Shown here: positions 1-25,186 of the stretch, piece after piece | Layout: every line of letters begins with the position of its first letter | Position numbering within the stretch: position 1 is the first letter of the stretch | Source of the DNA: a virus | Length of the DNA stretch: 25,186 nt | Reading direction: 5' to 3' (one strand) | UHGV virus genome: UHGV-1407433 | Program-made: the position numbers and the translations under genes | Notes under the pieces: model-generated | The model's database searches: none | Told to the model about the DNA's origin: nothing | What the model saw: only the letters and a program-made list of their open reading frames with translations

Positions 1-530
1 GTAGAGCCGGTCACACACACCGCTGCGCCTAATTTTGCTCCCTCTCCCAAACCAAGTTTTGTGCGAGCGTCTGCGGCATTCGTTGCCCCGGTCCCGCCGT
101 CAGCGATTGCAAGCGCACCATTGCTCCCTTTCTGCGCAAGTTTACCGATGCCTGGGATGGTTACGGCGGTGCCGTTGATGGTAACTGTGATGCTTTGGTT
201 TGCTGAGGTGGTGGCGAACGTCTCCCACGCGCCAATATTCTCGTCGTACTCTTTGATGAGCTGTGACATGGCCTGCGCCAGGCCGTCGACTGAGATATTG
301 TCCGACACAAGGATTCCATACTTCTGGCCGCTCAGCGCCGGGGAAACTGCTGGCGTAACCGTCATTGACGTGGCGCTGTTCACGGATGAAATCTGAAACA
401 GCTGCACCGGGTTAGACATCACGATAATCGTCTGGCCAGCGCGGACCTGGCTGGCGGGAGCTGTCCAGTTTGTGCCGGAGCCGGTTGCGGTATTTCCGTT
501 AATAGAGATAGTTCCGGTGCTATAAATCAT
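1..530 (-). CDS. stf: Side tail fibre protein, N-terminal 176 codons (3' end runs off the window at coordinate 1)
   Basis: Not in the ORF track because the frame is still open at the window edge. ATG at 530..528 preceded by AGGAG (rev-comp of 533-537) at 6-nt spacing. Hand translation gives MIYSTGTISINGNTATGSGTNWTAPASQVRAGQTIIVMSNPVQLF...GGTGATNAADARTKLGLG, a motif typical of phage tail fibre N-terminal domains. Position downstream of J matches lambda order. Confidence 0.6.
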   Translation of the reverse strand, partial: MIYSTGTISINGNTATGSGTNWTAPASQVRAGQTIIVMSNPVQLFQISSVNSATSMTVTPAVSPALSGQKYGILVSDNISVDGLAQAMSQLIKEYDENIGAWETFATTSANQSITVTINGTAVTIPGIGKLAQKGSNGALAIADGGTGATNAADARTKLGLGEGAKLGAAVCVTGS

Positions 531-607
531 AACAACTCCTAAATTTAGACAACATGAAGCCCGGAGAGGTATATAACCCTCACCAGAAATAATTTCTGAA
601 TTGGTTT

Positions 608-910
608 TTAATACATGTTGGGCAACGCCAGTGTTGGCATAGCTATAGTTGTATCAAATGCCATTGACCACCCACCCAAATAATAATTGCCGACTACTTT
701 ATTCCTTTCTGCTCTGACATTCCCACCTGTCATTACAATTCCTTTATACCTAATATTTCCGTAACCACCAACGTGTCGACAGTTAGCCCCGGTATAAACA
801 ATCTGGCAAAATTCATCACCAATATTCAGGTTCGCATTGGCGATATTTATTGCCCCATCAAAAATGAATGGCTTCGTGCAAGTAAGAAGACGTTTGCGTT
901 GACGATTGGT
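608..910 (-). pseudogene. Start-less ORF remnant (100 open codons), Gly/Asn-rich, fibre or beta-helix-like C-terminal fragment; probably frameshifted continuation of the frame of ORF 847..1104
   Basis: Hand-translated frame open from stop at 913-911 to TAA at 610-608: TNRQRKRLLTCTKPFIFDGAINIANANLNIGDEFCQIVYTGANCRHVGGYGNIRYKGIVMTGGNVRAERNKVVGNYYLGGWSMAFDTTIAMPTLALPNMY. The only ATG/GTG/TTG start leaves 41 aa. The upstream ORF 847..1104 in another frame ends with a similar rung motif (ILVDGLNKPIVNANV vs IFDGAINIANANL). Confidence 0.35.
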
Positions 911-972
911 TTATTCAATCCATCAACTAAAATACCATGTAAACGAATTGCCATAACATTTCCTACTTTATT

Positions 973-1000
973 TGACTTACTCAACACAACAAGTATATTA
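973..1000 (+). promoter_or_regulatory. Candidate sigma70 promoter for the lipoprotein moron (-35 TTGACT 973-978; -10 TATATT 994-999, 15-bp spacer)
   Basis: Hexamers read by eye about 40 bp upstream of the SD of the 1037..1270 ORF. Spacer is short, so this is tentative. Confidence 0.25.
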
Positions 1001-1036
1001 AAATTGAACCTTGTCAACAACCTAAAAGGAGTCCCG

Positions 1037-1270
1037 ATAAAACGTTCTATTGTAATTTTGACATTAACATTTCTGTTATCTGCTTGCGGTACTGGTTTGG
1101 ACACAGGAAAGCCTAATTCCGGTGTTATTCCAAAACCTTTAGACCGTGACGGTAACGGTTCTTTAATCTATGACACTGAAAAACTGCCTTATACTGGTCA
1201 ATGGTGTCATGAACTCGATCACAATATGCGCCGCATCGGTAGCCCGTCCAACTGTGTAGCTAACTACTAA
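1037..1270 (+). CDS. Small putative lipoprotein (moron), about 77 aa, apparent non-ATG (ATA) initiation codon
   Basis: AAGGAG at 1026-1031, then 5 nt, then codon ATA at 1037-1039 in frame with KRSIVILTLTFLLSAC-GTGLDTGKPNSG... (basic n-region, hydrophobic h-region, lipobox LSAC). Opposite strand to the phage late operon, AT-rich, followed by a hairpin terminator. The ORF-track version 773..1270 starts at GTG and adds an implausible 88-aa extension. Confidence 0.4.
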   Translation: MKRSIVILTLTFLLSACGTGLDTGKPNSGVIPKPLDRDGNGSLIYDTEKLPYTGQWCHELDHNMRRIGSPSNCVANY

Positions 1271-1300
1271 AAAGAAAACCACGCGCGAAGCGGGGTTTTT
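1271..1300. terminator. Bidirectional intrinsic terminator between convergent J and the lipoprotein gene
   Basis: Imperfect GC-rich hairpin AAAACC-ACGC-GCGAA-GCG-GGGTTTT (about 1275-1299) with T-runs on both strands (plus: TTTTTGTTTATT; minus: TTTTCTTTTT), sitting between the stop at 1268-1270 (+) and the J stop at 1303-1305 (-). Confidence 0.55.
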
Positions 1301-1302
1301 GT

Positions 1303-4300
1303 TTATTCAGAGAATGAACCTGAACCGCGCGACACTATGACGGTCGGTGAGTTTATATACGCACCCATACCATTTTGAGCAGATACTCTAATTTTCACTG
1401 TAACCCACCTGCTATATACTGCTGATGAGTGCATCACAAGGCGCTCGGTGCCATCAACGGAAAGATTTTTCTCTGAACCGTTAATGTTTATTGTACACCC
1501 ACCAAAACCTTTTACGTTTGCCATAACGCAGATATGTCTGCTATGTGCTGCGTCAGATGTGTCATTGTATGTGATTGTTTTTTCGAGTACCCCATTATTT
1601 AATCTACTAACGTCAGATCCTGTGTACATGTTTGCAACATCACCGATAAACGAACTTGCTTCCACTGTTCCAGTAAATCTACCGTTGGTTGCATACACTG
1701 TACCTGTGAAAGATCCGTTGCTAGCGTATACAGTACCTCTGACAGTTACGTTGTTGAATTCAGCATCTCCAGCTTTATTCAACTTCCAGCCAGCAGAACC
1801 AGCAACATAATTGTTCGACTGGATAAAATTACCAATCTTTGCGTTGCTGATAGTGCCGTCCTGGATGAAACTGTCCCGGATGAATGTCTGCCCGTTCTGG
1901 ATCACAAACGGTAAAGCCACGCTATTTCCGGCTGCCGTGGTGACGGCGAAGCGATCAGCCAGGAAGATAACCTGCGACTGCATGCCGGATGGCGTATTCT
2001 CCACGCCGATACCCATCCCCGCGGCGTAATACTGCCCGTTGCTGGAGACACCAACCTTGATGTTGTACATCGCGATGAGGTCGCCGTTTACGTTCGCTAT
2101 AGCCTGAGCGTTGGTGGTGATGGCTGAGGTATGCCCGTTCACCGTAGCCGTAATGCCGTTTATCTGCGTGGCCGTTGCCTGCTGATAGTCGGAGAACGTC
2201 TGATTCAGGCTGTTTATGGATGCCTTGTTGCCGTTGACATCCGTCTGCAGGCTCAGCAGAGAGCGCGCCGTTGCCTCCTTCTCGTTAACGATTACCTCAT
2301 CAATACGATCCAGCTGCGCACTGTTACCGGCGACCGTCGCGGAAAGCCTTTTGCGTGTGGCCACCTGCGCCAGCCCGTTCTGGATAATGGCAATGGCTGA
2401 GTTCTTGACCCCGCCCGTCATGCCGTCCATAGACACGCTGATGCTGTCGATTCGCTGGCCCAGCGCGGTATCAGCCGTTGCGACGGTCTGCTCAAGATCT
2501 GATAGAGAGGAAGATACATCACCGACCGTGCTCGAAAGCTCATTAACACTGGTCTGAACCTGCCCAATGTCCTGCGCGTTTTTTGCGATTTCCTGCGCCT
2601 GGAGCTCAAGTTCATCGTTGGCCTGTTTGATGTCGTCAGCCATGCCAGCAATTTTTTCATTGCTGTCCACCGCGTTCTCGATCAGGTCTTTGAACGTATC
2701 GGAGTCTTTAATTTCCTCCAGAATCACATCTGTGATATCGGAAACATCGATGCTGGCCTGTCCTCGCACCCATTCTGTGTACCCTGATTCGTTGCCGCTG
2801 CGGTCCACCAGCTGCGCGCGGTACCAGAAAATCTGCCCAGCCTTAAGGCCCATCTGCTGATATTTGCGCTGCGGGTAAGGCACATCGGCCAGCAGCATGG
2901 CATCGTCTTCAGTACCGGTCAGGCTGTACTGAATTTCCGTCTTCAGCGTGTCGTCGGTATTCGCCTGGAATCCCCAGTTCAGCTCGATACCGAACACCAC
3001 GTTTTCAGAGGCGATAAAGCCAACCGGCTTCGGTGGATTGCCCACTTTACCCGTCAGCGTTTTCTCTTCTGAATAGCCCCATCCGGATGAAATTTCTGCG
3101 GCATTGATTGCGCGCACCCGCACCAGGTAGCGCCCGGCATAAATCCCCGGGACGTCGAATGACGTGGTGGAGGTGCGCGGCACGTTAACCCAGTTCCCGT
3201 CGTTGCGGCGCCATTGCGCTTCATAGGCGATAGCGTTCTGCGCCTGGTCCCAGCTCACGCGCATTGTTTCGACGCTGATATTTTGCTGAACCACGGAAAA
3301 CGAGCTGATCACGATATTCGCAGGCGGCGACTGGTTGCCCGGCGGGATCACGCTCACCGGCCGTTGGTCAATGATGGCTCCGGTATCGATACGGGCATAT
3401 TTATCCGGGTCGTGCCATGCGCCGGTAATCGAGAAAGTGCCATCATTGTTATCGGAAACGCTGACAACACGATACTGCTGCGCGTAAAGCTCGTCAGATT
3501 CAACCACCCAAACAGCTTCGGCCTGTGGCGTCTCACTGTATGCCGTGGTGACTGTGACTGATTCCCCGTTCACGGCCTGAATGGTCCTGCTCTGCGACGC
3601 TCCGGAAGGCAGGTTGAGAATAAGGCGATCACCTGGTGCTGCATCAGCTACGCGGTCAAGTTTGATAACGCGACCGTTAACGGCGCTGATGCGGCCGCCC
3701 ATAACCTTTCCGGAAAGCAGCTCGTCTGCCACGGCGATGATGTAGCCCGGCTGCGGAATGTTTCCGTCCAGCCCGACATCAAACGAAACAACGCGATCCT
3801 TGTTATTGGTGAGAATACCCCAGCGCCCCTTTCGGTTCGCCTCTGACTGCCTGGTGCAGCCGATGGCTGTCATTTCCAGCTGATTGAAGCCGTACCGCGC
3901 CACCAGCGCCTGCTCAAATACCGGCTCCATCGCGTCGGCATAAGCGTTACCCGGGTCTGACCATGAAACCAGCGCTGTGGTGTAGCGGCTTTTGGTGGTG
4001 CTGCCCGAATAGGTAAAGCGCCCATTAACCACGTTTGCACGCGTGTAGCTGTAATCCACATCGCGGGGCATATCCGCCAGCGCAACGATTTGATCGCCAC
4101 CCCAGTACGTCATGCCCCGGAATATCGCCGCAAAATCACGTAACACGGTATAGGCGTCATTCCTCTCCTGCACGTACACGTTACAGGTATAGCGAGGCTC
4201 AGTGCCGCTACCGCCTTTACCATCAGGAACCGGCTGATCGCAATATTGCGCGACCTGATAAAGCGTCCATTTATCAATATTGGCCGCCGTCAGGCGATTG

Positions 4301-5193
4301 CCCAGCCCAAAGCGGTCGCTCACCACCAGATCGTAAAAAATCCAGGCTGGATTATCCGTCCACGCCCACTTAAACGCCCCTGTCCATGTGCCGCTGTAGG
4401 TGCGGGTCTCCGGGTCATACGTATCCGGAACGCGGATTACACGCCCTCGCGGTTCGCAGGATATTTGCGGGATAGAGCCGTTAAACTGGCTTGAGTCGAA
4501 TTCGATGTACAGCAGCGCGGTATTTGGATAACGCAGTTTGGCGTCAATAACCTCTGTGTAGCTCTGCAGCGTCATCGTGTCGCCAATTTTCGCGCTGTTG
4601 GCATCCGCCGTAAGCTTACGCAGGCGCACCGTCCATGTACTGCCTGCCTGTGGTAAATCGATACGATGGCTGCGTTCGTAGCCGGAAGTTGTCTTGCCGG
4701 TTACGCTGGTATTAAGTACCGTCTGCCAGGTGCCGCCATCGGTCTGCAGATCAATAGCGTAGTTAATTGAATAGCCAACCAGATCGCCATCATCCTCCTG
4801 TTTAAAAAGCGATGGCCACTTGAGGCGCAGGCGAACGGCTGACAGTTGCGTGTTGGTAAAGGTATGTGTCCAGCCGGTGGTGCTTGACACTTCGGTGCCC
4901 ACGCTGATTTCATTTTCTGTGCCGGGGATACCCTGAATATATTTTTGTGCCTGAGTCCCCGGACGAAATTCCCACGCCACGCCACTGAAGTTTTGCGATC
5001 CGTCTGCATTCTCCAGTGGCGTGCCATCGAGATAGATATCCTTCGCCGTCAACTGCCCTGCAAATTCGCCCTCTCCCAGTGCAACAAGAATTTTGGCTTT
5101 CGCTACGGACTGGAGATCGTCTGGTTGTTCAGTCGGGGTGCGTGAACTGGAGCTGCCGCCCTTGCGGCCTCTAATCGGAGTAGATGTAGCCAT
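1303..5193 (-). CDS. J: Tail tip / host specificity protein J (central tail fibre), 1296 aa
   Basis: ATG at 5193..5191. Long protein at the lambda J position downstream of I. Conserved J-family core (e.g. ...NPAWIFYDLVVSDRFGLG..., ...GTEPRYTCNVYVQERNDAYTVLRDF...) with a divergent C-terminal receptor-binding region. Confidence 0.93.
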   Translation of the reverse strand: MATSTPIRGRKGGSSSSRTPTEQPDDLQSVAKAKILVALGEGEFAGQLTAKDIYLDGTPLENADGSQNFSGVAWEFRPGTQAQKYIQGIPGTENEISVGTEVSSTTGWTHTFTNTQLSAVRLRLKWPSLFKQEDDGDLVGYSINYAIDLQTDGGTWQTVLNTSVTGKTTSGYERSHRIDLPQAGSTWTVRLRKLTADANSAKIGDTMTLQSYTEVIDAKLRYPNTALLYIEFDSSQFNGSIPQISCEPRGRVIRVPDTYDPETRTYSGTWTGAFKWAWTDNPAWIFYDLVVSDRFGLGNRLTAANIDKWTLYQVAQYCDQPVPDGKGGSGTEPRYTCNVYVQERNDAYTVLRDFAAIFRGMTYWGGDQIVALADMPRDVDYSYTRANVVNGRFTYSGSTTKSRYTTALVSWSDPGNAYADAMEPVFEQALVARYGFNQLEMTAIGCTRQSEANRKGRWGILTNNKDRVVSFDVGLDGNIPQPGYIIAVADELLSGKVMGGRISAVNGRVIKLDRVADAAPGDRLILNLPSGASQSRTIQAVNGESVTVTTAYSETPQAEAVWVVESDELYAQQYRVVSVSDNNDGTFSITGAWHDPDKYARIDTGAIIDQRPVSVIPPGNQSPPANIVISSFSVVQQNISVETMRVSWDQAQNAIAYEAQWRRNDGNWVNVPRTSTTSFDVPGIYAGRYLVRVRAINAAEISSGWGYSEEKTLTGKVGNPPKPVGFIASENVVFGIELNWGFQANTDDTLKTEIQYSLTGTEDDAMLLADVPYPQRKYQQMGLKAGQIFWYRAQLVDRSGNESGYTEWVRGQASIDVSDITDVILEEIKDSDTFKDLIENAVDSNEKIAGMADDIKQANDELELQAQEIAKNAQDIGQVQTSVNELSSTVGDVSSSLSDLEQTVATADTALGQRIDSISVSMDGMTGGVKNSAIAIIQNGLAQVATRKRLSATVAGNSAQLDRIDEVIVNEKEATARSLLSLQTDVNGNKASINSLNQTFSDYQQATATQINGITATVNGHTSAITTNAQAIANVNGDLIAMYNIKVGVSSNGQYYAAGMGIGVENTPSGMQSQVIFLADRFAVTTAAGNSVALPFVIQNGQTFIRDSFIQDGTISNAKIGNFIQSNNYVAGSAGWKLNKAGDAEFNNVTVRGTVYASNGSFTGTVYATNGRFTGTVEASSFIGDVANMYTGSDVSRLNNGVLEKTITYNDTSDAAHSRHICVMANVKGFGGCTININGSEKNLSVDGTERLVMHSSAVYSRWVTVKIRVSAQNGMGAYINSPTVIVSRGSGSFSE

Positions 5194-5202
5194 ATTGCGC
5201 CC

Positions 5203-5228
5203 ATAAAAAAGGCCACCCTGAGGTGGCC
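5203..5228 (-). terminator. Intrinsic-terminator-like hairpin between I and J
   Basis: Perfect 7-bp stem GGCCACC / GGTGGCC with 4-nt loop (5211-5228); on the minus strand it is followed by TTTTTT (complement of A-run 5205-5210). Lies 20 nt upstream of the J start codon. Confidence 0.5.
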
Positions 5229-5245
5229 TGAAAGGAGGTTTTTAT

Positions 5246-5836
5246 TTATTGCTGGTCTTCGACATAAATCCCGGCAGAAATAATCGCACCGCCGATTTGC
5301 CGACGACCATAAAGAAGCGGTACCGGATAGCCCTGCGCGGCGGTGTTGGTGACTCCACCGAACGCGTATGAGGCGCGGTTATCTGAACTCTGTTTGCTGG
5401 CCAGCCCCGCTGGTTGAGGGGAAAGCATCTGAACAACCCCGCCAATCATCATTGCGGCACCGAATTTGTATAAGAATGGTGATGCCGCAGCCCAGGGTGT
5501 GAAATTAAGCACCGCCCCAACGGCAACCAGAACTGCACCAAGTATTGTCTGGAGTAATCCGGCCTTTTTGCTCCCGATAATCACCGGGACAATGCGAATG
5601 ACATCGCCGGTGACCGGGTAACCCAGGTCATCAACACCAATATTCTTTTTCCCTTTGAATACTGAATAAGTGAGACCACGGCGTTGGCTGGAAATCATAA
5701 ACTGCTCAAAGCCCGGTATAGTCTTTGCCAGCGCAACACTCGCTTCGTTCACGCGGGAAATCAGGCGATGGTGAACTTTACCGAATGTTTTCCCGAGCAC
5801 GCCGCCAAGCTCAATGCGGGTCATTACTTCCTGCAT
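5246..5836 (-). CDS. I: Tail assembly protein I
   Basis: ATG at 5836..5834 with AGGTGA SD. 196 aa with a hydrophobic Gly/Ala-rich C-terminal half typical of lambda gpI family. Position between K and J. Confidence 0.85.
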   Translation of the reverse strand: MQEVMTRIELGGVLGKTFGKVHHRLISRVNEASVALAKTIPGFEQFMISSQRRGLTYSVFKGKKNIGVDDLGYPVTGDVIRIVPVIIGSKKAGLLQTILGAVLVAVGAVLNFTPWAAASPFLYKFGAAMMIGGVVQMLSPQPAGLASKQSSDNRASYAFGGVTNTAAQGYPVPLLYGRRQIGGAIISAGIYVEDQQ

Positions 5837-6555
5837 GTTTCACCTGCCATTACATCTTTATAGCGAACGATCTTCATTGTGCGCTCCTGCCAGTATCCGC
5901 CATAAGGAACACGTTGACTCAGATGCCCGTAAAGATGGTGCAGCAGCATGTTACCCTCCAGTAAAATCCCGGCATGATTCCACTTATCGGCCTGCACCTG
6001 CATGATGACGAGGTCCCCTTCCTGAGGCGGACCATCAAACTCCCTGAATCCGCACTCGTACCAGCACTCCTGATAGAAATTGTCCGGGTAGTCGTTTTCC
6101 CACCAGGGATAATCCACCCGGTAATCGTGGAGCTCGATACAGTGGGTCTGCCGGAAATAGCTCATTACCAGACCCCAGCAATCGAAGTGGCCAAGCACGA
6201 ACGGACGCTCCAGCAATGGCAGCTCCCCGCGTGGCTGAATGGTACGTAAATCCCCCTCTGGCCAGCTCACAATATGCCAGGGCAGCAGCGTTGCATCACA
6301 CTGCGCCTTATCCAGCTCGCTGGCCTGCGTCGTCGCATCAGGATGGCTGTGAACAATGGCCACCACCGTCCCCCAGTCTTCTGCCGCTGCGTAATCTTCG
6401 GGGGACAGGTGAAAATGTTCAGTCGGCTCTGCTGCGAGATTACGACAGGGAAAATAGCGCTCAACCCGGCTTTTCTGTGCCACCACGCCGCAGCACTCTC
6501 GCGGATATTCCGCTGCAGCGTGTGCCATGATGGCATCAATGGTTTTCTGGCGCAT
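5824..6555 (-). CDS. K: Tail assembly protein K (JAB/MPN metalloprotease-like plus NlpC/P60-like domains)
   Basis: ATG at 6555..6553 with AGGAG 6 nt upstream, 1 nt after the L stop (the ORF track starts earlier at TTG). Motifs ...ECCGVV... and ...HSHP... fit a JAB/MPN fold. Position between L and I. Confidence 0.85.
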   Translation of the reverse strand: MRQKTIDAIMAHAAAEYPRECCGVVAQKSRVERYFPCRNLAAEPTEHFHLSPEDYAAAEDWGTVVAIVHSHPDATTQASELDKAQCDATLLPWHIVSWPEGDLRTIQPRGELPLLERPFVLGHFDCWGLVMSYFRQTHCIELHDYRVDYPWWENDYPDNFYQECWYECGFREFDGPPQEGDLVIMQVQADKWNHAGILLEGNMLLHHLYGHLSQRVPYGGYWQERTMKIVRYKDVMAGETCRK

Positions 6556-6556
6556 A

Positions 6557-7312
6557 TCAGCTCCTGATAAGAGATGTACCGGGGAAACCGCCAAACGGCA
6601 GCTCGTTGCTGTCTCCGTGCCGGAGCTTGCAGGCCGTCAGCGTGCCGTTGCAGACATCCAGCGATGGATCGTCAACCGGATTATTGTTTTTGTCGAAATA
6701 GCGCGTTCCGGCATAGTCGCAGCCGTCGCCGGTCCGGTACTTGTTCCGGATGCACCAGCTGCATAACGAATGCAGCTGCCGCGTGGGTATCATCTGGCCC
6801 TGTAAATCCATCGGACTGGAAAGCGTAAATTCAACAGATTCATCCGTCTCGGTGCTTCTGGCATCGATATAAAAGACCTTCAGCTTTTCCTGTGACGGGT
6901 CTGCAGTGGGATTGCCCTGCGGAAAATTTCTGGCGTCCAGATACTGTGCCAGCGTGTCGTGGATACTCACTTTCGCCTGCAGCAGATCGTCATACGCCAG
7001 ACAGAGCGCTGAGATCGAGCTGTCCAGGTTCGCCACACTCAGTTTTGGCTGTGGACTGGTACCGTCCGTAGTCGCTTCAATACCCTCAACCTGACACGGC
7101 CAGGCTTTATACTCCTCCCCCTGCCACCAGATGGACTTCGCCGGAAGTTTATTCTCATCCCCGCCTGCAGCCTCAATCTCTTCCGGGGTATGCGCGATAT
7201 TATGTGCGTGGAAGCGGAGTACATCTGACATACCGAACGCTGTGCCATCGACAGAAAAAAGCCGGACTTCATTGCCCGGCTCGAGTTTTTGATAATCAGC
7301 ATTAAGACTCAT
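6557..7312 (-). CDS. L: Minor tail protein L
   Basis: ATG at 7312..7310. 251 aa with a C-terminal Cys cluster (CSWC...C...C) as in lambda gpL. ATGA overlap with M. Confidence 0.9.
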   Translation of the reverse strand: MSLNADYQKLEPGNEVRLFSVDGTAFGMSDVLRFHAHNIAHTPEEIEAAGGDENKLPAKSIWWQGEEYKAWPCQVEGIEATTDGTSPQPKLSVANLDSSISALCLAYDDLLQAKVSIHDTLAQYLDARNFPQGNPTADPSQEKLKVFYIDARSTETDESVEFTLSSPMDLQGQMIPTRQLHSLCSWCIRNKYRTGDGCDYAGTRYFDKNNNPVDDPSLDVCNGTLTACKLRHGDSNELPFGGFPGTSLIRS

Positions 7313-7656
7313 GGTGCAAATGCCTGTTCAAACGTTGCGGTTACGGTTATCACTTTTACGTTTTTAACCACCTTTTTGAGCGTGTCAGCCTCGACACGCC
7401 ACAGCGCGGTATCGCCGAAAGGCGGTGTGAAAATAAACGACTTCACTTTATGCCGCCGAAGGAAAGCGTGAATTTCATTCGCTGTAGTCGGATCCCCTGA
7501 AAAGGAATATTCATAGGTACGAATCTCATCATTCAGGCCGGAGCCGCTCACCTGTGCGTACCCGTCGCCGAACTGGACCTTCCTGACTGTGTCTTTGCTT
7601 CCCTCGGTGGGCTGGCTGGAAACCTTAATGCCCCAGGGGAATGTTTCTATCGTCAT
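7309..7656 (-). CDS. M: Minor tail protein M
   Basis: ATG at 7656..7654. 115 aa, located between H and L as in lambda. Confidence 0.88.
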   Translation of the reverse strand: MTIETFPWGIKVSSQPTEGSKDTVRKVQFGDGYAQVSGSGLNDEIRTYEYSFSGDPTTANEIHAFLRRHKVKSFIFTPPFGDTALWRVEADTLKKVVKNVKVITVTATFEQAFAP

Positions 7657-7661
7657 AACTG

Positions 7662-10067
7662 TTACCTGCGATTGGTCGCATTCCAGATAAGCCCACCGGG
7701 CTGGATTGCCCTGGCGATACCATCGTTGACAGATTTGTTAATCACCTGCTGATACGCCTTACCCAGCCTGTCTCCGTCGTTTTGCTGCTGTGCGTTACCG
7801 GAAGCATTCTCGACCGTCACCGGGGCATATACACTGACACCGAAAGGTGCTGCAGCCGGGCCTGTACCACCGCCCCCGACATACCCACCCGTGGCATACC
7901 CTTTCATCATCCGGTAAAGATTGCCGACGCCGATCCGGCTGGTAGCCTCTTTGGTGAAAACAAATTCACCACGGTGAACGACACCTGCAGGTTCATATTT
8001 CCCGCCTGAACCGGTATAACCGCCACCTGCAAATCCCAGCGCGGTTGTCGCTGAATCCACCAGGCCTACCATCGCCTGTTTCAGCAGGATCTGTGTCAGC
8101 ATGGAGAGCGTGGAGCGGGTGAAGTCAGCCCAGTCAGCCTTTCCGCGCGTCAGCATGTCAGCCATATTTTGCCCGATGCCATCAAACGCACTGGTGGCAG
8201 CCGACTTCATCTGGCCATAAGCATCTGAAGCAGAATCAACATAATCTGCCCATGCGGATTTGGCTCCGGACTGCCAGTCGTCCCGCAGCTTATCCTGCTC
8301 GGCGTAATACGCCTGCAGCGCCTGCAGCTCATTCTGATAACCAGCATCGTTCTCCGAACCACCACCATTTTTCCAGCCCTGAAGAAGCTGGGCCTCTTCA
8401 TTGCGACGTTGTGCTGCACGACTGCTCATACCAGCACTTTCCGCAAGGGCTCGGGTTTTCTCGCCGATCTGCGTGACGTATTTTTGGGACGTATCCTGCA
8501 GGCGATTAAGCCGCTCCTGCGCCACTATCTGATCGCCGAGCTTCGCATTCAGCTCCGCACGGGAAAGCACCTCACTTTTACTGGCCAGCAGGGATTTTTC
8601 CTCAGCAGAAAGCGTTCGGGTCTTCGCGGCCTCTTCCAGAACCGTAAAGCGGGACTGCTGACGCCACAGCTCCTGACGCTGCTGGCTGATGGTGTCATTG
8701 ATGCTCTTATGCTCCTGCAGGGTGCGCAGCTGTGTCTGTAGCTCCAGCGTCTGGGCACTGGCCGTATCGGTGGCACGGGCACCTGCGGGGGTTCTGATTG
8801 CCGGGGTCTTCTTCGGCTTTTTAAGGGTGTCTTCGTACTCTTTTTTCGCGGCGGCCAGGTTGATGTTGTAGTCAGCCTGGAGGATCCGCCCCTCTTTCAG
8901 AGCCTTATTGAGCTCGCTCTGCCTGGCCGTGTATTTCTCAAGGGCAGTTTGGGTTTTGGCATAGTTGGCCTGAGCCTGCGCGGCATATTTCTGACGATCG
9001 GACTCTGCGACCGCTTCACGGGAAGCATTCTCTTCGTTCGCTTTGGCAATACCAGCCTGCTGCTGCGCCATATCCAGCGCAAGCCTGGCCGTTTCACGAT
9101 CATTCCAGAACCGGGCGCGGGCCTCATCATTCACATAATGATCGCCTTTACGCAGATTCCAGATTTCATCAGCCTTTTTAAACGCGGCCTGGGCTTTTGC
9201 CACCATCTCCTGGGCGGTGTCAGGTCTGCCAATATCAAGTGCAGCATCCCACATCGACTTGAAGGCACGCTTCAGGGAATCCGCTGAAGACTCAATCGTC
9301 CCCATATTGTCGCGGATGGCCTTGGTCTGATCGTTGAATCCGGCAGTAGCAGCCTGATTAGCCGCCTGCAGTGCGCCAGCCTCATCACCGGCACGCTGCA
9401 GCTGTGCCACATGGGCAATCTGTTCGGCCGTAACGTTGTGGAACTGCTGAGCCATCGCGATCAGGCCTGATGTAGGGTCAGTAGTGAGCTTGCCGTATGC
9501 GGCTGCGACTTTTTCCACCGGCACGCCGGAGGCATCAGTAAATCGCGCCACCGCCTGGCTCATTTCATCAAAGCGCGAACTCGCGCCCACCCCCGCGTTG
9601 ATAAGCTCGCTCAGGGCTTCGCTGGTCTGATTGAACGTCAGCCCCGCTGCCTGGCCGTTTCGTGCCAGCGCCAACATACGATCGGCAGTCAATCCGGCCG
9701 TGTTCCCCGACAGTACCAGCGTTTTGTTGAAGTCAGATAGTGTGGATGAGCCCTGGTACCAGGCATAGAACAGCGCACCCGTTGCGGCGGACAGCGCACC
9801 GATGCCGACCATCAACGGTGAGATCGTACCCAGTAAGGCCCGGAATGTTGGTATTATCCCGCCAAAGGAGTCCTTAACCTGACCGCCCTGCTGAAGCAGA
9901 ATCAGCCATGGGTTCTGCCCGCCCGCTAGCTGCGTAGCTATATCGGTAAACTGCGCCGGAAGCATACGCATTGCTGCGTTATACTGGCCTATTGAAATAT
10001 TCGAGGTATTCAATACGCTGCAGCGCCGACAGCTGGAACAATGTGACGCTGCTGCCGTTACTTTCAA
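7662..10067 (-). CDS. H: Tail tape measure protein H, 5'-truncated by a deletion; no intact native start (probably defective)
   Basis: Extensive similarity to lambda gpH starting at ...ISIGQYNAAMRMLPAQFTD... which corresponds to about residue 60 of lambda H; C-terminal ...YEPAGVVHRGEFVFTKEATSRIGVGNLYRMMKGYATGGYVG... conserved. The first ~23 codons of the track ORF (TTG start) are G-homologous DNA read out of frame. First in-frame ATG is at 9971..9969, 8 nt after the stop of the G remnant. Confidence 0.8.
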   Translation of the reverse strand: MKVTAAASHCSSCRRCSVLNTSNISIGQYNAAMRMLPAQFTDIATQLAGGQNPWLILLQQGGQVKDSFGGIIPTFRALLGTISPLMVGIGALSAATGALFYAWYQGSSTLSDFNKTLVLSGNTAGLTADRMLALARNGQAAGLTFNQTSEALSELINAGVGASSRFDEMSQAVARFTDASGVPVEKVAAAYGKLTTDPTSGLIAMAQQFHNVTAEQIAHVAQLQRAGDEAGALQAANQAATAGFNDQTKAIRDNMGTIESSADSLKRAFKSMWDAALDIGRPDTAQEMVAKAQAAFKKADEIWNLRKGDHYVNDEARARFWNDRETARLALDMAQQQAGIAKANEENASREAVAESDRQKYAAQAQANYAKTQTALEKYTARQSELNKALKEGRILQADYNINLAAAKKEYEDTLKKPKKTPAIRTPAGARATDTASAQTLELQTQLRTLQEHKSINDTISQQRQELWRQQSRFTVLEEAAKTRTLSAEEKSLLASKSEVLSRAELNAKLGDQIVAQERLNRLQDTSQKYVTQIGEKTRALAESAGMSSRAAQRRNEEAQLLQGWKNGGGSENDAGYQNELQALQAYYAEQDKLRDDWQSGAKSAWADYVDSASDAYGQMKSAATSAFDGIGQNMADMLTRGKADWADFTRSTLSMLTQILLKQAMVGLVDSATTALGFAGGGYTGSGGKYEPAGVVHRGEFVFTKEATSRIGVGNLYRMMKGYATGGYVGGGGTGPAAAPFGVSVYAPVTVENASGNAQQQNDGDRLGKAYQQVINKSVNDGIARAIQPGGLIWNATNRR

Positions 10068-10089
10068 GCAGCTCGCTCTTTAGAAACAT
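9979..10089 (-). pseudogene. G: Remnant of tail assembly chaperone G (36 codons); T region absent
   Basis: ATG at 10089..10087 at the expected place after V. Translation MFLKSELLESNGSSVTLFQLSALQRIEYLEYFNRPV* matches lambda gpG (about 140 aa) only over the first ~27 residues, then reads into H-homologous DNA and stops. Confidence 0.7.
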
Positions 10090-10125
10090 AATTACTCCGG
10101 GGGAACGGGGCTTTCGCCCCGGTTA

Positions 10126-10863
10126 TCAGGAAACAGTGACTTTGCAGATCGCCACAAAGTTACCGTCATTGCTCATTACGATGATCTCGACGGTGCCTGC
10201 CGCCACGCCGGTAACAGTCAGGGTATTGCCGCTGACGGTGACCGTTGCTTTTGACGGATCAGAACTGGCTACGCGGAAAGACTTATCTGAAGCACTTGCT
10301 GGCAGGACAGAAACAACCAGTTGCGTCGTGGCCGCGACAGCCACAGCCGCCGTGGATTTATCCAGGCTGATCCCCGTAACGGCAATCGGCGCGGTACCAC
10401 TGTCTTCGGCCAGCGATGGTTTGCCATTGTTGGTGATTTTTGCCGTGCGGGTCATGACCTCTTTAGACGAGATGGTCTTGCCGAGACTGCTCACCCAGCC
10501 CTTAAAGACATCGACAACACCATTCGGATATTTGATTTTATACCCCTTCACGGTGCCTTCATCGAACCAGTTCACCAGGTCCTGCTGACCGGAATCCTCC
10601 GGCATCCATGCGAGCGTCAGGTTTGTTTCACCGGCTGATTTCTGCCCCTGCATCGTTGATGTCCAGTCGGCATTCTCATCATCGATGTAGGTGTCATCTT
10701 CCGATTCAGCTGTCAGTTCTCCGGGCTGCAGGTCTTTAATCTTTGCCAGGCGCAGCCAGTCAACGTCTGAAAGCGGATTGGCGTATGGATCACCAGTTCC
10801 GGTGTAAACCCAGAGGGTGGTACCAGCACCTTTTGTTGGTGCCAGCGGGTTTGGTGTGGCCAT
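10126..10863 (-). CDS. V: Major tail protein V (with C-terminal Ig-like domain)
   Basis: ATG at 10863..10861. 245 aa, ...[26 protein letters not shown]...FKGWVSS... closely resembles lambda gpV. Confidence 0.95.
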
Positions 10864-10870
10864 AGGGTCC

Positions 10871-11269
10871 TCACATGTCGTAAGTAATGGAATATTTCAG
10901 GTCGGCAGAACTCCACAGCGCCATATCGTCATCGCGCTGGTAGTCATAGCCCTGCTGAACCATTGTGGTGATAAGAGATTCAAGCCCCGGAACCTCTGCG
11001 AGAACCGGATACACTCTCGTCTCCATCCAGTCATCCAGATCAGAATCAGGTACCTGAGCCTCAAGAAAGACTTCGATATGCAGAATGGCCTGCCAGCTAT
11101 CGGCGTCCAGTTCTTCCCCTGTGTATTCCGCATCTGTCAGGTAGACGGCAACAGCGGGAAAATCACCCTCTTCGAGCACTGCAGGTCTGCCGTCAAAATA
11201 AATGACATCAGTACCAATCGCGCTTTCCAGCGCGTCAATAATCACCTTGCGAATATCGCTGTGTTTCAT
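10871..11269 (-). CDS. U: Tail terminator protein U
   Basis: ATG at 11269..11267. 132 aa, ...[31 protein letters not shown]... closely resembles lambda gpU. Overlaps the Z stop. Confidence 0.95.
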
Positions 11270-11820
11270 CGTGTCAGAATTAACCTGAGTTGGTTGGTAA
11301 GGGATGCCCGGAGCTCTTTGGGCATATCTGACTCCATGAGCTTCGGCAGTTCTTCTTTAAATGCCGTAGTTAATGGAGCTGCCAGCGGGATGCTGACCAC
11401 TTCAATGGGGTAACGAGGTTTTGAAGTCCGCCTCATGACATGCCAGCGACCATTTTTAAGTTGCTGGATAAAGCCGCCCGGAAAACGAAATGGCCCTATG
11501 CGCAGAACGCTGTTGGCCCCTTTCTTGTCCCGTTTTCTGCGGGAAAGTCGCACGCTTGCGGTACCGAGTTTAATGGCCGGTAAATTTCCCCGGTTTACCC
11601 GGATAAGTGCACGAGGTCTATTGACCGTCGCACGCTTCACCCTGGCGCGTTGCTTTACCAGTTTTCGCGGTACGCGCGTATCTTTTGATACGACTGCCAC
11701 GCTGCGGCTGACGGCCCGGTTTGCCACGCGGTTAACGGCCTGCGCCGATGCCCGCGGAACAGCCGTTTTGCTGATGCTGTTAAGGTTTTCTATGGCCTGT
11801 TCAAGGCCTTTTATGGACAT
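11266..11820 (-). CDS. Z: Tail completion protein Z
   Basis: ATG at 11820..11818. 184 aa, basic protein at the lambda Z position between FII and U. Confidence 0.9.
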   Translation of the reverse strand: MSIKGLEQAIENLNSISKTAVPRASAQAVNRVANRAVSRSVAVVSKDTRVPRKLVKQRARVKRATVNRPRALIRVNRGNLPAIKLGTASVRLSRRKRDKKGANSVLRIGPFRFPGGFIQQLKNGRWHVMRRTSKPRYPIEVVSIPLAAPLTTAFKEELPKLMESDMPKELRASLTNQLRLILTR

Positions 11821-11829
11821 ATGCGCTCC

Positions 11830-12183
11830 TTAACGGCGACGCGAAGATGCAGGTGGAGAGCCGTTACCCAGACAGATATGACAGGAGCCACAGTCATCCG
11901 GACCAATACGTTCAACCCAGAATTGCCGACCGTTAATCGTCAGCGTGTCCATACGCTGCAGCTGCCTGACAGTGGCGGTTTCCACAAACAGGGTCGGGCT
12001 GGTTCCTTCAACACGAATCCCGGCACCGGCATATCCGATATTTTCTGGATCATCGAATACACCGACCAGGGTGGCACCTGACAAAGCGCCTGACATCACC
12101 TTTGCCTCTGTGCCCATCACACCACGGATAGCGCTATCAGCTCGCGACATGGCCTCGTCAAAGAGATTATCGAAATCAGCCAT
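11830..12183 (-). CDS. FII: Head-tail joining protein FII
   Basis: ATG at 12183..12181. 117 aa, MADFDNLFD...GVFDDPENIGYAGAGIRVEG... closely resembles lambda gpFII. Confidence 0.95.
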   Translation of the reverse strand: MADFDNLFDEAMSRADSAIRGVMGTEAKVMSGALSGATLVGVFDDPENIGYAGAGIRVEGTSPTLFVETATVRQLQRMDTLTINGRQFWVERIGPDDCGSCHICLGNGSPPASSRRR

Positions 12184-12193
12184 GTGGCCCCCT

Positions 12194-12619
12194 TCAGACT
12201 TCGAAAGCCAGCCCCTTTGCGATCAAGTCGTCGGCATCCTGTTCAGATACGCGGATAATCACACCAGGCTCTACGATAGATACCGGCTCGTTACGCGTGG
12301 CATGCAGAGCGTCAATATGCAGGGTGGCCAGCGTTTCTACTGATACCAGGTCACCCGTTGTGGCCGATTCCGTTTTTACTTTTGCCACGTTAGCAACATT
12401 GTTGTCGGTGCTGTCGGTGCTGTCGGTGCTGTCGGTGCTGTCGGAAGCATTCTGCACGCCGTTTTCACCGTCAACTGACCCGGCATTGCCATCCAGTTCC
12501 TCTTCAAGCTCAGCAATACGCATCGTCAGTTCCTGAATGGTGCCGCTGGTACTGACCTCGCGGTTAAGCTGGGTCCCAAGTTCATTCAGGCGGGCGACCA
12601 GCTTTTCTTTTTCTGTCAT
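12194..12619 (-). CDS. FI: DNA packaging protein FI, with a (STD)4 repeat in the inter-domain linker
   Basis: ATG at 12619..12617 with GGAG upstream (the track ORF adds 12 residues). MTEKEKLVARLNELGTQLNREVS... and ...HIDALHATRNEPV... resemble lambda gpFI. Confidence 0.9.
   Translation of the reverse strand: MTEKEKLVARLNELGTQLNREVSTSGTIQELTMRIAELEEELDGNAGSVDGENGVQNASDSTDSTDSTDSTDNNVANVAKVKTESATTGDLVSVETLATLHIDALHATRNEPVSIVEPGVIIRVSEQDADDLIAKGLAFEV
12408..12443. repeat. Perfect 9-bp x4 tandem repeat (GTGCTGTCG on plus strand) inside FI, encoding (STD)4
   Basis: Seen directly at 12408-12443, with a partial fifth copy at 12401-12407. Lies in the Asp/Ser/Thr-rich linker of FI. Confidence 0.9.
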
Positions 12620-12637
12620 GGGAAATACTCCAGAAAG

Positions 12638-12655
12638 GTGGCCCGACAGGGCCAC
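12638..12655 (-). other. Stem-loop between E and FI (7-bp GC stem, weak U-tract)
   Basis: GTGGCCC-GACA-GGGCCAC at 12638-12655; on the minus strand it is followed by CTTTCTG, about 15 nt before the FI start. Confidence 0.4.
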
Positions 12656-12664
12656 TGGGGGAAG

Positions 12665-13690
12665 TTATGCCAGTTTGACGGAGACGAATGCGTCAGGGTC
12701 TGGCAGCAGCATCAGCGGAGCTGACTGAATCATGGTGAATTCGCGCGCCGGATCCCCCGACTGCACCCAGTTTTTCGGGTAGCGTGTCGAGGCATTGATA
12801 CCTTCGCGCTGGGCATCAGCATCAAGAATGCAGCCATAGGTACGCAGGCCACGAGCCTGGGTATTCCCCAGCACCATTGTCAGGTCCGGCAGATAATTCT
12901 TTTTGACGTCGTTTTCGACGTACTGGCCGGAGTACACCACGATGGCCACATCGCCAAACATCCCCTTGTATGAAACAGCCATACCCAGGTCTTTCACGGC
13001 AGTTTCCAGCTCAGAGTTAGAACCACGACGCGTATCCAGCTTCTTCTCAACAGCCTTGAAGGAACGGAACAGCGCCCAGCCTTTCGGATCGAACACAATG
13101 ATGTTGACCACACCGCTGGCGTTGAGCGCGTAGGCTTCAATGTCATCGGTCGGGTCATACGTTTCTTTGTCGCGGGTTGACCATGCAGCCGCACCGGCCT
13201 GGACAATGTTGTTACCAGCGCTGCGGCCCATATCGACTTCAACAGGCTCGAACGCTTCCCCGGTCATGGTGTATTTACCGCTGAGCACCGCCGAAACAGC
13301 CTGTTTCTCTTCGACCTGAGCAATCGCCAGCTCTTCATCCTTCATGTTCTGAAGGATAATGCGGCGACGGCGATAGACCGGGTCAGCGAGATTCTGCGGA
13401 TCCTCATCCGGCAGGCGGCGGAGAGTCATCAGTGGGTTAACTTCGTGTTTCGGCTTCACATAACCCGGCGTGAATTCAGACGTGCTGCCGCCACGGGAGC
13501 GGATCACTTTGCCGGAGACAATCGGCGAGACGTAAAGCGCCATATTGACCAGGCCAGGAATTTGCGACAGGTAAACCTTCTCTGTACTGAAGGGATAGGT
13601 TTCGCGGAAAAAGATACGCAGGAAAAGCGGATCGAATTTGAATTTCTTCTCATTGACCGCCAGCAGTTGGGCAGTGGTGTAAACGGACAT
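12665..13690 (-). CDS. E: Major capsid protein E
   Basis: ATG at 13690..13688. 341 aa, same length as lambda gpE and very similar throughout (MSVYTTAQLLAVNEKKFKFDPLFLRIFFRE...). Confidence 0.97.
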   Translation of the reverse strand: MSVYTTAQLLAVNEKKFKFDPLFLRIFFRETYPFSTEKVYLSQIPGLVNMALYVSPIVSGKVIRSRGGSTSEFTPGYVKPKHEVNPLMTLRRLPDEDPQNLADPVYRRRRIILQNMKDEELAIAQVEEKQAVSAVLSGKYTMTGEAFEPVEVDMGRSAGNNIVQAGAAAWSTRDKETYDPTDDIEAYALNASGVVNIIVFDPKGWALFRSFKAVEKKLDTRRGSNSELETAVKDLGMAVSYKGMFGDVAIVVYSGQYVENDVKKNYLPDLTMVLGNTQARGLRTYGCILDADAQREGINASTRYPKNWVQSGDPAREFTMIQSAPLMLLPDPDAFVSVKLA

Positions 13691-13702
13691 AGATTTTTCC
13701 CG

Positions 13703-13725
13703 TAAAAAAAGCCGCGCAAGCGGCT
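13703..13725 (-). terminator. Strong intrinsic-terminator-like hairpin between D and E
   Basis: 6-bp stem AGCCGC / GCGGCT with tetraloop (13710-13725); on the minus strand it is followed by seven T (complement of A-run 13703-13709). Confidence 0.55.
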
Positions 13726-13757
13726 TTTATGAATGATGATGGTTGTAGAAATGCGGA

Positions 13758-14090
13758 TTAAACGATGCTGATTGCAGTACCGGCGAACGCGTTACGTTTA
13801 ATGTTGTCGTCGGTGACGGCAGATGGCCAGAGGACATCTTCAATACGGAAAGAGCCAGATTTGTAATATGCCAGTTCCGCGCTGTTCTGGTCTGCGGTTA
13901 CAGCCAGAACGCCCACAGCCTCGCCAGCATGAGTACCATCCCAGGCGGTCAGCTTGCCAGAGGTAGCATCCAGCATGAGCGGTGTCATGGCTGGGGTGGA
14001 TGCCGTCAGTTCGCCTGGACCATACGCGGTGTGCGCCGGGTCGCTGTTACCAAGCGGCTGGGTATGTGTGAAAACTTCGGTAATTACCAT
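13758..14090 (-). CDS. D: Head decoration protein D
   Basis: ATG at 14090..14088. 110 aa, same length as lambda gpD, ...GNSDPAHTA...AMTPLMLD...[10 protein letters not shown]. Confidence 0.96.
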
Positions 14091-14099
14091 GATTGCCTC

Positions 14100-14513
14100 T
14101 TAAACGGGAGTATTTAACAAATCATCAACGGAATCAGTCGATGCGTTGCCTGCTGATACTGCACCTGGTGCAGCTTCCATCAGGCGATCCAGTGCCGTAT
14201 CGGTACGCGCCTGGGCACTTTGCGGTGCAGCAGCCAGAATGCGCTGTGCGCTCTCGACCGTCATTCCCGGCGTTTCGGCCAGTACGCGAGCCTGTGACTC
14301 TCGCCCTTTCGCCTCTTCGCAGTTCAGGATCCCCATGATGCGACCGTTCTCTGCTGCTACTGCTGCAGAGACCTGAGCACTCACATCTACTGGAGACATT
14401 GCGGCAGTAGTGGTTGCGTCAACCGTGGTGACCTGCTCAGCCGGTGCAGTAGTCTGAGTAGCTGACTGGTCGGCTGGATTATTGGTCGCTGCAGATGCAG
14501 AAGGTGATGGCAT
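14100..14513 (-). CDS. Nu3: Scaffolding protein Nu3, nested in-frame in the 3' end of C (137 aa)
   Basis: Internal in-frame ATG at 14513..14511 preceded by GGAGG at 5-nt spacing inside the C reading frame. Same architecture as lambda C/Nu3. Confidence 0.6.
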   Translation of the reverse strand: MPSPSASAATNNPADQSATQTTAPAEQVTTVDATTTAAMSPVDVSAQVSAAVAAENGRIMGILNCEEAKGRESQARVLAETPGMTVESAQRILAAAPQSAQARTDTALDRLMEAAPGAVSAGNASTDSVDDLLNTPV

Positions 14514-15443
14514 AGTTCCTCCAAGGGTTGTTTTTTTGCGTCTGTCGAGTGCTTCGCGCATCACGCCGAGCGCATCGGTATTGTTAACAAGTTCATCCGC
14601 CAGCCCGTTATCCACGGACTCCTGGCCGGAAAATACTGCCGCTTCGGTGTTCAGTACGTCCTGAACGGACATACCGGTATAAGCGGAAACTTTTTCGGCA
14701 AACATCTGACGGGTGGCATCGATACGCGTCTGGAAATCAGCACGCACATCTTCAGGGAGCTTTTCGTAAGGGTTGCCGTCGACCTTGTGATCTCCGCTGT
14801 AAATCAGCGTGACCTCAACGCCGTTAGTTTTTAGCGCAGCACCATAGTTGCTGTGCGCCATCATTACCCCGATGGAGCCGGTTCTGGCCGTTTGCGTGAC
14901 CAGCCGTCGCGATGCCGAACTAGCAATAAGCTGACCTGCACTGCAGTTCATGTCATTGGCCAGCGCCCAGATGGGTTTGATATCGCGCATACGGGCAATA
15001 ATGTCAGCGCAGTCAAATGCCCCTGACACCATTCCACCCGGCGTATCCATGTCCAGCAGAATGCCGTCGACGCCGGGGTCACTGATGGCCTGCTGCAGGC
15101 GAGCGATGATCCCGTTGTAACCCGTCATCCCGGAATAAGGCTGCAGCGCACGGGTTTTACTCACCAGAGTGCCGGAAACCGGCAAGACCGCGATACCATT
15201 TGCCACCTGATAGCTGCGCGATGGTCGGGGTTCCATGTCATCATCATCACCAAACAGTGCCAGCGGTTCGGCTATTTGTCCGGCATCAAGCGTGATGCCG
15301 GAGACGGTATCTGTCAGCCGGGTGATGCCCAGCTGGCCAGCCAGTGCGCAAAAGAAAACCCGCGCGTAGGCGGGTTCAAGCATCAGCGGCTCATTAAAGG
15401 CCATACTGGCGATATGCGGAAGATTACGCAGCTCGTGCGCCAT
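14100..15443 (-). CDS. C: Head maturation protease C (ClpP/S49-like)
   Basis: ATG at 15443..15441. 447 aa, protease-fold N-terminal two thirds plus an Ala/Thr/Ser-rich scaffold-like C-terminus. Overlaps the 3' end of B as in lambda. Confidence 0.93.
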   Translation of the reverse strand: MAHELRNLPHIASMAFNEPLMLEPAYARVFFCALAGQLGITRLTDTVSGITLDAGQIAEPLALFGDDDDMEPRPSRSYQVANGIAVLPVSGTLVSKTRALQPYSGMTGYNGIIARLQQAISDPGVDGILLDMDTPGGMVSGAFDCADIIARMRDIKPIWALANDMNCSAGQLIASSASRRLVTQTARTGSIGVMMAHSNYGAALKTNGVEVTLIYSGDHKVDGNPYEKLPEDVRADFQTRIDATRQMFAEKVSAYTGMSVQDVLNTEAAVFSGQESVDNGLADELVNNTDALGVMREALDRRKKTTLGGTMPSPSASAATNNPADQSATQTTAPAEQVTTVDATTTAAMSPVDVSAQVSAAVAAENGRIMGILNCEEAKGRESQARVLAETPGMTVESAQRILAAAPQSAQARTDTALDRLMEAAPGAVSAGNASTDSVDDLLNTPV

Positions 15444-17016
15444 CTTGCTCCTCCTCGTTTGATTTTTTCAGTCCAGCCTCAAAAGCGGCAGCGGCCCATC
15501 CCGGTGGTTTCAAACCCGCAGCACGACGCTCCATTGTTTCCCGGACCTGCTGGGCAAAAATCTCCTGATAATCATCACCGCGTTTGGCGCACTCTTTCTC
15601 ATACGTGCTGAGACCAGCCTCAATAAGCATGACGGCTTCCTGCACCTCTTTCAGCCCGTCAATCGCCATCCGGCCAGAGCCAATCCAGCTGGCGTTCCCC
15701 CAGGCTGTTCGAGCCTCCTGGAAACTGAAACGGGCTTTCGAAGGAAGCGTGACCACCCTTCTGGCAATTGCTTCTTCCAGCCAGCAAAGAAACATCTGGC
15801 AGGCCTGTCGGGACGCAACAAACTTGCGACGCCCCATAAAGTACGCCCAGGACTCGTTAGCACTTGCGCGTGCGGTCGAGTAGCTCATCTGCGAATAGTT
15901 TCGCGAAAGCTGCTCATACGACACACCAAGCCCAGCGGCAATATAACGCAGCAGGGACTGTTCAAAAGTCGAGTAGCCGTTATCGGTATCCTGCGCCGAC
16001 TGAAGGTTGAGAGAATCACCCGGCAACAGGTGTGGAACCCTTGCCCCACCCAGGCGAACCGGCGCAGCTGAGTAATAGGACGCCATTTCACCGAGCCAGC
16101 CCGTAAGTTTGCTCTGCTGCTCTTTATTATCCGCGCCGAGAATAAAGTCCATCGCCGATTGGGTATCCAGTTCACTCTCGATGGTAGCGGCATACATAGC
16201 CTTCACTATCGCGCTCTGGAGCTGGGTATTTTGCAGGGTATCGAGCATTTTCATCTGCTCCATCACGCTGTAAAACGCATTAGCCCCACGGGTCTGTCCA
16301 TCCTCCATCGGTTCGAATACATGGATAAACGAGGGGCGGCCACCAGGAAGCTCGCGCGGAATATAGGTCCAGTTCTGTGACATCCAACCGGGATATCCGT
16401 CGTCGCTGACGTAATATCCCAGCGCAGCACCACTATTATTGATTTTTACCCCAGCGCGACAGTTCCGGGTATCACCGATATTGTTTGGATTACTGACGCG
16501 CTTCGGACTGACCATTTTGAACTGAGTACGGAAAAGACGCGTTGAATCGCTGTCCCATGTCGCCTGCATGCATAATTCACCGTTAAACGCATGCATGGCC
16601 ACACCTTCACGGATCATCATCGTAAACGTTCGCTTACGCTCGGCATCAATCCCGCAAAAGTCGTCCTCGGCATACTCATTCCATGCAGCTTCCACATCCC
16701 GCGAGAATGCCCGTGAATCCTCCTCATTTATTCCCAGATAACGCCAGCTTGGTCGATAACTGAGTCTGAAAAATGACCCGACGATGTGGTCCTGGTGGAG
16801 CTGCACGGCGTTTGCCGCGTAGCCATTATTTCGCACCAGATCGTCAGCGCGGGCATTTCCGCGAGAATAGTTGGGTAGGAGTGCGGCATCTGCACTTTCA
16901 CTCGGCGGATTCCAGCCTCGCAGCTGCCCACCAAACCCGCCTCCACCGCCATGATATCCTGCGTATTCCCGAAGGGATGTTTTCCCGTCAGGTCCCACCA
17001 AAGATGGTATTTTCAT
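15424..17016 (-). CDS. B: Portal protein B
   Basis: ATG at 17016..17014, overlapping the W stop. 530 aa, at the lambda B position between W and C. Confidence 0.95.
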
Positions 17017-17219
17017 ACGTAAAACCCTGCTGGCCCCCGGCGTCGTGATGTGGTGCCAACCTGAGATTCAAGGTCAGCAATATATTTTTTGAGATCGCTG
17101 ACTGAAGTGGCTGTAAATTCCACTCTTCGACCGTCTTTCTGTACCGTCGCCACGCGCTTTCCCATCATCAGGTCATGTAACGCAGCGCGCGCGGCATCCA
17201 GTTCAGTCTGTGTTGCCAT
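17013..17219 (-). CDS. W: Head completion protein W
   Basis: ATG at 17219..17217, overlapping the A stop (TAATG). 68 aa, ...[43 protein letters not shown]...[10 protein letters not shown], near-identical to lambda gpW. Confidence 0.97.
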
Positions 17220-19141
17220 TATTCATCTCCAGATAATGCCCGCGCGTAATCCGCCAGGGTCTTGTTATTGTTACGGCTGCCTTCTTCCTCCAGCAGGCTG
17301 GCCAGAAGTGAATCAAGATTTAGCTGCCAGCGGGATATGCTTATACGCAGCGCCGCCAGTGCATAAACAAAGCAATCGAGCGCCTCATTTCGTCGTTTTT
17401 TGCTGTCCCAGACGATCTTTTTCTTTCCGTCTACCCATTTTTCCACCTGCTCTTCAGCTGTTAGTTGTTGGGCCTCTGTTAGATCGTAGATTTCTGGGTT
17501 ATTCGGGAAATGAACCGCTCCCGCCAGCGGCTCGTCTCTTTGCGCCACCAGCGTGAAACGGTTATAAATCTGCTCTTTTGCGGTGTCTGTTCCTACCTCT
17601 GTGAGGTAAACACCATTCTTGTTACGCTTGCGTGGCATGTTCGCCACTGGCTTTCCATAAACCGACGCCCCCTTTATAGGGATCACACGAAACAGACCGT
17701 GTTTTTTTGAGCGGTTGTAGACGATGGTGGGATCAATGCCGCCAATATCCCAGCAAGTGCGGGATATAACCATTTCGAGACCGTTCTGGCGCTTATACGT
17801 CCTGTTGATCGCTTCATCAACTCGAGCGAGAGTCGACTCATCATCATGACGACCCATAATGATAATTTTGTCGATAAGCCAGCTTTCCTCTCCCGGCCCC
17901 CATCCCCAAACACGCATTTCGTAACGGTCAAGCTGGGAGTCAATACCCGCTGTCAGATATGCCACTCGCTCCGGCACAGACGCTTCAAAGTGCTCTTTTC
18001 GTTCCGCTAAAACTTCAGCATCGGGTCGTTCACCTATTTTCGGTTCCCACGTTTCGCCCAGGGTCGTGTTAACGAAAGTTTTTCGCTTACCCGTATCACC
18101 TTTTGTTTTTATCCAGTCCTTGACGATCTGCACCCAGGTTGTGAACGGGCTATATGCGGTCCAGATGTGGAATGTAACGCTGTCAGGAGGTTCAATTTCG
18201 GTACCGGATGAAGAAAACCAGTTAAGGCCGTCTCGTGTCCAGATACCTGTTTCATCACAAATATACCTGGCCTCCAGAAATTCCAGCTCCTGTTGTTTAA
18301 TCACACAGGCATTGTGTTCACAGAGGTAGTAAACGCTGGCAGGTTCTCCCGGAGACCATTTGAAGCCAAATGGTGTCTCTTTATCACCGAATTTCAGATA
18401 CTGCTCTTCCCCACAGTGTGGGCATGGAACATGGAACCGAAGAAAATGTTCAGACTCCTTAGCAGCTCTTTCTATCTGGCACGTACCTTTGACTTTCGGT
18501 GTAGATCCGCGAATGGATTTCGGCCATACAGAACCCTCAATACGCTTATCACCCAGAAAGGTGGGAGAACCTTCTTTCTCGATGTCATCATCGAAAGCGG
18601 CGAGCTCGTCGTAGCCAGCCACATCAACTGATTTTTCACGGTAGTTTTTTGCAGCCTTACCGCCCAGGCACCAGAAACCACGACCATTCGAGAAACGCTT
18701 CATGCTCAGCGTATTGTCCCGGTGTTTTTTACCGTACCAGGGAGCAAGCGCCAGCAACGTCGGAATATCACGAATGGTCGGTTCTACATGAGACTTCATG
18801 AAGTTTTCAGCATCACCGTCGGTTGGTAACCATATTAGGGAGTTACGCTGTTTATGTTGGATGAAATATGCGTAAACGCCGAGCAACATTTTTGAGTAGC
18901 CGACACGAGCCGATTTAACGACATTCACCTCGCGAATATAGTCATTACCCATCGCATTCATAATTGCACGCTGAAATGGCAGTGTTTCCCAGCGCCCTTC
19001 CTGGTAGGCAGACTCTTTCGGGAGATAATAATTCTCATCTGCCCATTCAACTGCTGTTTGCGGTTGCGGCCGGTACAGCGAACGTAACCCCGCCCGCGCA
19101 GAGTGCTGCAGCCCCTTAACCTGACTGTTCGATATATTCAC
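17219..19141 (-). CDS. A: Terminase large subunit A
   Basis: ATG at 19141..19139. 640 aa, [65 protein letters not shown]... closely resembles lambda gpA. Overlaps the 3' end of Nu1. Confidence 0.97.
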
Positions 19142-19661
19142 TCAGCAACCCCGGTATCATTTCATCCAGCGCAGCTGCCTTGTTCATGGCCTTAATGATG
19201 TCCTTCTTGAGGAAATCAATATGTCGGTTCTCCAGCTCCGGGAAGCGCCGCTGAACCGACAGAGGTATTCCATCGAGAATGCTGGCGATTTCTCCGGCTA
19301 CCCGCGACAGCACGAACGTGCAGAATGCGGTCTCCACCACTTCAGCGGACTCTTTTGCATTTTTTAATTCCTGAGCGTCAGCCTGAGCTCGCGTAAGTCG
19401 GTGTCGCTCATATTCAATCGTGCCAGGTTGAAGATCGGACTCAGAAGCGATACGGAGATCTTCAACTTCCTTCCGCAACTTTTCATTTTCTATAGCTGCA
19501 TCGCGCGCACTGTACCATTCGATTGCAGCAGCAGATTCAAAGAGAACCTCATTACCTTTGCCACCACCGCGGACAACCGGCATACCTTGCTCCTGCCAGT
19601 TCTGAATCGTTCGGACGCTTACCCCGAAAATTTCGGATAAGCGTTTTTTGTTAACCTCCAT
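19116..19661 (-). CDS. Nu1: Terminase small subunit Nu1
   Basis: ATG at 19661..19659. 181 aa, MEVNKKRLSEIFGVSVRTIQNWQEQGMPVVRGGGKGNEV... near-identical to lambda Nu1. Immediately downstream of cos. Confidence 0.97.
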   Translation of the reverse strand: MEVNKKRLSEIFGVSVRTIQNWQEQGMPVVRGGGKGNEVLFESAAAIEWYSARDAAIENEKLRKEVEDLRIASESDLQPGTIEYERHRLTRAQADAQELKNAKESAEVVETAFCTFVLSRVAGEIASILDGIPLSVQRRFPELENRHIDFLKKDIIKAMNKAAALDEMIPGLLSEYIEQSG

Positions 19662-19836
19662 GGCTTACTCCTGGCAAAAAACAGAGAAAGGAAACAATCA
19701 ACGGTAAACTTCCGTTTTCCTTGCTCAGCATTTCCTTTCTGGAGAGAGGACGTTTTTAACAAAAACAATGAGTAAACAAGAAGAAGAACGGAAATGGCAT
19801 AAACCAGAAAATTTTCATAAATAGCGAGAATCTGCG

Positions 19837-19848
19837 CGGACGCCGCCC
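19837..19848 (-). other. cos: cosN (cohesive-end site) within a lambda-like cosQ-cosN-cosB region (about 19662-19878)
   Basis: Minus strand reads ...GGGTCCTTTCCGGCGATCCGCCTTGTTACG | GGGCGGCGTCCG | CGCAGATTCTCGCTATTTATGAAAATTTTC..., closely matching the lambda right-end/left-end junction as I recall it (lambda cohesive end GGGCGGCGACCT). Confidence 0.8.
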
Positions 19849-19878
19849 CGTAACAAGGCGGATCGCCGGAAAGGACCC

Positions 19879-19903
19879 GCAAATGATAATGATTATCATT
19901 TGC
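19879..19903. promoter_or_regulatory. Perfect 12+1+12 palindrome with a 17/19 match to the Fur-box consensus
   Basis: GCAAATGATAAT-G-ATTATCATTTGC. The minus-strand reading GCAAATGATAATCATTATC matches GATAATGATAATCATTATC at 17 of 19 positions. Lies about 30 bp from cosN and about 50 bp downstream of the 155-aa gene. Confidence 0.4.
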
Positions 19904-19949
19904 TGGAATGCGACTTGATTCGCACCCATTTGGACGTCTAAACGTCCAT

Positions 19950-20417
19950 TCATCGCAACAGCGCTGACCATATCGTGCCACCTGGCCGAAGACTCTTCTT
20001 CAGTTCCTCGGACACAACATCTGAGATCGCTTTTACCATTTCAGGGGATAGCTTCACGCCGGTCTTAATTTCGGGACAGATGCCAACATTGATGGCATAG
20101 CCTTTTCGTGGGTCGTTCTCTATCCGGCCAAACTGAATATTTACAGAGCCACCAATATAACCACCAGCAGGAACACCAAAGCGCGTATTCACCAGGTGCT
20201 TAATGGCGAACTCCTGCCCTTCAGCGGTCAGGAAGGTGTAATAATTTTCCTTTTGATACTCCGTCGCGGTATGGCGTGTTTCAGCGAATCCCAGCTCTAG
20301 AAGCTCAGCAGCACCAGATTTGGCTGGCAGATCACCAGACTGAAGCGCGCCACGGAAAAACAGCGCATACAGAACATCCGTCGCCGCGCCGGACAACGTG
20401 ATAATTTTATGACCCAT
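19950..20417 (-). CDS. Hypothetical protein (155 aa), last gene before cos
   Basis: ATG at 20417..20415 with AAGGA SD at about 8 nt. No family recognised from sequence alone. Confidence 0.6.
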   Translation of the reverse strand: MGHKIITLSGAATDVLYALFFRGALQSGDLPAKSGAAELLELGFAETRHTATEYQKENYYTFLTAEGQEFAIKHLVNTRFGVPAGGYIGGSVNIQFGRIENDPRKGYAINVGICPEIKTGVKLSPEMVKAISDVVSEELKKSLRPGGTIWSALLR

Positions 20418-20527
20418 GATTTATTTCCTTTTAGGCGTGAGCCTGTCGCACGGCAAAGCCGCCGAAAGTTAACGGTTTGCCCAGGCTCACAGCTGAAAGA
20501 CTTTCTACGATGTGCGCGTGCGATGCG

Positions 20528-20553
20528 CATAAAAAAGCCGCGTGATGGCGGCT
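20528..20553 (-). terminator. Intrinsic terminator (minus strand)
   Basis: Stem AGCCGC / GCGGCT with 6-nt loop (20536-20553); on the minus strand it is followed by TTTTTTAT. The plus-strand version has only a weak T-tract. Confidence 0.6.
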
Positions 20554-20682
20554 ACTGTTTGAATATCAGGGTGTTGTTTCGTCTTAACCCTGGTTAATGT
20601 AGGCATTCAGCCCGTCGGTGGTGGGACACTGGCGCACTTAATAAAGAGTAATGGCTGATTACCTCAGAATAAGGAATCAAAA

Positions 20683-20943
20683 ATGTCAGAAGGTTTTGGT
20701 TTAAAAGAAAAGGTTGAGCAGTTAGAAAAAGAATTAGCCGTACAAAAAATAGCAAATCAGCTTGCTTTTGGAGCACTAATTAAAGCAGTTAATGAGCTGT
20801 ACCCGAACAAAGATTTATATGATGGGTTGACAAAATTTGTCCAGGAAAAACTTGATCCTGAACGTGTTAAAAACATCCCTAATCTTCACGAGGCCTTTCT
20901 AGAAGCTGCGAAAATACTGAGGACTGACGCATCTCCTGAATAA
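20683..20943 (+). CDS. Hypothetical small helical protein (86 aa), plus-strand moron
   Basis: ATG at 20683 with AAGGA SD 7 nt upstream. AT-rich, charged and helical-looking sequence (MSEGFGLKEKVEQLEKELAVQKIANQL...). Opposite orientation to every other phage gene here. Confidence 0.5.
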   Translation: MSEGFGLKEKVEQLEKELAVQKIANQLAFGALIKAVNELYPNKDLYDGLTKFVQEKLDPERVKNIPNLHEAFLEAAKILRTDASPE

Positions 20944-21037
20944 TTTTATCAACAAAGGCAGTTGTGTCCTCTTGCTTTTCATTCACAATGCATGTGACTG
21001 CCTTTTCTAAAGCTGTAATTCGTTCTTCAAGTGTCAT
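20879..21037 (-). CDS. Hypothetical small acidic protein (52 aa)
   Basis: ATG at 21037..21035 with AGGAG 5-6 nt upstream (the track ORF starts earlier at TTG). MTLEERITALEKAVTCIVNEKQEDTTAFVDKIIQEMRQ... Its 3' end overlaps the 3' end of the plus-strand gene by 65 nt. Confidence 0.45.
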   Translation of the reverse strand: MTLEERITALEKAVTCIVNEKQEDTTAFVDKIIQEMRQSSVFSQLLERPRED

Positions 21038-21090
21038 ACCCACTCCTGTCATTGGCTTCAAAATGATAAACCCCGCATTTGCAAGTCCTA

Positions 21091-21147
21091 TTTATACCCC
21101 GCAGGGGATAAAAACCATATTATCCGCTTGCGGGGATAACCATTATC
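21091..21147. repeat. Composite element of two GATAA-armed palindromes (TTTATACCCC-GCA-GGGGATAAAA and TTATCC-GCTTGC-GGGGATAA) joined by an AACCAT linker
   Basis: Seen directly. Related in sequence and arrangement to the reverse complement of the element at 22947-22997. Confidence 0.7.
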
Positions 21148-21177
21148 AAGCCCACCAGTAGATGGGCTTTGTAATGG

Positions 21178-21435
21178 CTACTTCGCTTTTGCTTCCGCTC
21201 GCTTACGCCGGCGCTCTTCTTTCCTCTCGGCTTTTGCCATGTCCATGAATGCCTGCATGATCGAGTTCCGCATCATGTAGCTAACAAAGTGATGATTGAC
21301 ACAGCCGTTGAGGCGCAGCTGCTCGCCAAACTCATCCACCGAGGCCAATGCTTCCATCATGCCCTTCTCGCCTTTCATGAACTCTGAGAAGTCGCGCCCC
21401 GCTCTGGAGGCGCATTCTATTATTCGGGTGCTCAT
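21178..21435 (-). CDS. Hypothetical protein (85 aa) with basic Lys/Arg/Glu-rich C-terminal tail, translationally coupled to the KilA-N gene
   Basis: ATG at 21435..21433, 2 nt after the TGA of the upstream gene (TGATCATG). C-terminus ...AKAERKEERRRKRAEAKAK. Confidence 0.55.
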   Translation of the reverse strand: MSTRIIECASRAGRDFSEFMKGEKGMMEALASVDEFGEQLRLNGCVNHHFVSYMMRNSIMQAFMDMAKAERKEERRRKRAEAKAK

Positions 21436-21437
21436 GA

Positions 21438-22166
21438 TCAGGCCGCCGCATAGAGCAATTTCATCTGCCCTTTCACCGGGAATGCCGACATGCAACGCGC
21501 TTCGAAATCACGATAATCAGAGCACCCATTGGCAATGCTGGTAACGGCAATGATCTGTCGCTCAACCAATGTCAGCGCGTCAGGTTTAAGGTGCTGATGG
21601 ATTTTGTCTCCCGCAGCCAGCCGTCTTTTAACCTCTGCATATACTTCTGGTGGTAATACCTGGCCATATACCCACTTGGCACTGATCATCCCAAATAGTG
21701 CGGGGCGACGACCTGGTCGATGACGGGGCAGCCCTGACATTTTGAACATCGCAGAATAAAACGGATCGCTAAACCTCTTTTCCCATGGCTGAGATTTATC
21801 CAGAAGGAAAATAGCCTTTATTCTTTCATCGTCGATATGATGAACGGAACCCTGAATGATTGCGTCAATTTGCTCATCACACCAGATCTCAAAATCTACA
21901 GAAAGCCATCGAGCAAATCTGACCGCCAGCTTTGGGTGAAGCCATGTTCCGCCGCCACGGTCTTTGCGAGCGCGGCTGGTTTTTACATATGTGATATTCC
22001 CATATCTACTCTTTAACGCCTCGATGTAACGGACAGTCTCAGGAAGCCTAAGCCACTGAGCCGGCTCCTTGTTGAACTTGTCAGCTGCCGCAGTCGCGTC
22101 AAACCAGCCATCGTCAGAAAAACGCATGGGATGGCCTTCGAAATCAATCGGGATGATATTGGACAT
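21438..22166 (-). CDS. KilA-N domain protein (antirepressor/Bro-like), 242 aa
   Basis: ATG at 22166..22164 with AAAGGTAA upstream (the track ORF starts earlier at GTG). The N-terminus MSNIIPIDFEGHPMRFSDDGWFDATAAADKFNKEPAQWLRLPETVRYIEAL...GGGTWLHPKLAVRFARWLSVDFEIWCDEQIDAI resembles the KilA-N DNA-binding domain of phage antirepressor/Bro proteins. Confidence 0.7.
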   Translation of the reverse strand: MSNIIPIDFEGHPMRFSDDGWFDATAAADKFNKEPAQWLRLPETVRYIEALKSRYGNITYVKTSRARKDRGGGTWLHPKLAVRFARWLSVDFEIWCDEQIDAIIQGSVHHIDDERIKAIFLLDKSQPWEKRFSDPFYSAMFKMSGLPRHRPGRRPALFGMISAKWVYGQVLPPEVYAEVKRRLAAGDKIHQHLKPDALTLVERQIIAVTSIANGCSDYRDFEARCMSAFPVKGQMKLLYAAA

Positions 22167-22316
22167 CGTATTTACCTTTTTGGTGATATGAGCCAGTTCT
22201 CGCAGACATGGACAGCCCAAGAGCGGCACGATGTAAGCCACCGTCCTGTCTCTGTCTCATATCCCGAAAAGCTCTTGGTTGATATGCGCACGAGAATGCG
22301 CGGTTTACTGCGGACA

Positions 22317-22343
22317 TAAAAAAGCCCCGCATAAGCGAGGCTA
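22317..22343 (-). terminator. Intrinsic terminator (minus strand) separating the 81/73-aa gene pair from the KilA-N unit
   Basis: On the minus strand: AGCCTCGC-TTAT-GCGGGGCT (fully paired with one G-U) followed by TTTTTTAT. Lies 22 nt downstream of the stop at 22365. Confidence 0.6.
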
Positions 22344-22364
22344 AATATCGAACAACTTCTTTTG

Positions 22365-22586
22365 TTAACTGCGCGTGAAGTTGTGGTGGATGAAGTCGTC
22401 AGAGCCTAACCGATGTGAGCCATAATGGGCTTCATAGCCCTCACCTAGTGAGGCTGCCTTAGTTTCGGCCACATCTTTGGTGGCGTAAACACCGACTAAA
22501 TGCCACGGGGCATTCCTTACAACCCCCCACCCCATAACCCAACCTATATTATCAAGGTCAGGCTTCAAGCCTTCTGCAACAAACAT
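22365..22586 (-). CDS. Hypothetical protein (73 aa)
   Basis: ATG at 22586..22584 with AAGGAG about 7 nt upstream (the track ORF starts earlier at TTG). MFVAEGLKPDLDNIGWVMGWGVVRNAPWHLVGVYATKD... Confidence 0.5.
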   Translation of the reverse strand: MFVAEGLKPDLDNIGWVMGWGVVRNAPWHLVGVYATKDVAETKAASLGEGYEAHYGSHRLGSDDFIHHNFTRS

Positions 22587-22588
22587 AT

Positions 22589-22615
22589 TTATCTCCTTTG
22601 GGTACCCGGAGATAA
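22589..22615. promoter_or_regulatory. Inverted repeat TTATCTCC-N11-GGAGATAA that includes the SD of the 73-aa gene
   Basis: Perfect 8-bp arms at 22589-22596 and 22608-22615 around a GGTACC-centred spacer. One arm contains the AAGGAG ribosome-binding site of the 22365..22586 gene. Confidence 0.4.
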
Positions 22616-22645
22616 TGCTAAGCAATTGAAGCTGCAAAATAAATA

Positions 22646-22891
22646 CTATTCAACAAGCTCTGCTGTAATTGTTAACCAGCTCAAATCAGGCCGATCATGC
22701 ATCACATGTACAGCTGATTCATCAACATCGACAGCGTAAATTTTAGTGAAGGGATGGGAAGCTTTACCGGATAAAGAATCCTTCACTATCACACTTTCAT
22801 TCTGAATAACCTGGAATGTGACGTTTGCGGCTCGAACAATACCCTCGTAGTGCTCTTCAAGGTGAGCAATTGTAACTTTAACTTTTTTCAT
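22646..22891 (-). CDS. Hypothetical small acidic protein (81 aa)
   Basis: ATG at 22891..22889 with AAGGAG 9 nt upstream (the track ORF starts earlier). MKKVKVTIAHLEEHYEGIVRAANVTFQVIQNESVIVKD... Confidence 0.55.
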   Translation of the reverse strand: MKKVKVTIAHLEEHYEGIVRAANVTFQVIQNESVIVKDSLSGKASHPFTKIYAVDVDESAVHVMHDRPDLSWLTITAELVE

Positions 22892-22946
22892 AGGCTGGCT
22901 CCTTGGCTGAATGGCAACAGGCATTAGGTGAGTGTCTGCTGTAACG

Positions 22947-22997
22947 CCTATCCCTTAGCGGGGATAATGGTTGCTTTATCCCTTGCTAGGGATAAAG
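22947..22997. repeat. Composite element of two GATAA-armed palindromes (TATCCC-TTAGC-GGGGATAA and TTTATCCC-TTGCTA-GGGATAAA) joined by an ATGGTT linker; inverted copy of the 21091-21147 element
   Basis: Seen directly, immediately downstream of the Rz stop. Its reverse complement aligns with the 21091-21147 element (palindrome, AACCAT linker, palindrome). Confidence 0.7.
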
Positions 22998-22998
22998 A

Positions 22999-23514
22999 CT
23001 ATTGACGCTCGCTCTCTATTTGACGAATTCCAGCGAAATTGTTATTGCCCTTTTCAATCACGGCCAGCAGCGGCTTAATCCAGAGTACAGCCTGGCAGTA
23101 CGTTATTGAGCCGGCGGCAGCGGTACTATCATCGGCTGCGTCAGGTCCGTCGGTATCGGCGTGCATTGCGCTGGAACGTAAACGGTACGCGTATTCGAGC
23201 AGCCCACCAGCAATGTCAGCAGGAACAGGCAGATCACAGGTTTTTTCACGGCGGAGTATCTCCCGGTATTCAATTACGGTTTCTTCGGTGCTGGTGTCGA
23301 TCAGGGAGTTAAGCCTGTTGGCATGTTCTGCAACCTGATTGAATCGATTGAAGTTGAATGCCTGGGTGGCGATCACCTGCCCCTGCATAGAGTTGTCACT
23401 TCGCAGAACGTCGTTATCGCTCTGTAGGCTACTGGCGTCGGAGCAGCTCTTAACGAGAGCGACGGAAAGGCCAGCAATAACGACAACGCCGATAAGACCC
23501 GGATTAATTTTCAT
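22999..23514 (-). CDS. Rz: i-spanin Rz (N-terminal transmembrane anchor, periplasmic coiled-coil)
   Basis: ATG at 23514..23512 overlapping the endolysin stop (ATGA). [21 protein letters not shown]... N-terminal TMD then a charged helical region. Third gene of the lysis cassette, containing a +1-frame lipoprotein ORF. Confidence 0.8.
   Translation of the reverse strand: MKINPGLIGVVVIAGLSVALVKSCSDASSLQSDNDVLRSDNSMQGQVIATQAFNFNRFNQVAEHANRLNSLIDTSTEETVIEYREILRREKTCDLPVPADIAGGLLEYAYRLRSSAMHADTDGPDAADDSTAAAGSITYCQAVLWIKPLLAVIEKGNNNFAGIRQIESERQ
23103..23249 (-). CDS. Rz1: o-spanin Rz1, embedded in the +1 frame of Rz, GTG start (48 aa)
   Basis: Hand translation of the +1 frame: (GTG)KKPVICLFLLTLLVGC-SNTRTVYVPAQCTPIPTDLTQPMIVPLPPAQ*. 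Lipobox LVGC, Pro-rich mature part, GGGAG 10 nt upstream of the GTG. Absent from the ORF track (under 60 aa). An alternative TTG start at 23273 would give 56 aa. Confidence 0.65.
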   Translation of the reverse strand: MKKPVICLFLLTLLVGCSNTRTVYVPAQCTPIPTDLTQPMIVPLPPAQ

Positions 23515-24050
23515 TGGTCCAGCCCCCAGCACGCCAGCGCGCTTTCCTGGTCCCGTCGCTCAACCTGGCCATAGCAGCCATTCTTCTGGCCTTTGGTTAG
23601 ACGACAATCACGGCCACCGTCTTTAATCCACCAGCGGATTGCCTCGCATGCACCGATGCGGTCACCTGCGTTGATGCGCTTATAGAAGGTCGATGGGAAG
23701 CATTTACCGGGGCCGATGTTATACGGGCAGAAGGATGCGATACCCACCTTCTGAGGCTCTGTCAGAGGCACTTTGATATTGCGATCAACCCAGGCTAATG
23801 CCTTATCGCGTTCAATAGCGTTAACCTTCCGGCATTGTTCCTCAGTGGCCGTCATGCCTTTAACAACACGCCTGCCATCGATAACGGTCACGCCGTGACA
23901 TAAAGACCAGACCCCACCCGGATCAACAACGGCCACCAGCGCATTGCCTTCTTTCTCGCTGATGAATTGGTCAAAAATGAGTGGAGCAGAAGCCCCTGAC
24001 GCGATTAGCGCCAGCACTGCTACGCTGAGCTTTGCTTTGTTCGACATCAT
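23511..24050 (-). CDS. R: SAR endolysin (T4-lysozyme-like fold with N-terminal signal-anchor-release domain), phage 21 R-like
   Basis: ATG at 24050..24048 overlapping the holin stop. N-terminal weakly hydrophobic Ala/Gly/Ser-rich segment [21 protein letters not shown] followed by E...D...T lysozyme signature ([24 protein letters not shown]). Confidence 0.85.
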
Positions 24051-24262
24051 TCACCTCGCGCAGCTTTGCGGCGATCCGCTTTGATTTGGAAGTACAGACT
24101 CGTTAACCACGTCAGCAAACCAAACATGAGGCTACCGAGCACACCAATGGCCGCCCATTGAGATGGAGAGACTTTATCGAGGAGCTGAAGCAACCAGTAT
24201 CCGGTCCCCCCACCCGATGCGCCGTATGCAATACCCGTCGTGATTTTTTCCATTCGATACAT
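24047..24262 (-). CDS. S: Pinholin (class II holin, phage 21 S-like) with dual-start motif
   Basis: ATG at 24262..24260 (M1) and 24253..24251 (M4): [10 protein letters not shown]... Two TMDs and ...[16 protein letters not shown]-terminus, very similar to the phage 21 S / DLP12 EssD family as I recall it. Confidence 0.88.
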
Positions 24263-24300
24263 GCTCTCACCTCGCTACGTTGCGGGTGTCCAGTTGAGGT

Positions 24301-24327
24301 AATAAAAAGGGCCGCGATAGCGACCCA
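24301..24327 (-). terminator. Intrinsic-terminator-like hairpin between the methyltransferase gene and the holin
   Basis: On the minus strand: GGGTCGC-TATC-GCGGCCC (7 bp, one G-U) followed by TTTTTATT, about 40 nt upstream of the holin ATG. Confidence 0.5.
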
Positions 24328-24332
24328 AGCTT

Positions 24333-25186
24333 TTATTCCCCTGCCAGCTGCCTTACCTCACTTACCGTCTGGTTGAAACGTTCCTCTTCCAGTTCTACGC
24401 CGATAGCCTGGCGGCCCAGTTCAATGGCTGCTTTAACAGTTGATCCCGAGCCCATAAAGAAATCAGCTACCACATCGCCGGGCCTGCTGCTGGCGTTGAT
24501 GATTTGCCGCAACATATCAGCGGGCTTTTCGCACGGGTGTTTGCCTGGATAGAACTGGACGGGTTTATGTGTCCAGACGTCTGTATAGGGCACGGCTACT
24601 GTCACAGAGAAATGCCGCCGAAGAGATTTGTACTCTTCCAGCAGATCAAGGTATTTCCGGTTCAACGAATGCCATGTGGCCACCAGCTGGTGATGCGGTG
24701 CTTTGAGTTCAGAGGCGCGGTGCTTCTCAATGGCGATCTGAGTGAACAATTCCTGCAGCTTTTCGTAATCCTGCTCGTTTGGTAGTTGCCACTGACTGGT
24801 ACCGAACCAGTGAGACGCCATATTTTTCTTTCCGGTAGCGTCAGCTATTTGCCTGGACGTGACCCCCAGTTCGGCTCGTGCATCACGAAAGTAGGTGATT
24901 AACGGAGCCATGACGTGCTGTTTGACCTCGTTGCTTTTCTCAGCAAATCCGTCGCTTTTCGGCTTATATGGCCCCTGATAATGCTCAGCGAAAAGGATGC
25001 GTTCCGTCGCGGGGAAGTAAGAGCGCAGGCTTTCTTTATTACAACCGTTCCAACGCCCTGATGGCTTCGCCCAGATAATGTGGTTCATGACGTTGAAGCG
25101 TTCACGCATCATGATCTCAATATCAGATGCCAGGCGATGCCCACAGAACAGGTAAAGGCTTCCGGCAGGTTTCAACACCCGCCAGA
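24333..25186 (-). CDS. DNA methyltransferase (N6-adenine/N4-cytosine type), C-terminal 281 codons; 5' end lies beyond the window
   Basis: Frame open to the window edge. C-terminal ...HPCEKPADMLRQIINASSRPGDVVADFFMGSGSTVKAAIELGRQAIGVELE... carries the FxGxG AdoMet-binding motif typical of beta-class amino-MTases; the catalytic DPPY motif would lie upstream, outside the window. Confidence 0.8.
   Translation of the reverse strand, partial: WRVLKPAGSLYLFCGHRLASDIEIMMRERFNVMNHIIWAKPSGRWNGCNKESLRSYFPATERILFAEHYQGPYKPKSDGFAEKSNEVKQHVMAPLITYFRDARAELGVTSRQIADATGKKNMASHWFGTSQWQLPNEQDYEKLQELFTQIAIEKHRASELKAPHHQLVATWHSLNRKYLDLLEEYKSLRRHFSVTVAVPYTDVWTHKPVQFYPGKHPCEKPADMLRQIINASSRPGDVVADFFMGSGSTVKAAIELGRQAIGVELEEERFNQTVSEVRQLAGE

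What the first reader, a model, noticed from the sequence alone, without database searches (positions are those of the whole stretch)
608..1104. Start-less, apparently frameshifted ORF remnant between the lipoprotein moron and stf
In an AT-rich stretch where stops should be frequent, one minus-strand frame stays open for 100 codons (910..608) yet has no usable start; the sequence is Gly/Asn-rich and fibre-like. The adjacent frame (ORF 847..1104) ends with a similar rung motif, suggesting a single ancestral gene broken by a frameshift near 870-890 and truncated at its 5' end, possibly by acquisition of the lipoprotein moron. It may be a ghost of a former tail-fibre or receptor-binding module left by module swapping.
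Basis: seen in the sequence. Interest (0 to 1): 0.4.

Follow-up and report, generated by a model that had tools for sequence, protein, structure and literature searches.

The report
Dead receptor-protein gene remnant in prophage
The start-less open frame is the dead last quarter of a phage gene for an LptD-binding receptor protein, joined out of frame to the first 28 codons of another phage's side-fibre gene; it marks where an E. coli prophage swapped its host-recognition module, an ordinary kind of phage mosaic scar.

Summary
The open frame exists as described: 910..608 on the minus strand, 100 codons, with no ATG/GTG/TTG upstream of 733. Its length alone is not beyond chance, but its homology is decisive. 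Positions 870..608 are the 3' end, with the native stop codon, of a DUF6453 (PF20051) gene. It aligns to residues 223-321 of PDB 9RPT chain C, the LptD-binding receptor protein of phage Oekolampad.

The neighbouring frame is not the same gene. Positions 954..871 are the first 28 codons, with ATG and ribosome-binding site, of a Queuovirinae lateral tail-fibre gene (PF08400). They match phage JenK1 at 83 of 84 nt. The apparent "frameshift at 870-890" is therefore an out-of-frame junction of two unrelated genes at about 871/870.

The identical junction is seen in all 29 sequences inspected (8 E. coli prophage alleles including Nissle 1917, 11 viral contigs, 10 metagenome contigs). All 37 E. coli genomes that carry the piece carry only this piece. 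No intact relative above 55% identity was found.

The remnant evolves neutrally (15 nonsynonymous to 5 synonymous changes). The adjacent stf gene is constrained (54 to 101).

Most likely a LamB-type J tip plus lipoprotein cassette from a Queuovirinae-like phage replaced an LptD-type receptor gene. Interest is modest.

The parts
608..870 (-). 3' remnant of a DUF6453 / LptD-type receptor-binding protein gene. It covers roughly the last 88 of about 320 codons and includes the native stop at 610..608. It is a pseudogene. The frame stays open up to 910 only because 871-910 happens to lack stops in this frame.
   Evidence: Homology: Pfam PF20051 positions 223-289/291, E 1.2e-21; PDB 9RPT_C residues 223-321, E 8e-20; PHROG 1265 positions 241-332/332. 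It ends ...LPNMY* like SPN3UB gp38 ...LPDMY*. Across 19 alleles there are 15 nonsynonymous and 5 synonymous variants, with codon positions 8:6:6.
871..954 (-). Stub: the first 28 codons (ATG at 954..952) of a Queuovirinae-type lateral tail-fibre gene (PF08400 family), joined out of frame to the remnant.
   Evidence: JenK1 fibre N-terminus MAIRLHGILVDGLNKPIVNANVFLLARS is identical in protein and 83/84 nt. KurtStettler bas22_0022 starts MATRLHGILLDGLNKPIINATVALIAK and carries PF08400 at residues 1-133. PHROG tail-fibre families match at positions 1-30.
847..954 (-). Residual 35-codon ORF of the stub (MAIRLHGILVDGLNKPIVNANVFLLARSHSFLMGQ*), preceded by AGGA at 964..961. It may be translated from late transcripts. 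No function is expected.
   Evidence: Translation; sequence read directly.
531..607 (-). 77-nt spacer between the remnant's stop and the stf start codon (ATG at 530). It is conserved together with the remnant.
   Evidence: The same 77-nt spacing occurs in all 11 IMG/VR loci. Mean pairwise difference is 1.7%.
955..1036 (+). Intergenic region shared with Queuovirinae. It holds a sigma-70-like promoter, TTGACT-16-TATATT, at 972..999 pointing at the lipoprotein gene. Together with the stub it forms the conserved right-hand flank of the exchangeable cassette.
   Evidence: Promoter scan. Alignment with KurtStettler, Nissle and ABWA45. The breakpoint against the L015/L018 cassette falls exactly at 954/955.
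1037..1270 (+). 77-codon lipoprotein gene, the presumed superinfection-exclusion partner of the J tip. In this window the start codon is ATA instead of ATG.
   Evidence: PHROG 12984 'lipoprotein', E 7e-44. Lipobox LLSAC. The 5' half is identical to KurtStettler bas22_0021, and ATA replaces ATG. PGAP instead calls a 165-aa ORF from GTG 773.
1303..1773 (-). Variable C-terminal tip of J (about the last 157 codons). It is of the HK97 / KurtStettler (LamB-type) kind and forms the left part of the exchanged cassette.
   Evidence: HK022 and mEpX1 J genes are 95% identical only from window ~1773 upward, whereas HK97 J is 78.7% identical over 1290-2300. The KurtStettler J C-terminus is 50% identical over 347 aa and much higher in the last 170. 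KurtStettler targets LamB (PMC8594841).
1..530 (-). 5' part of the lambdoid side tail-fibre gene stf (ATG at 530), the native downstream neighbour of DUF6453 genes.
   Evidence: ORF and translation. In SPN3UB and L022 the order is J, then DUF6453, then an stf-like gene. The gene is under purifying selection: 54 nonsynonymous to 101 synonymous.

Best explanation
Window 608-954 is a non-functional recombination scar made of two gene fragments joined out of frame at about 871/870.
- The downstream fragment (870..608) is the last ~88 codons, with the native stop, of a DUF6453 gene. This family includes the LptD-binding receptor protein of phage Oekolampad. In intact phages the gene sits directly after the tail-tip gene J and before an stf-like fibre gene.
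- The upstream fragment (954..871) is the first 28 codons, with start codon and ribosome-binding site, of the lateral tail-fibre gene of a Queuovirinae-like phage (Nonagvirus/Seuratvirus).

Inferred history:
- An ancestral lambdoid prophage had the order J, DUF6453 receptor protein, stf.
- It recombined with a Queuovirinae-like genome whose order is J, lipoprotein on the opposite strand, lateral fibre.
- The left crossover was homologous, inside J.
- The right crossover was illegitimate, between fibre codon 28 and about codon 233 of the receptor gene.
- This installed a LamB-type J tip with its lipoprotein and deleted about three quarters of the LptD-type receptor gene.

Since then the remnant has drifted neutrally. 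The stub and the adjacent intergenic region still match Queuovirinae phages, and they have since served as the right-hand crossover zone for further cassette exchanges.

Shown here: the homologies, the junction, its single origin, the neutral evolution and the multiple cassettes. Inferred: the order and direction of the events, and the receptor specificities.
For: 1. Identity of the remnant.
- Pfam DUF6453, E 1.2e-21, profile positions 223-289/291.
- PDB 9RPT chain C residues 223-321, E 8e-20. Chain C is the Oekolampad receptor-binding protein bound to LptDE (bioRxiv 10.1101/2025.07.07.663478).
- It is colinear to the stop codon with SPN3UB gp38.

2. Identity of the stub.
- 28 codons are protein-identical and 83/84 nt identical to the JenK1 fibre gene start. 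Identity ends abruptly at 871.
- The KurtStettler homologue carries PF08400 and no DUF6453.

3. Ancestral synteny. J, full-length DUF6453 and an stf-like gene occur in that order in SPN3UB and in IMG/VR locus L022.

4. Donor synteny. In KurtStettler and JenK1 the order is J, small opposite-strand gene, lateral fibre.

5. Single event.
- The identical junction is read in 8 E. coli alleles, 11 IMG/VR loci and 10 metagenome contigs, with no indels.
- All 37 of 5426 E. coli genomes that match carry only the remnant, at 96.7% identity or more.

6. No intact close relative. The best full-length relatives are 49% identical among 1.84 billion cluster representatives and 55% in IMG/VR.

7. Neutral evolution.
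- The remnant has 15 nonsynonymous to 5 synonymous variants, ratio about 0.86, with codon positions 8:6:6.
- The adjacent stf gene has 54 to 101, ratio 0.18, with codon positions 34:27:127.
- Fisher p = 0.001.
- Radical changes such as G to W, C to Y and R to I are tolerated.

8. Inconsistent annotation. PGAP calls the same DNA an 85-aa protein with an ATT start, a 71-aa protein, or a pseudogene 'missing N-terminus'.

9. Cassette exchange.
- L015 and L018 carry a different J tip and a different secreted protein, the one found in JenK1, HdK1 and ESCO3.
- They keep the same stub and remnant, and homology with the window breaks exactly at the stub's ATG.
- The Nissle cassette diverges from about window 1022.
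Against: - The parental DUF6453 gene is not sampled, so the exact crossover bases cannot be fixed. A possible microhomology lies within 874-869.
- The evidence does not separate a one-step illegitimate exchange from an insertion followed by a deletion.
- The substitution counts are small (20 variant codons). For the 41-codon ATG-initiated sub-ORF alone the ratio is 0.4 (7 to 5), which does not exclude weak constraint.
- No allele has acquired a stop or an indel in the 100-codon frame. This is expected at only about 1.4% divergence, but it is also what a real gene would show.
- The receptor assignments (LptD for the lost gene, LamB for the present J tip) are by homology only. The remnant is about 40-55% identical to characterised or intact relatives.
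Confidence: 0.88

Rival explanations
1. The two frames are one ancestral gene broken by a frameshift mutation or a sequencing error in the T5 run at 859-863.
For: - The two frames abut at 847-910.
- A T5 homopolymer lies at the overlap.
- Frame A passes into frame B by a -1 shift.
Against: - The two halves belong to different families, PF08400 and PF20051.
- Intact DUF6453 proteins have a different N-terminus and about 230 residues that are absent here.
- JenK1 fibre identity stops abruptly at 871.
- The T-run region is identical in all 19 aligned alleles and through the first five Ts in 10 metagenome contigs. This excludes an assembly error.
Confidence: 0.02
2. The frame is a genuine small protein-coding gene. 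It could be PGAP's 85-aa 'DUF6453 family protein' with an ATT start at 865, the 41-aa ATG ORF 733..608, or a fusion made by programmed -1 frameshifting from the stub's ATG.
For: - RefSeq annotates an 85-aa or 71-aa CDS in most genomes.
- The frame is intact in all alleles.
- The stub has a good ATG and an AGGA ribosome-binding site.
- AAGGA lies 7 nt before the ATG at 733.
- The 41-codon part has a nonsynonymous/synonymous ratio of 0.4.
Against: - The ratio over the whole remnant is about 0.86, with no third-position bias. Upstream of 733 there are 8 nonsynonymous and 0 synonymous variants.
- There is no canonical start and no ribosome-binding site at 865.
- PGAP's calls are mutually inconsistent, and one of them is 'pseudogene'.
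- A TTT TTG is not a canonical X XXY YYZ slippery site.
- The piece is 28% of a protein that in the solved complex is one compact unit. It has no signal peptide.
Confidence: 0.06
3. The frame is open by chance in AT-rich spacer DNA and has no coding ancestry.
For: Stop-free runs of at least 100 codons arise in 15% of composition-matched simulations of this 761-nt stretch.
Against: - Three independent profile or sequence libraries match, with E between 1e-19 and 1e-24.
- All three matches are to the C-terminal end of the same family and run colinear to the stop codon.
Confidence: 0.01

Closest known systems
Receptor-binding protein of phage Oekolampad (Bas18), PDB 9RPT chain C; Rtp44 of phage Rtp; Pfam DUF6453 (PF20051)
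   Same: - The remnant aligns to residues 223-321 of the 321-residue Oekolampad protein and ends in the same ...LPNMY C-terminus.
- Intact family members sit directly after J and before a fibre gene. The remnant has kept that downstream neighbour.
   Different: - Only about 28% of the gene is present.
- It has no start codon and is evolving neutrally.
- It is at most 55% identical to any intact relative found.
- It cannot encode a receptor-binding protein.
Lateral tail-fibre gene of Queuovirinae (JenK1 AKA61062, KurtStettler bas22_0022; Pfam PF08400 'Prophage tail fibre N-terminal')
   Same: - The first 28 codons, the start codon, the ribosome-binding site and the upstream intergenic region with the divergent small gene are shared.
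   Different: - The gene is cut after codon 28 of 583 or more.
- It continues out of frame into foreign sequence and stops after 7 further codons.
Receptor-specificity loci downstream of gpJ in small siphoviruses, each a receptor-binding protein or J tip with a cognate superinfection-exclusion protein (Maffei et al. 2021, PMC8594841; bioRxiv 10.64898/2026.04.02.716166)
   Same: - The cassette logic is the same. A J tip or separate receptor protein with a small lipoprotein is exchanged horizontally between unrelated phage groups, and the flanks are conserved.
   Different: - Here the exchange is seen in temperate lambdoid prophages of E. coli, including Nissle 1917.
- The exchange left a physical relic of the displaced LptD-type allele next to the incoming LamB-type cassette.
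Classical mosaic joints and gene remnants of lambdoid phages (own knowledge of the modular-evolution literature, e.g. Hendrix and colleagues; not checked here)
   Same: - An illegitimate joint between unrelated genes, fixed and then inherited, with novel junctions at or near gene boundaries.
   Different: - Nothing in principle. This is one well-resolved example in which both parents can be named.

Membership tests
DUF6453 / LptD-type receptor-binding protein (PF20051; RBP_Oeko, Rtp44) | Sequence match to the family profile above the curated threshold | tested here: met
   77.8 bits against a cut-off of 25, E 1.2e-21, but only profile positions 223-289 of 291. PDB 9RPT_C, E 8e-20.
DUF6453 / LptD-type receptor-binding protein (PF20051; RBP_Oeko, Rtp44) | Full-length polypeptide of about 310-325 aa with the conserved N-terminus MP(E/Q)GI(L/Y)I(D/N)YNDGRP | tested here: not met
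   Only about 88-91 C-terminal codons are present. Intact members are 311-321 aa.
DUF6453 / LptD-type receptor-binding protein (PF20051; RBP_Oeko, Rtp44) | Own start codon and ribosome-binding site | tested here: not met
   There is no ATG/GTG/TTG between 910 and 733. PGAP resorts to ATT at 865 or calls a pseudogene.
DUF6453 / LptD-type receptor-binding protein (PF20051; RBP_Oeko, Rtp44) | Position directly after gene J on the same strand and before a fibre gene | tested here: inconclusive
   The downstream neighbour (stf) and the strand are preserved. The upstream side is now the fibre stub and the lipoprotein cassette, not J.
DUF6453 / LptD-type receptor-binding protein (PF20051; RBP_Oeko, Rtp44) | Purifying selection on the reading frame | tested here: not met
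   15 nonsynonymous to 5 synonymous variants, ratio about 0.86. The stf control has 54 to 101, ratio 0.18. Fisher p = 0.001.
DUF6453 / LptD-type receptor-binding protein (PF20051; RBP_Oeko, Rtp44) | Binding to LptD | not testable with these tools
   Shown experimentally only for the Oekolampad protein. The lost gene's specificity is inferred by family membership.
Lateral tail fibre with PF08400 N-terminal domain | N-terminal sequence matching the family from residue 1 | tested here: met
   28 of 28 residues are identical to JenK1. PHROG tail-fibre families match at positions 1-30, E 9e-6.
Lateral tail fibre with PF08400 N-terminal domain | Complete ~134-position N-terminal domain and a distal fibre part | tested here: not met
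   Homology ends at codon 28, and a stop follows 7 codons later. The intact KurtStettler protein is 583 aa.
Programmed -1 ribosomal frameshift gene | Canonical slippery heptamer X XXY YYZ in the zero frame at the overlap | tested here: not met
   The overlap reads TCA TTT TTG in frame A (A TTT TTG), read directly. The base before TTT is A.
Programmed -1 ribosomal frameshift gene | Selective constraint on the downstream frame | tested here: not met
   The ratio is about 0.86 and there is no third-position bias.
Superinfection-exclusion lipoprotein paired with a receptor-binding module (Llp of T5, Rtp45, Cor-like), for the neighbouring gene 1037..1270 | Signal peptide with lipobox, small size, adjacency to the receptor-specificity determinant | tested here: met
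   LLSAC lipobox, 77 aa, directly next to the J tip. PHROG 12984 'lipoprotein', E 7e-44.
Superinfection-exclusion lipoprotein paired with a receptor-binding module (Llp of T5, Rtp45, Cor-like), for the neighbouring gene 1037..1270 | Sequence relationship to a lipoprotein with a demonstrated exclusion function, or demonstrated exclusion itself | tested here: not met
   No match to any solved structure, Rtp45 and Llp included. Exclusion activity cannot be tested with these tools.

The most novel reading that the evidence does not exclude
The fibre-gene stub and the adjoining intergenic region (871-1036) may be more than debris. They may act as a retained 'landing pad' of homology to virulent Queuovirinae phages. 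On this reading lambdoid prophages, including the one in probiotic E. coli Nissle 1917, repeatedly capture new receptor-tip plus exclusion-protein cassettes from phages that superinfect the lysogen. At least three cassette types already share this flank. A weaker variant of this reading is that the residual 35-aa or 41-aa peptides have acquired a function.
Probability: 0.2. Interest if true: 0.5.

Novelty: new member of a known kind. Interest (0 to 1): 0.3.

Why it matters
- It is a clean, datable example of how a temperate phage changes its receptor. The displaced allele (LptD type) and the incoming cassette (LamB-type J tip plus lipoprotein) lie side by side, and both parents can be named.
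- It shows gene flow from strictly virulent Queuovirinae into lambdoid prophages.
- It links the Pfam 'unknown function' family DUF6453 to a solved LptD-binding receptor protein.
- It flags a RefSeq mis-annotation: an 85-aa 'DUF6453 family protein' with an ATT start, called in most of the E. coli records inspected. This should be a pseudogene.
- It does not reveal a new mechanism.

Tried and rejected
- The word-indexed protein search with the remnant found only its own 85-aa cluster and a 63-aa fragment.
- The scan of one genome per species found nothing relevant.
- The metagenome and IMG/VR scans found only further copies of the same truncated junction, plus one intact relative at 55% identity. 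No close intact homologue could therefore be used to locate the parental crossover.
- A blastn search of 5426 E. coli genomes for an intact close relative found only remnants.
- The lipoprotein has no relative among solved structures.
- I considered a programmed -1 frameshift, an ATT-initiated small gene and a chance ORF. All three are rejected under rival explanations.
- The terminator scan did not flag the hairpin between the lipoprotein gene and J. A homologous stretch in phage mEp010 is annotated 'terminator', so I make no firm claim there.
- I did not run structure prediction. The sequence-level match to a solved structure already settled the identity.

Full report
**Source and layout**

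The window matches a lambdoid prophage of E. coli O68:H12 strain 97.3 at 100% over 400-1400 (NZ_CP061758.1). Reading the minus strand, the order is:
- the tail-tip gene J (5193..1303, 1296 aa);
- a 77-codon lipoprotein gene on the opposite strand (1037..1270);
- the region in question;
- the side tail-fibre gene stf, with its ATG at 530.

**Checking the observation**

The minus-strand frame 910..608 is open for 100 codons and ends at a stop at 610..608. Its only ATG/GTG/TTG-initiated ORF is 733..608, 41 aa. ORF 847..1104 exists in the adjacent frame. The region has GC 0.33-0.41.

The length of the open frame is not in itself remarkable. In 304 of 2000 composition-matched simulations of 540-1300, some frame had a stop-free run of at least 100 codons. 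The significance comes from homology.

**What the downstream piece is**

Frame B matches three independent libraries:
- Pfam DUF6453 (PF20051) at profile positions 223-289 of 291, E 1.2e-21;
- PHROG 1265 at positions 241-332 of 332, E 2e-24;
- residues 223-321 of PDB 9RPT chain C, E 8e-20.

Chain C of 9RPT is the receptor-binding protein of the Dhillonvirus phage Oekolampad (Bas18). It was solved bound to the outer-membrane LPS translocon LptDE (bioRxiv 10.1101/2025.07.07.663478).

Intact family members are 311-321 aa and begin MP(E/Q)GI(L/Y)I(D/N)YNDGRP. The window sequence aligns colinearly with their last ~90 residues, down to the shared ...LP(N/D)MY stop. So 870..608 is the 3' end of an LptD-type receptor-binding protein gene, with its native stop.

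In Salmonella phage SPN3UB and in IMG/VR locus L022 the intact gene lies directly after J. It is followed by an stf-like gene whose N-terminus resembles that of the window's stf. The remnant has therefore kept its original downstream neighbour.

**What the upstream piece is**

In ORF 847..1104 only the last 35 codons matter. An ATG at 954..952 is preceded by AGGA at 964..961. It opens MAIRLHGILVDGLNKPIVNANVFLLARS, followed by HSFLMGQ and a stop.

These 28 residues are identical to the N-terminus of the lateral tail-fibre protein of Nonagvirus JenK1, at 83 of 84 nt. Identity stops abruptly at window 871. The Seuratvirus KurtStettler homologue starts MATRLHGILLDGLNKPIINATVALIAK. It carries Pfam PF08400 ('Prophage tail fibre N-terminal') at residues 1-133 and has no DUF6453 match.

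The rest of ORF 847..1104 lies over the lipoprotein gene's promoter region and antisense to its first 23 codons.

The two frames are thus fragments of two unrelated genes. They are joined out of frame at about 871/870, with a possible few-base microhomology within 874-869. The parental DUF6453 gene is not known, so the exact crossover cannot be resolved.

**A single, inherited event**

- A blastn search of 5426 complete E. coli genomes found the remnant in 37, including Nissle 1917. All are at least 96.7% identical and none has a longer gene.
- Eight E. coli alleles, 11 IMG/VR loci and 10 metagenome contigs all have the same junction sequence TTGCACGAAGC|CATTCATTTTTGA.
- In all 11 IMG/VR loci the open frame is the same 100 codons and the spacer to the stf ATG is the same 77 nt.
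- The 19 aligned alleles have no indel between 531 and 1028.
- This rules out a sequencing error in the T5 run.
- An exhaustive HMMER search of 1.84 billion cluster representatives gave 49% identity as the closest intact relative. IMG/VR gave 55%. The intact parent is unsampled.

**Neutral evolution**

| Region (19 alleles) | Nonsynonymous | Synonymous | Ratio per site | Variants by codon position |
|---|---|---|---|---|
| Remnant, frame B | 15 | 5 | 0.86 | 8:6:6 |
| stf, first 135 codons | 54 | 101 | 0.18 | 34:27:127 |

The remnant's changes include G to W, C to Y and R to I. The difference between the two regions has Fisher p = 0.001.

PGAP treats the same DNA in three ways: an 85-aa protein with an ATT start, a 71-aa protein, or a pseudogene 'missing N-terminus'.

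Mean pairwise divergence is low in the remnant (1.4%), the spacer (1.7%) and the stub (2.0%). It is 7-15% in stf and 5% in the intergenic region. I read this as follows, by inference. The flanks are repeatedly replaced by recombination with homologous genes of other phages. The remnant has no partner to recombine with and only accumulates point mutations.

**The incoming cassette**

- Window 896-1300 is 79-86% identical to Queuovirinae phages (KurtStettler, 9g, Seurat, CAjan and others). In those phages the match covers 'lipoprotein | tail fiber protein'.
- The 5' half of the lipoprotein gene is identical to that of KurtStettler.
- The last 347 residues of J are 50% identical to KurtStettler J, and much more so in the last 170.
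- Other lambdoid J genes (HK022, mEpX1) are 95% identical only from window ~1773 upward. The variable tip is therefore 1303-1773.
- KurtStettler depends on LamB, as shown by complementation in Maffei et al. 2021 (PMC8594841).
- In Drexlerviridae and related siphoviruses, distal domains of J are associated with LamB, TolC or NupG specificity. Separate proteins encoded downstream of J are associated with FhuA, BtuB, LptD or YncD (bioRxiv 10.64898/2026.04.02.716166).

The likeliest history is that a LamB-type J tip and its lipoprotein replaced the LptD-type receptor gene, dragging along the first 28 codons of the donor's fibre gene. The direction of transfer follows from the stub: it is a truncated copy of a gene that is intact in Queuovirinae.

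**Later exchanges at the same flank**

Loci L015 and L018 have the same stub and remnant. However, they carry a different J tip and a different opposite-strand secreted protein, the one found in Nonagvirus JenK1, HdK1 and ESCO3. Their homology with the window breaks exactly at the stub's ATG.

The Nissle and ABWA45 cassettes diverge from the window's from about 1022.

At least three cassette types therefore share the 871-1036 flank. This suggests, but does not prove, that the flank acts as a homology arm for exchange with Queuovirinae.

The coordinates are right, and so is the idea of a receptor-module ghost left by module swapping. The model of one gene broken by a frameshift is wrong, and the protein is a tail-tip receptor-binding protein rather than a fibre.

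**Novelty**

Mosaic joints and gene remnants are a known feature of lambdoid phages. This is a well-resolved new example. It has two practical by-products: a functional link for DUF6453 and a RefSeq annotation that should be a pseudogene. Only one paper in the searchable library mentions DUF6453 at all.

Noticed in passing
window 1037-1039 (and ORF 773..1270, + strand): The lipoprotein gene has ATA where Nissle, ABWA45 and phage KurtStettler have ATG. Strain EC23HZZ201 shows the same ATA. PGAP therefore calls a 165-aa ORF from GTG 773 (WP_244574249.1) in strains 97.3 and EC23HZZ201, which would bury the signal peptide. PEC389 shows a comparable overlapping 'hypothetical protein' but was not read. 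The exclusion lipoprotein may be silenced or only weakly expressed in this lineage.
   Followed up: partly
proteins P0007, P0009, P0010: Other short proteins in public data consist of an unrelated N-terminus fused to the last 50-60 residues of a DUF6453 protein. One N-terminus is possibly DNA-binding and another looks like a terminase start; neither was tested. Retained 3' ends of displaced DUF6453 genes therefore seem to be a recurrent kind of scar.
   Followed up: no
L015 3559-3867 and L018 3559-3867 (minus strand in locus); phages JenK1, HdK1, HdSG1, ESCO3, PD328: An alternative cassette partner is a ~92-102-aa secreted Gly-rich protein (MKTLICAIILSMTATFAYATG...). It has a signal peptide and no lipobox, belongs to PHROG 2243 and has no known function. 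It is paired with a different J tip. It is possibly the Nonagvirus module whose receptor Maffei et al. could not assign. In L015 the gene appears split into two ORFs.
   Followed up: partly
window 972-999 (+): A near-consensus sigma-70 promoter, TTGACT-16-TATATT, lies upstream of the lipoprotein gene and is conserved in KurtStettler. It fits expression of the lipoprotein from the repressed prophage.
   Followed up: partly
window 1271-1302: A GC-rich hairpin with T-runs on both sides (AAAACCACGCGCGAAGCGGGGTTTTT) lies between the convergent lipoprotein and J genes. It looks like a bidirectional terminator. The scan tool did not flag it, but the homologous stretch in phage mEp010 is annotated 'terminator'.
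   Followed up: no
L002 201-1634 (window-adjacent, beyond stf): Downstream of stf the prophages carry a recombinase-family gene flanked by oppositely oriented tail-fibre-assembly genes. This suggests an invertible fibre-tip (Pin/Gin-like) switch and a second layer of host-range variation in the same prophage.
   Followed up: no
proteins P0005 (1785 aa) and P0006 (1446 aa): The N-terminal third of the remnant matches a motif repeated many times (16 matched stretches in P0006) in very large proteins of unknown origin. This may be a shared beta-rich repeat or a low-complexity artefact.
   Followed up: no

What the first reader, a model, noticed from the sequence alone, without database searches (positions are those of the whole stretch)
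973..1300. Lipoprotein moron downstream of J with consensus SD but ATA at the initiation position
A plus-strand ORF opposite to all tail genes encodes a textbook lipoprotein signal (KRSIVILTLTFLLSAC, lipobox LSAC) and about 60 mature residues, with a candidate promoter and a bidirectional terminator shared with J. AAGGAG sits exactly 5 nt upstream of the codon before KRS, but that codon is ATA, not ATG/GTG/TTG. Either initiation is non-canonical, or an ATG-to-ATA change has silenced the gene, or it is a sequencing error. The gene occupies the position where lambda carries lom, a classic slot for host-interaction morons.
Basis: seen in the sequence. Interest (0 to 1): 0.5.

Follow-up and report, generated by a model that had tools for sequence, protein, structure and literature searches.

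The report
Phage-exclusion lipoprotein gene with mutated start
This is a small prophage gene from a known family of outer-membrane lipoproteins that stop other LamB-using phages from infecting the cell; its ATG start codon has mutated to ATA, a real and widespread allele that probably cuts expression about 50- to 100-fold.

Summary
A 77-codon plus-strand ORF (1037-1270) encodes a lipoprotein precursor (lipobox LSAC, Cys17). It has a near-consensus promoter, AAGGAG 5 nt upstream, a two-way terminator shared with J, and ATA where the start codon should be.

The window is a lambda-like prophage of E. coli O68:H12 strain 97.3. The protein matches PHROG 12984 over its full length (E 7e-44). It is 64% identical to mEp010 Lpp010, which has been shown to exclude LamB-dependent phages including lambda. 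It is 91% identical to the lipoprotein of the LamB-dependent phage KurtStettler. The last ~145 residues of J belong to the same shared module.

All 31 aligned homologues start Met-Lys at this column, and the nearest relatives have ATG. ATA is therefore a derived G-to-A change. It is not a sequencing error: 15 independent assemblies carry it, in several prophage backgrounds and two recombinant forms, always with an intact ORF. NCBI already annotates the gene, either from ATA or as an artefactual 165-aa ORF.

AUA initiates at roughly 1-2% of AUG in E. coli, so this is most likely a strong hypomorph. Sequence alone cannot show whether the low expression is selected. Ordinary family, mildly interesting allele.

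The parts
972..999 (+). Sigma-70-type promoter, TTGACT-16 nt-TATATT
   Evidence: Matches 10 of 12 consensus positions. The same hexamers are conserved in KurtStettler and in all ATA loci. The ATG-type prophage alleles (Nissle, ABWA45) have TTTACT as the -35 element. Promoter function is inferred, not shown.
1026..1031 (+). Shine-Dalgarno sequence AAGGAG, 5 nt before the start position
   Evidence: Read directly from the sequence. It is invariant in all 27 related loci examined.
1037..1039 (+). ATA at the family's start-codon position, derived from ATG by G-to-A at 1039
   Evidence: ATG occupies this column in KurtStettler, Nissle 1917, ABWA45 and a Seuratvirus metagenome contig. Met1 is invariant in all 31 homologues aligned. 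ATA is present in 15 independent assemblies.
1037..1270 (+). Lipoprotein gene: 77 codons plus stop, a member of the Lpp010 / PHROG 12984 family
   Evidence: PHROG 12984, E 7e-44, residues 1-77 of 77. It is 91% identical to KurtStettler bas22_0021 and 64% to mEp010 gp116. GenBank PGAP calls exactly this ORF starting at ATA.
1037..1084 (+). Signal peptide (residues 1-16) ending in the lipobox L-S-A before Cys17
   Evidence: Weak LPAM_1 match, E 0.005, below the Pfam cut-off. Cys17 is invariant across the family. Gly at +2 predicts sorting to the outer membrane; this follows from the Lol +2 rule (established knowledge) and was not tested.
1085..1267 (+). Mature 61-residue domain with conserved PNSGVxP, DTEKLPxTGQWC and RIGSPSNC motifs and two conserved Cys (57 and 73)
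   Evidence: Invariant and near-invariant columns, all retained in the window. A disulfide between the two Cys is inferred. The AF2 model was of low confidence, pLDDT 59.
1274..1300 (.). Two-way intrinsic terminator hairpin shared with J
   Evidence: Folds at -12.2 kcal/mol on the plus strand and -9.3 on the minus strand, with U-runs on both sides. It is annotated as a terminator in mEp010. The window carries a stem mismatch at 1281; the L004 version folds at -18.9 kcal/mol.
1306..1746 (-). C-terminal ~147 residues of J, the presumed LamB-binding domain and part of the same shared module
   Evidence: Strongly similar to the J C-termini of the LamB-dependent phages mEp010 and KurtStettler. DNA similarity to both phages runs from the lipoprotein gene to about 1760 and stops there.
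773..1036 (+). Upstream extension of the RefSeq 165-aa ORF (WP_244574249.1); judged an annotation artefact
   Evidence: Annotated. The frame is not conserved: KurtStettler has an in-frame TAA 84 nt upstream, and the Nissle/ABWA45 type has a 1-nt indel that shifts the frame. The extension also runs across the promoter.

Best explanation
**What it is.** The gene is a member of the Lpp010 (type-C, PHROG 12984) family of small phage lipoproteins. These lie next to, and are inherited with, the receptor-binding C-terminus of a J-type tail-tip protein that uses LamB.

**How the family works.** The precursor is exported, lipid-modified at Cys17, and sorted to the outer membrane. There it blocks infection by phages that use LamB. 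This has been shown for Lpp010; how it contacts LamB is not known.

**What happened in this lineage.** The ancestral ATG became ATA through a G-to-A change at 1039. The promoter, Shine-Dalgarno sequence, spacing and whole ORF are untouched. The only plausible product is therefore the normal 77-residue precursor, started by initiator tRNA on AUA at roughly 1-2% of the AUG rate.

**Conclusion.** The allele is a strong hypomorph, close to null for a protein that must cover an abundant porin. It has spread with its J module among E. coli prophages.

**Shown versus inferred.** Shown here: family membership, linkage to J, the derived and real nature of the ATA, and its spread. Inferred: outer-membrane location, LamB as the target in this prophage, and the size of the expression loss.
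For: **Family membership**
- PHROG 12984, E 7e-44, full length.
- All conserved residues of the mature domain are retained.
- The C-terminal 35 residues are identical to Lpp010.
- Lpp010 expressed from a plasmid excluded mEp010, mEp044, mEp554 and lambda, all LamB users (PMC11893012).
- KurtStettler, whose lipoprotein is 91% identical, depends on LamB (PMC8594841).

**Module linkage**
- DNA similarity to mEp010 and KurtStettler spans the lipoprotein gene plus the J 3' end to about 1760 and then stops.
- The J C-terminal domain is conserved at protein level.

**ATA is derived**
- ATG is found in the nearest relatives, and all 31 homologues start with Met.

**ATA is real and has spread**
- It is in 3 of 5426 complete E. 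coli genomes, from USA cattle, Chinese pig and Korean swine, at different integration sites.
- It is in 10 of 10 further contigs fetched.
- The index lists 37 contigs for each of the two ways the gene is called.
- There are 7 upstream haplotypes and several J variants.
- A second recombinant form has a different 3' third.

**Initiation rate**
- AUA initiates at 1-2% of AUG, and 0.02-3% in other constructs (bioRxiv 10.1101/063800).

**No alternative start**
- The in-frame TTG at 1004 lies at or before the predicted transcript start and has no Shine-Dalgarno sequence.
- The TTG at 1058 is 26 nt from the Shine-Dalgarno sequence and would remove the charged N-region.
Against: - No expression or exclusion data exist for this allele.
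- A gene that was simply dead might be expected to show further damage. Yet the ORF is intact in every copy seen, and it shows no difference between two haplotypes that differ at 9 of 497 upstream bases. About 4 differences would be expected, giving P about 0.015 under uniform neutral divergence.
- That comparison is weak. Ten of the loci were retrieved by exact protein identity, and the region is a recombination mosaic.
- The receptor of this J was not tested. Lpp010 failed to exclude the LamB-dependent phage mEp013, so specificity is not simply 'LamB'.
Confidence: 0.6

Rival explanations
1. The attenuation is adaptive. Low-level translation from AUA is the selected state in lysogens. It would give enough lipoprotein for some exclusion while avoiding the cost of blocking LamB (maltodextrin uptake) or of over-producing a lipoprotein from a strong virulent-phage promoter.
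For: - The allele is widespread, has survived recombination, and always keeps an intact ORF, promoter and Shine-Dalgarno sequence.
- In prophages the gene appears in two forms only: strong -35 (TTGACT) with ATA in 15 assemblies, or weakened -35 (TTTACT) with ATG in 7 loci. The four virulent Seuratvirus loci have the strong -35 with ATG.
- No ATG copy of this exact allele was found. All 10 contigs returned for the Met-start protein read ATA.
Against: - The pattern rests on about three independent lineages.
- The temperate phage mEp010 keeps ATG.
- The invariance of the coding sequence is partly a result of how the loci were retrieved.
- Hitch-hiking with a successful J module explains the spread equally well.
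- No cost of this family to the host has been measured.
Confidence: 0.25
2. The real product is the 165-residue protein annotated by RefSeq from GTG 773 (WP_244574249.1), with the lipoprotein sequence as its C-terminal half.
For: The frame is open from 773 to 1270, and PGAP/RefSeq annotates it in three complete genomes.
Against: - The extension is not conserved in frame. KurtStettler has an in-frame TAA 84 nt upstream of its ATG. In the Nissle/ABWA45 type a 1-nt indel puts the upstream ORF in another frame, ending in TGA across the ATG.
- There is no Shine-Dalgarno sequence before 773.
- The extension reads through the promoter, and it lies antisense to the DUF6453 ORF and the lateral-tail-fibre fragment.
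- The signal peptide would be buried 88 residues inside the protein.
- All 31 aligned homologues put Met-Lys at this column; 30 are 61-83 aa long and one database call (P0018, 104 aa) carries an upstream extension.
Confidence: 0.02
3. The ATA is a sequencing or assembly error, and the gene really starts with ATG.
For: None, beyond the rarity of ATA starts.
Against: The same base is found in 15 independent assemblies from different laboratories, hosts and continents. These include three complete chromosomes and a Logan assembly of raw reads.
Confidence: 0.01

Closest known systems
Lpp010 (gp116) of phage mEp010, the 'type-C' exclusion lipoprotein of mEpimmI phages (PMC11893012)
   Same: - Homologous over the whole length: 64% identity overall, last 35 residues identical, same conserved motifs and two Cys.
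- Same position and orientation next to J, same shared terminator, and the same type of J C-terminus.
   Different: - Different signal peptide, and the first ~20 mature residues differ (the window is Seuratvirus-like there).
- The host phage here is lambda-like, not mEpimmI.
- The start codon is ATA, not ATG.
- Function has been shown for Lpp010 only.
Lipoprotein bas22_0021 of the virulent Seuratvirus KurtStettler (Bas22) and its Queuovirinae/Dhillonvirus homologues
   Same: - 91% protein identity.
- Promoter, Shine-Dalgarno sequence and the first 131 nt of the gene are nearly identical: only positions 1039 and 1053 differ.
- It lies next to a J-like protein in a phage shown to need LamB.
   Different: - The KurtStettler gene starts with ATG.
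- The 3' third differs.
- It is carried by a virulent phage and is followed by an intact lateral tail fibre gene. In the window only a 34-codon stump of that gene remains.
T5 Llp and Cor of phi80/N15/T1 (FhuA-directed exclusion lipoproteins)
   Same: Same logic: a small outer-membrane lipoprotein, encoded beside the receptor-binding protein gene, that blocks the phage's own receptor (PMC9586334).
   Different: - No detectable sequence relationship. There are no Pfam, NCBIfam or PADLOC hits, and a family profile finds nothing significant in the PDB, which should include the T5 Llp chains reported in PMC9586334; I did not confirm they are in the copy searched.
- The target is LamB rather than FhuA.
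- The fold could not be compared (pLDDT 59).
Lambda lom (occupant of the same slot downstream of J)
   Same: Positioned between J and the side tail fibre genes, and encodes an outer-membrane-associated product.
   Different: Lom is a ~200-residue beta-barrel of the Ail/Lom family, transcribed in the same direction as J. This gene is a 77-residue lipoprotein, convergent with J, with no Pfam match to that family.

Membership tests
Lpp010 / type-C exclusion lipoprotein (PHROG 12984) | Full-length sequence homology to family members | tested here: met
   PHROG 12984, E 7e-44, residues 1-77 of 77. 27 database clusters at E 1e-18 to 1e-38. 64% identical to Lpp010 and 91% to the KurtStettler protein.
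Lpp010 / type-C exclusion lipoprotein (PHROG 12984) | Lipoprotein signal peptide with lipobox and an invariant Cys | tested here: met
   L-S-A-C with Cys17, which is invariant in the alignment. Weak LPAM_1 hit. Actual lipid modification was not tested.
Lpp010 / type-C exclusion lipoprotein (PHROG 12984) | Conserved mature-domain motifs (PNSGVxP, DTEKLPxTGQWC, RIGSPSNC) and two Cys | tested here: met
   All invariant and near-invariant columns except Met1 are retained in the window protein.
Lpp010 / type-C exclusion lipoprotein (PHROG 12984) | Encoded directly downstream of, and convergent with, a J-type gene whose C-terminus is of the mEp010/KurtStettler (LamB) type | tested here: met
   Gene order. 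J C-terminal similarity. The shared DNA block ends near 1760.
Lpp010 / type-C exclusion lipoprotein (PHROG 12984) | Canonical start codon giving normal expression | tested here: not met
   ATA at 1037-1039, where all relatives have ATG/Met. This affects expression, not homology.
Lpp010 / type-C exclusion lipoprotein (PHROG 12984) | Excludes LamB-dependent phages when expressed | not testable with these tools
   Shown only for Lpp010 itself (PMC11893012).
Cor (phi80/N15/HK022/T1) superinfection exclusion proteins | Sequence homology to Cor | tested here: not met
   The only significant PHROG hit is 12984. The sole other listed hit is a chance signal-peptide match to an Rz-like spanin (E 0.37). 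Nothing was found in Pfam, NCBIfam or PADLOC at E up to 1 beyond signal-peptide matches.
T5 Llp | Sequence or fold similarity to Llp | tested here: inconclusive
   A family profile search of the PDB gave no Llp hit at E up to 10, so sequence similarity is absent. The fold could not be compared because the model had pLDDT 59.
Ail/Lom outer-membrane proteins | Ail/Lom beta-barrel domain | tested here: not met
   No Pfam match. At 77 residues the protein is too short for the barrel.

The most novel reading that the evidence does not exclude
The ATG-to-ATA change is a selected expression 'dimmer'. When a receptor-blocking lipoprotein cassette moved from a virulent Seuratvirus-like phage (strong promoter, strong Shine-Dalgarno sequence, ATG) into temperate lambda-like phages, constant expression in lysogens became costly. 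Two independent fixes arose: a near-cognate AUA start in one lineage and a weakened -35 element in another. If so, start-codon choice would be a tuning knob for prophage defence genes that trade phage exclusion against nutrient uptake through LamB.
Probability: 0.2. Interest if true: 0.45.

Novelty: new member of a known kind. Interest (0 to 1): 0.25.

Why it matters
**Practical point.** This is an annotation trap. The same DNA is called as a 77-aa lipoprotein from ATA in GenBank assemblies and as a 165-aa hypothetical protein in RefSeq. Gene callers that allow only ATG, GTG or TTG will miss or mis-extend it.

**Biological points.**
- It places an Lpp010-type LamB-phage exclusion gene in lambda-like prophages. 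The paper that characterised Lpp010 stated that no lipoprotein from lambdoid phages was known to exclude lambda.
- It documents recent DNA exchange of a receptor module between virulent Queuovirinae and temperate phages.
- If the ATA allele turned out to be a selected low-expression state, it would be a natural example of start-codon tuning of a prophage defence gene. The evidence for that is thin.

Tried and rejected
- **Structure.** An AlphaFold2 model built from a 24-sequence alignment reached only pLDDT 59 and pTM 0.28. I ran no fold search, because matches to such a model would be meaningless.
- **PDB profile search.** It found only chance hits, E 0.3 or worse.
- **Pattern scans for the start region.** The scan of viral contigs found nothing. 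The scan of metagenome contigs found one Seuratvirus-like contig with ATG.
- **Terminator scan.** The simple scan did not call the J/lipoprotein hairpin in the window. Direct folding showed it is present but weakened by a mismatch.
- **Alternative starts.** I considered TTG 1004, ATT 1049, TTG 1058 and GTG 773. All were rejected on spacing to the Shine-Dalgarno sequence, position relative to the promoter, loss of the signal-peptide N-region, or lack of conservation.
- **The minus-strand ORF 847-1104.** Only its last 34 codons (951-847) are meaningful, as a stump of a lateral tail fibre gene. It does not compete with the lipoprotein reading.
- **The DUF6453 ORF (608-865).** It is not related to the KurtStettler tail fibre.
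- **Neutral-divergence argument.** The coding sequence shows no differences where about 4 would be expected. I judged this suggestive only, because 10 loci were retrieved by exact protein identity and the region is mosaic.

Full report
**1.
- Window 1026-1031 reads AAGGAG, followed by a 5-nt spacer and ATA at 1037-1039.
- The frame then encodes KRSIVILTLTFLLSAC... through to TAA at 1268-1270. That is 77 codons, with the lipobox L-S-A-C placing the lipid-modified Cys at position 17 and leaving 61 mature residues.
- A promoter-like site, TTGACT-16-TATATT, lies at 972-999 and matches 10 of 12 consensus positions.
- The 32 nt between this stop and the J stop (J = 1303-5193, minus strand, 1296 aa) fold into a hairpin with U-runs on both strands.
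- The frame is also open upstream to a GTG at 773, giving a 165-aa ORF.

**2. Where the window comes from.** The region is 100% identical to E. coli O68:H12 strain 97.3 (NZ_CP061758.1). It lies in a lambda-like prophage integrated next to dusA. The rest of the window holds ORFs with the sizes and order expected of a lambda-type tail and head gene set.

**3. What the gene is.**
- The protein matches PHROG 12984 ('lipoprotein') over its whole length, E 7e-44. Pfam, NCBIfam and PADLOC give only signal-peptide-level hits or nothing.
- Homologues are few: 27 clusters among 5.8 billion proteins and 44 phage records. They occur in Queuovirinae (Seuratvirus, Nonagvirus), other small siphoviruses (e.g. 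Shigella phage EP23, vB_Eco_Maverick), the temperate mEpimmI phages, and E. coli and Salmonella prophages.
- The alignment shows an invariant Met-Lys start and an invariant lipobox Cys. The conserved mature domain carries the motifs PNSGVxP, DTEKLPxTGQWC and RIGSPSNC, with two further Cys.
- One member has been tested. Lpp010 (gp116 of mEp010), expressed from a plasmid, excluded mEp010, mEp044, mEp554 and lambda, all LamB users (PMC11893012). The window protein is 64% identical to Lpp010, and its last 35 residues are identical.
- Its closest phage relative is bas22_0021 of KurtStettler, at 91% identity. KurtStettler is a phage shown to need LamB (PMC8594841).

**4. It is part of a receptor module.**
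- DNA similarity between the window and both mEp010 and KurtStettler covers the lipoprotein gene, the terminator and the last ~450 nt of J. It ends near window position 1760.
- At protein level the last ~145 residues of J are strongly conserved with both phages, while the rest of J is not.
- The gene itself is a mosaic. From the promoter to 1167 it is Seuratvirus-like; in 1037-1167 it differs from KurtStettler only at 1039 and 1053. From 1167 onward it is mEp010-like.
- This fits the published picture of small siphoviruses carrying receptor-binding loci downstream of gpJ together with cognate exclusion proteins.

**5. The ATA.**
- In an alignment of five loci, KurtStettler, Nissle 1917 and ABWA45 have ATG at this column. 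So do a Seuratvirus-like metagenome contig and two further Seuratvirus contigs.
- ATA is therefore a derived G-to-A transition at 1039.
- It is not an error. Three of 5426 complete E. coli genomes carry it: strain 97.3 (cattle, USA, prophage at dusA), PEC389 (swine, Korea, prophage beside tRNA-Arg/intS) and EC23HZZ201 (pig, China).
- The exact 77-aa protein written with Met, and the 165-aa version, are each on record for 37 contigs. All 10 contigs fetched for the Met-start version read ATA. NCBI's pipeline had simply accepted ATA, which is a permitted initiator in translation table 11 (my own knowledge).
- These loci have 7 different upstream haplotypes, J proteins of 1266, 1296 or 1304 residues, and different side tail fibre and integrase contexts.
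- A second ATA haplotype has a different 3' third, with 28 differences between 1168 and 1249. The ATA-bearing 5' part has therefore passed through at least one recombination event.

**6. What ATA does.**
- No other start is credible. TTG 1004 lies at or before the predicted transcript start. TTG 1058 is 26 nt from the Shine-Dalgarno sequence and would delete the charged N-region of the signal peptide.
- The 165-aa frame from GTG 773 is not conserved. KurtStettler has an in-frame TAA 84 nt upstream. The Nissle/ABWA45 type has a 1-nt indel, so the upstream ORF ends in TGA across the ATG.
- In E. coli reporter measurements, AUA initiates at 1-2% of AUG, and at 0.02-3% in other constructs (bioRxiv 10.1101/063800).
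- The most likely state is therefore the normal precursor made at about a fiftieth to a hundredth of the usual level. For a protein that presumably has to neutralise an abundant porin, that should be close to a null. This last step is inference.

**7. Is the low level selected?**
- *For:* the ORF, promoter and Shine-Dalgarno sequence are intact in every copy. The coding sequence shows no difference between two haplotypes that differ at 9 of 497 upstream bases and at 42 of the adjacent 300 bases of J.
- *For:* prophage copies come either as TTGACT with ATA or as TTTACT with ATG, whereas virulent phages have TTGACT with ATG.
- *Against:* this amounts to about three lineages. Ten of the loci were retrieved by exact protein identity. 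The region is a recombination mosaic. mEp010 is temperate yet keeps ATG. Hitch-hiking with a successful J module would explain the spread equally well.
- I give adaptive tuning about 0.2-0.25.

**8. Comparison with known systems.**
- Functionally the gene resembles T5 Llp and Cor: a small outer-membrane lipoprotein encoded beside the receptor-binding gene that blocks the phage's own receptor.
- There is no detectable sequence relationship to either. The fold could not be compared because the model had pLDDT 59.
- It is unrelated to lambda Lom, with which it shares only the genomic slot.

**9. Verdict.** The gene is an ordinary member of a recently characterised family. It carries a real, widespread start-codon down-mutation that public annotation already handles, though inconsistently. 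It is worth a note for annotators and a simple bench test, and is not a new kind of system.

Noticed in passing
window 847-951 (-): A 34-codon stump of a Queuovirinae-type lateral tail fibre gene, starting MAIRLHGILVDGLNKPIVNANV. It is 66% identical over 29 aa to the N-terminus of KurtStettler bas22_0022 and ends in a stop. It shows that the block was imported from a Seuratvirus-like virulent phage and then truncated.
   Followed up: partly
window 608-865 (-): PGAP annotates a short 'DUF6453 family protein' here. It is marked partial or pseudo in Nissle 1917 and SZQ1, and it has no canonical start codon before 733. It is unrelated to the KurtStettler tail fibre. Its status as a real gene is doubtful.
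   Followed up: partly
window 972-977, compared with L005, L006 and L009-L013: The -35 hexamer is TTGACT in all ATA alleles and in the virulent Seuratvirus loci. It is TTTACT in all 7 ATG-type prophage alleles examined (Nissle 1917, ABWA45 and others). This may be a second route to lower expression in lysogens.
   Followed up: partly
window 1281: An A in the window where the sister ATA haplotype has C puts a mismatch in the shared J/lipoprotein terminator stem. The hairpin folds at -12.2 kcal/mol here versus -18.9 in the sister haplotype.
   Followed up: yes
window 773-1270 (+), compared with GenBank assemblies L014-L023: Public annotation is inconsistent. RefSeq gives a 165-aa hypothetical protein (WP_244574249.1) from GTG 773. 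GenBank PGAP records give the 77-aa 'membrane lipoprotein lipid attachment site-containing protein' starting at ATA.
   Followed up: yes
window 1-530 (-), and L003 1-6000: The side tail fibre gene starts at 530 and runs off the window. Upstream of the window, strain 97.3 has opposed tail fibre assembly genes next to a recombinase-family gene, which looks like an invertible tail-fibre segment. DinI, an integrase and dusA follow.
   Followed up: no
L008 (PEC389) 11365-11589: The PEC389 prophage that shares the ATA allele carries an extra YebO-family gene between the tail genes K and I. The window prophage lacks it, and the two sequences no longer align without gaps beyond about window position 5500. 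The ATA module therefore sits in clearly different prophages.
   Followed up: no

What the first reader, a model, noticed from the sequence alone, without database searches (positions are those of the whole stretch)
9960..10125. Deletion fuses the start of G to the interior of H: tail chaperones G/GT lost and tape measure decapitated
Downstream of V there is an intact G start (SD plus ATG at 10089) whose product matches lambda gpG for only about 27 residues, then stops after 36 codons. The DNA continues directly into H homology beginning at about lambda H residue 60 (ISIGQYNAAMRMLPAQFTD), in a different frame. By comparison with lambda order V-G-T-H, roughly 0.9-1 kb is missing: G codons ~29-140, the T extension with the G-T frameshift site, and the first ~59 codons of H. 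In lambda G/GT are required for tail assembly, so this prophage is probably tail-defective, even though heads, terminase, cos and lysis genes look intact. The first in-frame H ATG (9971..9969) lies 8 nt after the G-remnant stop, so a truncated H could still be made by termination-reinitiation.
Basis: partly seen in the sequence, partly recalled or inferred. Interest (0 to 1): 0.6.

Follow-up and report, generated by a model that had tools for sequence, protein, structure and literature searches.

The report
Fresh deletion cripples prophage tail genes
An E. coli lambda-like prophage has very recently lost 818 bases that remove its two tail-assembly chaperones and the start of its tail-length ruler. 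This is ordinary prophage decay, except that three other deletions from other samples start at the same nucleotide.

Summary
On the minus strand the window carries the late operon of an N15/mEp237-type lambdoid phage. Compared with phage mEp237 and five intact prophage copies (isolate assemblies plus one sequencing-run assembly), it lacks exactly 818 bp. Those five copies are 100.000% identical over 11.3 kb of flanking DNA.

The junction is at window 9998/9999, with only a 2-bp (TA) microhomology. It joins G codon 31 out of frame to H codon 60/61. Lost are G codons 31-140, all of T and its frameshift region, and H codons 1-60. A 36-aa G stub and a possible 769-aa H remain.

All 121 comparable loci examined are intact: 31 complete E. 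coli genomes, 7 phage records, 5 plasmids and 78 IMG/VR contigs. The short form is therefore not a natural variant. The same junction occurs in three ENA assemblies named in three different contig styles, so misassembly is unlikely. All other head, tail, cos and lysis genes are full length. The element is most likely a newly tail-defective prophage; that phenotype is inferred, not shown.

One unexpected result remains unexplained. Three other deletion alleles (1.1, 4.9 and 9.8 kb) from unrelated samples share the same left end-point to within 1 nt.

The parts
10126..10863 (-). Major tail protein V, intact (245 aa), immediately upstream of the lesion
   Evidence: 100% identical to mEp237 V. The exact protein is indexed in 2040 blocks of the public collection, and G/T/H are intact in all 10 places shown.
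10090..10125 (-). V-G intergenic region with a GC stem-loop (CCGGGGCGAAAGCCCCG) and the G Shine-Dalgarno (GGAG)
   Evidence: Read directly. Identical to mEp237.
9979..10089 (-). G remnant ORF, 36 aa: 31 authentic G residues, then 5 out-of-frame residues (FNRPV) and a stop
   Evidence: Pfam Phage_TAC_2 positions 1-34 of 126. Intact G is 140 aa.
9998..9999 (-). Deletion junction: the TA dinucleotide shared by both parental breakpoints. 818 bp are missing here.
   Evidence: The left 503 nt and right 400 nt are 100% identical to mEp237 and overlap by 2 nt. The same result is obtained against five intact copies with 0 mismatches in 1378+9957 nt.
7662..9997 (-). Retained part of tape-measure gene H (codons 61-838). 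The longest ATG-initiated ORF starts at 9971 (Met70), giving 769 aa.
   Evidence: tblastn against mEp237 H matches from residue 48 (the first ~12 aligned residues lie in the G-stub region), 98% identity; authentic H begins at Ile61 by nucleotide mapping. Pfam TMP_2 (from model position 17) and Tape_meas_lam_C. Start-codon list.
9972..10067 (-). Upstream extension of the H frame through the G stub (TTG 10067). Listed as part of an 801-aa ORF but probably not a real start.
   Evidence: No convincing SD by eye. No gene with this product is on record, whereas the gene callers chose ATG 9971.
1303..7656 (-). Downstream tail genes, all full length: M (7309-7656), L (6557-7312), K (5827-6555), I (5246-5836), J (1303-5193)
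   Evidence: tblastn against mEp237: full-length coverage for M, L, K and I (99-100% identity); J matches over residues 1-1113 of 1151 at 86%, its 3' end (window 1303-1758) having no mEp237 match. The exact J protein is on 23 contigs, and 9 of 10 distinct places are intact at G-T-H.
10871..19661 (-). Head and head-tail joining genes Nu1, A, W, B, C, D, E, FI, FII, plus tail genes Z and U, all full length
   Evidence: tblastn against mEp237: full coverage, 93-100% identity.
19837..19848 (-). cosN-like site GGGCGGCGTCCG, with lambda-like cosQ and cosB flanks
   Evidence: The similarity to lambda cos is recalled from knowledge of lambda, not tested.

Best explanation
The window is the late region of an N15/mEp237-type lambdoid prophage of E. 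coli. Intact, otherwise identical copies sit beside a tyrosine integrase next to dusA-pspG.

One lineage suffered a single 818-bp illegitimate deletion between two sites that share only the dinucleotide TA. Candidate mechanisms are microhomology-mediated end joining after a break, or polymerase template switching.

The deletion joins G codon 31 to H codon 60/61 out of frame. As a result, no tail-assembly chaperone gpG can be made. The T reading frame and the G-T frameshift region are gone, so no gpGT can be made. The tape-measure protein has lost its own ribosome-binding site, start codon and first 60 codons.

At best, a 769-aa H lacking residues 1-69 (the head-proximal end) could be made at low level. 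This would require ribosomes terminating at the G-stub stop to re-initiate 7 nt downstream.

In lambda-type tails, gpG and gpGT coat gpH and recruit gpV to begin tube polymerisation. Induction should therefore give DNA-filled heads and lysis but no functional tails. That is a newly defective prophage maintained by vertical inheritance.

Shown here: the deletion, its exact end-points, its rarity, its recency and the intactness of the remaining genes. Inferred: the mutational mechanism, the tail-less phenotype and the prophage state.
For: - **Exact end-points and microhomology:**
- **Isogenic intact copies:** L020, L021, L022, L025 and L026 show 0 mismatches over 1378+9957 nt on either side and differ only by the 818 bp.
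- **Host context:** the intact copies L017-L020 lie next to integrase, dusA and pspG (in L021 the contig ends within the integrase gene). dusA is a known integration target (PMC4482086).
- **Losses:** T is absent, G is present only for residues 1-31, and H is present from residue 61.
- **Other late genes** are full length.
- **Intact architecture elsewhere:** 31 of 31 complete E. coli genomes, 7 of 7 phages, 5 of 5 plasmids and 78 of 78 IMG/VR loci.
- **Same junction in three ENA analyses** with three contig-naming styles; the stub protein is also listed from JGI/IMG.
- **Function of gpG, gpGT and gpH:** PMC5009743. The gpH C-terminus sits in the tail tip and gpH sets tube length: PMC10721106.
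- **Mechanism:** E. coli illegitimate recombination resembles microhomology-mediated end joining (PMC11372144).
- **No new promoter** at the junction.
Against: - No raw reads were seen, so a sample-specific chimera, or a mixture of deleted and intact copies, cannot be formally excluded.
- The three ENA analyses and the JGI/IMG record of the stub protein may all derive from one sample or subject, so independent occurrence of this particular allele is not proven.
- No host flank is present in the window, so 'prophage' rests on the intact relatives.
- The phenotype is extrapolated from lambda to an N15-type module (same Pfam families, not the same proteins).
- A co-resident lambdoid prophage could supply G, GT and H, or whole tails, in trans.
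- The shared left end-point with three other alleles suggests the event may not be a purely random illegitimate deletion.
Confidence: 0.88

Rival explanations
1. Assembly or sequencing artefact: the genome really has intact G-T-H, and the assembler or chimeric reads joined G to H.
For: The allele is known only from metagenome assemblies, one of them a 777-bp contig with coverage 1.44. Reads could not be checked.
Against: Only 2 bp are shared at the breakpoints, so de Bruijn or overlap collapse is not possible. The identical junction appears in contigs with three different naming styles (scaffold_, k119_, NODE_), within 27-kb contigs that are otherwise collinear and 100% identical to intact relatives.
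Confidence: 0.04
2. Natural functional variant: a phage lineage that normally works with a short G and a short H.
For: Tail length is set by H length, so shorter H variants are conceivable. One IMG/VR relative (L109) shows a 27-residue gap between the two H alignment segments.
Against: G and T are complete in all 121 comparable loci. The stub covers 34 of 126 positions of the chaperone domain and ends in out-of-frame residues. H has lost its own start and RBS. The flanks are 100% identical to intact copies, so nothing has co-evolved.
Confidence: 0.02
3. The element is tail-defective on its own but remains transmissible. Its filled heads would join tails made by a co-resident compatible lambdoid prophage, or G/GT/H would be supplied in trans. 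It would then behave like a tail-pirating satellite or a member of a defective-prophage pool.
For: Heads, terminase, cos, the head-tail joining genes (W, FII) and lysis genes are intact. Lambda heads and tails assemble separately and join spontaneously (established knowledge). E. coli commonly carries several lambdoid prophages.
Against: There is no evidence for a helper in the sample. All the element's own tail genes other than G, T and H are still intact, which fits a very recent accident better than an adapted lifestyle. The allele is very rare: 3-4 contigs, against thousands carrying the same V.
Confidence: 0.12
4. The deletion is not random. It was started by a site-specific event (a break, nick, recombinase action or strong polymerase pause) at G codon 31, a hot spot that has produced several independent deletions with one fixed end and variable other ends.
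For: Four different alleles share the left end-point within 1 nt. These are the window (818 bp, TA), P0008 (1102 bp, TAC, inferred from protein only), L028 (4922 bp, ATAC) and L027 (9765 bp, TA). They come from different samples and genomic contexts. A uniform null model gives about 6e-7. The other short G proteins are frameshifts or contig-end partials. Two partial G proteins end at codon 30/31.
Against: No mechanism was identified. There is no CRISPR spacer match, no resemblance to the phage invertase crossover site, no significant ssDNA structure and no mosaic boundary. One allele is known only from a 38-aa protein. L028 is a 1.4-kb, multiply rearranged contig from an assembly of a single public sequencing run (Logan) that could be chimeric. 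Sample provenance was not verified.
Confidence: 0.55

Closest known systems
Phage lambda V-G-T-H tail assembly unit (gpG/gpGT chaperones made by -1 frameshift; gpH tape measure)
   Same: Same gene order and the same Pfam families: Phage_TAC_2, Phage_tail_T, TMP_2 and Tape_meas_lam_C in the intact relatives. The remnant keeps the G start and the H body.
   Different: Here the chaperone is cut to 31 residues, T is absent and H lacks its first 60 codons. The proteins are the N15/mEp237 type, not lambda's own. H is 838 aa here; lambda's 853 aa is recalled, not tested.
Phages mEp237 (JQ182730), N15 and HK225, and dusA-integrated E. coli prophages with the same late module
   Same: The 901-nt query spanning the junction is 100% identical to mEp237. 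Identity is 96.8% over about 70% of the first 25,000 bases of the window. It is 100% over 11.3 kb to the intact prophage copies L020, L021, L022, L025 and L026.
   Different: Those all carry the 818 bp. The window also has a different J C-terminus and an extra 1.9 kb with a KilA-N/P63C gene compared with mEp237.
Defective or cryptic lambdoid prophages formed by deletion (prophage decay)
   Same: An essential morphogenetic function is lost by deletion while the element stays in the chromosome. L027, L028 and L031 show later stages with several deletions.
   Different: This is the earliest possible stage: one lesion, zero substitutions, and every other late gene intact.
Fixed-end deletion series, such as Int-promoted att-anchored deletions of lambda and IS-adjacent deletions (recalled from the literature, not tested)
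   Same: One end-point is constant to the nucleotide and the other is variable. This matches the four alleles anchored at G codon 31.
   Different: No att site, IS end or recombinase site is recognisable at the fixed end. The junctions carry only 2-4 bp of microhomology, and no element remains at the joint.

Membership tests
Lambda-type tail assembly chaperone G (Pfam PF06894 Phage_TAC_2) | Complete chaperone domain of about 126 positions | tested here: not met
   The stub matches model positions 1-34 of 126. Intact G matches 1-126.
Lambda-type G-T programmed frameshift unit | T reading frame (PF06223) overlapping the 3' end of G, so that gpGT can be made | tested here: not met
   tblastn with mEp237 T finds nothing in the window. 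The G 3' end and all of T lie inside the deleted interval, L001 2004-2821.
Lambda-family tape measure protein | TMP_2 N-terminal domain plus Tape_meas_lam_C domain in one ORF with its own start | tested here: inconclusive
   Both domains are detected. However, TMP_2 begins at model position 17, and the native start, RBS and 60 codons are missing. Expression was not testable.
N15/mEp237/HK225-type lambdoid late (morphogenetic) module | Collinear Nu1-A-W-B-C-D-E-FI-FII-Z-U-V-(G-T)-H-M-L-K-I-J with high identity | tested here: met
   All genes except G and T are full length at 86-100% amino-acid identity to mEp237. DNA identity is 96.8% over about 70% of the first 25,000 bases of the window.
Defective prophage | Loss of a gene essential for virion production | tested here: met
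   G, GT and the H start are deleted. Their essentiality is taken from lambda (PMC5009743).
Defective prophage | Integrated in a host chromosome and unable to form plaques | not testable with these tools
   The window has no host flank. Intact twins sit at dusA. The phenotype needs induction experiments.
Microhomology-mediated (illegitimate) deletion | Parental breakpoints share only a few bases, one copy is retained, and no longer repeat or mobile element sits at the joint | tested here: met
   A 2-bp TA is present at both parental sites with one copy kept, and nothing is inserted.
CRISPR (type I-E) escape deletion | A host spacer matching the protospacer next to the fixed end (32 nt followed by an AGG PAM on the other strand) | tested here: not met
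   A 61-nt query over the site hits only gpG genes in 5,426 complete E. coli genomes and no CRISPR array. Spacers with mismatches, or in other strains, are not excluded.
Serine-invertase (Pin/Gin/Cin-type) pseudo-site recombination | Breakpoint resembles the invertase crossover site and its central dinucleotide | tested here: not met
   The crossover sites flanking the invertible tail-fibre segment in L019 are TTCTCCCAAACC-AA-GTTTTG-like. They are unlike GAATACCTCGAATA|CC, and the core is AA rather than TA.

The most novel reading that the evidence does not exclude
G codon 31 of the N15/mEp237-type tail module (…GTATTGAATACCTCGAATA^C^CTG…) is a nucleotide-precise, recurrent deletion end-point. 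An unidentified site-specific process repeatedly starts deletions that run variable distances (0.8-9.8 kb) into the tail genes. Candidates are a nuclease or nickase with one protected end, a recombinase acting at a pseudo-site, or a strong replication pause that drives template switching. If so, it would be a directed route by which lysogens inactivate the tails of this widespread prophage family.
Probability: 0.25. Interest if true: 0.6.

Novelty: new member of a known kind. Interest (0 to 1): 0.35.

Why it matters
In itself this is a textbook snapshot of the first step of prophage decay. It is one clean lesion, with isogenic intact twins available in five public assemblies (four NCBI genome assemblies and one sequencing-run assembly) for direct comparison. 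That makes it useful as a natural G/GT/H-null allele of an N15-type tail module. It is also a caution that 'complete-looking' metagenomic phage contigs may be non-viable.

The recurrent end-point is the part worth following. If it is real, it shows that prophage inactivation in E. coli is not always random, and it gives a defined 20-bp site on which the responsible activity could be sought.

Tried and rejected
- **Public-collection scans for the junction.** The 41-mer, and a degenerate 'left flank not followed by intact sequence' pattern, gave 0 hits in the genome representatives, the JGI metagenome contigs and IMG/VR. The window is therefore not in those collections, and no further alleles were found there.
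- **Reaching the P0008 contig.** Look-ups of predicted downstream H' products (671, 676 and 801 aa) were not on record. The P0008 junction therefore rests on protein sequence only.
- **CRISPR escape.** The retained 32 nt followed by an AGG PAM fits the geometry of type I-E unidirectional degradation. No spacer hit was found in 5,426 complete E. coli genomes.
- **Invertase pseudo-site.** Rejected, because the real crossover sites differ.
- **Hairpin or pause structure.** The DNA fold of ±55 nt gives z = -0.28. A 7-bp inverted repeat, CCTGAAA…TTTCAGG, starts exactly at the break but has a 35-nt loop and is not in the minimum-energy fold.
- **Mosaic or recombination boundary at codon 31.** Rejected, because near relatives are uniformly identical across it.
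- **Chi, pseudo-Ter, phiX gpA-like CAACTTG, IS-end, IS630 'TA' excision and cos-like explanations.** Considered by eye only. None fits the position of the break.
- **Sample provenance.** A literature search for the sample and analysis accessions found nothing. 'GEVE14' as Gevers 2014 is my guess.
- **Short-query protein search.** The first 40 residues of intact G were used instead.
Full report
**What is in the window**

Read on the minus strand, the window is the late operon of a lambdoid phage of the N15/mEp237/HK225 type. In order it carries:
- a lysis cassette;
- a lambda-like cos site (GGGCGGCGTCCG at 19837-19848);
- Nu1, A, W, B, C, D, E, FI, FII, Z, U and V;
- the lesion;
- H, M, L, K, I, J and the start of a side tail-fibre gene.

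tblastn with every late protein of phage mEp237 gives full-length matches at 93-100% identity for all genes except three and J. J matches over residues 1-1113 of 1151 at 86%. G matches over residues 1-34 only, T has no match, and H matches from residue 48 by alignment, with true homology starting at residue 61.

**The observation**

After V (10126-10863) come a GC stem-loop and a GGAG Shine-Dalgarno. The G start is at ATG 10089. A 36-codon ORF ends at TAA 9981-9979. H-homologous coding follows in the +1 frame, and the first in-frame ATG is at 9971.

I aligned the region base by base to mEp237. The left 503 nt and the right 400 nt are each 100% identical, they overlap by 2 nt, and they are 818 bp further apart in the phage. 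The junction is therefore at window 9998/9999. The parental sites are …CTCGAA[TA]CCTGAAAC… in G and …AAGGCGGG[TA]TTTCAATAGG… in H.

In gene terms:
- The break in G falls in codon 31, after nt 90-92.
- The break in H falls at nt 180-182, at codon 60/61.
- Because 818 is not a multiple of three, G reads five wrong codons (FNRPV) and stops.
- The lost DNA comprises G codons 31-140, the whole T frame with the G-T frameshift region, the H ribosome-binding site and start, and H codons 1-60.
- Pfam sees positions 1-34 of 126 of the chaperone domain in the stub. The 769-aa H begins at position 17 of the TMP_2 domain.

**Is it a natural variant?**

No. The intact V-G-T-H arrangement, exactly 818 bp longer, was found in all 121 comparable loci:
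- all 31 complete E. coli genomes that carry this module;
- all 7 phage records, including the plaque-forming phages mEp237, N15 and HK225;
- all 5 N15-like Enterobacter plasmids;
- all 78 IMG/VR loci with enough downstream DNA.

The window's exact V protein is indexed in 2040 blocks of the public protein-position collection. All ten places shown have G of 140 aa and H of 838 aa.

**Is it an assembly artefact?**

Probably not. The exact 36-aa stub and the 769-aa H are on record only on three or four contigs, from ENA and JGI/IMG. I read three of them:
- ERZ28586847 scaffold_164 (27,234 bp);
- ERZ27234110 k119_23193 (27,707 bp);
- ERZ1755190 NODE_2064 (777 bp, coverage 1.44).

All three are 100% identical to the window across the junction. 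Three contig-naming styles imply different assemblers. With only 2 bp shared at the breakpoints, there is no repeat that an assembler could collapse. I could not see reads, and I could not establish that these analyses come from different samples.

**How recent, and from what?**

A look-up of the window's exact J protein found 23 contigs. Nine of ten distinct contexts are intact, and one is the deletion. Five intact copies (GCA_032525685.1, GCA_044082455.1, GCA_015184045.1, GCA_019585065.1 and Logan SRR25249650) show 0 mismatches to the window over 1378 nt on one side and 9957 nt on the other. The 818 bp are the only difference.

Intact copies whose contigs reach the host flank (L017-L020) lie next to a tyrosine integrase, dusA and pspG. 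dusA is a known integration target (PMC4482086). The window is therefore a very recent derivative of a circulating dusA prophage of E. coli.

**Consequences (inferred)**

In lambda, gpG and the frameshift product gpGT bind the tape measure gpH, and the T domain recruits gpV to start tube polymerisation. Neither protein is in the virion, and their ratio is critical (PMC5009743). gpH is a trimer whose C-terminus sits in the tip and whose length sets tube length (PMC10721106).

With G and GT gone, tails should not assemble even if some H is made. H translation would depend on re-initiation at ATG 9971, which is 7 nt after the stub's stop and has no Shine-Dalgarno. The scan found no promoter created at the joint. 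Heads, packaging and lysis should be unaffected.

The likely outcome is a prophage that can still kill its host on induction but releases tail-less heads, unless a co-resident phage supplies tails or G/GT/H.

**An unexpected extra: a shared end-point**

The 90%-identity cluster of the stub, and a search with the first 40 residues of intact G, returned other short G proteins. Some are frameshifts: P0002 in L031, P0025 in noisy JGI contigs, and P0007. Some are contig-end partials. Three are deletions, and all three start where the window's deletion starts.

| Allele | Source | Right end | Size | Microhomology | Basis |
|---|---|---|---|---|---|
| Window | ENA and JGI/IMG metagenome contigs | H nt 180-182 | 818 bp | TA | DNA |
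| P0008 | Logan, 51-kb contig | H nt 467 | 1102 bp | TAC | protein only (EYLEY+CRGTRPD) |
| P0027 / L028 | Logan SRR18391800 | 3' end of K, in frame | 4922 bp | ATAC | DNA |
| P0028 / L027 | Logan ERR3328735, 38-kb remnant beside dacD-sbmC-cobUST | mEp237 position 19412 | 9765 bp | TA | DNA |

Two partial G proteins also end at codon 30/31, as would happen at an assembly fork.

If left end-points were uniform over the detectable part of G, three further hits within ±1 nt would have a probability of about 6e-7. I could not explain this. Four ideas were tested and failed:
- There is no CRISPR spacer against the retained 32 nt next to an AGG PAM.
- The site does not resemble the phage's invertase crossover sites.
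- There is no significant single-strand structure.
- There is no mosaic boundary at this point.

Caveats apply. One allele is known from protein only. L028 is a short, multiply rearranged contig. Sample independence rests on accession numbers.

**Verdict**

As a kind of event it is ordinary: illegitimate deletion as the first step of prophage decay. The recurrent end-point at G codon 31 is the only surprising element and deserves a systematic screen.

Noticed in passing
window 9998-10005 (G codon 31); loci L027 10091-10092 and L028 734-740; protein P0008: Four different deletion alleles (818, 1102, 4922 and 9765 bp) from different samples share the same left end-point, …CTCGAATA(C)|, to within 1 nt. 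Their right ends differ and the microhomologies are 2-4 bp. The mechanism is unknown.
   Followed up: partly
L027 (Logan ERR3328735_89) 2643, 8494 and 10091; L028 (Logan SRR18391800_225042) 510, 734 and 915; L031 1812-1905: Later stages of decay of the same late module. Several microhomology deletions occur per remnant, for example E to Z (1835 bp) and I to J (1901 bp, again TA|CC x GG|TA). RecT-type recombination genes are juxtaposed to head or tail genes.
   Followed up: partly
window 20420-22365: About 1.9 kb between the homologues of mEp237_062 and mEp237_061 is absent from mEp237. It carries a 267-aa KilA-N + P63C domain ORF (21438-22241, minus strand) and a 105-aa ORF with no Pfam hit (21178-21495).
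   Followed up: partly
window 24333-25178 (minus strand): An N6/N4 DNA methyltransferase (PF01555) lies upstream of the holin-lysozyme-spanin cassette. The match starts at model position 43, so the gene probably runs off the window end.
   Followed up: no
window 12403-12444 (within FI, 12194-12655 minus strand): A perfect 9-bp x 4.7 tandem repeat encodes (STD)n in the FI packaging protein. FI length varies from 135 to 147 aa among otherwise near-identical relatives, so this is a repeat-length polymorphism.
   Followed up: partly
window 1303-1759 and 1-530: The J C-terminal (receptor-binding) end has no match in mEp237 J, so it is a different host-range allele. The window ends inside a side tail-fibre gene. 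In intact relatives that gene precedes an invertible tail-fibre segment with a Pin-like invertase (crossover sites TTCTCCCAAACC-AA-GTTTTG in L019), which probably explains the contig break.
   Followed up: partly
L109 3385-5791; L096 2853-5264 (IMG/VR relatives): Two relatives show H alignments with an internal 27-residue gap (L109) or a shortened C-terminal match (L096). These may be natural tape-measure length variants or frameshifts.
   Followed up: no
window 773-1270 (plus strand): A 165-aa ORF lies on the opposite strand between J and the tail-fibre gene and has no Pfam hit. The same ORF is called in intact relatives (L021, L026). It may be a moron.
   Followed up: no

What the first reader, a model, noticed from the sequence alone, without database searches (positions are those of the whole stretch)
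12638..13725. Major capsid gene E is bracketed by hairpins (strong terminator-like upstream, stem-loop downstream)
Between D and E there is a 6-bp GC stem with tetraloop followed by seven U on the coding strand (13703-13725). Between E and FI there is a 7-bp GC stem with a weaker U-tract (12638-12655). Hairpins on both sides of the most highly expressed late gene suggest RNA processing or stability control, or partial termination that sets stoichiometry among D, E and downstream genes.
Basis: seen in the sequence. Interest (0 to 1): 0.4.

Follow-up and report, generated by a model that had tools for sequence, protein, structure and literature searches.

The report
Known stem-loops flanking lambda-type capsid gene
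The two RNA hairpins on either side of the major capsid gene are real, strongly conserved and already annotated in related phages as putative terminators inside the late operon, but what they do has never been shown by experiment.

Summary
The window is a lambdoid prophage (mEp237/phi80/N15 type) with its late genes on the minus strand. D-E: AAAAGCCGC-UUGC-GCGGCUUUU plus U7, 13728-13704. E-FI: GUGGCCC-UGUC-GGGCCAC, 12655-12638, with a weak U tail.

They are not new. GenBank N15 annotates both as "putative rho-indep. transcription terminator", along with two more, after V and before J. Those two are also present in this window. mEp237, HK629 and 434 annotate the D-E site.

Comparison shows selection. 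In the D-E hairpin the stem, U7 and the E ribosome site are nearly invariant, while the loop has 18 versions. A GC hairpin of unrelated sequence follows the capsid gene in almost every lineage examined, down to 25% protein identity, usually without a U tract. The U-rich terminator before the capsid gene is confined to the lambda-like clade.

Best reading (inferred, confidence about 0.45): Q-modified polymerase reads through. The hairpins then fold in the mRNA just 3' of the high-copy genes D, E and V and slow 3'-exonuclease decay. The U7 site also stops unmodified polymerase. Partial termination that sets stoichiometry is less likely. Low interest; already known.

The parts
13758..14090 (-). 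Gene D (head decoration protein), the cistron immediately 5' of hairpin 1
   Evidence: ORF list; Pfam HDPD, E = 9.5e-21
13704..13728 (-). D-E hairpin: AAAAGCCGC / TTGC / GCGGCTTTT followed by a T7 run. It has the form of a canonical intrinsic terminator and lies 13 nt upstream of the E ATG.
   Evidence: Sequence; fold -13.1 kcal/mol. The homologous site is annotated as a rho-independent terminator in mEp237, HK629, 434 and N15. Stem, T run and RBS are conserved while the loop has 18 variants.
13691..13703 (-). E translation-initiation region ACGGGAAAAATCT (weak Shine-Dalgarno GGGA), at a fixed distance from the hairpin
   Evidence: Nearly invariant in 21 distinct relatives (alignment A3)
12665..13690 (-). 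Gene E (major capsid protein, 341 aa)
   Evidence: ORF list; 100% identical to mEp237 major head subunit and 89% to lambda E
12638..12655 (-). E-FI hairpin: GTGGCCC / TGTC / GGGCCAC, tail CTTTCTGG (no real U tract)
   Evidence: Sequence; fold -14.4 kcal/mol. The core GGCCC/GGGCC is invariant in 26 distinct relatives and the two outer pairs covary (G-C/A-U; U-A/C-G). Annotated as a stem_loop in N15.
12194..12619 (-). Gene FI (DNA packaging chaperone), the cistron 3' of hairpin 2
   Evidence: Pfam Packaging_FI, E = 6.9e-54
10106..10121 (-). V-G hairpin CGGGGC / GAAA / GCCCCG directly after the major tail protein gene V (10126-10863). It has no U tract and is the same kind of element.
   Evidence: -14.4 kcal/mol; N15 stem_loop at the same place
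5204..5229 (-). I-J hairpin AGGCCACC / TCAG / GGTGGCCT plus a T6 run, canonical terminator form, in the 52-nt gap before J (ATG 5193)
   Evidence: -16 to -18 kcal/mol; N15 stem_loop at the same place

Best explanation
These are the known intra-operon, terminator-type stem-loops of the lambda-like late operon. Proposed mechanism: during lytic growth the late promoter fires and Q loads onto RNA polymerase. The Q nozzle prevents the hairpins from forming in the exit channel, so transcription runs through them (shown for lambda and phage 21 Q; inferred for this prophage, whose Q gene lies outside the window). Once the RNA has left the polymerase, each hairpin folds in the polycistronic mRNA directly 3' of a high-copy cistron: D, E and, further on, V. 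There it blocks 3'-to-5' exonucleases after endonucleolytic cuts in the flanking AU-rich spacers. Decay intermediates ending at a hairpin therefore keep D and E translatable for longer than the neighbouring low-copy cistrons (inferred). The D-E element, and the I-J element, have kept a full U tract. They are in addition true intrinsic terminators for polymerase that lacks Q, and act as a backstop against leak-through or spurious transcription of the capsid genes in the lysogen (inferred).
For: Hairpins are present and stable. All four gaps >30 nt in the Nu1-J operon carry one, and three of them directly follow D, E and V. From established lambda knowledge, D, E and V are the most abundant virion proteins. 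A hairpin after the capsid gene is conserved in structure but not in sequence. In 23 sequence clusters of post-capsid regions the median best-hairpin energy is -15.4 kcal/mol. The corresponding median for 369 control segments inside the capsid genes is -8.9 kcal/mol (Mann-Whitney p = 3e-8). Six further phages with 25-32% identical capsid proteins give -15.8 to -23.1, while their own D-E gaps give a strong energy in only one case (AH2, -12.5), and that is a long-range pairing rather than a compact hairpin. Most of these post-capsid hairpins lack a U tract. This argues for an RNA-level role rather than termination. In the D-E element the core stem, U7 and RBS are nearly invariant, while the loop has 18 versions among 37 distinct sequences and the spacer to the D stop codon is replaced wholesale. 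Q blocks hairpin formation in the exit channel (PMC9388147), and mEp237 encodes Q. Terminator hairpins raise upstream mRNA stability (PMC11696848 title and abstract). The backstop logic was argued for the pLS20 conjugation operon from RNA-seq (PMC8191782) and suggested for phage L (PMC8022706).
Against: No 3'-end, half-life or mutational data for these sites were found in the searchable literature. The I-J hairpin does not follow a high-copy gene. An exonuclease barrier needs no U tract, so the strict U7 conservation at D-E needs the second (backstop) role or some other role. From memory, not checked here: Sampson et al. 1988 attributed lambda late-gene ratios mainly to translation initiation, which would leave little for mRNA stability to explain. 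Covariation within the homologous families is weak because the core stems never vary.
Confidence: 0.45

Rival explanations
1. Partial termination (attenuation) during lytic growth. A fraction of polymerases stop at each hairpin, stepping down transcript abundance along the operon and so setting the D: E: downstream stoichiometry.
For: The D-E and I-J elements have full terminator anatomy. Some relatives carry real U tracts after the E-FI hairpin (TTTTTTAT in L082, TTTCTTTT in L081). The phage L paper lists partial termination as one possibility. From my own knowledge, T7 has a leaky terminator after its capsid gene.
Against: Q-loaded polymerase is described as an effectively absolute barrier to terminator-hairpin formation. 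The strongest terminator lies upstream of E, which is needed in amounts equal to D. The U tract after E is absent in the window and in most lineages.
Confidence: 0.15
2. Backstop or insulator only. The hairpins matter only when Q is absent. They stop leak-through from the late promoter's terminator or spurious initiation, keeping capsid genes silent in the lysogen, and have no role in lytic mRNA.
For: Canonical hairpin plus a T run of >=5 is present before the capsid gene in 11 of 17 cluster representatives, all of them lambda-like phages or prophages in bacterial genomes. It is absent from all nine other lineages examined, seven of them Casjensviridae by their taxonomy lines or by Chi-type similarity. 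Precedents: pLS20 and Tn916 (abstract).
Against: It does not explain the U-less hairpins after E and V, nor why a post-capsid hairpin persists in phage lineages that are not lambdoid. The clade restriction could simply reflect shared ancestry.
Confidence: 0.2
3. Translation element. The hairpin isolates the E ribosome-binding site from upstream structure, and the U run next to the Shine-Dalgarno acts as a ribosomal protein S1 / standby enhancer for the very heavily translated E. Alternatively, hairpin 2 together with its flanks occludes the FI Shine-Dalgarno and so couples FI translation to E translation.
For: The hairpin-to-ATG spacing is fixed, whereas the distance from the D stop to the hairpin varies from about 20 to 32 nt. 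In all lineages that have the element, the U run ends 2-9 nt before the Shine-Dalgarno. The single-sequence fold pairs CUUC after the E stop codon with the FI GGAG.
Against: The U run is equally present in lineages with a strong GGAG Shine-Dalgarno. The adjacency is also what simple compaction of the gap would give. The consensus fold of 25 relatives supports only the 5-bp core of hairpin 2 and no helix that occludes the Shine-Dalgarno.
Confidence: 0.08
4. Chance palindromes, a DNA-level site, or an RNase III processing site.
For: Single-sequence fold z-scores are only about -2 to -2.7.
Against: Conservation across dozens of relatives with hypervariable loops. Analogous hairpins of unrelated sequence occupy the same position in distant lineages. 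The U run is strand-asymmetric, and the G-U pairs work only on the sense strand. The stems of 7-9 bp are far shorter than the roughly 20 bp that RNase III needs (established knowledge). The hairpins are not copies of a dispersed repeat.
Confidence: 0.02

Closest known systems
Stem-loops annotated in phage N15 (GenBank AF064539) after genes 7, 8, 13 and 20; 'rho-independent terminator' between D and E in mEp237, HK629 and 434
   Same: These are the same elements at the same positions: after D, after E, after V and before J. The flanking DNA is 91-97% identical and the stems are the same.
   Different: Only loop and tail bases differ (N15 D-E loop CTGC against TTGC here; N15 E-FI loop ATTC against TGTC). 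The database calls are predictions; no activity has been measured.
Lambda D-E (6101-6121) and E-FI (7163-7180) hairpins
   Same: Homologous. D-E: AAAGGCCGC-CTGT-GCGGC + T7 + ACGGGA. E-FI: ATGGCCC-TTCG-GGGCCAT.
   Different: Lambda has a G-U pair in place of an A-U pair in hairpin 1, and a second T7 run before the E ATG. In hairpin 2 it has an A-U base pair where the window has G-C (a compensatory change) and a UUCG loop. The RefSeq lambda record does not annotate either hairpin.
Intercistronic mRNA-stabiliser hairpins in bacterial operons (REP after malE; the pufBA hairpins of Rhodobacter; papA) (from my own knowledge)
   Same: A GC-rich stem-loop directly 3' of the cistron needed in the highest amount, inside a polycistronic transcript. 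This is the mechanism I propose here.
   Different: Those cases have measured half-life effects and these do not. The hairpins here are not REP repeats, and the D-E element keeps a full U tract.
Multiple terminators inside operons read by processive antitermination (phage L/P22 late operon; pLS20 conAn conjugation operon; Tn916)
   Same: Intrinsic terminators embedded in a long operon that a modified polymerase reads through. The proposed roles are blocking spurious transcription and differential expression.
   Different: For pLS20, terminator activity and antitermination were measured. Here both are inferred, and the antiterminator gene is outside the window.
Terminator after the capsid gene of T7 (T-phi) and after gene VIII of filamentous phages (from my own knowledge)
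   Same: A hairpin directly after the major coat protein gene.
   Different: Those are efficient or leaky terminators for a polymerase that is not antiterminated. The E-FI hairpin lacks a U tract and lies in an operon read by Q-modified polymerase.

Membership tests
Intrinsic (rho-independent) terminator: D-E element | GC-rich stem of about 5-14 bp with a 3-8 nt loop | tested here: met
   A 5-bp GC core extendable to 9 bp, tetraloop UUGC, -13.1 kcal/mol
Intrinsic (rho-independent) terminator: D-E element | U tract (about 6-9 U) immediately after the stem | tested here: met
   U7 at 13710-13704; conserved as T6-T8 in all 37 distinct relatives
Intrinsic (rho-independent) terminator: D-E element | Releases transcripts made by unmodified RNA polymerase | not testable with these tools
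   No 3'-end or in vitro data found
Intrinsic (rho-independent) terminator: E-FI element | GC-rich stem with a short loop | tested here: met
   7 bp (6 GC), loop UGUC, -14.4 kcal/mol
Intrinsic (rho-independent) terminator: E-FI element | U tract immediately after the stem | tested here: not met
   The tail is CUUUCUGG (4 of 8 U, longest run 3). Some relatives have U5-U6, most do not. It should be called a stem-loop, not a terminator, in this window.
Elements read through by Q-type processive antitermination | Located downstream of a Q gene and a Q-loading late promoter in the same transcription unit | tested here: inconclusive
   The window's upstream end shows a methylase, holin and lysozyme but no Q gene or promoter. 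The closest relative, mEp237, encodes 'late gene regulator Q'.
3' stabiliser (exonuclease-barrier) hairpin | Stable hairpin directly 3' of the protected cistron | tested here: met
   The hairpins start 29 nt (D), 9 nt (E) and 4 nt (V) after the stop codons
3' stabiliser (exonuclease-barrier) hairpin | RNA 3' ends accumulate at the hairpin and the upstream segment has a longer half-life | not testable with these tools
   Needs Northern or 3'-end mapping and a rifampicin chase
RNase III processing site | Double-stranded stem of roughly two helical turns (about 20 bp) | tested here: not met
   Stems are 7-9 bp
Curated RNA families (Rfam 15) | Match above the family gathering score | tested here: not met
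   The only hits are isrK at 17.6 bits against a gathering score of 50, E about 0.9, on both strands. This is noise from the terminator shape.
Dispersed repeat (REP-like) element | Multiple near-identical copies including flanks | tested here: not met
   GGCCC-N4-GGGCC occurs once in the window. The GCCGC-N4-GCGGC matches elsewhere have different loops and flanks.

The most novel reading that the evidence does not exclude
The D-E element may be a regulatory RNA module rather than a passive terminator, in one of two ways. It could be a Q-gated lock whose terminated or processed product (the D 3' end carrying hairpin plus U7, the typical Hfq-binding module) acts as a 3'-derived small RNA. Or it could be a platform that tunes E translation. 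A related speculative reading comes from the 'Q-dependent terminator' idea in PMC9388147 (hairpin, spacer, then U tract). Under it, some post-capsid hairpins with displaced U runs (phage 21: hairpin-UGUC-U6) would terminate only Q-modified polymerase. Nothing here excludes these readings. However, the lambda Hfq RIL-seq preprint reported small RNAs only at tL2a and near the late promoter, and the window's E-FI tail has no long U run.
Probability: 0.07. Interest if true: 0.55.

Novelty: already known. Interest (0 to 1): 0.2.

Why it matters
It matters little as a discovery. The hairpins have been in GenBank annotation since the N15 record, and their possible roles have been discussed in print. 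The remaining value is as a well-defined open question: why do operons read by an antiterminated polymerase keep conserved terminators, and in particular one directly in front of the most heavily expressed gene? The comparative result obtained here sharpens that question into two separately testable elements. A post-capsid hairpin is conserved in structure, without sequence or U tract, across lineages down to 25% protein identity. The pre-capsid U-rich terminator is restricted to the lambda-like clade. The sites are intergenic, so clean hairpin-disrupting and compensatory mutants can be made in lambda.

Tried and rejected
1. The consensus terminator scan missed the D-E hairpin. This is an artefact of stem extension through A-U pairs, not evidence against the hairpin.
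2. Rfam gave only sub-threshold isrK noise.
3. A helix occluding the FI Shine-Dalgarno around hairpin 2 (translational coupling of FI to E) was suggested by the single-sequence fold. The consensus fold of 25 relatives does not support it.
4. A promoter in the D-E gap: no sigma-70-like site there.
5. Dispersed-repeat origin: rejected.
6. An alignment-based locus search failed because there was no conserved peptide stretch. I replaced it with single-protein scans and tblastn.
7. Literature searches for Term-seq, long-read or decay data on lambda late mRNA at these sites found nothing usable. The Liu et al. 2013 ribosome-profiling paper and the Casjens and Hendrix 2015 review are not held.
8. The prophage small RNA HnrS (PMC13502914) lies 'within the late genes'. 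It has its own start site and is restricted to EHEC/EPEC, so it is not this element.
9. Formal covariation is weak. For hairpin 1, 44 of 500 shuffles reach the observed score. For hairpin 2, two pairs show compensatory changes and 0 of 500 shuffles reach the observed score. The case for selection therefore rests on loop-versus-stem contrast and on analogous hairpins in distant lineages, not on covariation.

Full report
**Context.** The window is the late region of a lambdoid prophage, with its genes on the minus strand.
- Megablast gives 97% identity to mEp237, 95.5% to HK225, 94% to phi80 and 91% to N15 over D-E-FI.
- It gives about 80% identity to lambda, over D-E only.
- D is 13758-14090, E is 12665-13690 and FI is 12194-12619. 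These identities are confirmed by Pfam for D and FI, and by 89-100% protein identity to annotated major capsid proteins for E.

**Observation.**
- D-E: AAAAGCCGC / UUGC / GCGGCUUUU (13728-13707), with a run of seven U at 13710-13704. The E start codon follows 13 nt later.
- E-FI: GUGGCCC / UGUC / GGGCCAC (12655-12638), followed by CUUUCUGG.
- Predicted energies are -13.1 and -14.4 kcal/mol, with z-scores of about -2 to -2.7 against shuffles.
- The simple terminator scan missed the D-E site because its stem extension through the A-U pairs removes the U tail. This is a tool artefact.

**Not new.**
- The N15 GenBank record annotates stem_loops as "putative rho-indep. transcription terminator" after gene 7 (D), after gene 8 (E), after gene 13 (V) and before gene 21 (J).
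- The mEp237, HK629 and 434 records annotate the D-E site as a rho-independent terminator.
- Lambda carries both elements: AAAGGCCGC-CUGU-GCGGC-U7, and AUGGCCC-UUCG-GGGCCAU.
- The window also has the other two N15 elements. One is CGGGGC-GAAA-GCCCCG, 4 nt after the V stop codon (10121-10106). The other is AGGCCACC-UCAG-GGUGGCCU-U6 in the I-J gap (5229-5204).
- So every intercistronic gap longer than 30 nt between Nu1 and J holds a GC hairpin. "E is bracketed" describes part of a wider pattern.

**Selection within close relatives.** I used 80 viral contigs and 52 genome loci that encode E at 88% identity or more.
- *D-E element:* the five core pairs are invariant apart from two C-to-U changes that still pair as G-U. 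The T6-T8 run and ACGGGAAAAATCT-ATG are nearly invariant.
- In contrast, the loop has 18 versions among 37 distinct sequences. The spacer between the D stop codon and the hairpin is replaced by unrelated sequences of different length.
- *E-FI element:* the core GGCCC/GGGCC is invariant. The two outer pairs covary (G-C, A-U, G-U; U-A, C-G), and 0 of 500 shuffles reach the observed covariation score.
- The U tail of this element ranges from none to UUUUUU.
- Formal covariation is otherwise weak, because the stems hardly vary.

**Selection across distant lineages.** This is the strongest evidence.
- The phages examined were phage 21 (59% capsid identity), 720R5 (56%), an Aeromonas phage (42%), and Stenotrophomonas, Vibrio and Chi-like phages (30-33%). 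I also examined prophages of marine gammaproteobacteria and pseudomonads (39-44%).
- In all of these the region just after the capsid gene carries a GC hairpin of unrelated sequence.
- Over 23 sequence clusters the median best-hairpin energy is -15.4 kcal/mol. For 369 control segments inside the capsid genes it is -8.9 (p = 3e-8). Nineteen of 23 clusters are at or below -11, against 25% of controls.
- Six more phages (four Casjensviridae, Marinobacter phage PS3 and a Rhizobium phage) give -15.8 to -23.1 after the capsid gene. Their own D-E gaps of 12-61 nt contain no compact stem-loop; one (AH2) reaches -12.5 only through a long-range pairing with a 15-nt loop.
- Most of these post-capsid hairpins have no U tract.
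- The element before the capsid gene behaves differently. It is a hairpin with a T run of 5 or more in 11 of 17 cluster representatives, all of them lambda-like phages or prophages, and it always ends 2-9 nt before the Shine-Dalgarno sequence. It is absent from all nine other lineages.

**Mechanism: what is established.**
- Q proteins form a nozzle on the RNA exit channel that prevents terminator hairpins from forming, and they act over tens of thousands of nucleotides (PMC9388147).
- The closest relative encodes Q.

**Mechanism: what is inferred.**
- I infer that this prophage's late operon is read in the same way. Its upstream end in the window shows only a methylase, holin and lysozyme.
- If so, little termination is expected in lytic growth, and the hairpins exist mainly as structures in finished mRNA.
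- They lie directly 3' of D, E and V, which are the most abundant virion proteins (established lambda knowledge). The post-capsid hairpin is also conserved without a U tract.
- I therefore favour a role as 3'-exonuclease barriers that lengthen the life of the D- and E-encoding segments. I add a backstop role against unmodified polymerase for the two sites that keep a U tract.
- Both ideas have precedents. Neither has been tested at these sites. [quoted passage not shown]

**Rivals.**
- *Partial termination that sets stoichiometry* is disfavoured by Q antitermination, by the strongest terminator lying upstream of E, and by the missing U tract after E.
- *A backstop-only role* does not explain the U-less hairpins or their presence outside the lambdoid phages.
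- *A translational role* is suggested by the fixed hairpin-to-start spacing. However, the U run is present whatever the Shine-Dalgarno strength, and an FI-occluding helix is not conserved.
- *RNase III processing* is excluded by stem length. Chance and dispersed repeats are excluded by conservation.

**Verdict.** The feature is already known and annotated, but its function is still open. Interest is low (0.2).

Noticed in passing
window 7662-10089 (- strand): Gene G stops after 36 codons (9979-10089). The long ORF 7662-10067 matches the mEp237 tape-measure protein only from its residue 48 (98% identity) and does not match G. This implies a deletion of about 0.8 kb that removes most of G, T and the start of H, so the prophage is probably tail-defective.
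   Followed up: partly
window 10106-10121 and 5204-5229 (- strand): There are two further hairpins of the same kind: after the major tail gene V (GAAA loop, no U tract) and in the I-J gap (canonical terminator with T6). With the two hairpins flanking E, they fill every gap >30 nt of the structural operon, and they match the four N15 stem_loop annotations.
   Followed up: yes
L206-L221, L224, L227-L240 (genome-contig loci): Capsid gene hits 88-89% identical to the window's E protein (the same level as lambda E), several with lambda's own E-FI intergenic sequence, occur on short contigs. Where the contig names give coverage it is about 1x. The assemblies belong to unrelated taxa (Neobacillus, Kitasatospora, Chromatium, Paenibacillus, an Akkermansia MAG and others). 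This looks like lambda DNA contamination of the assemblies.
   Followed up: no
window 24309-24326 (- strand): A terminator-like hairpin GGGTCGC-TATC-GCGGCCC plus T5 lies between the DNA methylase gene and the holin gene. It has the same stem as the D-E hairpin of the Trabulsiella prophages (L203/L228: GGGTCGC-CCTG-GCGGCCC).
   Followed up: no
window, whole; e.g. 5155-5168: The pattern GCCGC-N4-GCGGC (up to 1 mismatch) occurs 8 times against 1.9 expected (0 of 100 shuffles reach 8). One exact copy lies 25 nt inside the start of J.
   Followed up: no
L063, L066 (viral contigs): The E homologue matches only residues 1-323 and then continues into unrelated sequence (475-codon ORF). This is likely a truncated prophage end or a chimeric contig.
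   Followed up: no
literature (PMC2147009): A microarray paper notes that an earlier study (Chen et al.) saw high gpE signal in uninduced lambda lysogens, which it did not reproduce. If the signal were real, it would bear on whether E has Q-independent transcription downstream of the D-E terminator.
   Followed up: no
lambda, L003 1630-1663: Lambda has a second T7 run between the E Shine-Dalgarno and the ATG (hairpin-T7-ACGGGA-T7-ATG), where the window has A5TCT. The hairpin, spacer, U-tract layout resembles the hypothetical 'Q-dependent terminator' discussed in PMC9388147.
   Followed up: no

What the first reader, a model, noticed from the sequence alone, without database searches (positions are those of the whole stretch)
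19879..19903. Near-consensus Fur box (perfect 25-bp palindrome) adjacent to cos
GCAAATGATAAT-G-ATTATCATTTGC is a perfect 12+1+12 palindrome. One strand matches the 19-bp Fur-box consensus GATAATGATAATCATTATC at 17 of 19 positions. It sits between the 155-aa gene and cosQ/cosN, where I do not recall lambda having such a site. It could make a neighbouring promoter iron-responsive, or be an unrelated structural palindrome involved in cos recognition or DNA bending.
Basis: partly seen in the sequence, partly recalled or inferred. Interest (0 to 1): 0.5.

Follow-up and report, generated by a model that had tools for sequence, protein, structure and literature searches.

The report
Fur-binding palindrome beside phage cosQ
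The palindrome is a real, near-perfect binding site for the host iron regulator Fur, but it is the same site already shown to bind Fur upstream of nohA in E. coli K-12; lambda and most lambda-like phages carry it next to the DNA-packaging signal cosQ, and its purpose there is unknown.

Summary
Window 19879-19903 is a perfect 12+1+12 palindrome with a perfect TGATAAT-N-ATTATCA core, and it matches the 19-bp Fur consensus at 17 of 19 positions. None of 100 shuffles gave a match. It directly abuts cosQ (19872-19878), about 30 bp from the cohesive-end site cosN (19837-19848).

Lambda has the same 16-bp core at 48451-48466, six bases before cosQ. So do 434, phi80, N15, 21, HK225, mEp213, Stx1 phages, and the K-12 cryptic prophages DLP12 and Qin.

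The Qin copy is identical to lambda's. It is the published nohA "-233" Fur site, which was selected in vivo and gel-shifted with Fur. A Fur ChIP-exo peak in CFT073 also lies exactly on this box in a 21-like prophage.

I collected 104 distinct cos sites from viral contigs using cosQ and cosN alone. Of these, 54 carry the box 11-16 bp upstream of cosQ, against 4 of 416 control windows. The DNA further upstream is unrelated between sites.

Satellite-type cos sites and some close relatives lack the box, so packaging does not need it. Its function is unproven. A transcriptional operator or insulator in front of the terminase operon is my leading guess. This is a new member of a known kind, of modest interest.

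The parts
19879..19903 (.). Fur box: a perfect 12+1+12 palindrome, GCAAATGATAAT-G/C-ATTATCATTTGC
   Evidence: It matches the 19-bp Fur consensus at 17 of 19 positions on the minus strand. It is homologous to the EMSA-verified nohA Fur site.
19884..19898 (.). 7-1-7 Fur core TGATAAT-N-ATTATCA, centre at 19891. It lies within the 16-bp ATGATAATCATTATCA (19884-19899) that is identical to lambda 48451-48466.
   Evidence: The most conserved columns across 31 sites with unrelated flanks fall here.
19872..19878 (-). cosQ (GGGTCCT), the packaging-termination subsite. It directly abuts the palindrome.
   Evidence: The same 7 bp is annotated as cosQ in the phage 21 and 434 records.
19837..19848 (-). cosN cohesive-end sequence GGGCGGCGTCCG. 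This is the N15 type, differing from lambda at positions 9 and 12.
   Evidence: plus PMC4669245 for the N15 differences.
19662..19836 (-). Interval between cosN and the Nu1 start codon, in the position of cosB. It was not dissected here.
   Evidence: Assigned by position only. It is 100% identical to phage Phi06_2987 and 99.7% identical to mEp237.
19116..19661 (-). Terminase small subunit Nu1
   Evidence: Pfam Phage_Nu1, E = 1.6e-95.
17219..19141 (-). Terminase large subunit (gpA-like)
   Evidence: 640-aa ORF overlapping the end of Nu1. It was used as the tblastn probe that recovered TerL downstream of other cos sites.
19950..20417 (-). 155-aa gene upstream of the box, on the same strand as Nu1, with no Pfam family. 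It belongs to the variable DNA, not to the conserved module.
   Evidence: Conservation across E. coli genomes begins only at the palindrome.

Best explanation
This is a genuine high-affinity operator for the host ferric uptake regulator Fur. It is a conserved but dispensable accessory element of lambda-type cos modules. It sits where variable accessory DNA ends and the conserved block cosQ-cosN-cosB-Nu1-A begins.

Shown, partly by homology: Fe2+-Fur binds this sequence class in vitro and in vivo, and the box is held 11-16 bp upstream of cosQ in phages whose flanks and terminases are otherwise very different.

Inferred: in a lysogen under iron-replete conditions, Fur occupies the box. There it acts on transcription at the entrance to the terminase and head operon, either as a repressor of weak local initiation or as a roadblock or insulator against non-antiterminated read-through from upstream accessory genes. 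Occupancy would be lost under iron starvation. Late transcription and the translocating terminase during lytic growth would simply displace Fur. Packaging itself does not need the box.
For: Sequence:
- The 7-1-7 core is perfect and the 19-mer matches at 17 of 19, with none in shuffles.

Homology to tested sites:
- The Qin DNA upstream of nohA is identical to lambda 48440-48502, and its palindrome centre lies exactly 233 bp before the nohA ATG.
- That is the nohA site at -233 of Chen et al. 2007: 22.3 bits, shifted by 150 nM Fur, and earlier isolated by in vivo selection by Vassinova and Kozyrev (PMC2189734).
- The DLP12 copy is their 25.3-bit nohB site.
- CFT073 Fur ChIP-exo peak P53 (1424699-1424711, iron-replete) overlaps the 15-bp box, which I place at about 1424694-1424708, six bases before cosQ of a 21-like prophage.
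- Genes on both sides of that peak are listed as Fur-regulon members, up 1.3 to 2.9 log2 in delta-fur.

Conservation:
- Of 104 distinct cos sites chosen only by cosQ plus cosN, 54 have the box with at most 3 mismatches, centred 11-16 bp upstream of cosQ. Control windows gave 4 of 416. The mismatch distribution is bimodal.
- 31 of these have mutually unrelated upstream flanks, and information content rises abruptly at position -13.
- The box occurs alongside TerL proteins that range from over 80% down to about 25% identity.
- Variants change one arm only: 111 one-sided against 4 compensatory changes. This is the pattern of a protein site.

Association with the operon rather than with packaging:
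- 42 of 44 box-bearing sites have TerL within 3 kb downstream, against 21 of 39 sites without the box.
- Satellite-type cos sites carry an intrinsic-terminator-like hairpin in the same position instead.
Against: No sigma-70-like promoter overlaps the box in this window, so repression of local initiation has no visible target here.

Published delta-fur effects are inconsistent. The flanking genes go up in CFT073, are unchanged in MG1655 (nohD, nohQ, ydfO), and go down in W3110 (ynfO, ydfO, ylcI).

Delta-fur strains also show SOS or prophage induction (recN up; Yersinia ruckeri). The CFT073 rise could therefore be indirect.

A purely transcriptional role does not obviously explain why the box stays within 16 bp of cosQ.

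The contrast between satellites and phages rests on a few related satellite families, so it is not statistically independent.

Fur binding to this exact 25-mer has not been measured.
Confidence: 0.5

Rival explanations
1. Fur is an accessory host factor for DNA packaging, as IHF is at cosB. Bound 13 bp before cosQ, it would bend the DNA or act as a speed bump that slows the incoming terminase motor just before cosQ. This would improve recognition of the termination site and tie packaging efficiency to iron status.
For: The box keeps a near-fixed distance to cosQ (11-16 bp, mostly 13-15) across terminase lineages with only about 25% identity. The conserved block in E. coli genomes begins exactly at the box. 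From my own knowledge, not checked here: Fur footprints span about 30 bp and so would reach cosQ, and cosQ mutations are suppressed by changes thought to slow packaging.
Against: Cos sites of satellite-like elements, which depend on helper terminase, lack the box. A third of the phage-type sites also lack it, including L108, whose Nu1 is 94% identical to this window's. The spacing varies by up to 5 bp, half a helical turn. The word fur does not occur in the main text of the genome-wide lambda host-dependency screen, which reports 57 host genes (PMC2900299). Records from the packaging field annotate cosQ as 7 bp only.
Confidence: 0.15
2. The box is a Fur decoy. As phage DNA replicates to hundreds of copies, the strong Fur sites would titrate Fur and derepress the host iron-uptake and iron-sparing regulon. 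That would supply iron-dependent enzymes such as ribonucleotide reductase during phage DNA synthesis.
For: The homologous nohA fragment was originally recovered by an in vivo selection for cloned Fur sites (PMC2189734). These are among the strongest predicted Fur clusters in K-12, at 25.3 and 22.3 bits. E. coli genomes carry a median of 2 and up to 9 copies of the block.
Against: A decoy could sit anywhere in the genome, so this idea does not explain the fixed position next to cosQ. From my own knowledge, Fur is abundant at thousands of molecules per cell, so a few hundred sites would titrate only a fraction. There are no data on Fur-regulon expression during lambdoid lytic growth.
Confidence: 0.12
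3. The palindrome is not a Fur site in function. It could be a structural element (a DNA cruciform, or an RNA hairpin or weak terminator at the end of the upstream gene cluster). Or it could be the target of another protein, for example an extended cosQ read by the large terminase subunit, whose sequence merely resembles a Fur box.
For: As RNA, the late-strand sequence folds into an 11-bp hairpin (z = -3.7 for the 66-nt stretch). A T-rich run follows the palindrome. Satellite cos sites have a genuine terminator-like hairpin at the same spot.
Against: Variants break the symmetry far more often than they keep it: 111 one-sided against 4 compensatory changes. The stem is all A-T except its ends, and the terminator scan did not call it. 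The conserved bases are exactly the Fur 7-1-7 positions. Fur binding to the lambda-identical copy is experimentally shown. Close TerL relatives work without the box.
Confidence: 0.05

Closest known systems
The nohA (Qin) and nohB/nohD (DLP12) Fur-binding sites of E. coli K-12 (Vassinova and Kozyrev 2000; Chen et al. 2007, PMC2189734)
   Same: It is the same element at the same place: a TGATAAT-N-ATTATCA palindrome 233 bp upstream of the Nu1-homologue start codon and 5-6 bp before cosQ. The 16-bp core of the window is identical to the Qin and lambda copy.
   Different: In the window both flanks complete a perfect 25-bp palindrome, whereas lambda and Qin have AGA...CTT flanks. The upstream neighbour is a co-directional 155-aa gene rather than the divergent ynfO/ylcI (DUF3950) gene. 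The window element belongs to an apparently intact mEp237-like phage rather than a cryptic prophage. The K-12 papers I could read and search describe the site as a promoter-region site of noh genes and do not mention cos (one search found no occurrence of 'phage' or 'cos' in the Chen et al. text; literature searches).
Classical Fur boxes of iron-uptake promoters (19-bp GATAATGATAATCATTATC, or two overlapping 7-1-7 sites)
   Same: It matches 17 of 19 positions with a perfect 7-1-7 core. For the homologous nohA site, two overlapping predicted sites 6 bp apart are reported.
   Different: There is no recognisable promoter for it to overlap and no iron-related gene next to it in this window. The delta-fur response of the flanking genes is weak and varies between strains.
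IHF site I1 in lambda cosB (a host DNA-binding protein site built into cos)
   Same: It is a binding site for an abundant host protein, embedded at a fixed position in the cos region and conserved among lambda-like phages.
   Different: From my own knowledge, I1 lies within cosB on the other side of cosN and has a demonstrated role in terminase assembly. No packaging role is known for the Fur box, and natural cos sites without it exist.
Intrinsic terminators abutting cosQ in cos-bearing satellites (PICI-like and helper-embedded satellites, PMC10111431)
   Same: They occupy the same position, immediately 5' of a T-run and [G/A]C before GGGTCCT.
   Different: Those are G+C-rich hairpins with long T-runs and no Fur motif, found in elements with an integrase, an AAA_25 protein and SSB.

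Membership tests
Fur box (Fe2+-Fur operator of Enterobacteriaceae) | Sequence match to the 19-bp consensus or the 7-1-7 motif, well above chance | tested here: met
   17 of 19 and 15 of 15 positions, with 0 matches in shuffles. The lambda-identical and DLP12 copies score 22.3 and 25.3 bits in the published model.
Fur box (Fe2+-Fur operator of Enterobacteriaceae) | Direct binding by Fur protein in vitro | not testable with these tools
   Not measured for this 25-mer. The Qin nohA copy has an identical 16-bp core and shifted with 150 nM Fur (PMC2189734; positional identity verified).
Fur box (Fe2+-Fur operator of Enterobacteriaceae) | Occupancy by Fur in vivo under iron-replete conditions | not testable with these tools
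   There are no data for this phage. The equivalent box in a CFT073 prophage lies under ChIP-exo peak P53, condition R (PMC10164565).
Fur box (Fe2+-Fur operator of Enterobacteriaceae) | Overlap with a promoter, and Fur- or iron-dependent transcription of an adjacent gene | tested here: inconclusive
   No sigma-70-like promoter was found in 19600-20500. Published delta-fur data go up in CFT073, are unchanged in MG1655 and go down in W3110.
cos subsite of lambda-like phages (cosQ, cosN, cosB) | Fixed position relative to the nicking site, conserved among lambda-like phages | tested here: met
   The box is centred 11-16 bp upstream of cosQ in 54 of 104 independently selected cos sites. It is present in lambda, 434, 21, phi80, N15, HK225, mEp213 and Stx1 phages.
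cos subsite of lambda-like phages (cosQ, cosN, cosB) | Required for cos cleavage or packaging | tested here: not met
   This rests on natural variation only. Half of the cos sites lack the box, including satellites packaged by helper terminase and phages with Nu1 87-94% identical to the window's.
Rho-independent terminator | G+C-rich hairpin followed by a U-run, with pairing maintained by compensatory change | tested here: not met
   It was not called by the terminator scan. The stem is A-T rich, and variants show 111 one-sided against 4 compensatory changes.

The most novel reading that the evidence does not exclude
Fur, and through it the cell's iron status, takes a direct part in lambda-type DNA packaging or DNA-end biology. 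A Fur dimer pair bound 13 bp before cosQ, 25-50 bp from the last-packaged and first-injected DNA end, could help the terminase motor recognise the termination site, or could act on the entering DNA end. That would make Fur a second host factor of cos alongside IHF.
Probability: 0.12. Interest if true: 0.7.

Novelty: new member of a known kind. Interest (0 to 1): 0.35.

Why it matters
Two literatures describe the same 60 bp without referring to each other, as far as my searches could show. Fur-regulon studies list a strong Fur site "upstream of nohA/nohB". Packaging studies define cosQ as 7 bp.

Putting them together gives three points:
- Phage lambda itself carries an experimentally validated Fur site six bases from cosQ.
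- Selection keeps that site in about two thirds of lambda-type phages, across very different terminases.
- An average E. coli genome therefore holds about two, and up to nine, strong prophage-borne Fur sites.

The function is unknown, but it can now be tested simply with box-scrambled lambda in fur+ and delta-fur hosts. If the role is only transcriptional insulation, this is a small addition to prophage biology. If it touches packaging or Fur titration, it links iron status to phage production.

Tried and rejected
- Genome scan. A scan of genome contigs with the cosQ...cosN pattern returned only chance matches in G+C-rich genomes such as Streptomyces and various MAGs.
- Papers not held. The primary cosQ papers (PMC1461673, PMC47553), Vassinova and Kozyrev 2000, and a PMC id that I recalled for a lambda review are not in the library. 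The statement that mutagenesis limits cosQ to 7 bp therefore rests on record annotations and on my memory.
- Supplements not held. The supplements of Chen et al. 2007 and Beauchene et al. 2015 are not held. I could not read the exact nohA oligonucleotide, so I verified identity by coordinates instead.
- Promoter search. The tool found none. By eye, TATCAT in the right arm is a possible -10 but has no conserved -35. The strong conservation of the T at +8 to +10 is better explained by the T-run that precedes cosQ in all classes of site.
- No independent Fur weight matrix. I could not retrieve a clean set of footprinted sites, so I relied on consensus matches and the published bit scores for the homologous copies.
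- Iron-related neighbours. The 155-aa neighbour has no Pfam family and gave no lead.
- Earlier link in the literature. Searches for a paper linking Fur with cosQ or lambda cos found nothing.

Full report
**1. What is in the sequence**

The window is a lambda-like phage read in reverse orientation.
- The large terminase subunit is at 17219-19141 (minus strand).
- Nu1 is at 19116-19661 (minus strand; Pfam Phage_Nu1, E = 1.6e-95).
- A 288-bp non-coding interval follows, then a 155-aa gene at 19950-20417 (minus strand).
- The interval is 99.7% identical to phage mEp237 and 100% identical to a prophage of E. coli O68:H12 strain 97.3.

Read in lambda orientation, the interval is:
...CATTCCA GCAAATGATAATCATTATCATTTGC GGGTCCT TTCCGGCGATCCGCCTTGTTACG GGGCGGCGTCCG CGC...
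- The 25-bp palindrome occupies 19903-19879.
- cosQ (GGGTCCT) occupies 19878-19872 and touches the palindrome.
- The 12-nt cohesive end occupies 19848-19837. I placed it against the ends of the phi80 and lambda records. It is the N15 type, which differs from lambda at positions 9 and 12.

The palindrome is perfect (12+1+12). Its 7-1-7 core TGATAATNATTATCA is perfect. One strand matches the 19-bp Fur consensus at 17 of 19 positions. No shuffle of the window produced any of these matches.

**2. Lambda has it too**

The right end of lambda reads ...TGTAGATGATAATCATTATCACTTTAC GGGTCCT TTCCGGTGATCCGACAGGTTACG.

The 16-bp ATGATAATCATTATCA at lambda 48451-48466 is identical to window 19899-19884. It sits six bases before cosQ (48473-48479).

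Anchoring a set of phages on GGGTCCT shows the same element 5-8 bp upstream of cosQ in 434, DLP12, Qin, phi80, N15, 21, HK225, mEp213, mEp237, Stx1-converting phages, VT1-Sakai, PhiR12_1 and phiSTEC1575. The DNA further upstream falls into unrelated groups.

A blastn search of the region against 5,426 complete E. coli genomes found matches in 4,704 (median 2 places per genome, up to 9). In the listed matches to other prophages the alignment starts within the first five bases of the palindrome (query positions 58-62). The box is therefore the left edge of the conserved cos module.

**3. It is a known Fur-binding site**

Chen et al. 2007 (PMC2189734) list strong Fur clusters upstream of nohB (25.3 bits, the third highest in their K-12 table) and nohA (22.3 bits, position -233).
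- The nohA site had been isolated by Vassinova and Kozyrev's in vivo selection.
- An oligonucleotide containing it shifted with 150 nM Fur.

I checked that these are the cos-adjacent palindromes.
- In MG1655 the DNA upstream of nohA is identical to lambda 48440-48502. The palindrome centre lies exactly 233 bp before the nohA ATG.
- In DLP12 the centre is at NC_000913.3 position 580601, also 233 bp before nohD. This equals the published coordinate 579824 plus the 777-bp offset between genome versions. The offset is from my own knowledge.

Independent in vivo evidence comes from the Fur pan-regulon study (PMC10164565). In CFT073, ChIP-exo peak P53 (1424699-1424711, iron-replete) is assigned to the intergenic region next to a nohD-led transcription unit. 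Reading that region shows GTGATAATTATTCTCG six bases before the cosQ of a 21-like prophage. I place the 15-bp box at about 1424694-1424708, directly under the peak.

Fur binding to this class of site is therefore established. For the window's own copy it is inferred from the identical core.

I found no paper that connects this Fur site with cosQ or lambda cos. The packaging paper I could read does not mention it.

**4. Is the box under selection, and tied to what?**

[quoted passage not shown] This gave 104 distinct sites.
- In the 40 bp before cosQ, the best match to the 7-1-7 motif is bimodal. 54 sites have 0-3 mismatches and 46 have 6-9.
- Only 4 of 416 control windows further upstream reach 3 mismatches or fewer.
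- The centre of the box lies 11-16 bp (mostly 13-15) before cosQ. The variation comes mainly from the length of a T-run.
- 31 box-bearing sites have mutually unrelated upstream flanks. Their information profile is flat until position -13 and then rises sharply. The consensus is TGcAAaTGATAATcATTATCATTT.
- Among 49 distinct boxes, changes in the arms are almost always one-sided: 111 one-sided, 4 compensatory and 5 two-sided non-compensatory. The sequence is conserved, not the pairing. That is the signature of a protein-binding site, not of a hairpin.
- The box accompanies large terminase subunits ranging from over 80% to about 25% identity with the window's.

A binding partner shared by all these phages is more likely a host protein than a phage-specific one.

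**5. Packaging does not require it**

Half of the cos sites lack the box.

Many of those have a G+C-rich hairpin plus T-run (an intrinsic-terminator form) in the same position, and no terminase gene within 3 kb. One such contig (L042) carries three cos sites. Around them lie an integrase, an AAA_25 protein, SSB, a protease-capsid fusion and an interrupted large-terminase gene. That is the layout of a satellite embedded in a helper prophage.

Other box-less sites belong to ordinary phages, including some whose Nu1 is 87-94% identical to the window's (L036, L070-L072, L085, L108).

Where 1.5 kb or more of downstream DNA was available, 42 of 44 box-bearing sites have TerL downstream, against 21 of 39 box-less sites. 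The box therefore goes with the presence of the terminase and head operon rather than with cos as such. This contrast rests on a few related satellite families and is only suggestive.

The word fur does not appear in the main text of the genome-wide lambda host-dependency screen, which reports 57 host genes.

**6. What it does**

This part is inference. The best-supported reading is a Fur operator acting on transcription at the entrance of the terminase and head operon in the prophage state. It would be either a repressor of weak local initiation or a roadblock against read-through from the variable accessory genes upstream. Satellites place a terminator at the same spot.

In CFT073 the genes on both sides of the peak rise in delta-fur: C_RS26755 +2.9, C_RS07340 +2.3, terL +1.3, portal +1.6 and head protease +2.1 log2.

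Against this reading:
- The simple scan finds no sigma-70-like promoter around the box in this window.
- In MG1655 nohD, nohQ and ydfO do not change. In W3110 ynfO, ydfO and ylcI fall rather than rise.
- Delta-fur strains show SOS and prophage induction (recN; Yersinia ruckeri), which could explain the CFT073 numbers indirectly.

Two rivals remain open.
- A packaging accessory role would explain the tight linkage to cosQ, but it fits poorly with the box-less cos sites.
- A Fur-decoy role during lytic replication fits the way the nohA fragment was first isolated, but it does not explain the fixed position.

I put about 0.9 on "binds Fur" and about 0.4 on the transcriptional role.

**7. Verdict**

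The finding is real and the Fur-box reading is right. However, it rediscovers a documented Fur site, and the claim that lambda lacks it is wrong.

What my analysis adds is that this site is a conserved, dispensable companion of cosQ across lambda-type phages. That is worth a simple experiment. It is a new member of a known kind and of modest interest.

Noticed in passing
L042 67-101, 8202-8236 and 10738-10772; also L017, L030, L035, L058, L068, L086, L096, L099, L103, L121, L122: Many cos sites without the Fur box have a G+C-rich hairpin plus T-run directly before cosQ. L042 has three cos sites in 12 kb, lying around an integrase, an AAA_25 protein, SSB, a Clp-protease/capsid fusion and an interrupted GpA_ATPase gene. 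It looks like a satellite embedded in a helper prophage's terminase gene.
   Followed up: partly
5-10 bases 5' of GGGTCCT in the sites listed (window 19879-19886): A T-rich run followed by [G/A][C/T] precedes cosQ in Fur-box sites, terminator-type sites and many others. The functional context of cosQ may therefore extend a few bases beyond the 7 bp usually annotated.
   Followed up: no
window 21100-21175: A weaker Fur-like core, GGATAACCATTATCA (21134-21148, 2 mismatches), lies in an intergenic stretch. The same stretch has a repeated GCGGGGATAA motif and a hairpin, AGCCCACCAGTAGATGGGCTTT. Together with 19023-19037, the window has 5 matches at 3 mismatches or fewer, against 0.76 expected.
   Followed up: no
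window 19837-19848: The cohesive end is GGGCGGCGTCCG. This is the N15/HK225 type (lambda positions 9 and 12 changed), although cosQ and the cosQ-cosN spacer resemble phi80.
   Followed up: partly
L001 1110-1304 (lambda 48109-48303, minus strand): Lambda encodes a 64-aa homologue of YnfO/YlcI (DUF3950) that is not annotated in NC_001416. It is transcribed away from cos, with the Fur box 156 bp upstream of its start. In lambda-type phages the box therefore lies in a divergent intergenic region.
   Followed up: partly
L136 355-681 (CFT073 NC_004431 1423654-1423980): The CFT073 21-like prophage whose cos-adjacent box is bound by Fur carries a small gene annotated as 'TonB family protein' about 700 bp upstream of the box.
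   Followed up: no
window 19925-19950: A short inverted repeat, GGACGT-TTAG-ACGTCC, sits immediately after the stop codon of the 155-aa gene. Related copies occur in mEp213 and HK225 upstream of their boxes. It has no T-run.
   Followed up: no

What the first reader, a model, noticed from the sequence alone, without database searches (positions are those of the whole stretch)
19950..22891. AT-rich accessory island between the lysis cassette and cos, made of autonomous small-gene units
Between Rz/Rz1 and cos the window carries seven ORFs with no recognisable virion or lysis role: 81 aa, 73 aa, a KilA-N domain protein (242 aa) coupled to an 85-aa basic-tailed protein, a 52-aa acidic protein, an opposite-strand 86-aa helical protein, and a 155-aa protein. 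The region is visibly more AT-rich than the structural genes and is cut into units by three good minus-strand intrinsic terminators (22317-22343, 20528-20553, and the hairpins after Rz). This is the layout of moron/accessory cargo that can be expressed from the prophage. Several products are small and acidic, the size and charge class of known anti-defence proteins. KilA-N proteins are usually antirepressor or Bro-like regulators. I cannot assign function from sequence alone.
Basis: partly seen in the sequence, partly recalled or inferred. Interest (0 to 1): 0.5.

Follow-up and report, generated by a model that had tools for sequence, protein, structure and literature searches.

The report
Swappable cargo genes before phage cos
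The stretch between the lysis genes and cos of this E. coli prophage is a stack of four swappable cargo cassettes already seen in other lambda-like phages, and one of them carries a widely shared, apparently undescribed structured RNA leader in front of its backwards-pointing gene.

Summary
Seven ORFs, low GC (47.4% against 53-55% in the structural genes) and two clean late-strand intrinsic terminators are present. The "hairpins after Rz" are structured but have no U-tract.

The island is the known variable slot between lysis and cos in lambdoid phages. It is a mosaic of four cassettes, each at least 98% identical to mEp237, HK97 (gp73 KilA-N + p61) or mEp043/213, joined at conserved hairpins and terminators. 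No ORF matches a known defence or anti-defence family.

The cassette at 20528-21050 is an HK97/HK022-type "moron + reverse moron" pair. A 52-aa late-strand gene overlaps the 3' end of the opposite-strand 86-aa gene. A roughly 130-nt conserved leader (20554-20682) precedes that 86-aa gene.

The leader occurs in more than 120 viral contigs, across many Enterobacterales genera, at several late-operon sites, and ahead of at least 17 unrelated cargo families. It shows strong covariation for a + strand pseudoknotted fold and has no Rfam match.

The layout mirrors the Tai/Ati "noncontiguous operon" at the same locus in phi80, without sequence homology. The island itself is ordinary. The leader is the noteworthy part.

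The parts
22949..23002 (-). Twin AT-rich hairpins directly after Rz; a boundary element, not a canonical terminator
   Evidence: A second copy lies at 21091-21139 (75-84% identity). The fold is -25.8 kcal/mol with z -4.9 and has no U-tract.
22646..22891 (-). 81-aa acidic protein (mEp237 gp60); all-beta sandwich
22365..22586 (-). 73-aa acidic protein (mEp237 gp61)
   Evidence: PHROG 4280, E 4e-38. Homologues at 42-45% identity occur in Pseudomonas phages. No domain or PDB-sequence match.
22315..22342 (-). Intrinsic terminator T1; the junction between mEp237-like and HK97-like DNA
   Evidence: 8-bp stem with 6 G-C pairs plus a T6 run. HK97 homology ends at 22342, and mEp237 homology resumes at 22315.
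21438..22166 (-). KilA-N + P63C protein (242 aa), equivalent to HK97 gp73
   Evidence: Pfam KilA-N E 1.5e-22 and P63C E 4.5e-11, both above gathering score. The HK97-like block 21141-22342 is 98.7% identical.
21178..21435 (-). 85-aa protein with a basic tail (HK97p61), coupled to the KilA-N gene
   Evidence: Its ATG lies 2 nt after the KilA-N stop. PHROG 875, E 2e-53. It always travels with the KilA-N gene.
21060..21176 (.). Strongly structured three-hairpin boundary region; its last 36 nt (21141-21176) form a widely conserved junction sequence
   Evidence: -53.8 kcal/mol, z -5.7. HK97-like and mEp043-like homologies overlap at 21141-21176. That stretch is 92-97% conserved across more than 100 lambdoid and P22-like phage records, for example downstream of Sf6 gene 65.
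20879..21037 (-). 52-aa acidic late-strand gene; the 'moron' partner, converging on and overlapping the 86-aa gene by 65 nt
   Evidence: 54% identical (E 6e-17) to a 47-aa ORF in the same overlap in L225. PHROG 28630. 60 of 74 distinct cassettes carry such an overlapping late-strand ORF.
20683..20943 (+). 86-aa acidic helical protein; the 'reverse moron' cargo
   Evidence: A small family of 8 clusters among 5.8 billion proteins. A 70%-identical copy sits between tail genes M and L in L225. Profile comparison gives remote links to some other cargo families.
20554..20682 (+). Conserved structured leader of the reverse moron: a candidate -10 element near 20595-20600, then helices P2/P3/P4, then the Shine-Dalgarno sequence
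   Evidence: 78-86% identical to the DNA upstream of HK022 gp23, ES18 gp25, HK97 gp23, HK633 gp65 and SPN3UB gp29, whose proteins are unrelated. Found in more than 120 viral contigs. Covariation is strong. No Rfam match. The window holds a single copy, E 6.6e-37.
20528..20553 (-). Intrinsic terminator T2, which forms the 5' edge of the cassette
   Evidence: 6-bp stem plus a T6 run. The stem shows compensatory changes between phages (GCCGC/GCGGC against GCCACC/GGTGGC). mEp237 homology breaks here.
19950..20417 (-). 155-aa protein of the phi80 orf66 / N15 gp59 family: conserved 81-aa N-terminal domain, variable middle, and a C-terminal PGGxIW motif
   Evidence: 88% identical to phi80 PHI80_66 over residues 1-81. 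Family architecture is shown. A profile against PDB sequences gives only a weak MarR-type hit, E 0.15. The AF2 model was unusable (pLDDT 48).
19885..19903 (-). Fur-box-like palindrome at the island's cos-side edge, where lambda homology begins
   Evidence: 17 of 19 matches to GATAATGATAATCATTATC, with 0 expected by chance. It is conserved in the right end of lambda next to cosQ GGGTCCT.

Best explanation
The island is the variable cargo slot between lysis and cos of a lambdoid prophage. It holds four independently exchangeable cassettes: (1) the 81-aa and 73-aa genes with terminator T1; (2) the KilA-N/P63C gene with its coupled 85-aa gene; (3) the late-strand 52-aa gene, the opposite-strand 86-aa gene, its leader and terminator T2; (4) the 155-aa orf66-like gene next to cos.

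Shown: the cassettes are joined at conserved hairpin or terminator sequences, and the same cassettes occur in other combinations and positions in other phages.

Inferred: these boundary sequences act as recombination joints. During lytic growth, Q-modified RNA polymerase from pR' reads through T1 and T2 on its way to Nu1/A, so all late-strand ORFs are made as late-operon passengers. Without Q, the terminators insulate them.

Only cassette 3 shows evidence of autonomous expression. Shown: the 86-aa gene sits behind a portable, conserved leader of about 130 nt that carries an invariant TAnnnT element and a covarying + strand fold. The fold is hairpin P3 enclosed by helix P2, whose 3' strand lies in the loop of hairpin P4 just upstream of the Shine-Dalgarno sequence.

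Inferred, by analogy with phi80 Tai/Ati and lambda bor: the 86-aa protein is made from the repressed prophage. Late antisense transcription damps it during lytic growth while the overlapping 52-aa partner is produced, the logic of a 'noncontiguous operon'. The protein functions remain unknown. A prophage-benefit role such as exclusion or defence, with a late-strand antidote, is the most likely guess.
For: Mosaic structure. mEp237 matches 19662-20542 and 22315-23600 and lacks everything between. mEp043/213 match 19841-21176. HK97 matches 21141-22342. All are 98.6-99.3% identical. The full combination occurs in 1 of 5426 E. coli genomes. Related prophages carry other cargo in the same slot.

Boundary elements. 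These are T1/T2, the 36-nt junction conserved in more than 100 phages and the duplicated twin hairpins.

Cassette 3. Its leader is homologous to those of the HK97/HK022 'moron' and 'reverse moron' and the ES18 'possible moron' elements, while the proteins are unrelated. The whole two-gene cassette sits at the M-L tail-gene junction in another phage. Leader copies lie next to homologues of L (26), J (10), H (4) or the 155-aa gene (7), always antisense to the late genes. Downstream cargo falls into 17 BLAST-unrelated families of more than 40 aa.

RNA fold. 93.2% of cells are paired, against 30-45% in slid controls. There are 51 double-change cells against 13.5 +/- 3.1 in shuffles (0 of 500 reach the observed value). 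P3 has 5 of 8 compensatory pairs and is 98.9% paired. Pairing is better on the + strand than on the - strand (P3 98.9% against 88.5%; P4 93.3% against 85.7%). T42, A43 and T47 are invariant in 87 sequences.

Analogy. In phi80 the order is rha, taiEcA (reverse strand, expressed in the lysogen, reduced when Q is expressed), atiEcA (late strand), orf66, cos. The window's 155-aa gene is the orf66 homologue.
Against: There are no expression data for any of these genes. The candidate promoter in the leader is weak: its -35 is poor with a 15-nt spacer, and its weight-matrix score is only in the top 0.2% of window positions. The strict scan calls no promoter there. The window's own leader folds no better than shuffles in isolation (z -1.2). 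P2 never varies, so it has no covariation support, and its 3' strand lay inside one of the two search anchors. The window's proteins show no sequence similarity to TaiEcA or AtiEcA, and phi80 lacks the leader. The weight-matrix scan also finds candidate promoters upstream of the 73-aa, 52-aa and 155-aa genes, so the other units might be autonomous too.
Confidence: 0.6

Rival explanations
1. One reading: the small acidic proteins (81, 73, 52 and 86 aa) are anti-defence proteins such as DNA mimics or inhibitors of restriction or CRISPR, carried as autonomous morons.
For: Their size and charge fit (pI 4.7-5.9). The cargo proteins behind the leader are small, fast-diverging and drawn from many unrelated families, as expected for arms-race genes.
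Against: None of them matches anything in PADLOC, Pfam, NCBIfam or PDB sequences, and their PHROGs are all of unknown function. The 81-aa protein is a beta sandwich, not an elongated acidic DNA mimic. Late-operon position and late timing are poor for countering defences that act at DNA entry. The only characterised system at this locus is a defence gene with a self-directed antidote.
Confidence: 0.12
2. The late-strand genes are virion-associated or assembly-associated accessories. The 81-aa beta sandwich and the orf66-like 155-aa protein would then be decoration proteins, or decoys mimicking the central tail fibre J. They would be made late simply because they sit in the late operon, and the island would have no role in the lysogen.
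Confidence: 0.18
3. The conserved 130-nt element is not a + strand leader. It would instead be a DNA-level recombination or boundary sequence, or the 3' end of a late-strand transcript: an sRNA that ends at T2 and is antisense to the ribosome-binding site of the 86-aa gene.
For: It abuts a late-strand terminator, like a typical sRNA 3' end. Homology stops exactly at the cargo start codon, as expected for a recombination joint. Watson-Crick covariation is symmetrical between strands.
Against: G-U pairs are the commonest state at 63:81 (61 of 87) and frequent at 97:118 (27 of 87). Read on the - strand these become C-A mismatches, and P3 pairing drops from 98.9% to 88.5%. The alifold energy is -19.6 kcal/mol on the + strand against -11.7 on the - strand. 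Compensatory changes are not expected of a pure recombination site.
Confidence: 0.12
4. The ORFs are decaying, non-functional prophage remnants.
For: The functions are unknown, and RefSeq omits the 52-aa ORF.
Against: Every ORF is intact and conserved in viable, plaque-forming phages (mEp237, mEp043/213, HK97). Diverged homologues keep the reading frames.
Confidence: 0.03

Closest known systems
HK97 gp22/gp23 and HK022 gp22/gp23 ('moron' and 'reverse moron'; Juhala et al. 2000, cited from my own knowledge and from the GenBank annotation), plus ES18 gp24/gp25
   Same: The terminator and leader DNA is homologous (74-86% identity). The layout is the same: a small late-strand ORF converging on an opposite-strand ORF, with the leader abutting a late-strand terminator, inserted in a late operon.
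   Different: Those cassettes sit between tail genes (I-J or M-L), whereas this one sits between lysis and cos. The encoded proteins have no detectable similarity. I found no description of the shared leader as an RNA element.
phi80 taiEcA/atiEcA 'noncontiguous operon' (He et al. 2024, PMC11364771)
   Same: The locus is the same, between Rz and the packaging module. Both have a Bro/Rha/KilA-type regulator upstream, an opposite-strand gene embedded in the Q-dependent late operon, an adjacent small late-strand gene, and an orf66-family gene next to cos.
   Different: There is no sequence similarity to TaiEcA (204 aa) or AtiEcA (76 aa). phi80 has no copy of the leader. In the window the small late-strand partner lies on the other side of the reverse gene. 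No functional data exist for the window's genes.
Lambda bor
   Same: It is an opposite-strand gene immediately after Rz in the late region. It is known to be expressed from the prophage.
   Different: Bor is an outer-membrane lipoprotein with no similarity to these genes and no copy of the leader. Lambda's slot otherwise holds different ORFs.
HK97 gp73 (KilA-N protein) with HK97p61
   Same: The block 21141-22342 is 98.7% identical in DNA to HK97, with the same two-gene unit after Rz.
   Different: In HK97 the unit is followed by the gp74 HNH endonuclease and cos. Here it is followed by cassettes 3 and 4.
Prophage anti-sRNAs and sRNAs at the pR' moron site (AgvB, AsxR, STnc100/PasD)
   Same: They are non-coding RNA elements carried in moron sites of lambdoid late regions.
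   Different: They lie between Q and the lysis genes, are 51-60 nt trans-acting Hfq-binding RNAs, and have Rfam models. None of those models hits this region except a sub-threshold match to the STnc100 model over terminator T1 (22312-22381; E 0.5, 18.8 bits against a gathering score of 47).

Membership tests
Moron (as defined for HK97/HK022 and summarised in PMC3594210) | Extra DNA that is absent from otherwise collinear relatives | tested here: met
   mEp237 lacks 20543-22314. mEp043 lacks cassettes 1 and 2. HK97 lacks cassettes 1, 3 and 4.
Moron (as defined for HK97/HK022 and summarised in PMC3594210) | Base composition different from the neighbouring genes | tested here: inconclusive
   Met for the 86-aa (37% GC), 52-aa (40%) and 81-aa (41%) genes. 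Not met for the KilA-N, 85-aa, 73-aa and 155-aa genes (50-54%).
Moron (as defined for HK97/HK022 and summarised in PMC3594210) | Its own factor-independent terminator | tested here: met
   T1 follows the 81-aa and 73-aa genes. T2 follows cassette 3. No canonical terminator follows the 85-aa or 155-aa gene.
Moron (as defined for HK97/HK022 and summarised in PMC3594210) | Its own sigma-70 promoter | tested here: inconclusive
   The strict scan finds none upstream of any unit. The weight-matrix scan gives candidates upstream of the 73-aa, 52-aa and 155-aa genes, and none for the KilA-N or 81-aa genes. The leader carries an invariant TAnnnT.
Moron (as defined for HK97/HK022 and summarised in PMC3594210) | Expression from the repressed prophage | not testable with these tools
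   This needs RNA-seq, TSS mapping or reporter fusions in the lysogen.
HK97/HK022-type reverse-moron cassette | Homologous terminator and leader DNA upstream of an ORF antisense to the late genes | tested here: met
   The profile built from 74 copies hits 20554-20682 with E 6.6e-37. BLAST identities to HK022, ES18, HK97, HK633 and SPN3UB are 74-87%.
HK97/HK022-type reverse-moron cassette | A convergent late-strand ORF overlapping the 3' end of the reverse ORF | tested here: met
   The 52-aa ORF overlaps by 65 nt. 60 of 74 distinct cassettes have such an overlap. The ORF is conserved in L225.
Tai/Ati tail-assembly-inhibition system (phi80) | Sequence homology to TaiEcA or AtiEcA | tested here: not met
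   BLASTP of all seven proteins against PHI80_63 and PHI80_64 gives nothing better than E 0.004 over a short, low-identity stretch.
Tai/Ati tail-assembly-inhibition system (phi80) | A reverse-oriented gene inside the Q-dependent late operon upstream of the packaging genes, with an adjacent late-strand partner | tested here: met
   Window coordinates, compared with the phi80 annotation and the paper.
Tai/Ati tail-assembly-inhibition system (phi80) | Blocks tail assembly of other phages, and the partner neutralises it | not testable with these tools
   This needs phage challenge assays, electron microscopy and two-hybrid assays.
KilA-N domain proteins (Pfam PF04383) | A match above the Pfam gathering score | tested here: met
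   79.9 bits against a cut-off of 23.8. P63C scores 43.6 against 26.1.
Known defence or anti-defence protein families | A profile match in PADLOC, Pfam, NCBIfam or PHROGs | tested here: not met
   PADLOC gives only two weak partial hits (PDC-S22 at E 9e-5 over 30 residues; QatB at E 0.02). Nothing appears elsewhere, and every PHROG match is of unknown function.
Any Rfam 15 RNA family (for the leader) | A covariance-model match | tested here: not met
   No hit in 20528-20690 at E <= 1. The only matches are sub-threshold and driven by terminator T1.
Intrinsic terminator (the 'hairpins after Rz') | A G+C-rich stem followed by a U-tract | tested here: not met
   The stems are A/T-rich, no T-run follows, and the scan does not call them.

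The most novel reading that the evidence does not exclude
The 130-nt leader would be a new, portable cis-regulatory RNA of Enterobacterales temperate phages. It would consist of a promoter and a pseudoknotted 5' UTR that lets any small cargo gene be expressed from the repressed prophage against the direction of the late operon. It would also couple shut-off of that gene to Q-dependent antisense transcription, while the overlapping late-strand partner is made as its antidote. On this reading, the many fast-diverging cargo families behind the leader, including this 86-aa/52-aa pair, are an untapped set of prophage defence or exclusion genes paired with self-immunity genes. The J-like late-strand proteins at the locus (the 81-aa protein and the orf66 family) might be decoys against defences that target tail assembly.
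Probability: 0.3. Interest if true: 0.65.

Novelty: new member of a known kind. Interest (0 to 1): 0.42.

Why it matters
The island itself adds little. It is a new combination of modules already sequenced in HK97 and the mEp phages, sitting in a cargo slot that has been recognised since lambda bor and the first description of morons.

The useful result is the leader.
- It marks a whole class of "reverse moron" cassettes in more than 120 viral contigs.
- It occurs across many Enterobacterales genera.
- It sits at several late-operon positions.
- It precedes at least 17 unrelated cargo families.

The leader therefore gives a simple sequence handle for harvesting genes likely to be expressed from the prophage, together with their late-strand partners. 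It also supplies a concrete, covariation-supported RNA structure whose role can be tested directly. Finally, it links the old moron concept to the recent "noncontiguous operon" model of prophage defence and self-immunity (phi80 Tai/Ati; S. aureus Tha).

Tried and rejected
- **AF2 of the 155-aa protein.** A 20-sequence alignment gave pLDDT 48, which is unusable, so I ran no fold search on it.
- **Sequence searches of the ORFs.** Single-sequence searches of PDB gave nothing for the 155-aa, KilA-N, 81-aa and 73-aa proteins. NCBIfam and PADLOC gave nothing useful.
- **Exhaustive HMMER search with the 155-aa protein.** It found 100 representative clusters. The only Pfam-annotated hits were two giant repeat proteins that are almost certainly spurious. 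A profile of the N-terminal domain gave only a MarR-type hit at E 0.15.
- **Known prophage sRNAs.** I considered AgvB, AsxR, STnc100 and PasD. They lie at the pR'-proximal site, and their Rfam models do not match the leader.
- **Helix P1 (columns 14-19 with 34-39).** Rejected as an RNA helix. It is only 80% paired, its inner pairs are broken in about 40% of sequences, and it is lost altogether in a divergent subgroup. It may belong to the promoter DNA.
- **A conserved mini-ORF (MADYL...) in the leader.** Rejected, because its ATG is mutated in several copies and the third codon positions are as conserved as the others.
- **Whether all cargo proteins form one diverged family.** Profile comparison links only a few helical families (probability 60-83%). 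The aspartyl-protease-like and DUF1883 families carry distinct Pfam domains, and others show no link.
- **The 17-mer scan of species genomes.** About half the hits are chance matches, as expected from the database size. Only 54 of 108 loci were confirmed by the profile.
- **The ORF at 19756-19971 (mEp237 gp63).** It crosses cos, so I set it aside as unlikely to be a gene.
- **Literature.** Full-text searches for 'reverse moron', for KilA-N together with P63C, and for the leader's core sequences found nothing. The search for HK97 gp73 returned only unrelated papers.

Full report
**Source and layout.** The window matches a prophage of E. coli O68:H12 strain 97.3 at 100% identity. The late genes run on the minus strand in this order:
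- a DNA methyltransferase;
- holin, lysozyme and Rz/Rz1 (Rz ends at 22999);
- the region in question;
- cos, then Nu1 (Pfam E 1.6e-95) and terminase A.

The cos-side edge of the region is well defined. Homology to the right end of lambda begins around 19906. It covers a Fur-box-like palindrome, cosQ (GGGTCCT) and cosN.

**Check of the observation.** All seven ORFs exist with the stated lengths and strands. RefSeq annotates six of them and omits the 52-aa ORF.
- GC content is 47.4%, against 53-55% for the structural genes. This places it at the 0.4th percentile of windows of this size.
- Three genes account for most of the deficit: the 86-aa gene (37%), the 52-aa gene (40%) and the 81-aa gene (41%).
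- Two late-strand intrinsic terminators are clear: 22342-22323 and 20553-20536, each followed by a T6 run.
- The hairpins after Rz (22949-23002) fold strongly (z -4.9) but have no U-tract, so they are not canonical terminators.
- A second, even more structured intergenic block lies at 21060-21180 (z -5.7).
- Every ORF has evidence of being a real gene:
  - KilA-N and P63C domains for the 242-aa protein;
  - conserved families for the 155-aa and 81-aa proteins;
  - homologues at 42-45% identity in Pseudomonas phages for the 73-aa protein;
  - PHROG and HK97 conservation for the 85-aa protein;
  - a 70%-identical homologue for the 86-aa protein and a 54%-identical one for the 52-aa protein, in another phage and in the same 65-nt overlap.

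**Mosaic anatomy.** BLAST against three sequenced phages resolves the island into modules.
- mEp237 matches 19662-20542 and 22315-23600 (99.3% and 98.7%). It therefore has the 81-aa and 73-aa genes and the terminator running straight into the 155-aa gene.
- mEp043/213 match 19841-21176.
- HK97 (gp73 KilA-N plus p61) matches 21141-22342.

The joints fall on structured non-coding DNA.
- T1 and T2 share the sequence GGCTTTTTTATG.
- The HK97-like and mEp043-like segments overlap in a 36-nt hairpin (21141-21176). That hairpin is 92-97% conserved in more than 100 lambdoid and P22-like phage records, including downstream of Sf6 gene 65.
- The twin hairpin after Rz recurs at 21091-21139.

The full combination occurs in only one of 5426 complete E. 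coli genomes, and a second genome shares 78% of it. Other prophages fill the same slot with different genes:
- a Clp-fold serine proteinase;
- a head-spike-fibre domain protein;
- longer variants of the 155-aa family.

This is therefore the known lambdoid cargo slot between lysis and cos. Lambda keeps bor and two small ORFs there.

**Protein functions.** Apart from KilA-N/P63C, nothing matches Pfam, NCBIfam, PADLOC or PDB sequences, and all PHROG matches are of unknown function.
- **155-aa protein.** It belongs to the phi80 orf66 / N15 gp59 family.
  - Its 81-residue N-terminal domain is nearly invariant and 88% identical to PHI80_66.
  - Its middle region is highly variable and full of insertions and deletions. 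In some members this region contains the J tail-tip domain PF09327.
  - Its C-terminus carries a conserved PGGxIW motif.
  - A profile of the N-terminal domain gives only a weak MarR-type hit (E 0.15).
  - The AF2 model was unusable.

**The reverse-moron cassette and its leader.** The DNA between T2 and the start codon of the + strand 86-aa gene (20554-20682) is 78-86% identical to the DNA upstream of HK022 gp23, ES18 gp25, HK97 gp23, HK633 gp65 and SPN3UB gp29. HK022 annotates gp23 as a moron gene product, ES18 gp25 is a 'possible moron', and HK97 gp23 is annotated 'reverse moron product'. The downstream proteins show no similarity, and homology stops at the start codon.

Distribution of the leader:
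- The element occurs in 199 of 5426 E. coli genomes and is never annotated there.
- It occurs in species genomes of Pantoea, Enterobacter, Citrobacter, Erwinia, Pectobacterium, Kluyvera, Buttiauxella and others.
- In Xenorhabdus and Photorhabdus only the last roughly 40 nt are present.
- Copies lie next to homologues of the tail genes L, J or H, or next to the 155-aa gene, and always antisense to the late genes.
- The ORFs behind the leader fall into 17 BLAST-unrelated families of more than 40 aa. Most are acidic helical proteins of 70-95 aa, but there are also an aspartyl-protease-like protein and a DUF1883 protein.
- 60 of 74 distinct cassettes have a late-strand ORF overlapping the 3' end of the cargo gene.
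- The whole 86-aa/52-aa cassette, from terminator to the partner's start codon, sits between tail genes M and L in another phage.

**Is the leader an RNA?** Rfam 15 has no match. The core sequences appear in no paper in the library. On 87 sequences sharing less than 93% identity (alignment A7), I tested a structure of three helices:
- hairpin P3 (columns 61-68 with 76-83);
- enclosing helix P2 (56-60 with 105-109);
- hairpin P4 (97-101 with 114-118), whose loop supplies the 3' strand of P2, making a pseudoknot.

The results were as follows.
- 93.2% of cells form standard pairs, against 30-45% when the partners are slid by one to three columns.
- There are 51 cells with changes on both sides, against 13.5 +/- 3.1 in shuffles (0 of 500 shuffles reach the observed value).
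- P3 has 5 of 8 pairs with compensatory changes and is 98.9% paired.
- G-U is the commonest state at one P3 pair and is frequent in P4. Pairing is therefore better on the + strand (P3 98.9% against 88.5%; P4 93.3% against 85.7%).
- The alifold energy also favours the + strand.
- P2 is invariant, so it has no covariation support.
- A fourth candidate helix, P1, is not supported.
- Upstream of P2, positions T42, A43 and T47 are invariant and G39/G40 nearly so. This is the pattern of a -10 hexamer with partial extended -10 character, and it would place the transcript start at the foot of P2.
- That promoter is an inference. It is weak by weight-matrix score, and the strict scan does not call it.
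- The window's own leader folds into P2 and P3, but its energy is not exceptional (z -1.2).

**How it most likely works.**

*Shown:*
- The island has a cassette structure with defined joints.
- The cassette moves between sites in different phages.
- The leader is conserved and covaries.
- The reverse gene is antisense to the late genes and overlaps its late-strand partner.

*Established knowledge:* Q-modified polymerase from pR' must cross this region to express Nu1, A and the head and tail genes. T1 and T2 are therefore read through in lytic growth, and all late-strand ORFs are made late.

*Inferred:*
- In the lysogen the terminators insulate the region.
- The leader then drives the 86-aa gene.
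- On induction, convergent late transcription damps the 86-aa gene while the 52-aa partner is produced.

This logic was demonstrated at the same locus in phi80. There taiEcA (reverse strand) is expressed in the lysogen and reduced when Q is expressed. It blocks tail assembly of other phages. The adjacent late-strand atiEcA prevents self-harm, and an orf66 gene sits next to cos. S. aureus prophages use the same 'noncontiguous operon' arrangement for Tha. The window's proteins are not homologous to Tai or Ati. This is therefore a 'works like' argument, not membership.

**Verdict.** The region is accessory, mosaic and moron-type. Autonomy is supported only for the opposite-strand unit. One of the three claimed terminators is not a terminator. 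The anti-defence suggestion has no support. The island is a new combination of known modules. The conserved, structured reverse-moron leader is, as far as these searches show, undescribed, and it is the part worth following up.

Noticed in passing
window 19885-19903 (- strand): A Fur-box-like palindrome, GCAAATGATAATCATTATC, matches the classic 19-bp consensus at 17 of 19 positions, with none expected by chance. It lies between the stop of the 155-aa gene and cosQ and is conserved in the right end of lambda. phi80 annotates ORF x171.8 (now AtiEcA) as 'putative Fur-regulated protein', and NCBI applies that name to relatives of the 155-aa protein.
   Followed up: partly
window 19756-19971 (- strand): A 71-aa ORF, annotated as gp63 in mEp237 and matching phrog_35601, runs across cosQ/cosN. 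It would be split in virion DNA, so it is probably not a gene.
   Followed up: partly
L008 5262-6107; L006 4757-5659 and 2450-3145: Related E. coli prophages carry different cargo in the same slot. Instead of the 81-aa/73-aa unit they have an 'SDH family Clp fold serine proteinase'. One also has a protein with a GTA head-spike-fibre domain (NF048003, E 9e-12) next to the terminase genes.
   Followed up: partly
L225 3255-3479 (+): The phage that carries the 86-aa/47-aa cassette between tail genes M and L has a second opposite-strand 74-aa ORF between M and the tape-measure gene. Reverse morons can therefore be stacked in one tail operon.
   Followed up: no
L229-L302 (Xenorhabdus and Photorhabdus genomes): Only the last roughly 40 nt of the leader (the P4 hairpin GGAGGGAUGGCUGAUUACCUC plus the Shine-Dalgarno sequence) recur in Xenorhabdus and Photorhabdus. 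P4 may therefore be a separable module.
   Followed up: no
window 22646-22891 against L224 3353-4081: The 81-aa beta-sandwich protein aligns weakly to the variable middle of phi80 orf66 (25% identity over 64 residues, pairwise E 0.001). Its fold resembles a lambda J domain. Some orf66-family members carry the J tail-tip domain PF09327.
   Followed up: partly
window 501-1300: A markedly AT-rich stretch (GC 38-43%) lies downstream of the J gene (1303-5193). It contains only short ORFs on both strands and was not examined.
   Followed up: no
window 22653-22625 and 21149-21119 (- strand): These are the two best sigma-70-like matches in the island by a crude weight matrix. TTGAAT-17-TTCAAT lies at the end of the 81-aa gene, just upstream of the 73-aa gene. 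TTGATA-19-GATAAT lies in the boundary hairpins upstream of the 52-aa gene. Both score in the top 0.01% of window positions and neither is verified.
   Followed up: no

What the first reader, a model, noticed from the sequence alone, without database searches (positions are those of the whole stretch)
20528..21037. Convergent, 3'-overlapping pair of small genes with the minus-strand terminator placed beyond the plus-strand gene
The 86-aa plus-strand gene (20683..20943, good SD and ATG) and the 52-aa minus-strand gene (20879..21037, good SD and ATG) overlap by 65 nt at their 3' ends. The only clear terminator for minus-strand transcription (20528-20553) lies beyond the 5' end of the plus-strand gene, so minus transcripts should run fully antisense across it. 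This could be a cis-antisense regulatory pair resembling a type I toxin-antitoxin arrangement, or one of the two ORFs is not real.
Basis: seen in the sequence. Interest (0 to 1): 0.45.

Follow-up and report, generated by a model that had tools for sequence, protein, structure and literature searches.

The report
Two-way accessory gene cassette, lambdoid phage
The overlapping gene pair is real and is one copy of a widespread, mobile two-gene insert in the late operon of lambda-like phages; one gene faces backwards behind its own promoter and folded leader, which probably lets the phage switch between the two products in dormancy and in lytic growth, though what the proteins do is unknown.

Summary

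The window is an mEp213-like lambdoid phage with every late gene on the minus strand. The pair is a low-GC insert between the lysis genes and cos/terminase.

Both genes are real:
- Both are kept in six haplotypes.
- Both are kept in relatives where the 86-aa protein is only about 30% identical.
- Synonymous change in the 86-aa gene drops sharply inside the overlap.

The design is already annotated, though not studied, in HK97 (gp22 'moron', gp23 'reverse moron'), HK022 and ES18. Those cassettes share with the window about 165 nt of non-coding DNA. It holds the terminator, a sigma-70-like promoter for the backward gene, and a 5' leader hairpin supported by covariation. This block precedes at least 19 unrelated small genes in phage contigs.

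The most likely logic is a 'noncontiguous operon', as shown for phi80 Tai/Ati and staphylococcal Tha/Ith. The 86-aa gene would be expressed in the lysogen. Q-antiterminated late transcription would then run antisense over it and make the 52-aa protein.

A type I toxin-antitoxin reading is not supported. Protein functions are unknown.

The parts
20530..20553 (-). T_fwd: intrinsic terminator for minus-strand (late-direction) transcripts. Stem 20536-20541/20548-20553, U-run 20535-20530.
   Evidence: Covariation and strand-specific G-U pairs. A terminator is annotated at the equivalent place in HK97, ES18 and HK639. Present next to the block in 64 of 80 sampled viral contigs.
20564..20592 (.). Inverted repeat / hairpin 2 (CAGGGT 20567-72 / ACCCTG 20587-92) with the conserved ATATCAGG. 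It spans the -35 and spacer of the predicted promoter. In minus-strand RNA it is a stem-loop just 5' of the terminator.
   Evidence: The strand of action is not resolved (100 versus 101 of 126 cells paired).
20595..20600 (+). Predicted -10 element (TAATGT) of the promoter of the 86-aa gene (P_rev). Predicted start site near 20607.
   Evidence: T1, A2 and T6 are invariant in 21 of 21 aligned blocks while position 4 takes any base. The same TAnnnT pattern appears in all 12 most frequent upstream variants among 80 further viral contigs (70 of the 80 sites). No experimental start site.
20607..20682 (+). Conserved structured 5' leader of the 86-aa gene. P1 is CAGCC 20608-12 / GGCUG 20653-57. P2 hairpin is 20613-20 / 20627-34. 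SD AAGGA is at 20671-75.
   Evidence: RNAalifold consensus. P2 is paired in 97.6% of cells, and 4 of its 8 pairs change on both sides. Wobble pairs fit only the + strand RNA, 164 versus 148 of 168 cells. P1 is nearly invariant, with one compensatory C-G to U-A. No Rfam family matches.
20683..20943 (+). Reverse-oriented accessory gene, 86 aa, all-helical, function unknown (PHROG 21164). It runs antiparallel to the late operon.
   Evidence: dN/dS is 0.09-0.25. Homologues. Always antiparallel to flanking late genes. Structure models have pLDDT 69.
20879..20943 (.). 65-nt dual-coding 3' overlap of the two genes.
   Evidence: Third codon positions of the 86-aa gene vary at 7 of 21 sites inside the overlap against 53 of 65 outside (Fisher p = 7e-5). 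A plus-gene wobble base is the second codon position of the minus gene, which follows directly from the sequence.
20954..21008 (+). Candidate terminator of the 86-aa gene's transcript (T_rev). Arms are 20954-62 / 20997-21005, then UUUCU. It lies inside the 52-aa ORF.
   Evidence: Arms are conserved in all haplotypes, and the 15-nt deletion in L008 falls in the loop. Folding z-scores are -1.1 (window), -4.2 (L008) and -3.0 (L014). Putative terminators are annotated at or just beyond the 3' end of the reverse gene, inside the forward gene, in HK97 and ES18. Weak in the window itself.
20879..21037 (-). Forward (late-direction) small gene, 52 aa, coiled-coil-like (PHROG 28630). SD AGGAG is at 21047-21043.
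   Evidence: Open in all haplotypes, with an in-frame 5-codon deletion in L008. Partner ORFs of distant relatives (86-aa protein about 30% identical) share a C-terminal FS-x-L motif, and some share an N-terminal LE-x-R-V-x-ALE motif. An MTLEQRVEALE-type start occurs in 33 of 76 cassettes.
21038..21176 (.). Flanking sub-module shared only by copies that sit between lysis and terminase genes. It ends at hairpin 21150-21172. It is not part of the core cassette.
   Evidence: Alignment. Homology to mEp213 ends at 21176.

Best explanation
The feature is a self-contained, horizontally mobile 'forward plus reverse moron' cassette, about 520 bp (20530 to about 21050), inserted in the Q-dependent late operon of an mEp213-like lambdoid phage.

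Shown by sequence comparison:
- The cassette moves as a unit between different late-operon positions.
- Both small genes are conserved coding genes, locked together by a dual-coding 3' overlap.
- The 86-aa gene always points against the late operon.
- It sits behind a roughly 165-nt non-coding block that is shared with cassettes carrying unrelated genes.
- That block holds a late-direction terminator, a -10 element with the invariant TAnnnT signature, and a 5' leader hairpin supported by covariation.

Inferred expression logic:
- In the lysogen the late operon is silent. The 86-aa gene is transcribed from its own promoter, and its mRNA starts with a stabilising hairpin and ends at a terminator inside the 52-aa ORF.
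- After induction, Q-modified RNA polymerase ignores the terminators and reads through the whole cassette. This translates the 52-aa gene. It also silences the 86-aa gene by promoter occlusion, polymerase collision and sense-antisense RNA pairing.
- The minus-strand terminator stops any non-antiterminated transcript from leaving the cassette into the next late gene.

Inferred by analogy only: the 86-aa protein is a lysogeny-phase effector, for example exclusion or defence, and the co-inherited 52-aa protein is its lytic-phase neutraliser.
For: Phage context and orientation. Low-GC island (35-40% against about 50%).

Mobility:
- The same core sits between the lysis genes and three different terminase types.
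- It also sits between tail genes M/L and I/J, always with the 86-aa-type gene antiparallel.

Both genes are real.

Shared control block:
- It is 75-90% identical to HK97, HK022, ES18, HK633, SPN3UB and mEp506.
- Those records annotate a 'moron product', a 'reverse moron product' and terminators in the same layout.
- The block occurs in 203 of 5426 E. coli genomes and in at least 120 viral contigs.
- It stands in front of 19 unrelated clusters of small ORFs.
- 72 of 76 have a convergent ORF, and 56 of those overlap.

Promoter and leader. Terminator covariation.

The expression logic has been demonstrated experimentally for other gene pairs:
- phi80 taiEcA/atiEcA, in the same hot spot upstream of the packaging genes. 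TaiEcA was detected in the lysogen, its level fell when Q was expressed, and atiEcA lies in the Q-controlled late operon (PMC11364771).
- S. aureus 80alpha tha/ith, a small overlapping antisense gene (PMC11087260).
Against: - There are no transcript or protein data for this cassette or for any member of its family.
- The -35 region is poor: TTGTTT with a 15-nt spacer, or TGTTGT with 17.
- The + strand terminator is weak in the window (z = -1.1). A comparable one was found by rule in only 18 of 76 cassettes.
- dN/dS of the non-overlapping part of the 52-aa ORF is high (0.3-0.97). Part of its conservation may come from the embedded terminator.
- Neither protein resembles TaiEcA/AtiEcA, any PADLOC, Pfam or NCBIfam family, or any known fold.
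- The MTLEQRVEALE-type N-terminus is shared by forward genes paired with unrelated reverse genes. That argues against a strictly cognate inhibitor.
Confidence: 0.6

Rival explanations
1. Two independent accessory genes that merely share space. Both proteins are real, but they have unrelated functions. The 3' overlap is a frozen by-product of compaction. Antisense transcription has no regulatory role beyond the usual silencing of a backward gene.
For: - In the wider cassette class the overlap ranges from -69 to +173 nt, and 16 of 72 pairs do not overlap.
- Forward and reverse genes recombine: the MTLEQRVEALE start is paired with many different reverse genes.
Against: - Within the 86-aa family the partner with the FS-x-L C-terminus is kept in every locus examined, down to about 30% identity.
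- In that family the overlap is always present, 32-68 nt.
Confidence: 0.22
2. Only the 86-aa gene encodes a functional protein. The minus-strand ORF is a translated or untranslated spacer. Its apparent conservation comes from the constraint of the overlapping gene and from the embedded + strand terminator.
For: - PGAP and a 2025 re-annotation do not call it.
- dN/dS is 0.3-0.97 outside the overlap.
- The ALEKA codons coincide with the terminator's 3' arm and U-run.
- In L025 the N-terminal half is unrelated.
Against: - The strong SD and the ATG are conserved.
- There is an in-frame 15-nt deletion.
- The heptad hydrophobic positions are conserved.
- The LE-x-R-V-x-ALE motif is kept with synonymous changes in cassettes too diverged for DNA-level conservation.
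- Synonymous change in the 86-aa gene is suppressed inside the overlap (p = 7e-5). This needs a constraint other than the 86-aa protein itself.
Confidence: 0.12
3. Type I toxin-antitoxin-like module. A dedicated minus-strand antisense RNA, ending at the 20530-20553 terminator, represses translation or stability of a toxic + strand product.
For: - The terminator is preceded by a stem-loop and an AU-rich stretch, an sRNA-like 3' end.
- There is a weak Rfam isrK hit at 20531-20611 (17.6 bits).
- There is a consensus promoter hit at 20970->20943.
Against: - Neither protein is hydrophobic.
- The isrK hit is far below the gathering score of 50, and the genuine Gifsy-1 isrK locus shows no similarity.
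- The promoter hit is not conserved, and its variation follows the codons of the 52-aa ORF.
- The cassette sits inside an operon that already supplies antisense transcription.
Confidence: 0.05

Closest known systems
HK97 gp22 ('moron product') / gp23 ('reverse moron product'); HK022 gp22/gp23; ES18 gp24/gp25
   Same: - The layout is identical: a forward small gene, a convergent (usually overlapping) reverse small gene, a conserved non-coding block, a late-direction terminator, and then the next late gene within about 12 nt.
- The block itself is homologous, 78-85% identical over about 110 nt.
   Different: - The proteins differ. HK97 gp23 shows no similarity. ES18 gp25 and HK022 gp23 give only weak alignments (hhalign E = 0.03 and 0.013).
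- The position differs: tail I/J or M/L gaps, against the lysis-terminase gap here.
- I know of no functional study of these pairs, and I could not read Juhala et al. 2000 or Casjens et al. 2005.
phi80 TaiEcA/AtiEcA noncontiguous operon (PMC11364771)
   Same: - A lambdoid phage, in the same hot spot between the lysis genes and cos.
- A backward gene detected in the lysogen interrupts the Q-dependent late operon, which carries a small partner gene.
- Q expression lowers the backward gene's product.
   Different: - No sequence similarity.
- Tai is 204 aa.
- The phi80 pair is divergent, with a 20-nt 5' overlap, and the small gene lies downstream of the backward gene. Here the pair is convergent with a 3' overlap.
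- phi80 lacks the conserved leader block at that gene.
S. aureus 80alpha Tha / Ith (PMC11087260)
   Same: [quoted passage not shown] The two mutually exclusive transcription states are tied to the phage life cycle.
   Different: - A Gram-positive phage, located in the lysogeny module.
- The small gene is the backward one and has its own constitutive promoter.
- The proteins are unrelated.
Lambda bor, a backward moron between Rz and cos (from my own knowledge)
   Same: A backward, lysogen-expressed accessory gene in the same hot spot.
   Different: A single lipoprotein gene, with no overlapping partner and no shared leader block.
Type I toxin-antitoxin systems (hok/sok, ldr/rdl)
   Same: Overlapping sense and antisense transcription of a small ORF.
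   Different: - No hydrophobic toxin.
- No dedicated antisense sRNA gene.
- The antisense strand itself encodes a conserved protein.

Membership tests
Moron (definition as given in PMC3594210) | Extra DNA between otherwise adjacent, conserved phage genes, absent from related phages | tested here: met
   The same core is found in lysis-terminase, M/L and I/J gaps of otherwise different phages. The window's own tail genes are contiguous.
Moron (definition as given in PMC3594210) | Base composition differs from that of the surrounding genes | tested here: met
   GC is 0.355-0.405 at 20600-21099, against 0.48-0.575 in the flanks.
Moron (definition as given in PMC3594210) | Own promoter | tested here: inconclusive
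   A -10 with invariant TAnnnT is present in 21 of 21 blocks and in all 12 most frequent variants among 80 further sites. The -35 is poor, and there are no start-site data.
Moron (definition as given in PMC3594210) | Own terminator | tested here: inconclusive
   The candidate at 20954-21008 is conserved, but it is weak in the window (z = -1.1) and stronger in relatives. The well-supported terminator is on the other strand.
Moron (definition as given in PMC3594210) | Expressed from the repressed prophage | not testable with these tools
   No transcript data for this cassette were found.
HK97-type forward + reverse moron cassette | Convergent small-gene pair inside the late operon, with the reverse gene next to a late-direction terminator | tested here: met
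HK97-type forward + reverse moron cassette | Homologous non-coding block (terminator, -10, leader hairpin) upstream of the reverse gene | tested here: met
Tai/Ati defence and counter-defence pair | Sequence homology to TaiEcA and AtiEcA | tested here: not met
   hhalign E = 0.44 and 0.61. No PADLOC hit.
Tai/Ati defence and counter-defence pair | Backward gene interrupting the Q-dependent late operon, which carries the partner | tested here: met
   Orientation relative to Nu1, the lysis genes and, in mEp213, Q and PR'.
Tai/Ati defence and counter-defence pair | Anti-phage activity of the backward gene, and its inhibition by the partner protein | not testable with these tools
   Needs plaque assays and interaction assays.
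Type I toxin-antitoxin | Small hydrophobic, membrane-active toxin peptide | tested here: not met
   Maximum 19-aa Kyte-Doolittle window is 1.15 (86 aa) and 0.45 (52 aa), and both proteins are acidic. Hok and LdrD, with sequences taken from memory, give 2.52 and 1.67.
Type I toxin-antitoxin | Dedicated antisense sRNA with its own conserved promoter | tested here: not met
   The only consensus hit (20970->20943) varies with the codons of the 52-aa ORF. No other minus-strand promoter appeared in a relaxed scan.
IsrK sRNA (Rfam RF01394) | Score at or above the family's gathering threshold | tested here: not met
   17.6 bits against 50.
IsrK sRNA (Rfam RF01394) | Similarity to the genuine Gifsy-1 isrK-orf45-anrP locus | tested here: not met
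   No blastn or blastp similarity.

The most novel reading that the evidence does not exclude
The roughly 165-nt block, often together with the MTLEQRVEALE-type start of the forward gene, may be a portable expression platform for backward accessory genes of lambdoid phages. It comprises the terminator, the promoter and the P1/P2-structured leader. In this reading its leader RNA is an undescribed, shared regulatory element that sets when, or whether, at least 19 unrelated small proteins are made. The conserved flanks would also act as recombination handles that let phages swap the cargo.
Probability: 0.35. Interest if true: 0.65.

Novelty: new member of a known kind. Interest (0 to 1): 0.45.

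Why it matters
Backward genes inside phage late operons were recently shown to be a way for prophages to arm the host against other phages and to disarm themselves on induction (phi80 Tai/Ati, 80alpha Tha/Ith).

This cassette, and the class it belongs to, would add many untested candidate pairs of that kind in E. coli, Salmonella, Enterobacter and Klebsiella phages. Because they share a promoter-leader block, one search pattern can find them and one reporter assay can test their regulation.

For annotation, the result shows that the small forward partner genes are systematically missed. PGAP drops the 52-aa gene, and HK633's 111-aa partner is unannotated.

Tried and rejected
- **IsrK homology.** A weak Rfam hit led me to fetch Gifsy-1 and compare the real isrK-orf45-anrP locus. 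There is no similarity, so I rejected it.
- **Internal antisense promoter at 20970->20943.** It is not conserved, and its variation follows the 52-aa codons.
- **Forward promoter upstream of the 52-aa ORF.** Only poor candidates turned up, such as TTGATA-19-GATAAT at 21149->21119. In tail-located copies the ORF starts 10-20 nt after gene M, so it needs no promoter of its own.
- **Protein function.**
  - Pfam, PHROGs, PADLOC and NCBIfam gave only unknown-function PHROGs.
  - Two AlphaFold models (pLDDT 69; pTM 0.46 and 0.38) show a long N-terminal helix plus short helices.
  - Foldseek against the PDB and BFVD gave nothing with E < 1.
- **Homology to TaiEcA/AtiEcA.** None.
- **Generality of a + strand terminator near the forward gene's start.** A simple rule found one in only 18 of 76 cassettes, so I do not claim it as a class feature.
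- **Published transcript data.** The LF82 and Salmonella prophage transcriptome papers do not report these genes. The ES18 genome paper and the HK97 gp15 paper were not held in the library, and I did not look up the HK97/HK022 genome paper (Juhala et al. 2000).
- **Second copy in the window.** My pattern search mis-specified the loop length, so it is uninformative. The absence of other cassettes rests on the contiguous tail genes.

Full report
**Context.** The window is a lambdoid phage closely related to mEp213 and mEp043. The 20400-21176 stretch is 99.5% identical to both. Every late gene lies on the minus strand: J, I, K, L, M, H and so on through portal, terminase large subunit and Nu1 at 19116-19661, with lysis genes further right. 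The finding therefore lies between the lysis genes and cos/terminase, a classical site for accessory genes. Minus-strand transcription there is transcription of the Q-dependent late operon. In mEp213 the Q gene, a PR'-like promoter and a qut-like site are annotated upstream.

**The observation.**
- mEp213's original annotation calls both genes (gp72, gp71). PGAP and a 2025 re-annotation call only the 86-aa gene.
- Each has a PHROG of unknown function, and neither has a Pfam family.
- The region is a low-GC island, 35-40% against about 50%.

**Are both genes real?** I fetched the DNA of homologues. They give six haplotypes in which the 86-aa protein is 66-99% identical to the window's.

The 86-aa gene:
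- It is under clear purifying selection, with dN/dS of 0.09-0.25.

The 52-aa ORF in the close haplotypes:
- It is open in all six haplotypes and keeps its SD and ATG.
- In L008 it has lost exactly five codons.
- Its own dN/dS outside the overlap is only 0.3-0.97, which is not decisive.

Two further results are decisive.
- The third codon positions of the 86-aa gene vary at 53 of 65 sites outside the overlap but at only 7 of 21 inside it (p = 7e-5). In this antisense register, each wobble base of the plus gene is the second codon base of the minus gene. The drop is therefore what selection on the minus protein predicts.
- A profile search of 1.8 billion representatives found distant relatives of the 86-aa protein at about 30% identity. 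Every locus I could fetch has a convergent minus ORF overlapping the 3' end by 32-68 nt.
  - These ORFs end in a shared FS-x-L motif.
  - Several carry the LE-x-R-V-x-ALE motif seen at the N-terminus of the 52-aa protein.

At that divergence, DNA-level conservation cannot explain the shared motifs.

**Mobility.** The conserved core runs from the terminator (about 20530) to the SD of the 52-aa gene (about 21050).
- It occurs between lysis genes and lambda-type (Nu1/GpA), Terminase_4/TerL and DUF1441/GpA packaging modules.
- It also occurs between tail genes M and L (L008, L022, L025) and between I and J (L030).
- The 86-aa-type gene is always antiparallel to its neighbours.
- In the tail copies the forward ORF starts 10-20 nt after gene M, so it is simply part of the late operon.

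**A known design.** A sensitive DNA search with the non-coding stretch 20395-20640 gave an unexpected result. Its terminator-proximal 110 nt are 78-90% identical to segments of HK97, HK022, ES18, HK633, SPN3UB, vB_SosS_Oslo and mEp506, and 75% identical over the same stretch in mEp506. In those records the segment lies between a small backward gene and the next late gene.
- HK97 labels the pair gp22 'moron product' and gp23 'reverse moron product'. They overlap by 123 nt, and putative terminators are annotated on both strands.
- HK022 has gp22 and gp23.
- ES18 has gp24 and gp25, and assigns the far terminator to gene 24.

Its proteins mostly differ from ours. HK633 gp65 and one E. coli prophage protein do belong to the 86-aa family.

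**Anatomy of the shared block.** I aligned 21 blocks. Reading along the + strand:
- **Terminator hairpin (20536-20553).** Its non-Watson-Crick variants are G-U pairs only in the minus-strand RNA. One stem pair switches between G-C and A-U.
- **Inverted repeat (20567-20592).**
- **A hexamer, TAATGT (20595-20600).** T1, A2 and T6 are invariant, while position 4 takes any base. This is the signature of a sigma-70 -10 element.
- **A leader, about 7 nt downstream.** Its first bases CAGCC (20608-12) pair with the invariant GGCUG (20653-57).
- **An 8-bp hairpin (20613-20634) stacked on that helix.**
  - It is paired in 97.6% of cells.
  - Four of its eight pairs change on both sides.
  - Its wobble pairs fit only the + strand RNA.
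- **The SD and the ATG.**

The hairpin at the very 5' end of the predicted mRNA is what one expects of a stabilising 5' stem-loop. That reading is inference.

No Rfam family matches the leader. The weak isrK hit covers only the terminator and the stem-loop before it, and it is not homology.

**How widespread.** The block is in 203 of 5426 complete E. coli genomes, always in unannotated intergenic DNA. The leader hairpin occurs exactly in at least 120 IMG/VR contigs. In 80 sampled contigs:
- 76 have a small ORF 45-125 nt downstream, and the 75 clustered fall into 19 unrelated clusters.
- 64 have the late-direction terminator beside the block.
- 72 of the 76 have a convergent ORF, and 56 of those overlap.
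- 33 of the 76 forward ORFs begin MTLEQRVEALE-like, although they are joined to different C-termini and different partners.

Contexts include the holin-lysozyme gap, the lysis-terminase gap, the gap between the tape-measure gene and gene M, and the M/L and I/J gaps.

**Mechanism.** No transcript data exist for this cassette. The logic I propose has been shown experimentally for other pairs.
- In phi80, the backward gene taiEcA sits in the same hot spot and its product was detected in the lysogen. Q expression lowers it. The adjacent late-operon gene atiEcA neutralises it (PMC11364771).
- In S. aureus 80alpha, the small overlapping antisense gene ith neutralises Tha. The two transcription states exclude each other (PMC11087260).

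By analogy, I propose the following.
- The 86-aa gene is on in the lysogen.
- After induction, terminator-resistant late transcription crosses it in antisense, occludes its promoter, and produces the 52-aa protein.
- The minus-strand terminator keeps non-antiterminated transcripts from entering the next gene. In this window that gene is another forward accessory gene (19950-20417), whose leader at 20400-20535 is shared with phi80, HK639 and others.

That the two proteins interact is suggested only by their strict co-inheritance and by their coiled-coil-like sequences.

**What it is not.**
- *A type I toxin-antitoxin module.* Both proteins are acidic and hydrophilic. No conserved promoter for a dedicated antisense RNA exists.
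- *A Tai/Ati homologue*.
- *Any catalogued defence protein*.

**Verdict.** The finding is a real, conserved, convergent dual-coding gene pair. It is a new member of a known but barely studied kind of phage accessory cassette. The most interesting by-product is the shared promoter-leader-terminator block, which I did not find described as an RNA or regulatory element.

Noticed in passing
window 20400-20535 and 19950-20417 (-): The 130 nt after the terminator are 95-98% identical to segments of phi80, HK639, mEp237, mEp390 and others. There they precede forward accessory genes annotated 'Fur-regulated protein' or N15 gp59-like, flanked by terminators. The 155-aa gene here shares that family's N-terminal half (PHROGs 16910, 17079). 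This looks like a second, forward-type moron abutting the cassette, with the terminator as the junction.
   Followed up: partly
window 21038-21176: The 7-mer CCCCGCA occurs three times, at 21070-76 and 21096-21102 (direct) and inverted at 21129-35, within small CCCC/GGGG hairpins. This sub-module is shared only by copies in the lysis-terminase gap. It ends at hairpin 21150-21172, right after the 85-aa gene (21178-21435). Function unknown.
   Followed up: no
window 20564-20576: TATCAGGGTGTTG matches the IHF core consensus WATCARNNNNTTR exactly. It lies over the -35 region of the predicted promoter and is kept in roughly two thirds of the 21 aligned blocks. This is a post hoc observation, not tested.
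   Followed up: no
L034 (HK633, NC_019719) 608-943: An unannotated 111-aa forward ORF overlaps gp65, a member of the 86-aa family, by 35 nt and ends in ELFSQLS. Homologous 111-125-aa partners occur in L026 and in several IMG/VR contigs. This suggests the forward partners are systematically under-annotated.
   Followed up: partly
L046-L125 (IMG/VR contigs with the leader hairpin): About 43% of the forward ORFs start with MTLEQRVEALE or a close variant, yet they continue into unrelated sequences and pair with unrelated backward genes. The conserved start may mark the other boundary of the exchangeable cassette.
   Followed up: partly
L015 4504-4974, L016 1500-1970; L026 6578-7301; L029 5775-6406: Genes next to copies of the cassette include a Tad2-like protein (PF11195, anti-Thoeris family), YdaS/YdaT and HicA/HicB pairs. 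This fits a hot spot for defence, anti-defence and toxin-antitoxin cargo.
   Followed up: no
window 21178-22241 (-): Relative to mEp213, where the cassette follows Rz directly, this window carries an extra 85-aa gene (PHROG 875) and a KilA-N domain gene between the lysis genes and the cassette. Homology to mEp213 breaks at 21176.
   Followed up: no

Follow-up and report, generated by a model that had tools for sequence, protein, structure and literature searches.

What are the paired palindromes that flank a 1.8-kb block of accessory genes in prophage UHGV-1407433, and which protein might bind them? An earlier note on this DNA had described four dyad-symmetric sites in the 25,186-bp stretch that was analyzed (the window), and all four were borne out, with exact coordinates of 21092–21111 (P1, TTATACCCCGCAGGGGATAA), 21120–21139 (P2, TTATCCGCTTGCGGGGATAA), 22948–22967 (P3, CTATCCCTTAGCGGGGATAA) and 22976–22995 (P4, TTATCCCTTGCTAGGGATAA). 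None is assigned a strand. The sites had been described with a variable spacer of three to six nucleotides, but each is a fixed 20-mer with eight nucleotides between its hexamer arms. An 8-bp linker separates P1 from P2 (21112–21119, AAACCATA) and, as read from the sequence, P3 from P4 (22968–22975, TGGTTGCT), and the start-to-start spacing is 28 bp in both pairs. The length of the P1-P2 linker is kept, whereas its sequence is not. When the window was searched for TTATCC-N8-GGATAA with up to two mismatches, the motif was found at exactly four places in 25,186 bp, with 0, 0, 1 and 1 mismatches. Shuffled sequences gave 0.63 expected occurrences and none of 100 reached four, in agreement with the contention that the sites are not due to chance. 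The two pairs occupy like positions, each immediately 3' of a gene on the minus strand: a hairpin lies between P2 and the stop codon of the gene for an 85-residue protein, and P4 ends 3 nt from the stop codon of Rz (22999–23001).

The form and spacing of these sites match the HipB operators of hipBA promoters. The E. coli hipBA promoter carries, in order, O4 (TTATCCGCGATCGCGGATAT), 8 nt, O3 (TTATCCCGTAGAGCGGATAA), 19 nt, O2 (TTATCCTCACTAAAGGATAA), 8 nt and O1 (ATATCCCCTTAAGCGGATAA), and each window pair reproduces the 20-8-20 unit formed by O1-O2 and by O3-O4. The window sites share with O1–O4 of E. coli K-12 the 18-bp core, the extended half-site TTATCC(C/G/T)(C/T)T, the variable center, and the tandem arrangement of 20-bp dyads with an 8-bp linker and a 28-bp period. 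HipB binds cooperatively to the operator consensus TATCCN8GGATA (PMC3376134), and the distances between the E. coli hipBA operators have been given as 10, 21 and 10 bp (PMC4150777). A 28-bp start-to-start distance corresponds to 10 bp between 18-mers, a spacing that permits cooperative binding. The same 28-bp operator spacing is found in hipBA promoters of seven genera, with examples from Escherichia, Pseudocitrobacter, Enterobacter, Vibrio, Psychromonas and K. pneumoniae.

To score the sites, we used a half-site matrix built from 46–50 operators taken only from real hipBA promoters. P2, P3, P4 and P1 scored 27.3, 23.8, 22.0 and 16.4, respectively; the next best position in the window scored 4.6, and the best elsewhere in the prophage (the other 25 kb) scored 4.9. 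P2, P3 and P4 match the core TATCC-N8-GGATA exactly, and by the matrix the window sites conform to the extended half-site of authentic promoters (TTATCC followed by C/G/T, C/T and T). P2 differs by one nucleotide from the operator TTATCCGCTTGTGGGGATAA in the hipBA promoter of Enterobacter wuhouensis, and the P3 sequence is identical in phage mEp237. P1 has one mismatch to the core, in a weaker left half-site (TTATAC), and its score falls within the range of real operators (15.1–28.7); the same TATAC/GTATA variant is also present in the hipB promoter of K. pneumoniae. The phage copies depart from O1–O4 in their setting. They lie between phage lysis and packaging genes and usually comprise two dyads, whereas hipBA promoters have three or four. 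A promoter scan and a homologue search of the window pairs revealed neither an overlapping promoter nor a downstream hipB-hipA operon. Because there is no promoter-like site and no HipA or HipB homologue nearby, we regard the window pairs as orphan operators rather than as a hipBA promoter.

Pairs of this kind recur among temperate phages. Two scans, each with at least 120 matches, placed them in at least 120 viral contigs, and the carriers include HK97, mEp213, mEp237, ECP1 and Klebsiella phages. Most of these phages have a single pair, usually between the lysis and packaging genes, within about 1.3–3.2 kb of cos and never beside hipBA. Across the fetched loci and the window, 118 of 121 neighboring sites less than 200 bp apart are exactly 28 bp apart. 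Only the arms (1.3–1.7 bits, even where the search pattern left them free) and the spacing are conserved; the linkers carry 0–0.3 bits, and the centers and flanks are likewise unconserved. The two half-sites of a dyad vary independently of one another, as expected for protein contacts. Phage lambda itself lacks a HipB-type pair, showing that the element is dispensable for the lambdoid life cycle. On the host side, strain 97.3 has intact hipB and hipA genes, and 5262 of 5426 E. coli genomes contain hipB together with its operators. A literature search found no prior report linking HipB or hipBA with prophages, lambdoid phages, decoys or other HipB target promoters, and searches for the motif strings returned only noise and CRISPR typing papers.

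Judged by this likeness, the pairs are probably orphan, phage-borne HipB operator units, each made of two 20-bp dyads with the core TATCC-N8-GGATA and the extended half-site TTATCCCYT, which would sequester HipB or the HipB-HipA complex. Binding is the firmer part of this proposal. Host HipB dimers together with HipA would very likely bind the pairs in lysogens and infected cells, as cooperatively and tightly as they bind O1O2. HipB binds a 48-mer O1O2 oligonucleotide of the same architecture with a Kd of 0.6 nM, and operator DNA shields HipB from Lon, extending its half-life to over 200 min (PMC3376134). The HipA:HipB:operator complex is described in a review as required for HipA neutralization (PMC7180214). 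To the further step, that the pairs are retained by the phage to serve as a DNA sponge, we give rather less than even weight. As a sponge, the pairs would multiply as the phage replicates; HipB bound to them would be protected from Lon, and HipA would be locked in inactive operator-bound assemblies. HipA held in this way would be unable to phosphorylate GltX or to force the cell into dormancy, a state in which prophage induction and lytic gene expression stall. In lambda biology, the cos-side end, which here bears the pairs, is the first to enter the cell. A rationale for such a benefit to the phage is that persisters carrying hipA7 withstand induction of a lambda prophage and keep expression of its late genes suppressed (PMC2386839). 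With no promoter overlapping the pairs, there is no obvious target for a classical repressor, which fits a sponge without proving it. Repression of the hipBA promoter would also be relieved by a sponge, with a net effect on free HipA that sequence does not predict. More generally, and more tentatively still, temperate enterobacterial phages may carry double-stranded DNA decoys of a host antitoxin operator that capture inactive HipB-HipA and disarm HipA-driven dormancy.

Phage countermeasures against toxin-antitoxin systems include pseudo-ToxI RNA repeats, T4 Dmd and the inhibition of Lon by T7 Gp4.5. If the pairs do act as a sponge, they would share with these devices the outcome that the antitoxin side is kept effective and the toxin does not abort infection. 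The known examples are RNA mimics or proteins, whereas the phage pairs would use a double-stranded DNA operator to titrate and protect the host antitoxin. Transcription-factor decoy sites that titrate a regulator, the topic of PMC8599769, offer another parallel, in that they are high-affinity sites with no regulated promoter and an effect that depends on copy number. Unlike those decoys, the phage pairs would travel on a replicating phage, and their target would be an antitoxin-toxin complex instead of an ordinary regulator. The natural role of HipBA, the founding persistence locus, is still disputed. Conserved, correctly spaced orphan pairs in many temperate phages, laboratory phages such as HK97 among them, imply selection to engage HipB-HipA, and the hipBA field would gain a natural antagonist or client to study. 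If the sponge is real, it would be the first anti-toxin-antitoxin device at the DNA level, making operator DNA a new class of phage counter-defense and providing direct evidence that hipBA has a role in phage-host conflict. HipB-operator pairs would also explain a recurrent, unannotated feature of the post-lysis accessory region in lambdoid and N15-like phages.

The same operator match would serve equally well if the pairs were true cis-regulatory operators, at which HipB, with or without HipA, represses an accessory gene or blocks read-through between lysis and packaging genes. Phage gene expression would then be tied to the HipB level and to Lon activity. The pairs usually stand beside terminators and directly precede the ribosome-binding site of the next gene on the late strand, and HipB has been reported to regulate promoters other than hipBA, namely relA, eutH and fadH (PMC3920263). 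However, neither window pair overlaps a sigma-70-like promoter. In hipBA the –10 and –35 elements appear, by eye, to lie in or beside the linkers, whereas the phage linkers are not conserved. Moreover, the neighboring genes are not the same across phages (193 flanking ORFs fall into 98 clusters), so there is no common target in cis. We therefore consider regulation in cis unlikely, though it is the alternative that fares best.

Less probable again is a phage-encoded binder, an Xre/Cro-like protein or another dimer with HipB-like specificity that serves a purpose internal to the phage, the resemblance to hipBA operators then reflecting shared ancestry of the binding proteins. Short helix-turn-helix proteins can diverge beyond detection by tblastn. 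Nevertheless, we found no HipA or HipB homologue in coliphages among 50,697 phage records (E ≤ 1e-3 for HipB), none in the flanking DNA retrieved around 123 loci with pairs (1.15 Mb), and no helix-turn-helix domain in the small proteins adjoining the window pairs. This prophage has no such site in its immunity or early region, where a regulator encoded by the phage would normally be expected to act as well. The carriers are themselves mosaic, with differing flanks, and come from lambda-like, HK97-like and N15-like groups.

We also considered that the pairs do not themselves serve to bind a protein and are short conserved linker sequences, or relics of captured hipBA promoters, kept by homologous recombination between phage modules. 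The layout of the locus bears on this possibility. The pairs do flank the genes for the 81-residue, 73-residue, KilA-N and 85-residue proteins, as the earlier note had it, but the block between them is not a unit. Positions 21141–22342 constitute an HK97/mEp234-type module and positions 22315–23100 an mEp237-type module, and the whole arrangement is present in one of 5426 complete E. coli genomes. The bracketing is therefore incidental: mosaic recombination stacked two post-Rz modules and thereby left a pair on either side of the 1.8-kb block. A conserved hairpin on the minus strand (21140–21180) adjoins P2 and abuts the stop codon of the 85-residue gene; it is an inverted repeat, is stable in the RNA fold, and marks a joint between mEp213-type and HK97-type DNA, with mEp213 homology extending over 21060–21163 and HK97 homology beginning at 21141. 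This hairpin carries a Chi-like octamer, ACTGGTGG (21152–21159, minus strand), and 12 of 96 relatives have an exact Chi site, GCTGGTGG, at the matching position. A promoter and terminator scan identified strong minus-strand terminators at 22342–22323, 20553–20536 and 24326–24309, and nothing at either pair.

The view that the pairs are linkers or relics draws on their position at or near mosaic boundaries, on the enrichment of Chi sites beside them, and on close relatives that differ in pair presence (phiKO2 compared with Kpn74-type phages). Against this, the actual joints in the window are the hairpin (21141–21163) and a terminator (22315–22342) rather than the dyads. Homologous recombination also requires sequence identity, whereas conservation here is limited to the 6–7-bp arms and the exact spacing, with centers and linkers free to vary. 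That pattern is the mark of selection for binding rather than of drift or homology, and it leaves the linker or relic reading with a slim chance.

Three further identities are very improbable, even when taken together. Recombination or inversion sites bounding a mobile cassette were suggested by the two pairs flanking 1.8 kb and by the inverted pentamers in their linkers, but the mosaic was seen once, most phages have a single pair, there is no adjacent recombinase gene, and inversion of the block was never seen in 5426 E. coli genomes. The claim that the pairs are in inverted orientation had as its sole support the pentamer AACCA/TGGTT in the 8-bp linker; aligned directly, the two 48-mers agree at 27 of 48 positions, and aligned in inverted orientation at 31 of 48, about the same degree of likeness. 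RNA hairpins in the late transcript would suit a region that folds well as RNA (–49.2 kcal/mol, z = –6.6), yet the minimum-energy fold ignores the individual dyads. There is no covariation among 56 distinct pairs, which scored 0.082 compared with 0.097 in shuffles (495 of 500 shuffles scored at least as high), with 79.4% paired cells compared with 81.0%. No Rfam family was matched at the gathering threshold across the whole window, the sub-threshold matches being confined to a terminator near 22316–22463.

The type I-E CRISPR repeat is about 29 nt long, with a CCCCGC-N4-GCGGGG stem-loop followed by ATAAACCG. Mimicry of the repeat was suggested by an 11-nt identity, AGCGGGGATAA, and a short GC-rich dyad; the string common to the repeat, to the solitary repeat units of phages (RNA anti-CRISPRs) and to the window is (A)GCGGGGATAA. 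However, the dyads are 20 bp long, and they differ from the repeat in length, stem, loop and array structure. The longest common run is 9–11 nt, around GGGGATAA, and lies in the non-conserved center. Runs of as many as 9 nt of the repeat also turn up in real hipBA operators, and the likeness is confined to the window copies rather than being a property of the family. We attribute the resemblance to chance.

Several other candidates were set aside. The proposal that the sites are operators for a dimeric DNA-binding protein gains support from the HipB operator match, but KilA-N is almost certainly not the binder: in mEp213 and mEp237, which carry identical or related pairs, the region lacks a KilA-N gene. 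The DnaA box TTATCCACA has A at positions 7 and 9, whereas the half-site profile has C, G or T at position 7 (A, 1%) and T at position 9 (68%). A Fur 7-1-7 box (GGATAACCATTATCA, 21134–21148) and gix/hix sites, compared by eye, have the wrong spacing or key positions. The same holds for the lambda ori iterons bound by O protein: these are also tandem dyads with TCCC...GGGA arms, but their arms are 5–6 nt apart (2–4 in the window), their period is about 20–23 bp (28 in the window), and they lie inside the O gene. For a SopB-type partition site, the phiKO2 "partitioning site" GTGCGACCACGGTCGCAC is a different palindrome that merely adjoins the pair in related Klebsiella phages. Minus-strand mini-ORFs (ATGGTT...TAA over P2 and P1, by eye) were discounted because CCAT after the dyad is not a feature of the family.

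Two smaller observations concern individual sites. P1 is a weaker site, and we counted this against the reading of the pairs as a HipB-operator sponge. The fifth palindrome that had been placed inside the block, at 22589–22615, is genuinely an inverted repeat, though not one of the same type as the four dyads. Its arms, TTATCTCC and GGAGATAA, are separated by N11, and it scores nowhere near the four dyads on the hipBA-promoter matrix. This repeat overlaps the start of the gene for the 73-residue protein together with its Shine-Dalgarno sequence.

The window, a lambdoid prophage from E. coli O68:H12 strain 97.3 (NZ_CP061758.1), carries four dyads in two tandem pairs, with starts at 21092 and 21120 (left pair, P1 and P2) and at 22948 and 22976 (right pair, P3 and P4). 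Each dyad spans exactly 20 bp (TTATCC-N8-GGATAA), and the two starts within each pair are 28 bp apart. These are the only matches with up to two mismatches across 25,186 bp; shuffling gave an expectation of 0.63, and none of 100 shuffles got to four. The dyads described in the earlier note are real, and their geometry is more regular than it stated. Its inverted orientation of the pairs is weak, since the two 48-mers align about equally well directly (27/48) and inverted (31/48), and the inversion is confined to the linker pentamer AACCA/TGGTT.

The motif resembled the HipB operator, and a HipB sequence used as query identified the E. coli hipB gene with 100% identity. The promoter of this gene consists of two 20-8-20 units: O4 (TTATCCGCGATCGCGGATAT), cgcagcgt, O3 (TTATCCCGTAGAGCGGATAA), 19 nt, O2 (TTATCCTCACTAAAGGATAA), aacttata and O1 (ATATCCCCTTAAGCGGATAA). 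HipB binds cooperatively to the consensus TATCCN8GGATA, with a Kd of 0.6 nM for an O1O2 48-mer oligonucleotide that has exactly the 20-8-20 architecture of the phage pairs, and operator DNA protects HipB from Lon (PMC3376134). The spacing between the E. coli operators is reported as 10, 21 and 10 bp (PMC4150777). The 28 bp period is shared by the hipBA promoters compared here, from Escherichia, Pseudocitrobacter, Enterobacter, Vibrio, Psychromonas and K. pneumoniae. One Enterobacter operator, TTATCCGCTTGTGGGGATAA, recurs unchanged among the phage copies and is 1 nt away from P2, and the P1 variant GGGTATAA is also present in the K. pneumoniae promoter, where this arm may serve also as a -10 element. 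That promoter (locus L255, 1476-1579) has four operators with a uniform 28 bp period and a perfect TTGACA inside one linker; real hipBA promoters thus have promoter elements set in among their operators, an arrangement that the phage pairs lack.

A half-site matrix derived solely from hipBA promoters scored the window sites at 27.3, 23.8, 22.0 and 16.4, compared with 15.1-28.7 for real operators. No other site in the window scored above 4.6, and the other 25 kb of the prophage reached at most 4.9. The phage sites therefore share the core, extended half-site and tandem spacing of HipB operators, but do not form a hipBA promoter. From this sequence match, they are very probably HipB-type operators.

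Two pattern scans of IMG/VR gave at least 120 matches each. After removal of chance hits, the matches listed represent about 100 distinct loci with a 20 bp dyad, 8 bp linker and 20 bp dyad; most have one pair and a few have three or four dyads. Exactly 28 bp separate 118 of the 121 neighbouring sites less than 200 bp apart in the window and all fetched loci among these matches. Carriers include HK97 (locus L001, 789/817), mEp213, mEp237, ECP1 and N15-like Klebsiella phages of the Kpn74, KpLi5 and 48ST307 type; Fraca has a decayed copy. The pair of the N15-like phages lies beside a SopB-type partition palindrome, at a distance of 11 bp in locus L145 (3820-3905). The related phiKO2 (L254, 2420-2460) has the partition site without the pair, and therefore the unit of about 50 bp behaves as a discrete insertion or deletion. 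Phage lambda has no pair; a lone HipB-operator-like dyad, TTATTCCCTATTGAGGATAT (score 18.9), lies in its sieB/N region (L256, 34944-34963).

The half-site consensus among the matches listed is T-T-A-T-C-C-C-Y-T-N (130 distinct 20-mers), and dyad positions 7/14, 8/13 and 9/12 vary independently in this set, with compensatory pair types absent. Counts at 8/13 (CG 44, TG 35, CA 23, TA 14) fit what the marginal frequencies predict when multiplied. An alignment of 56 distinct pairs likewise gave no covariation (score 0.082 versus 0.097 when shuffled, 495 of 500 shuffles scoring equally high or higher) and 79.4% paired cells versus 81.0% in shuffles. Information is 1.3-1.7 bits in the arm left free by the search pattern, near 0 at the dyad centre and 0-0.3 bits in the linker and flanks. 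Kept half-sites at a fixed spacing with free sequence elsewhere are the signature of a dimeric DNA-binding protein. The RNA hairpins suggested in the earlier note do not account for this pattern: the RNA fold is stable (z = -6.6), as for any palindrome, but the individual dyads are unused in the minimum-energy structure, and an Rfam search found nothing. Conserved half-sites, fixed spacing and the HipB-operator match uphold another of its suggestions, operators for a dimeric protein. Its remaining readings of the dyads, as targets of the KilA-N protein, cassette ends or mimics of the type I-E CRISPR repeat, were rejected, the last because the 9-11 nt run around GGGGATAA has a counterpart of up to 9 nt in authentic hipBA operators.

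The sites are orphans. No HipA or HipB homologue was detected in the fetched flanks of 123 pair-bearing loci among the matches listed (1.15 Mb); the sole hit, L164, was left out because it is the chromosomal hipBA locus, lying at the end of a contig. This variant of the locus (7006-7348) retains four intact operators without hipB, directly followed by a 67-aa ORF identical to a HipA segment; we guess that a large 700-aa ORF alongside is a P4-type primase. No coliphage among 50,697 phage records encodes a HipB homologue at E<=1e-3. None of the neighbours of the window pairs contains a helix-turn-helix domain, and sites of this type are absent from the immunity and early region of the prophage itself. 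These absences speak against the rival that a phage-encoded protein binds the pairs. Both hipB and hipA are intact in the host strain (2409817-2411405), so the most economical partner is host HipB, alone or with HipA, which probably occupies the phage sites. Of 5426 E. coli genomes, 5262 carry hipB and its operators, and in about 12% of genomes coverage of the hipB region falls below 80%. Replicons of Klebsiella, Enterobacter, Pantoea, Citrobacter and Salmonella encode HipB homologues as well.

What bound HipB would do for the phage is less certain. In sequence, the pairs keep the one arrangement that supports cooperative, sub-nanomolar HipB binding. HipA-driven persisters suppress late-gene expression and survive lambda prophage induction (PMC2386839), and the review PMC7180214, citing Schumacher 2015, states that HipA neutralisation needs HipA:HipB:operator assembly. 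A phage would bring in operator pairs and amplify them to a hundred or more copies, which would keep HipB-HipA inactive and stable and could lower the chance of cell dormancy under the phage. Such sequestration or neutralisation is a possible selected function, which we propose tentatively. The main rival is cis-regulation or a roadblock by bound HipB; HipB is reported to bind a few non-hipBA promoters (relA, eutH and fadH), found by palindrome search (PMC3920263). A promoter scan found no promoter overlapping either window pair and the neighbouring genes differ among phages, which makes a classical repressor-target relationship unlikely as the common function. We found no literature report of phage-borne HipB operators; new here are known operators in an orphan, phage-borne and apparently selected context. 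This is a specific identification of a widespread element, and the sequestration hypothesis is directly testable.

Recurrent neighbours of the pairs are Rz/Rz1 spanins, HNH endonucleases, small terminase subunits and proteins of unknown function; therefore, the element resides in the accessory region between lysis and packaging genes. The flanking genes are otherwise varied (98 clusters from 193 ORFs among the matches listed). All late genes of the window are on the minus strand: Rz (22999-23514), the 81-aa gene (22646-22891), the 73-aa gene (22365-22586), an intrinsic terminator (22342-22323), the KilA-N/P63C gene (21438-22166), the 85-aa gene (21178-21435), the 155-aa gene (19950-20417) and the Nu1-type small terminase (19116-19661); an 86-aa ORF (20683-20943) is on the plus strand. 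The cos region lies between Nu1 and the 155-aa gene, about 1.3 and 3.2 kb from the pairs. In lambda, the right genome end is packaged last and injected first, and pairs near cos would be analogous to anti-defence leading regions.

The block between the pairs is not a unit but a mosaic. Positions 21141-22342, with the 85-aa and KilA-N genes, are 96-99% identical to HK97, HK022 and mEp234-type phages; 22315-23100, from the 73-aa gene through the 81-aa gene and right pair to the Rz end, is 99.9% identical to mEp237; and the left pair, together with the sequence on its left, matches mEp213 and mEp043 at 97% identity. In mEp213, Rz is closely followed by an adjacent hairpin and then by the left pair; in mEp237, the right pair directly abuts the Rz stop. 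Therefore, the window joins two alternative post-Rz modules on either side of an HK97-type insert, and this complete arrangement was found in 1 of the 5426 complete E. coli genomes. Recombination linkers or relics would be a further, less likely explanation of the pairs; the mosaic joints are the hairpin (21141-21163) and the terminator (22315-22342), and the dyads are not at the joints. At these joints of mEp213-, HK97- and mEp237-type DNA, 23 bp of hairpin and 28 bp of terminator are common to both parents, resembling the short conserved linkers proposed for lambdoid module exchange.

The inverted repeat at 22589-22615 (TTATCTCC-N11-GGAGATAA), which the earlier note took for a fifth related site, is unrelated to HipB-type sites, with different arms and spacing. 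It overlaps the translation start of the 73-aa gene with its Shine-Dalgarno sequence (minus strand AAGGAGATAAATATG) and could hide the ribosome-binding site in the mRNA.

The conserved hairpin beside the left pair (21140-21180) holds a one-mismatch Chi, ACTGGTGG, on the minus strand at 21152-21159. Exact Chi (GCTGGTGG) occupies the matching position in 12 of 96 distinct relative loci among the matches listed, and 24 exact copies lie within 150 bp of these pairs versus about 1 expected, counts that are not independent because the loci are related. Chi near the pairs has the orientation that RecBCD recognises when it enters from the right end at cos. An imperfect inverted repeat (21054-21077 and 21129-21152; 24 nt, 79% complementary) surrounds P1 and half of P2, so that the whole of 21054-21180 is densely self-complementary. 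The string GGATAACCATTATCA at 21134-21148 fits the Fur 7-1-7 box at 12 of 14 specified positions; it consists of the right arm of P2 and the hairpin start, and is kept in the subfamily with the same flank.
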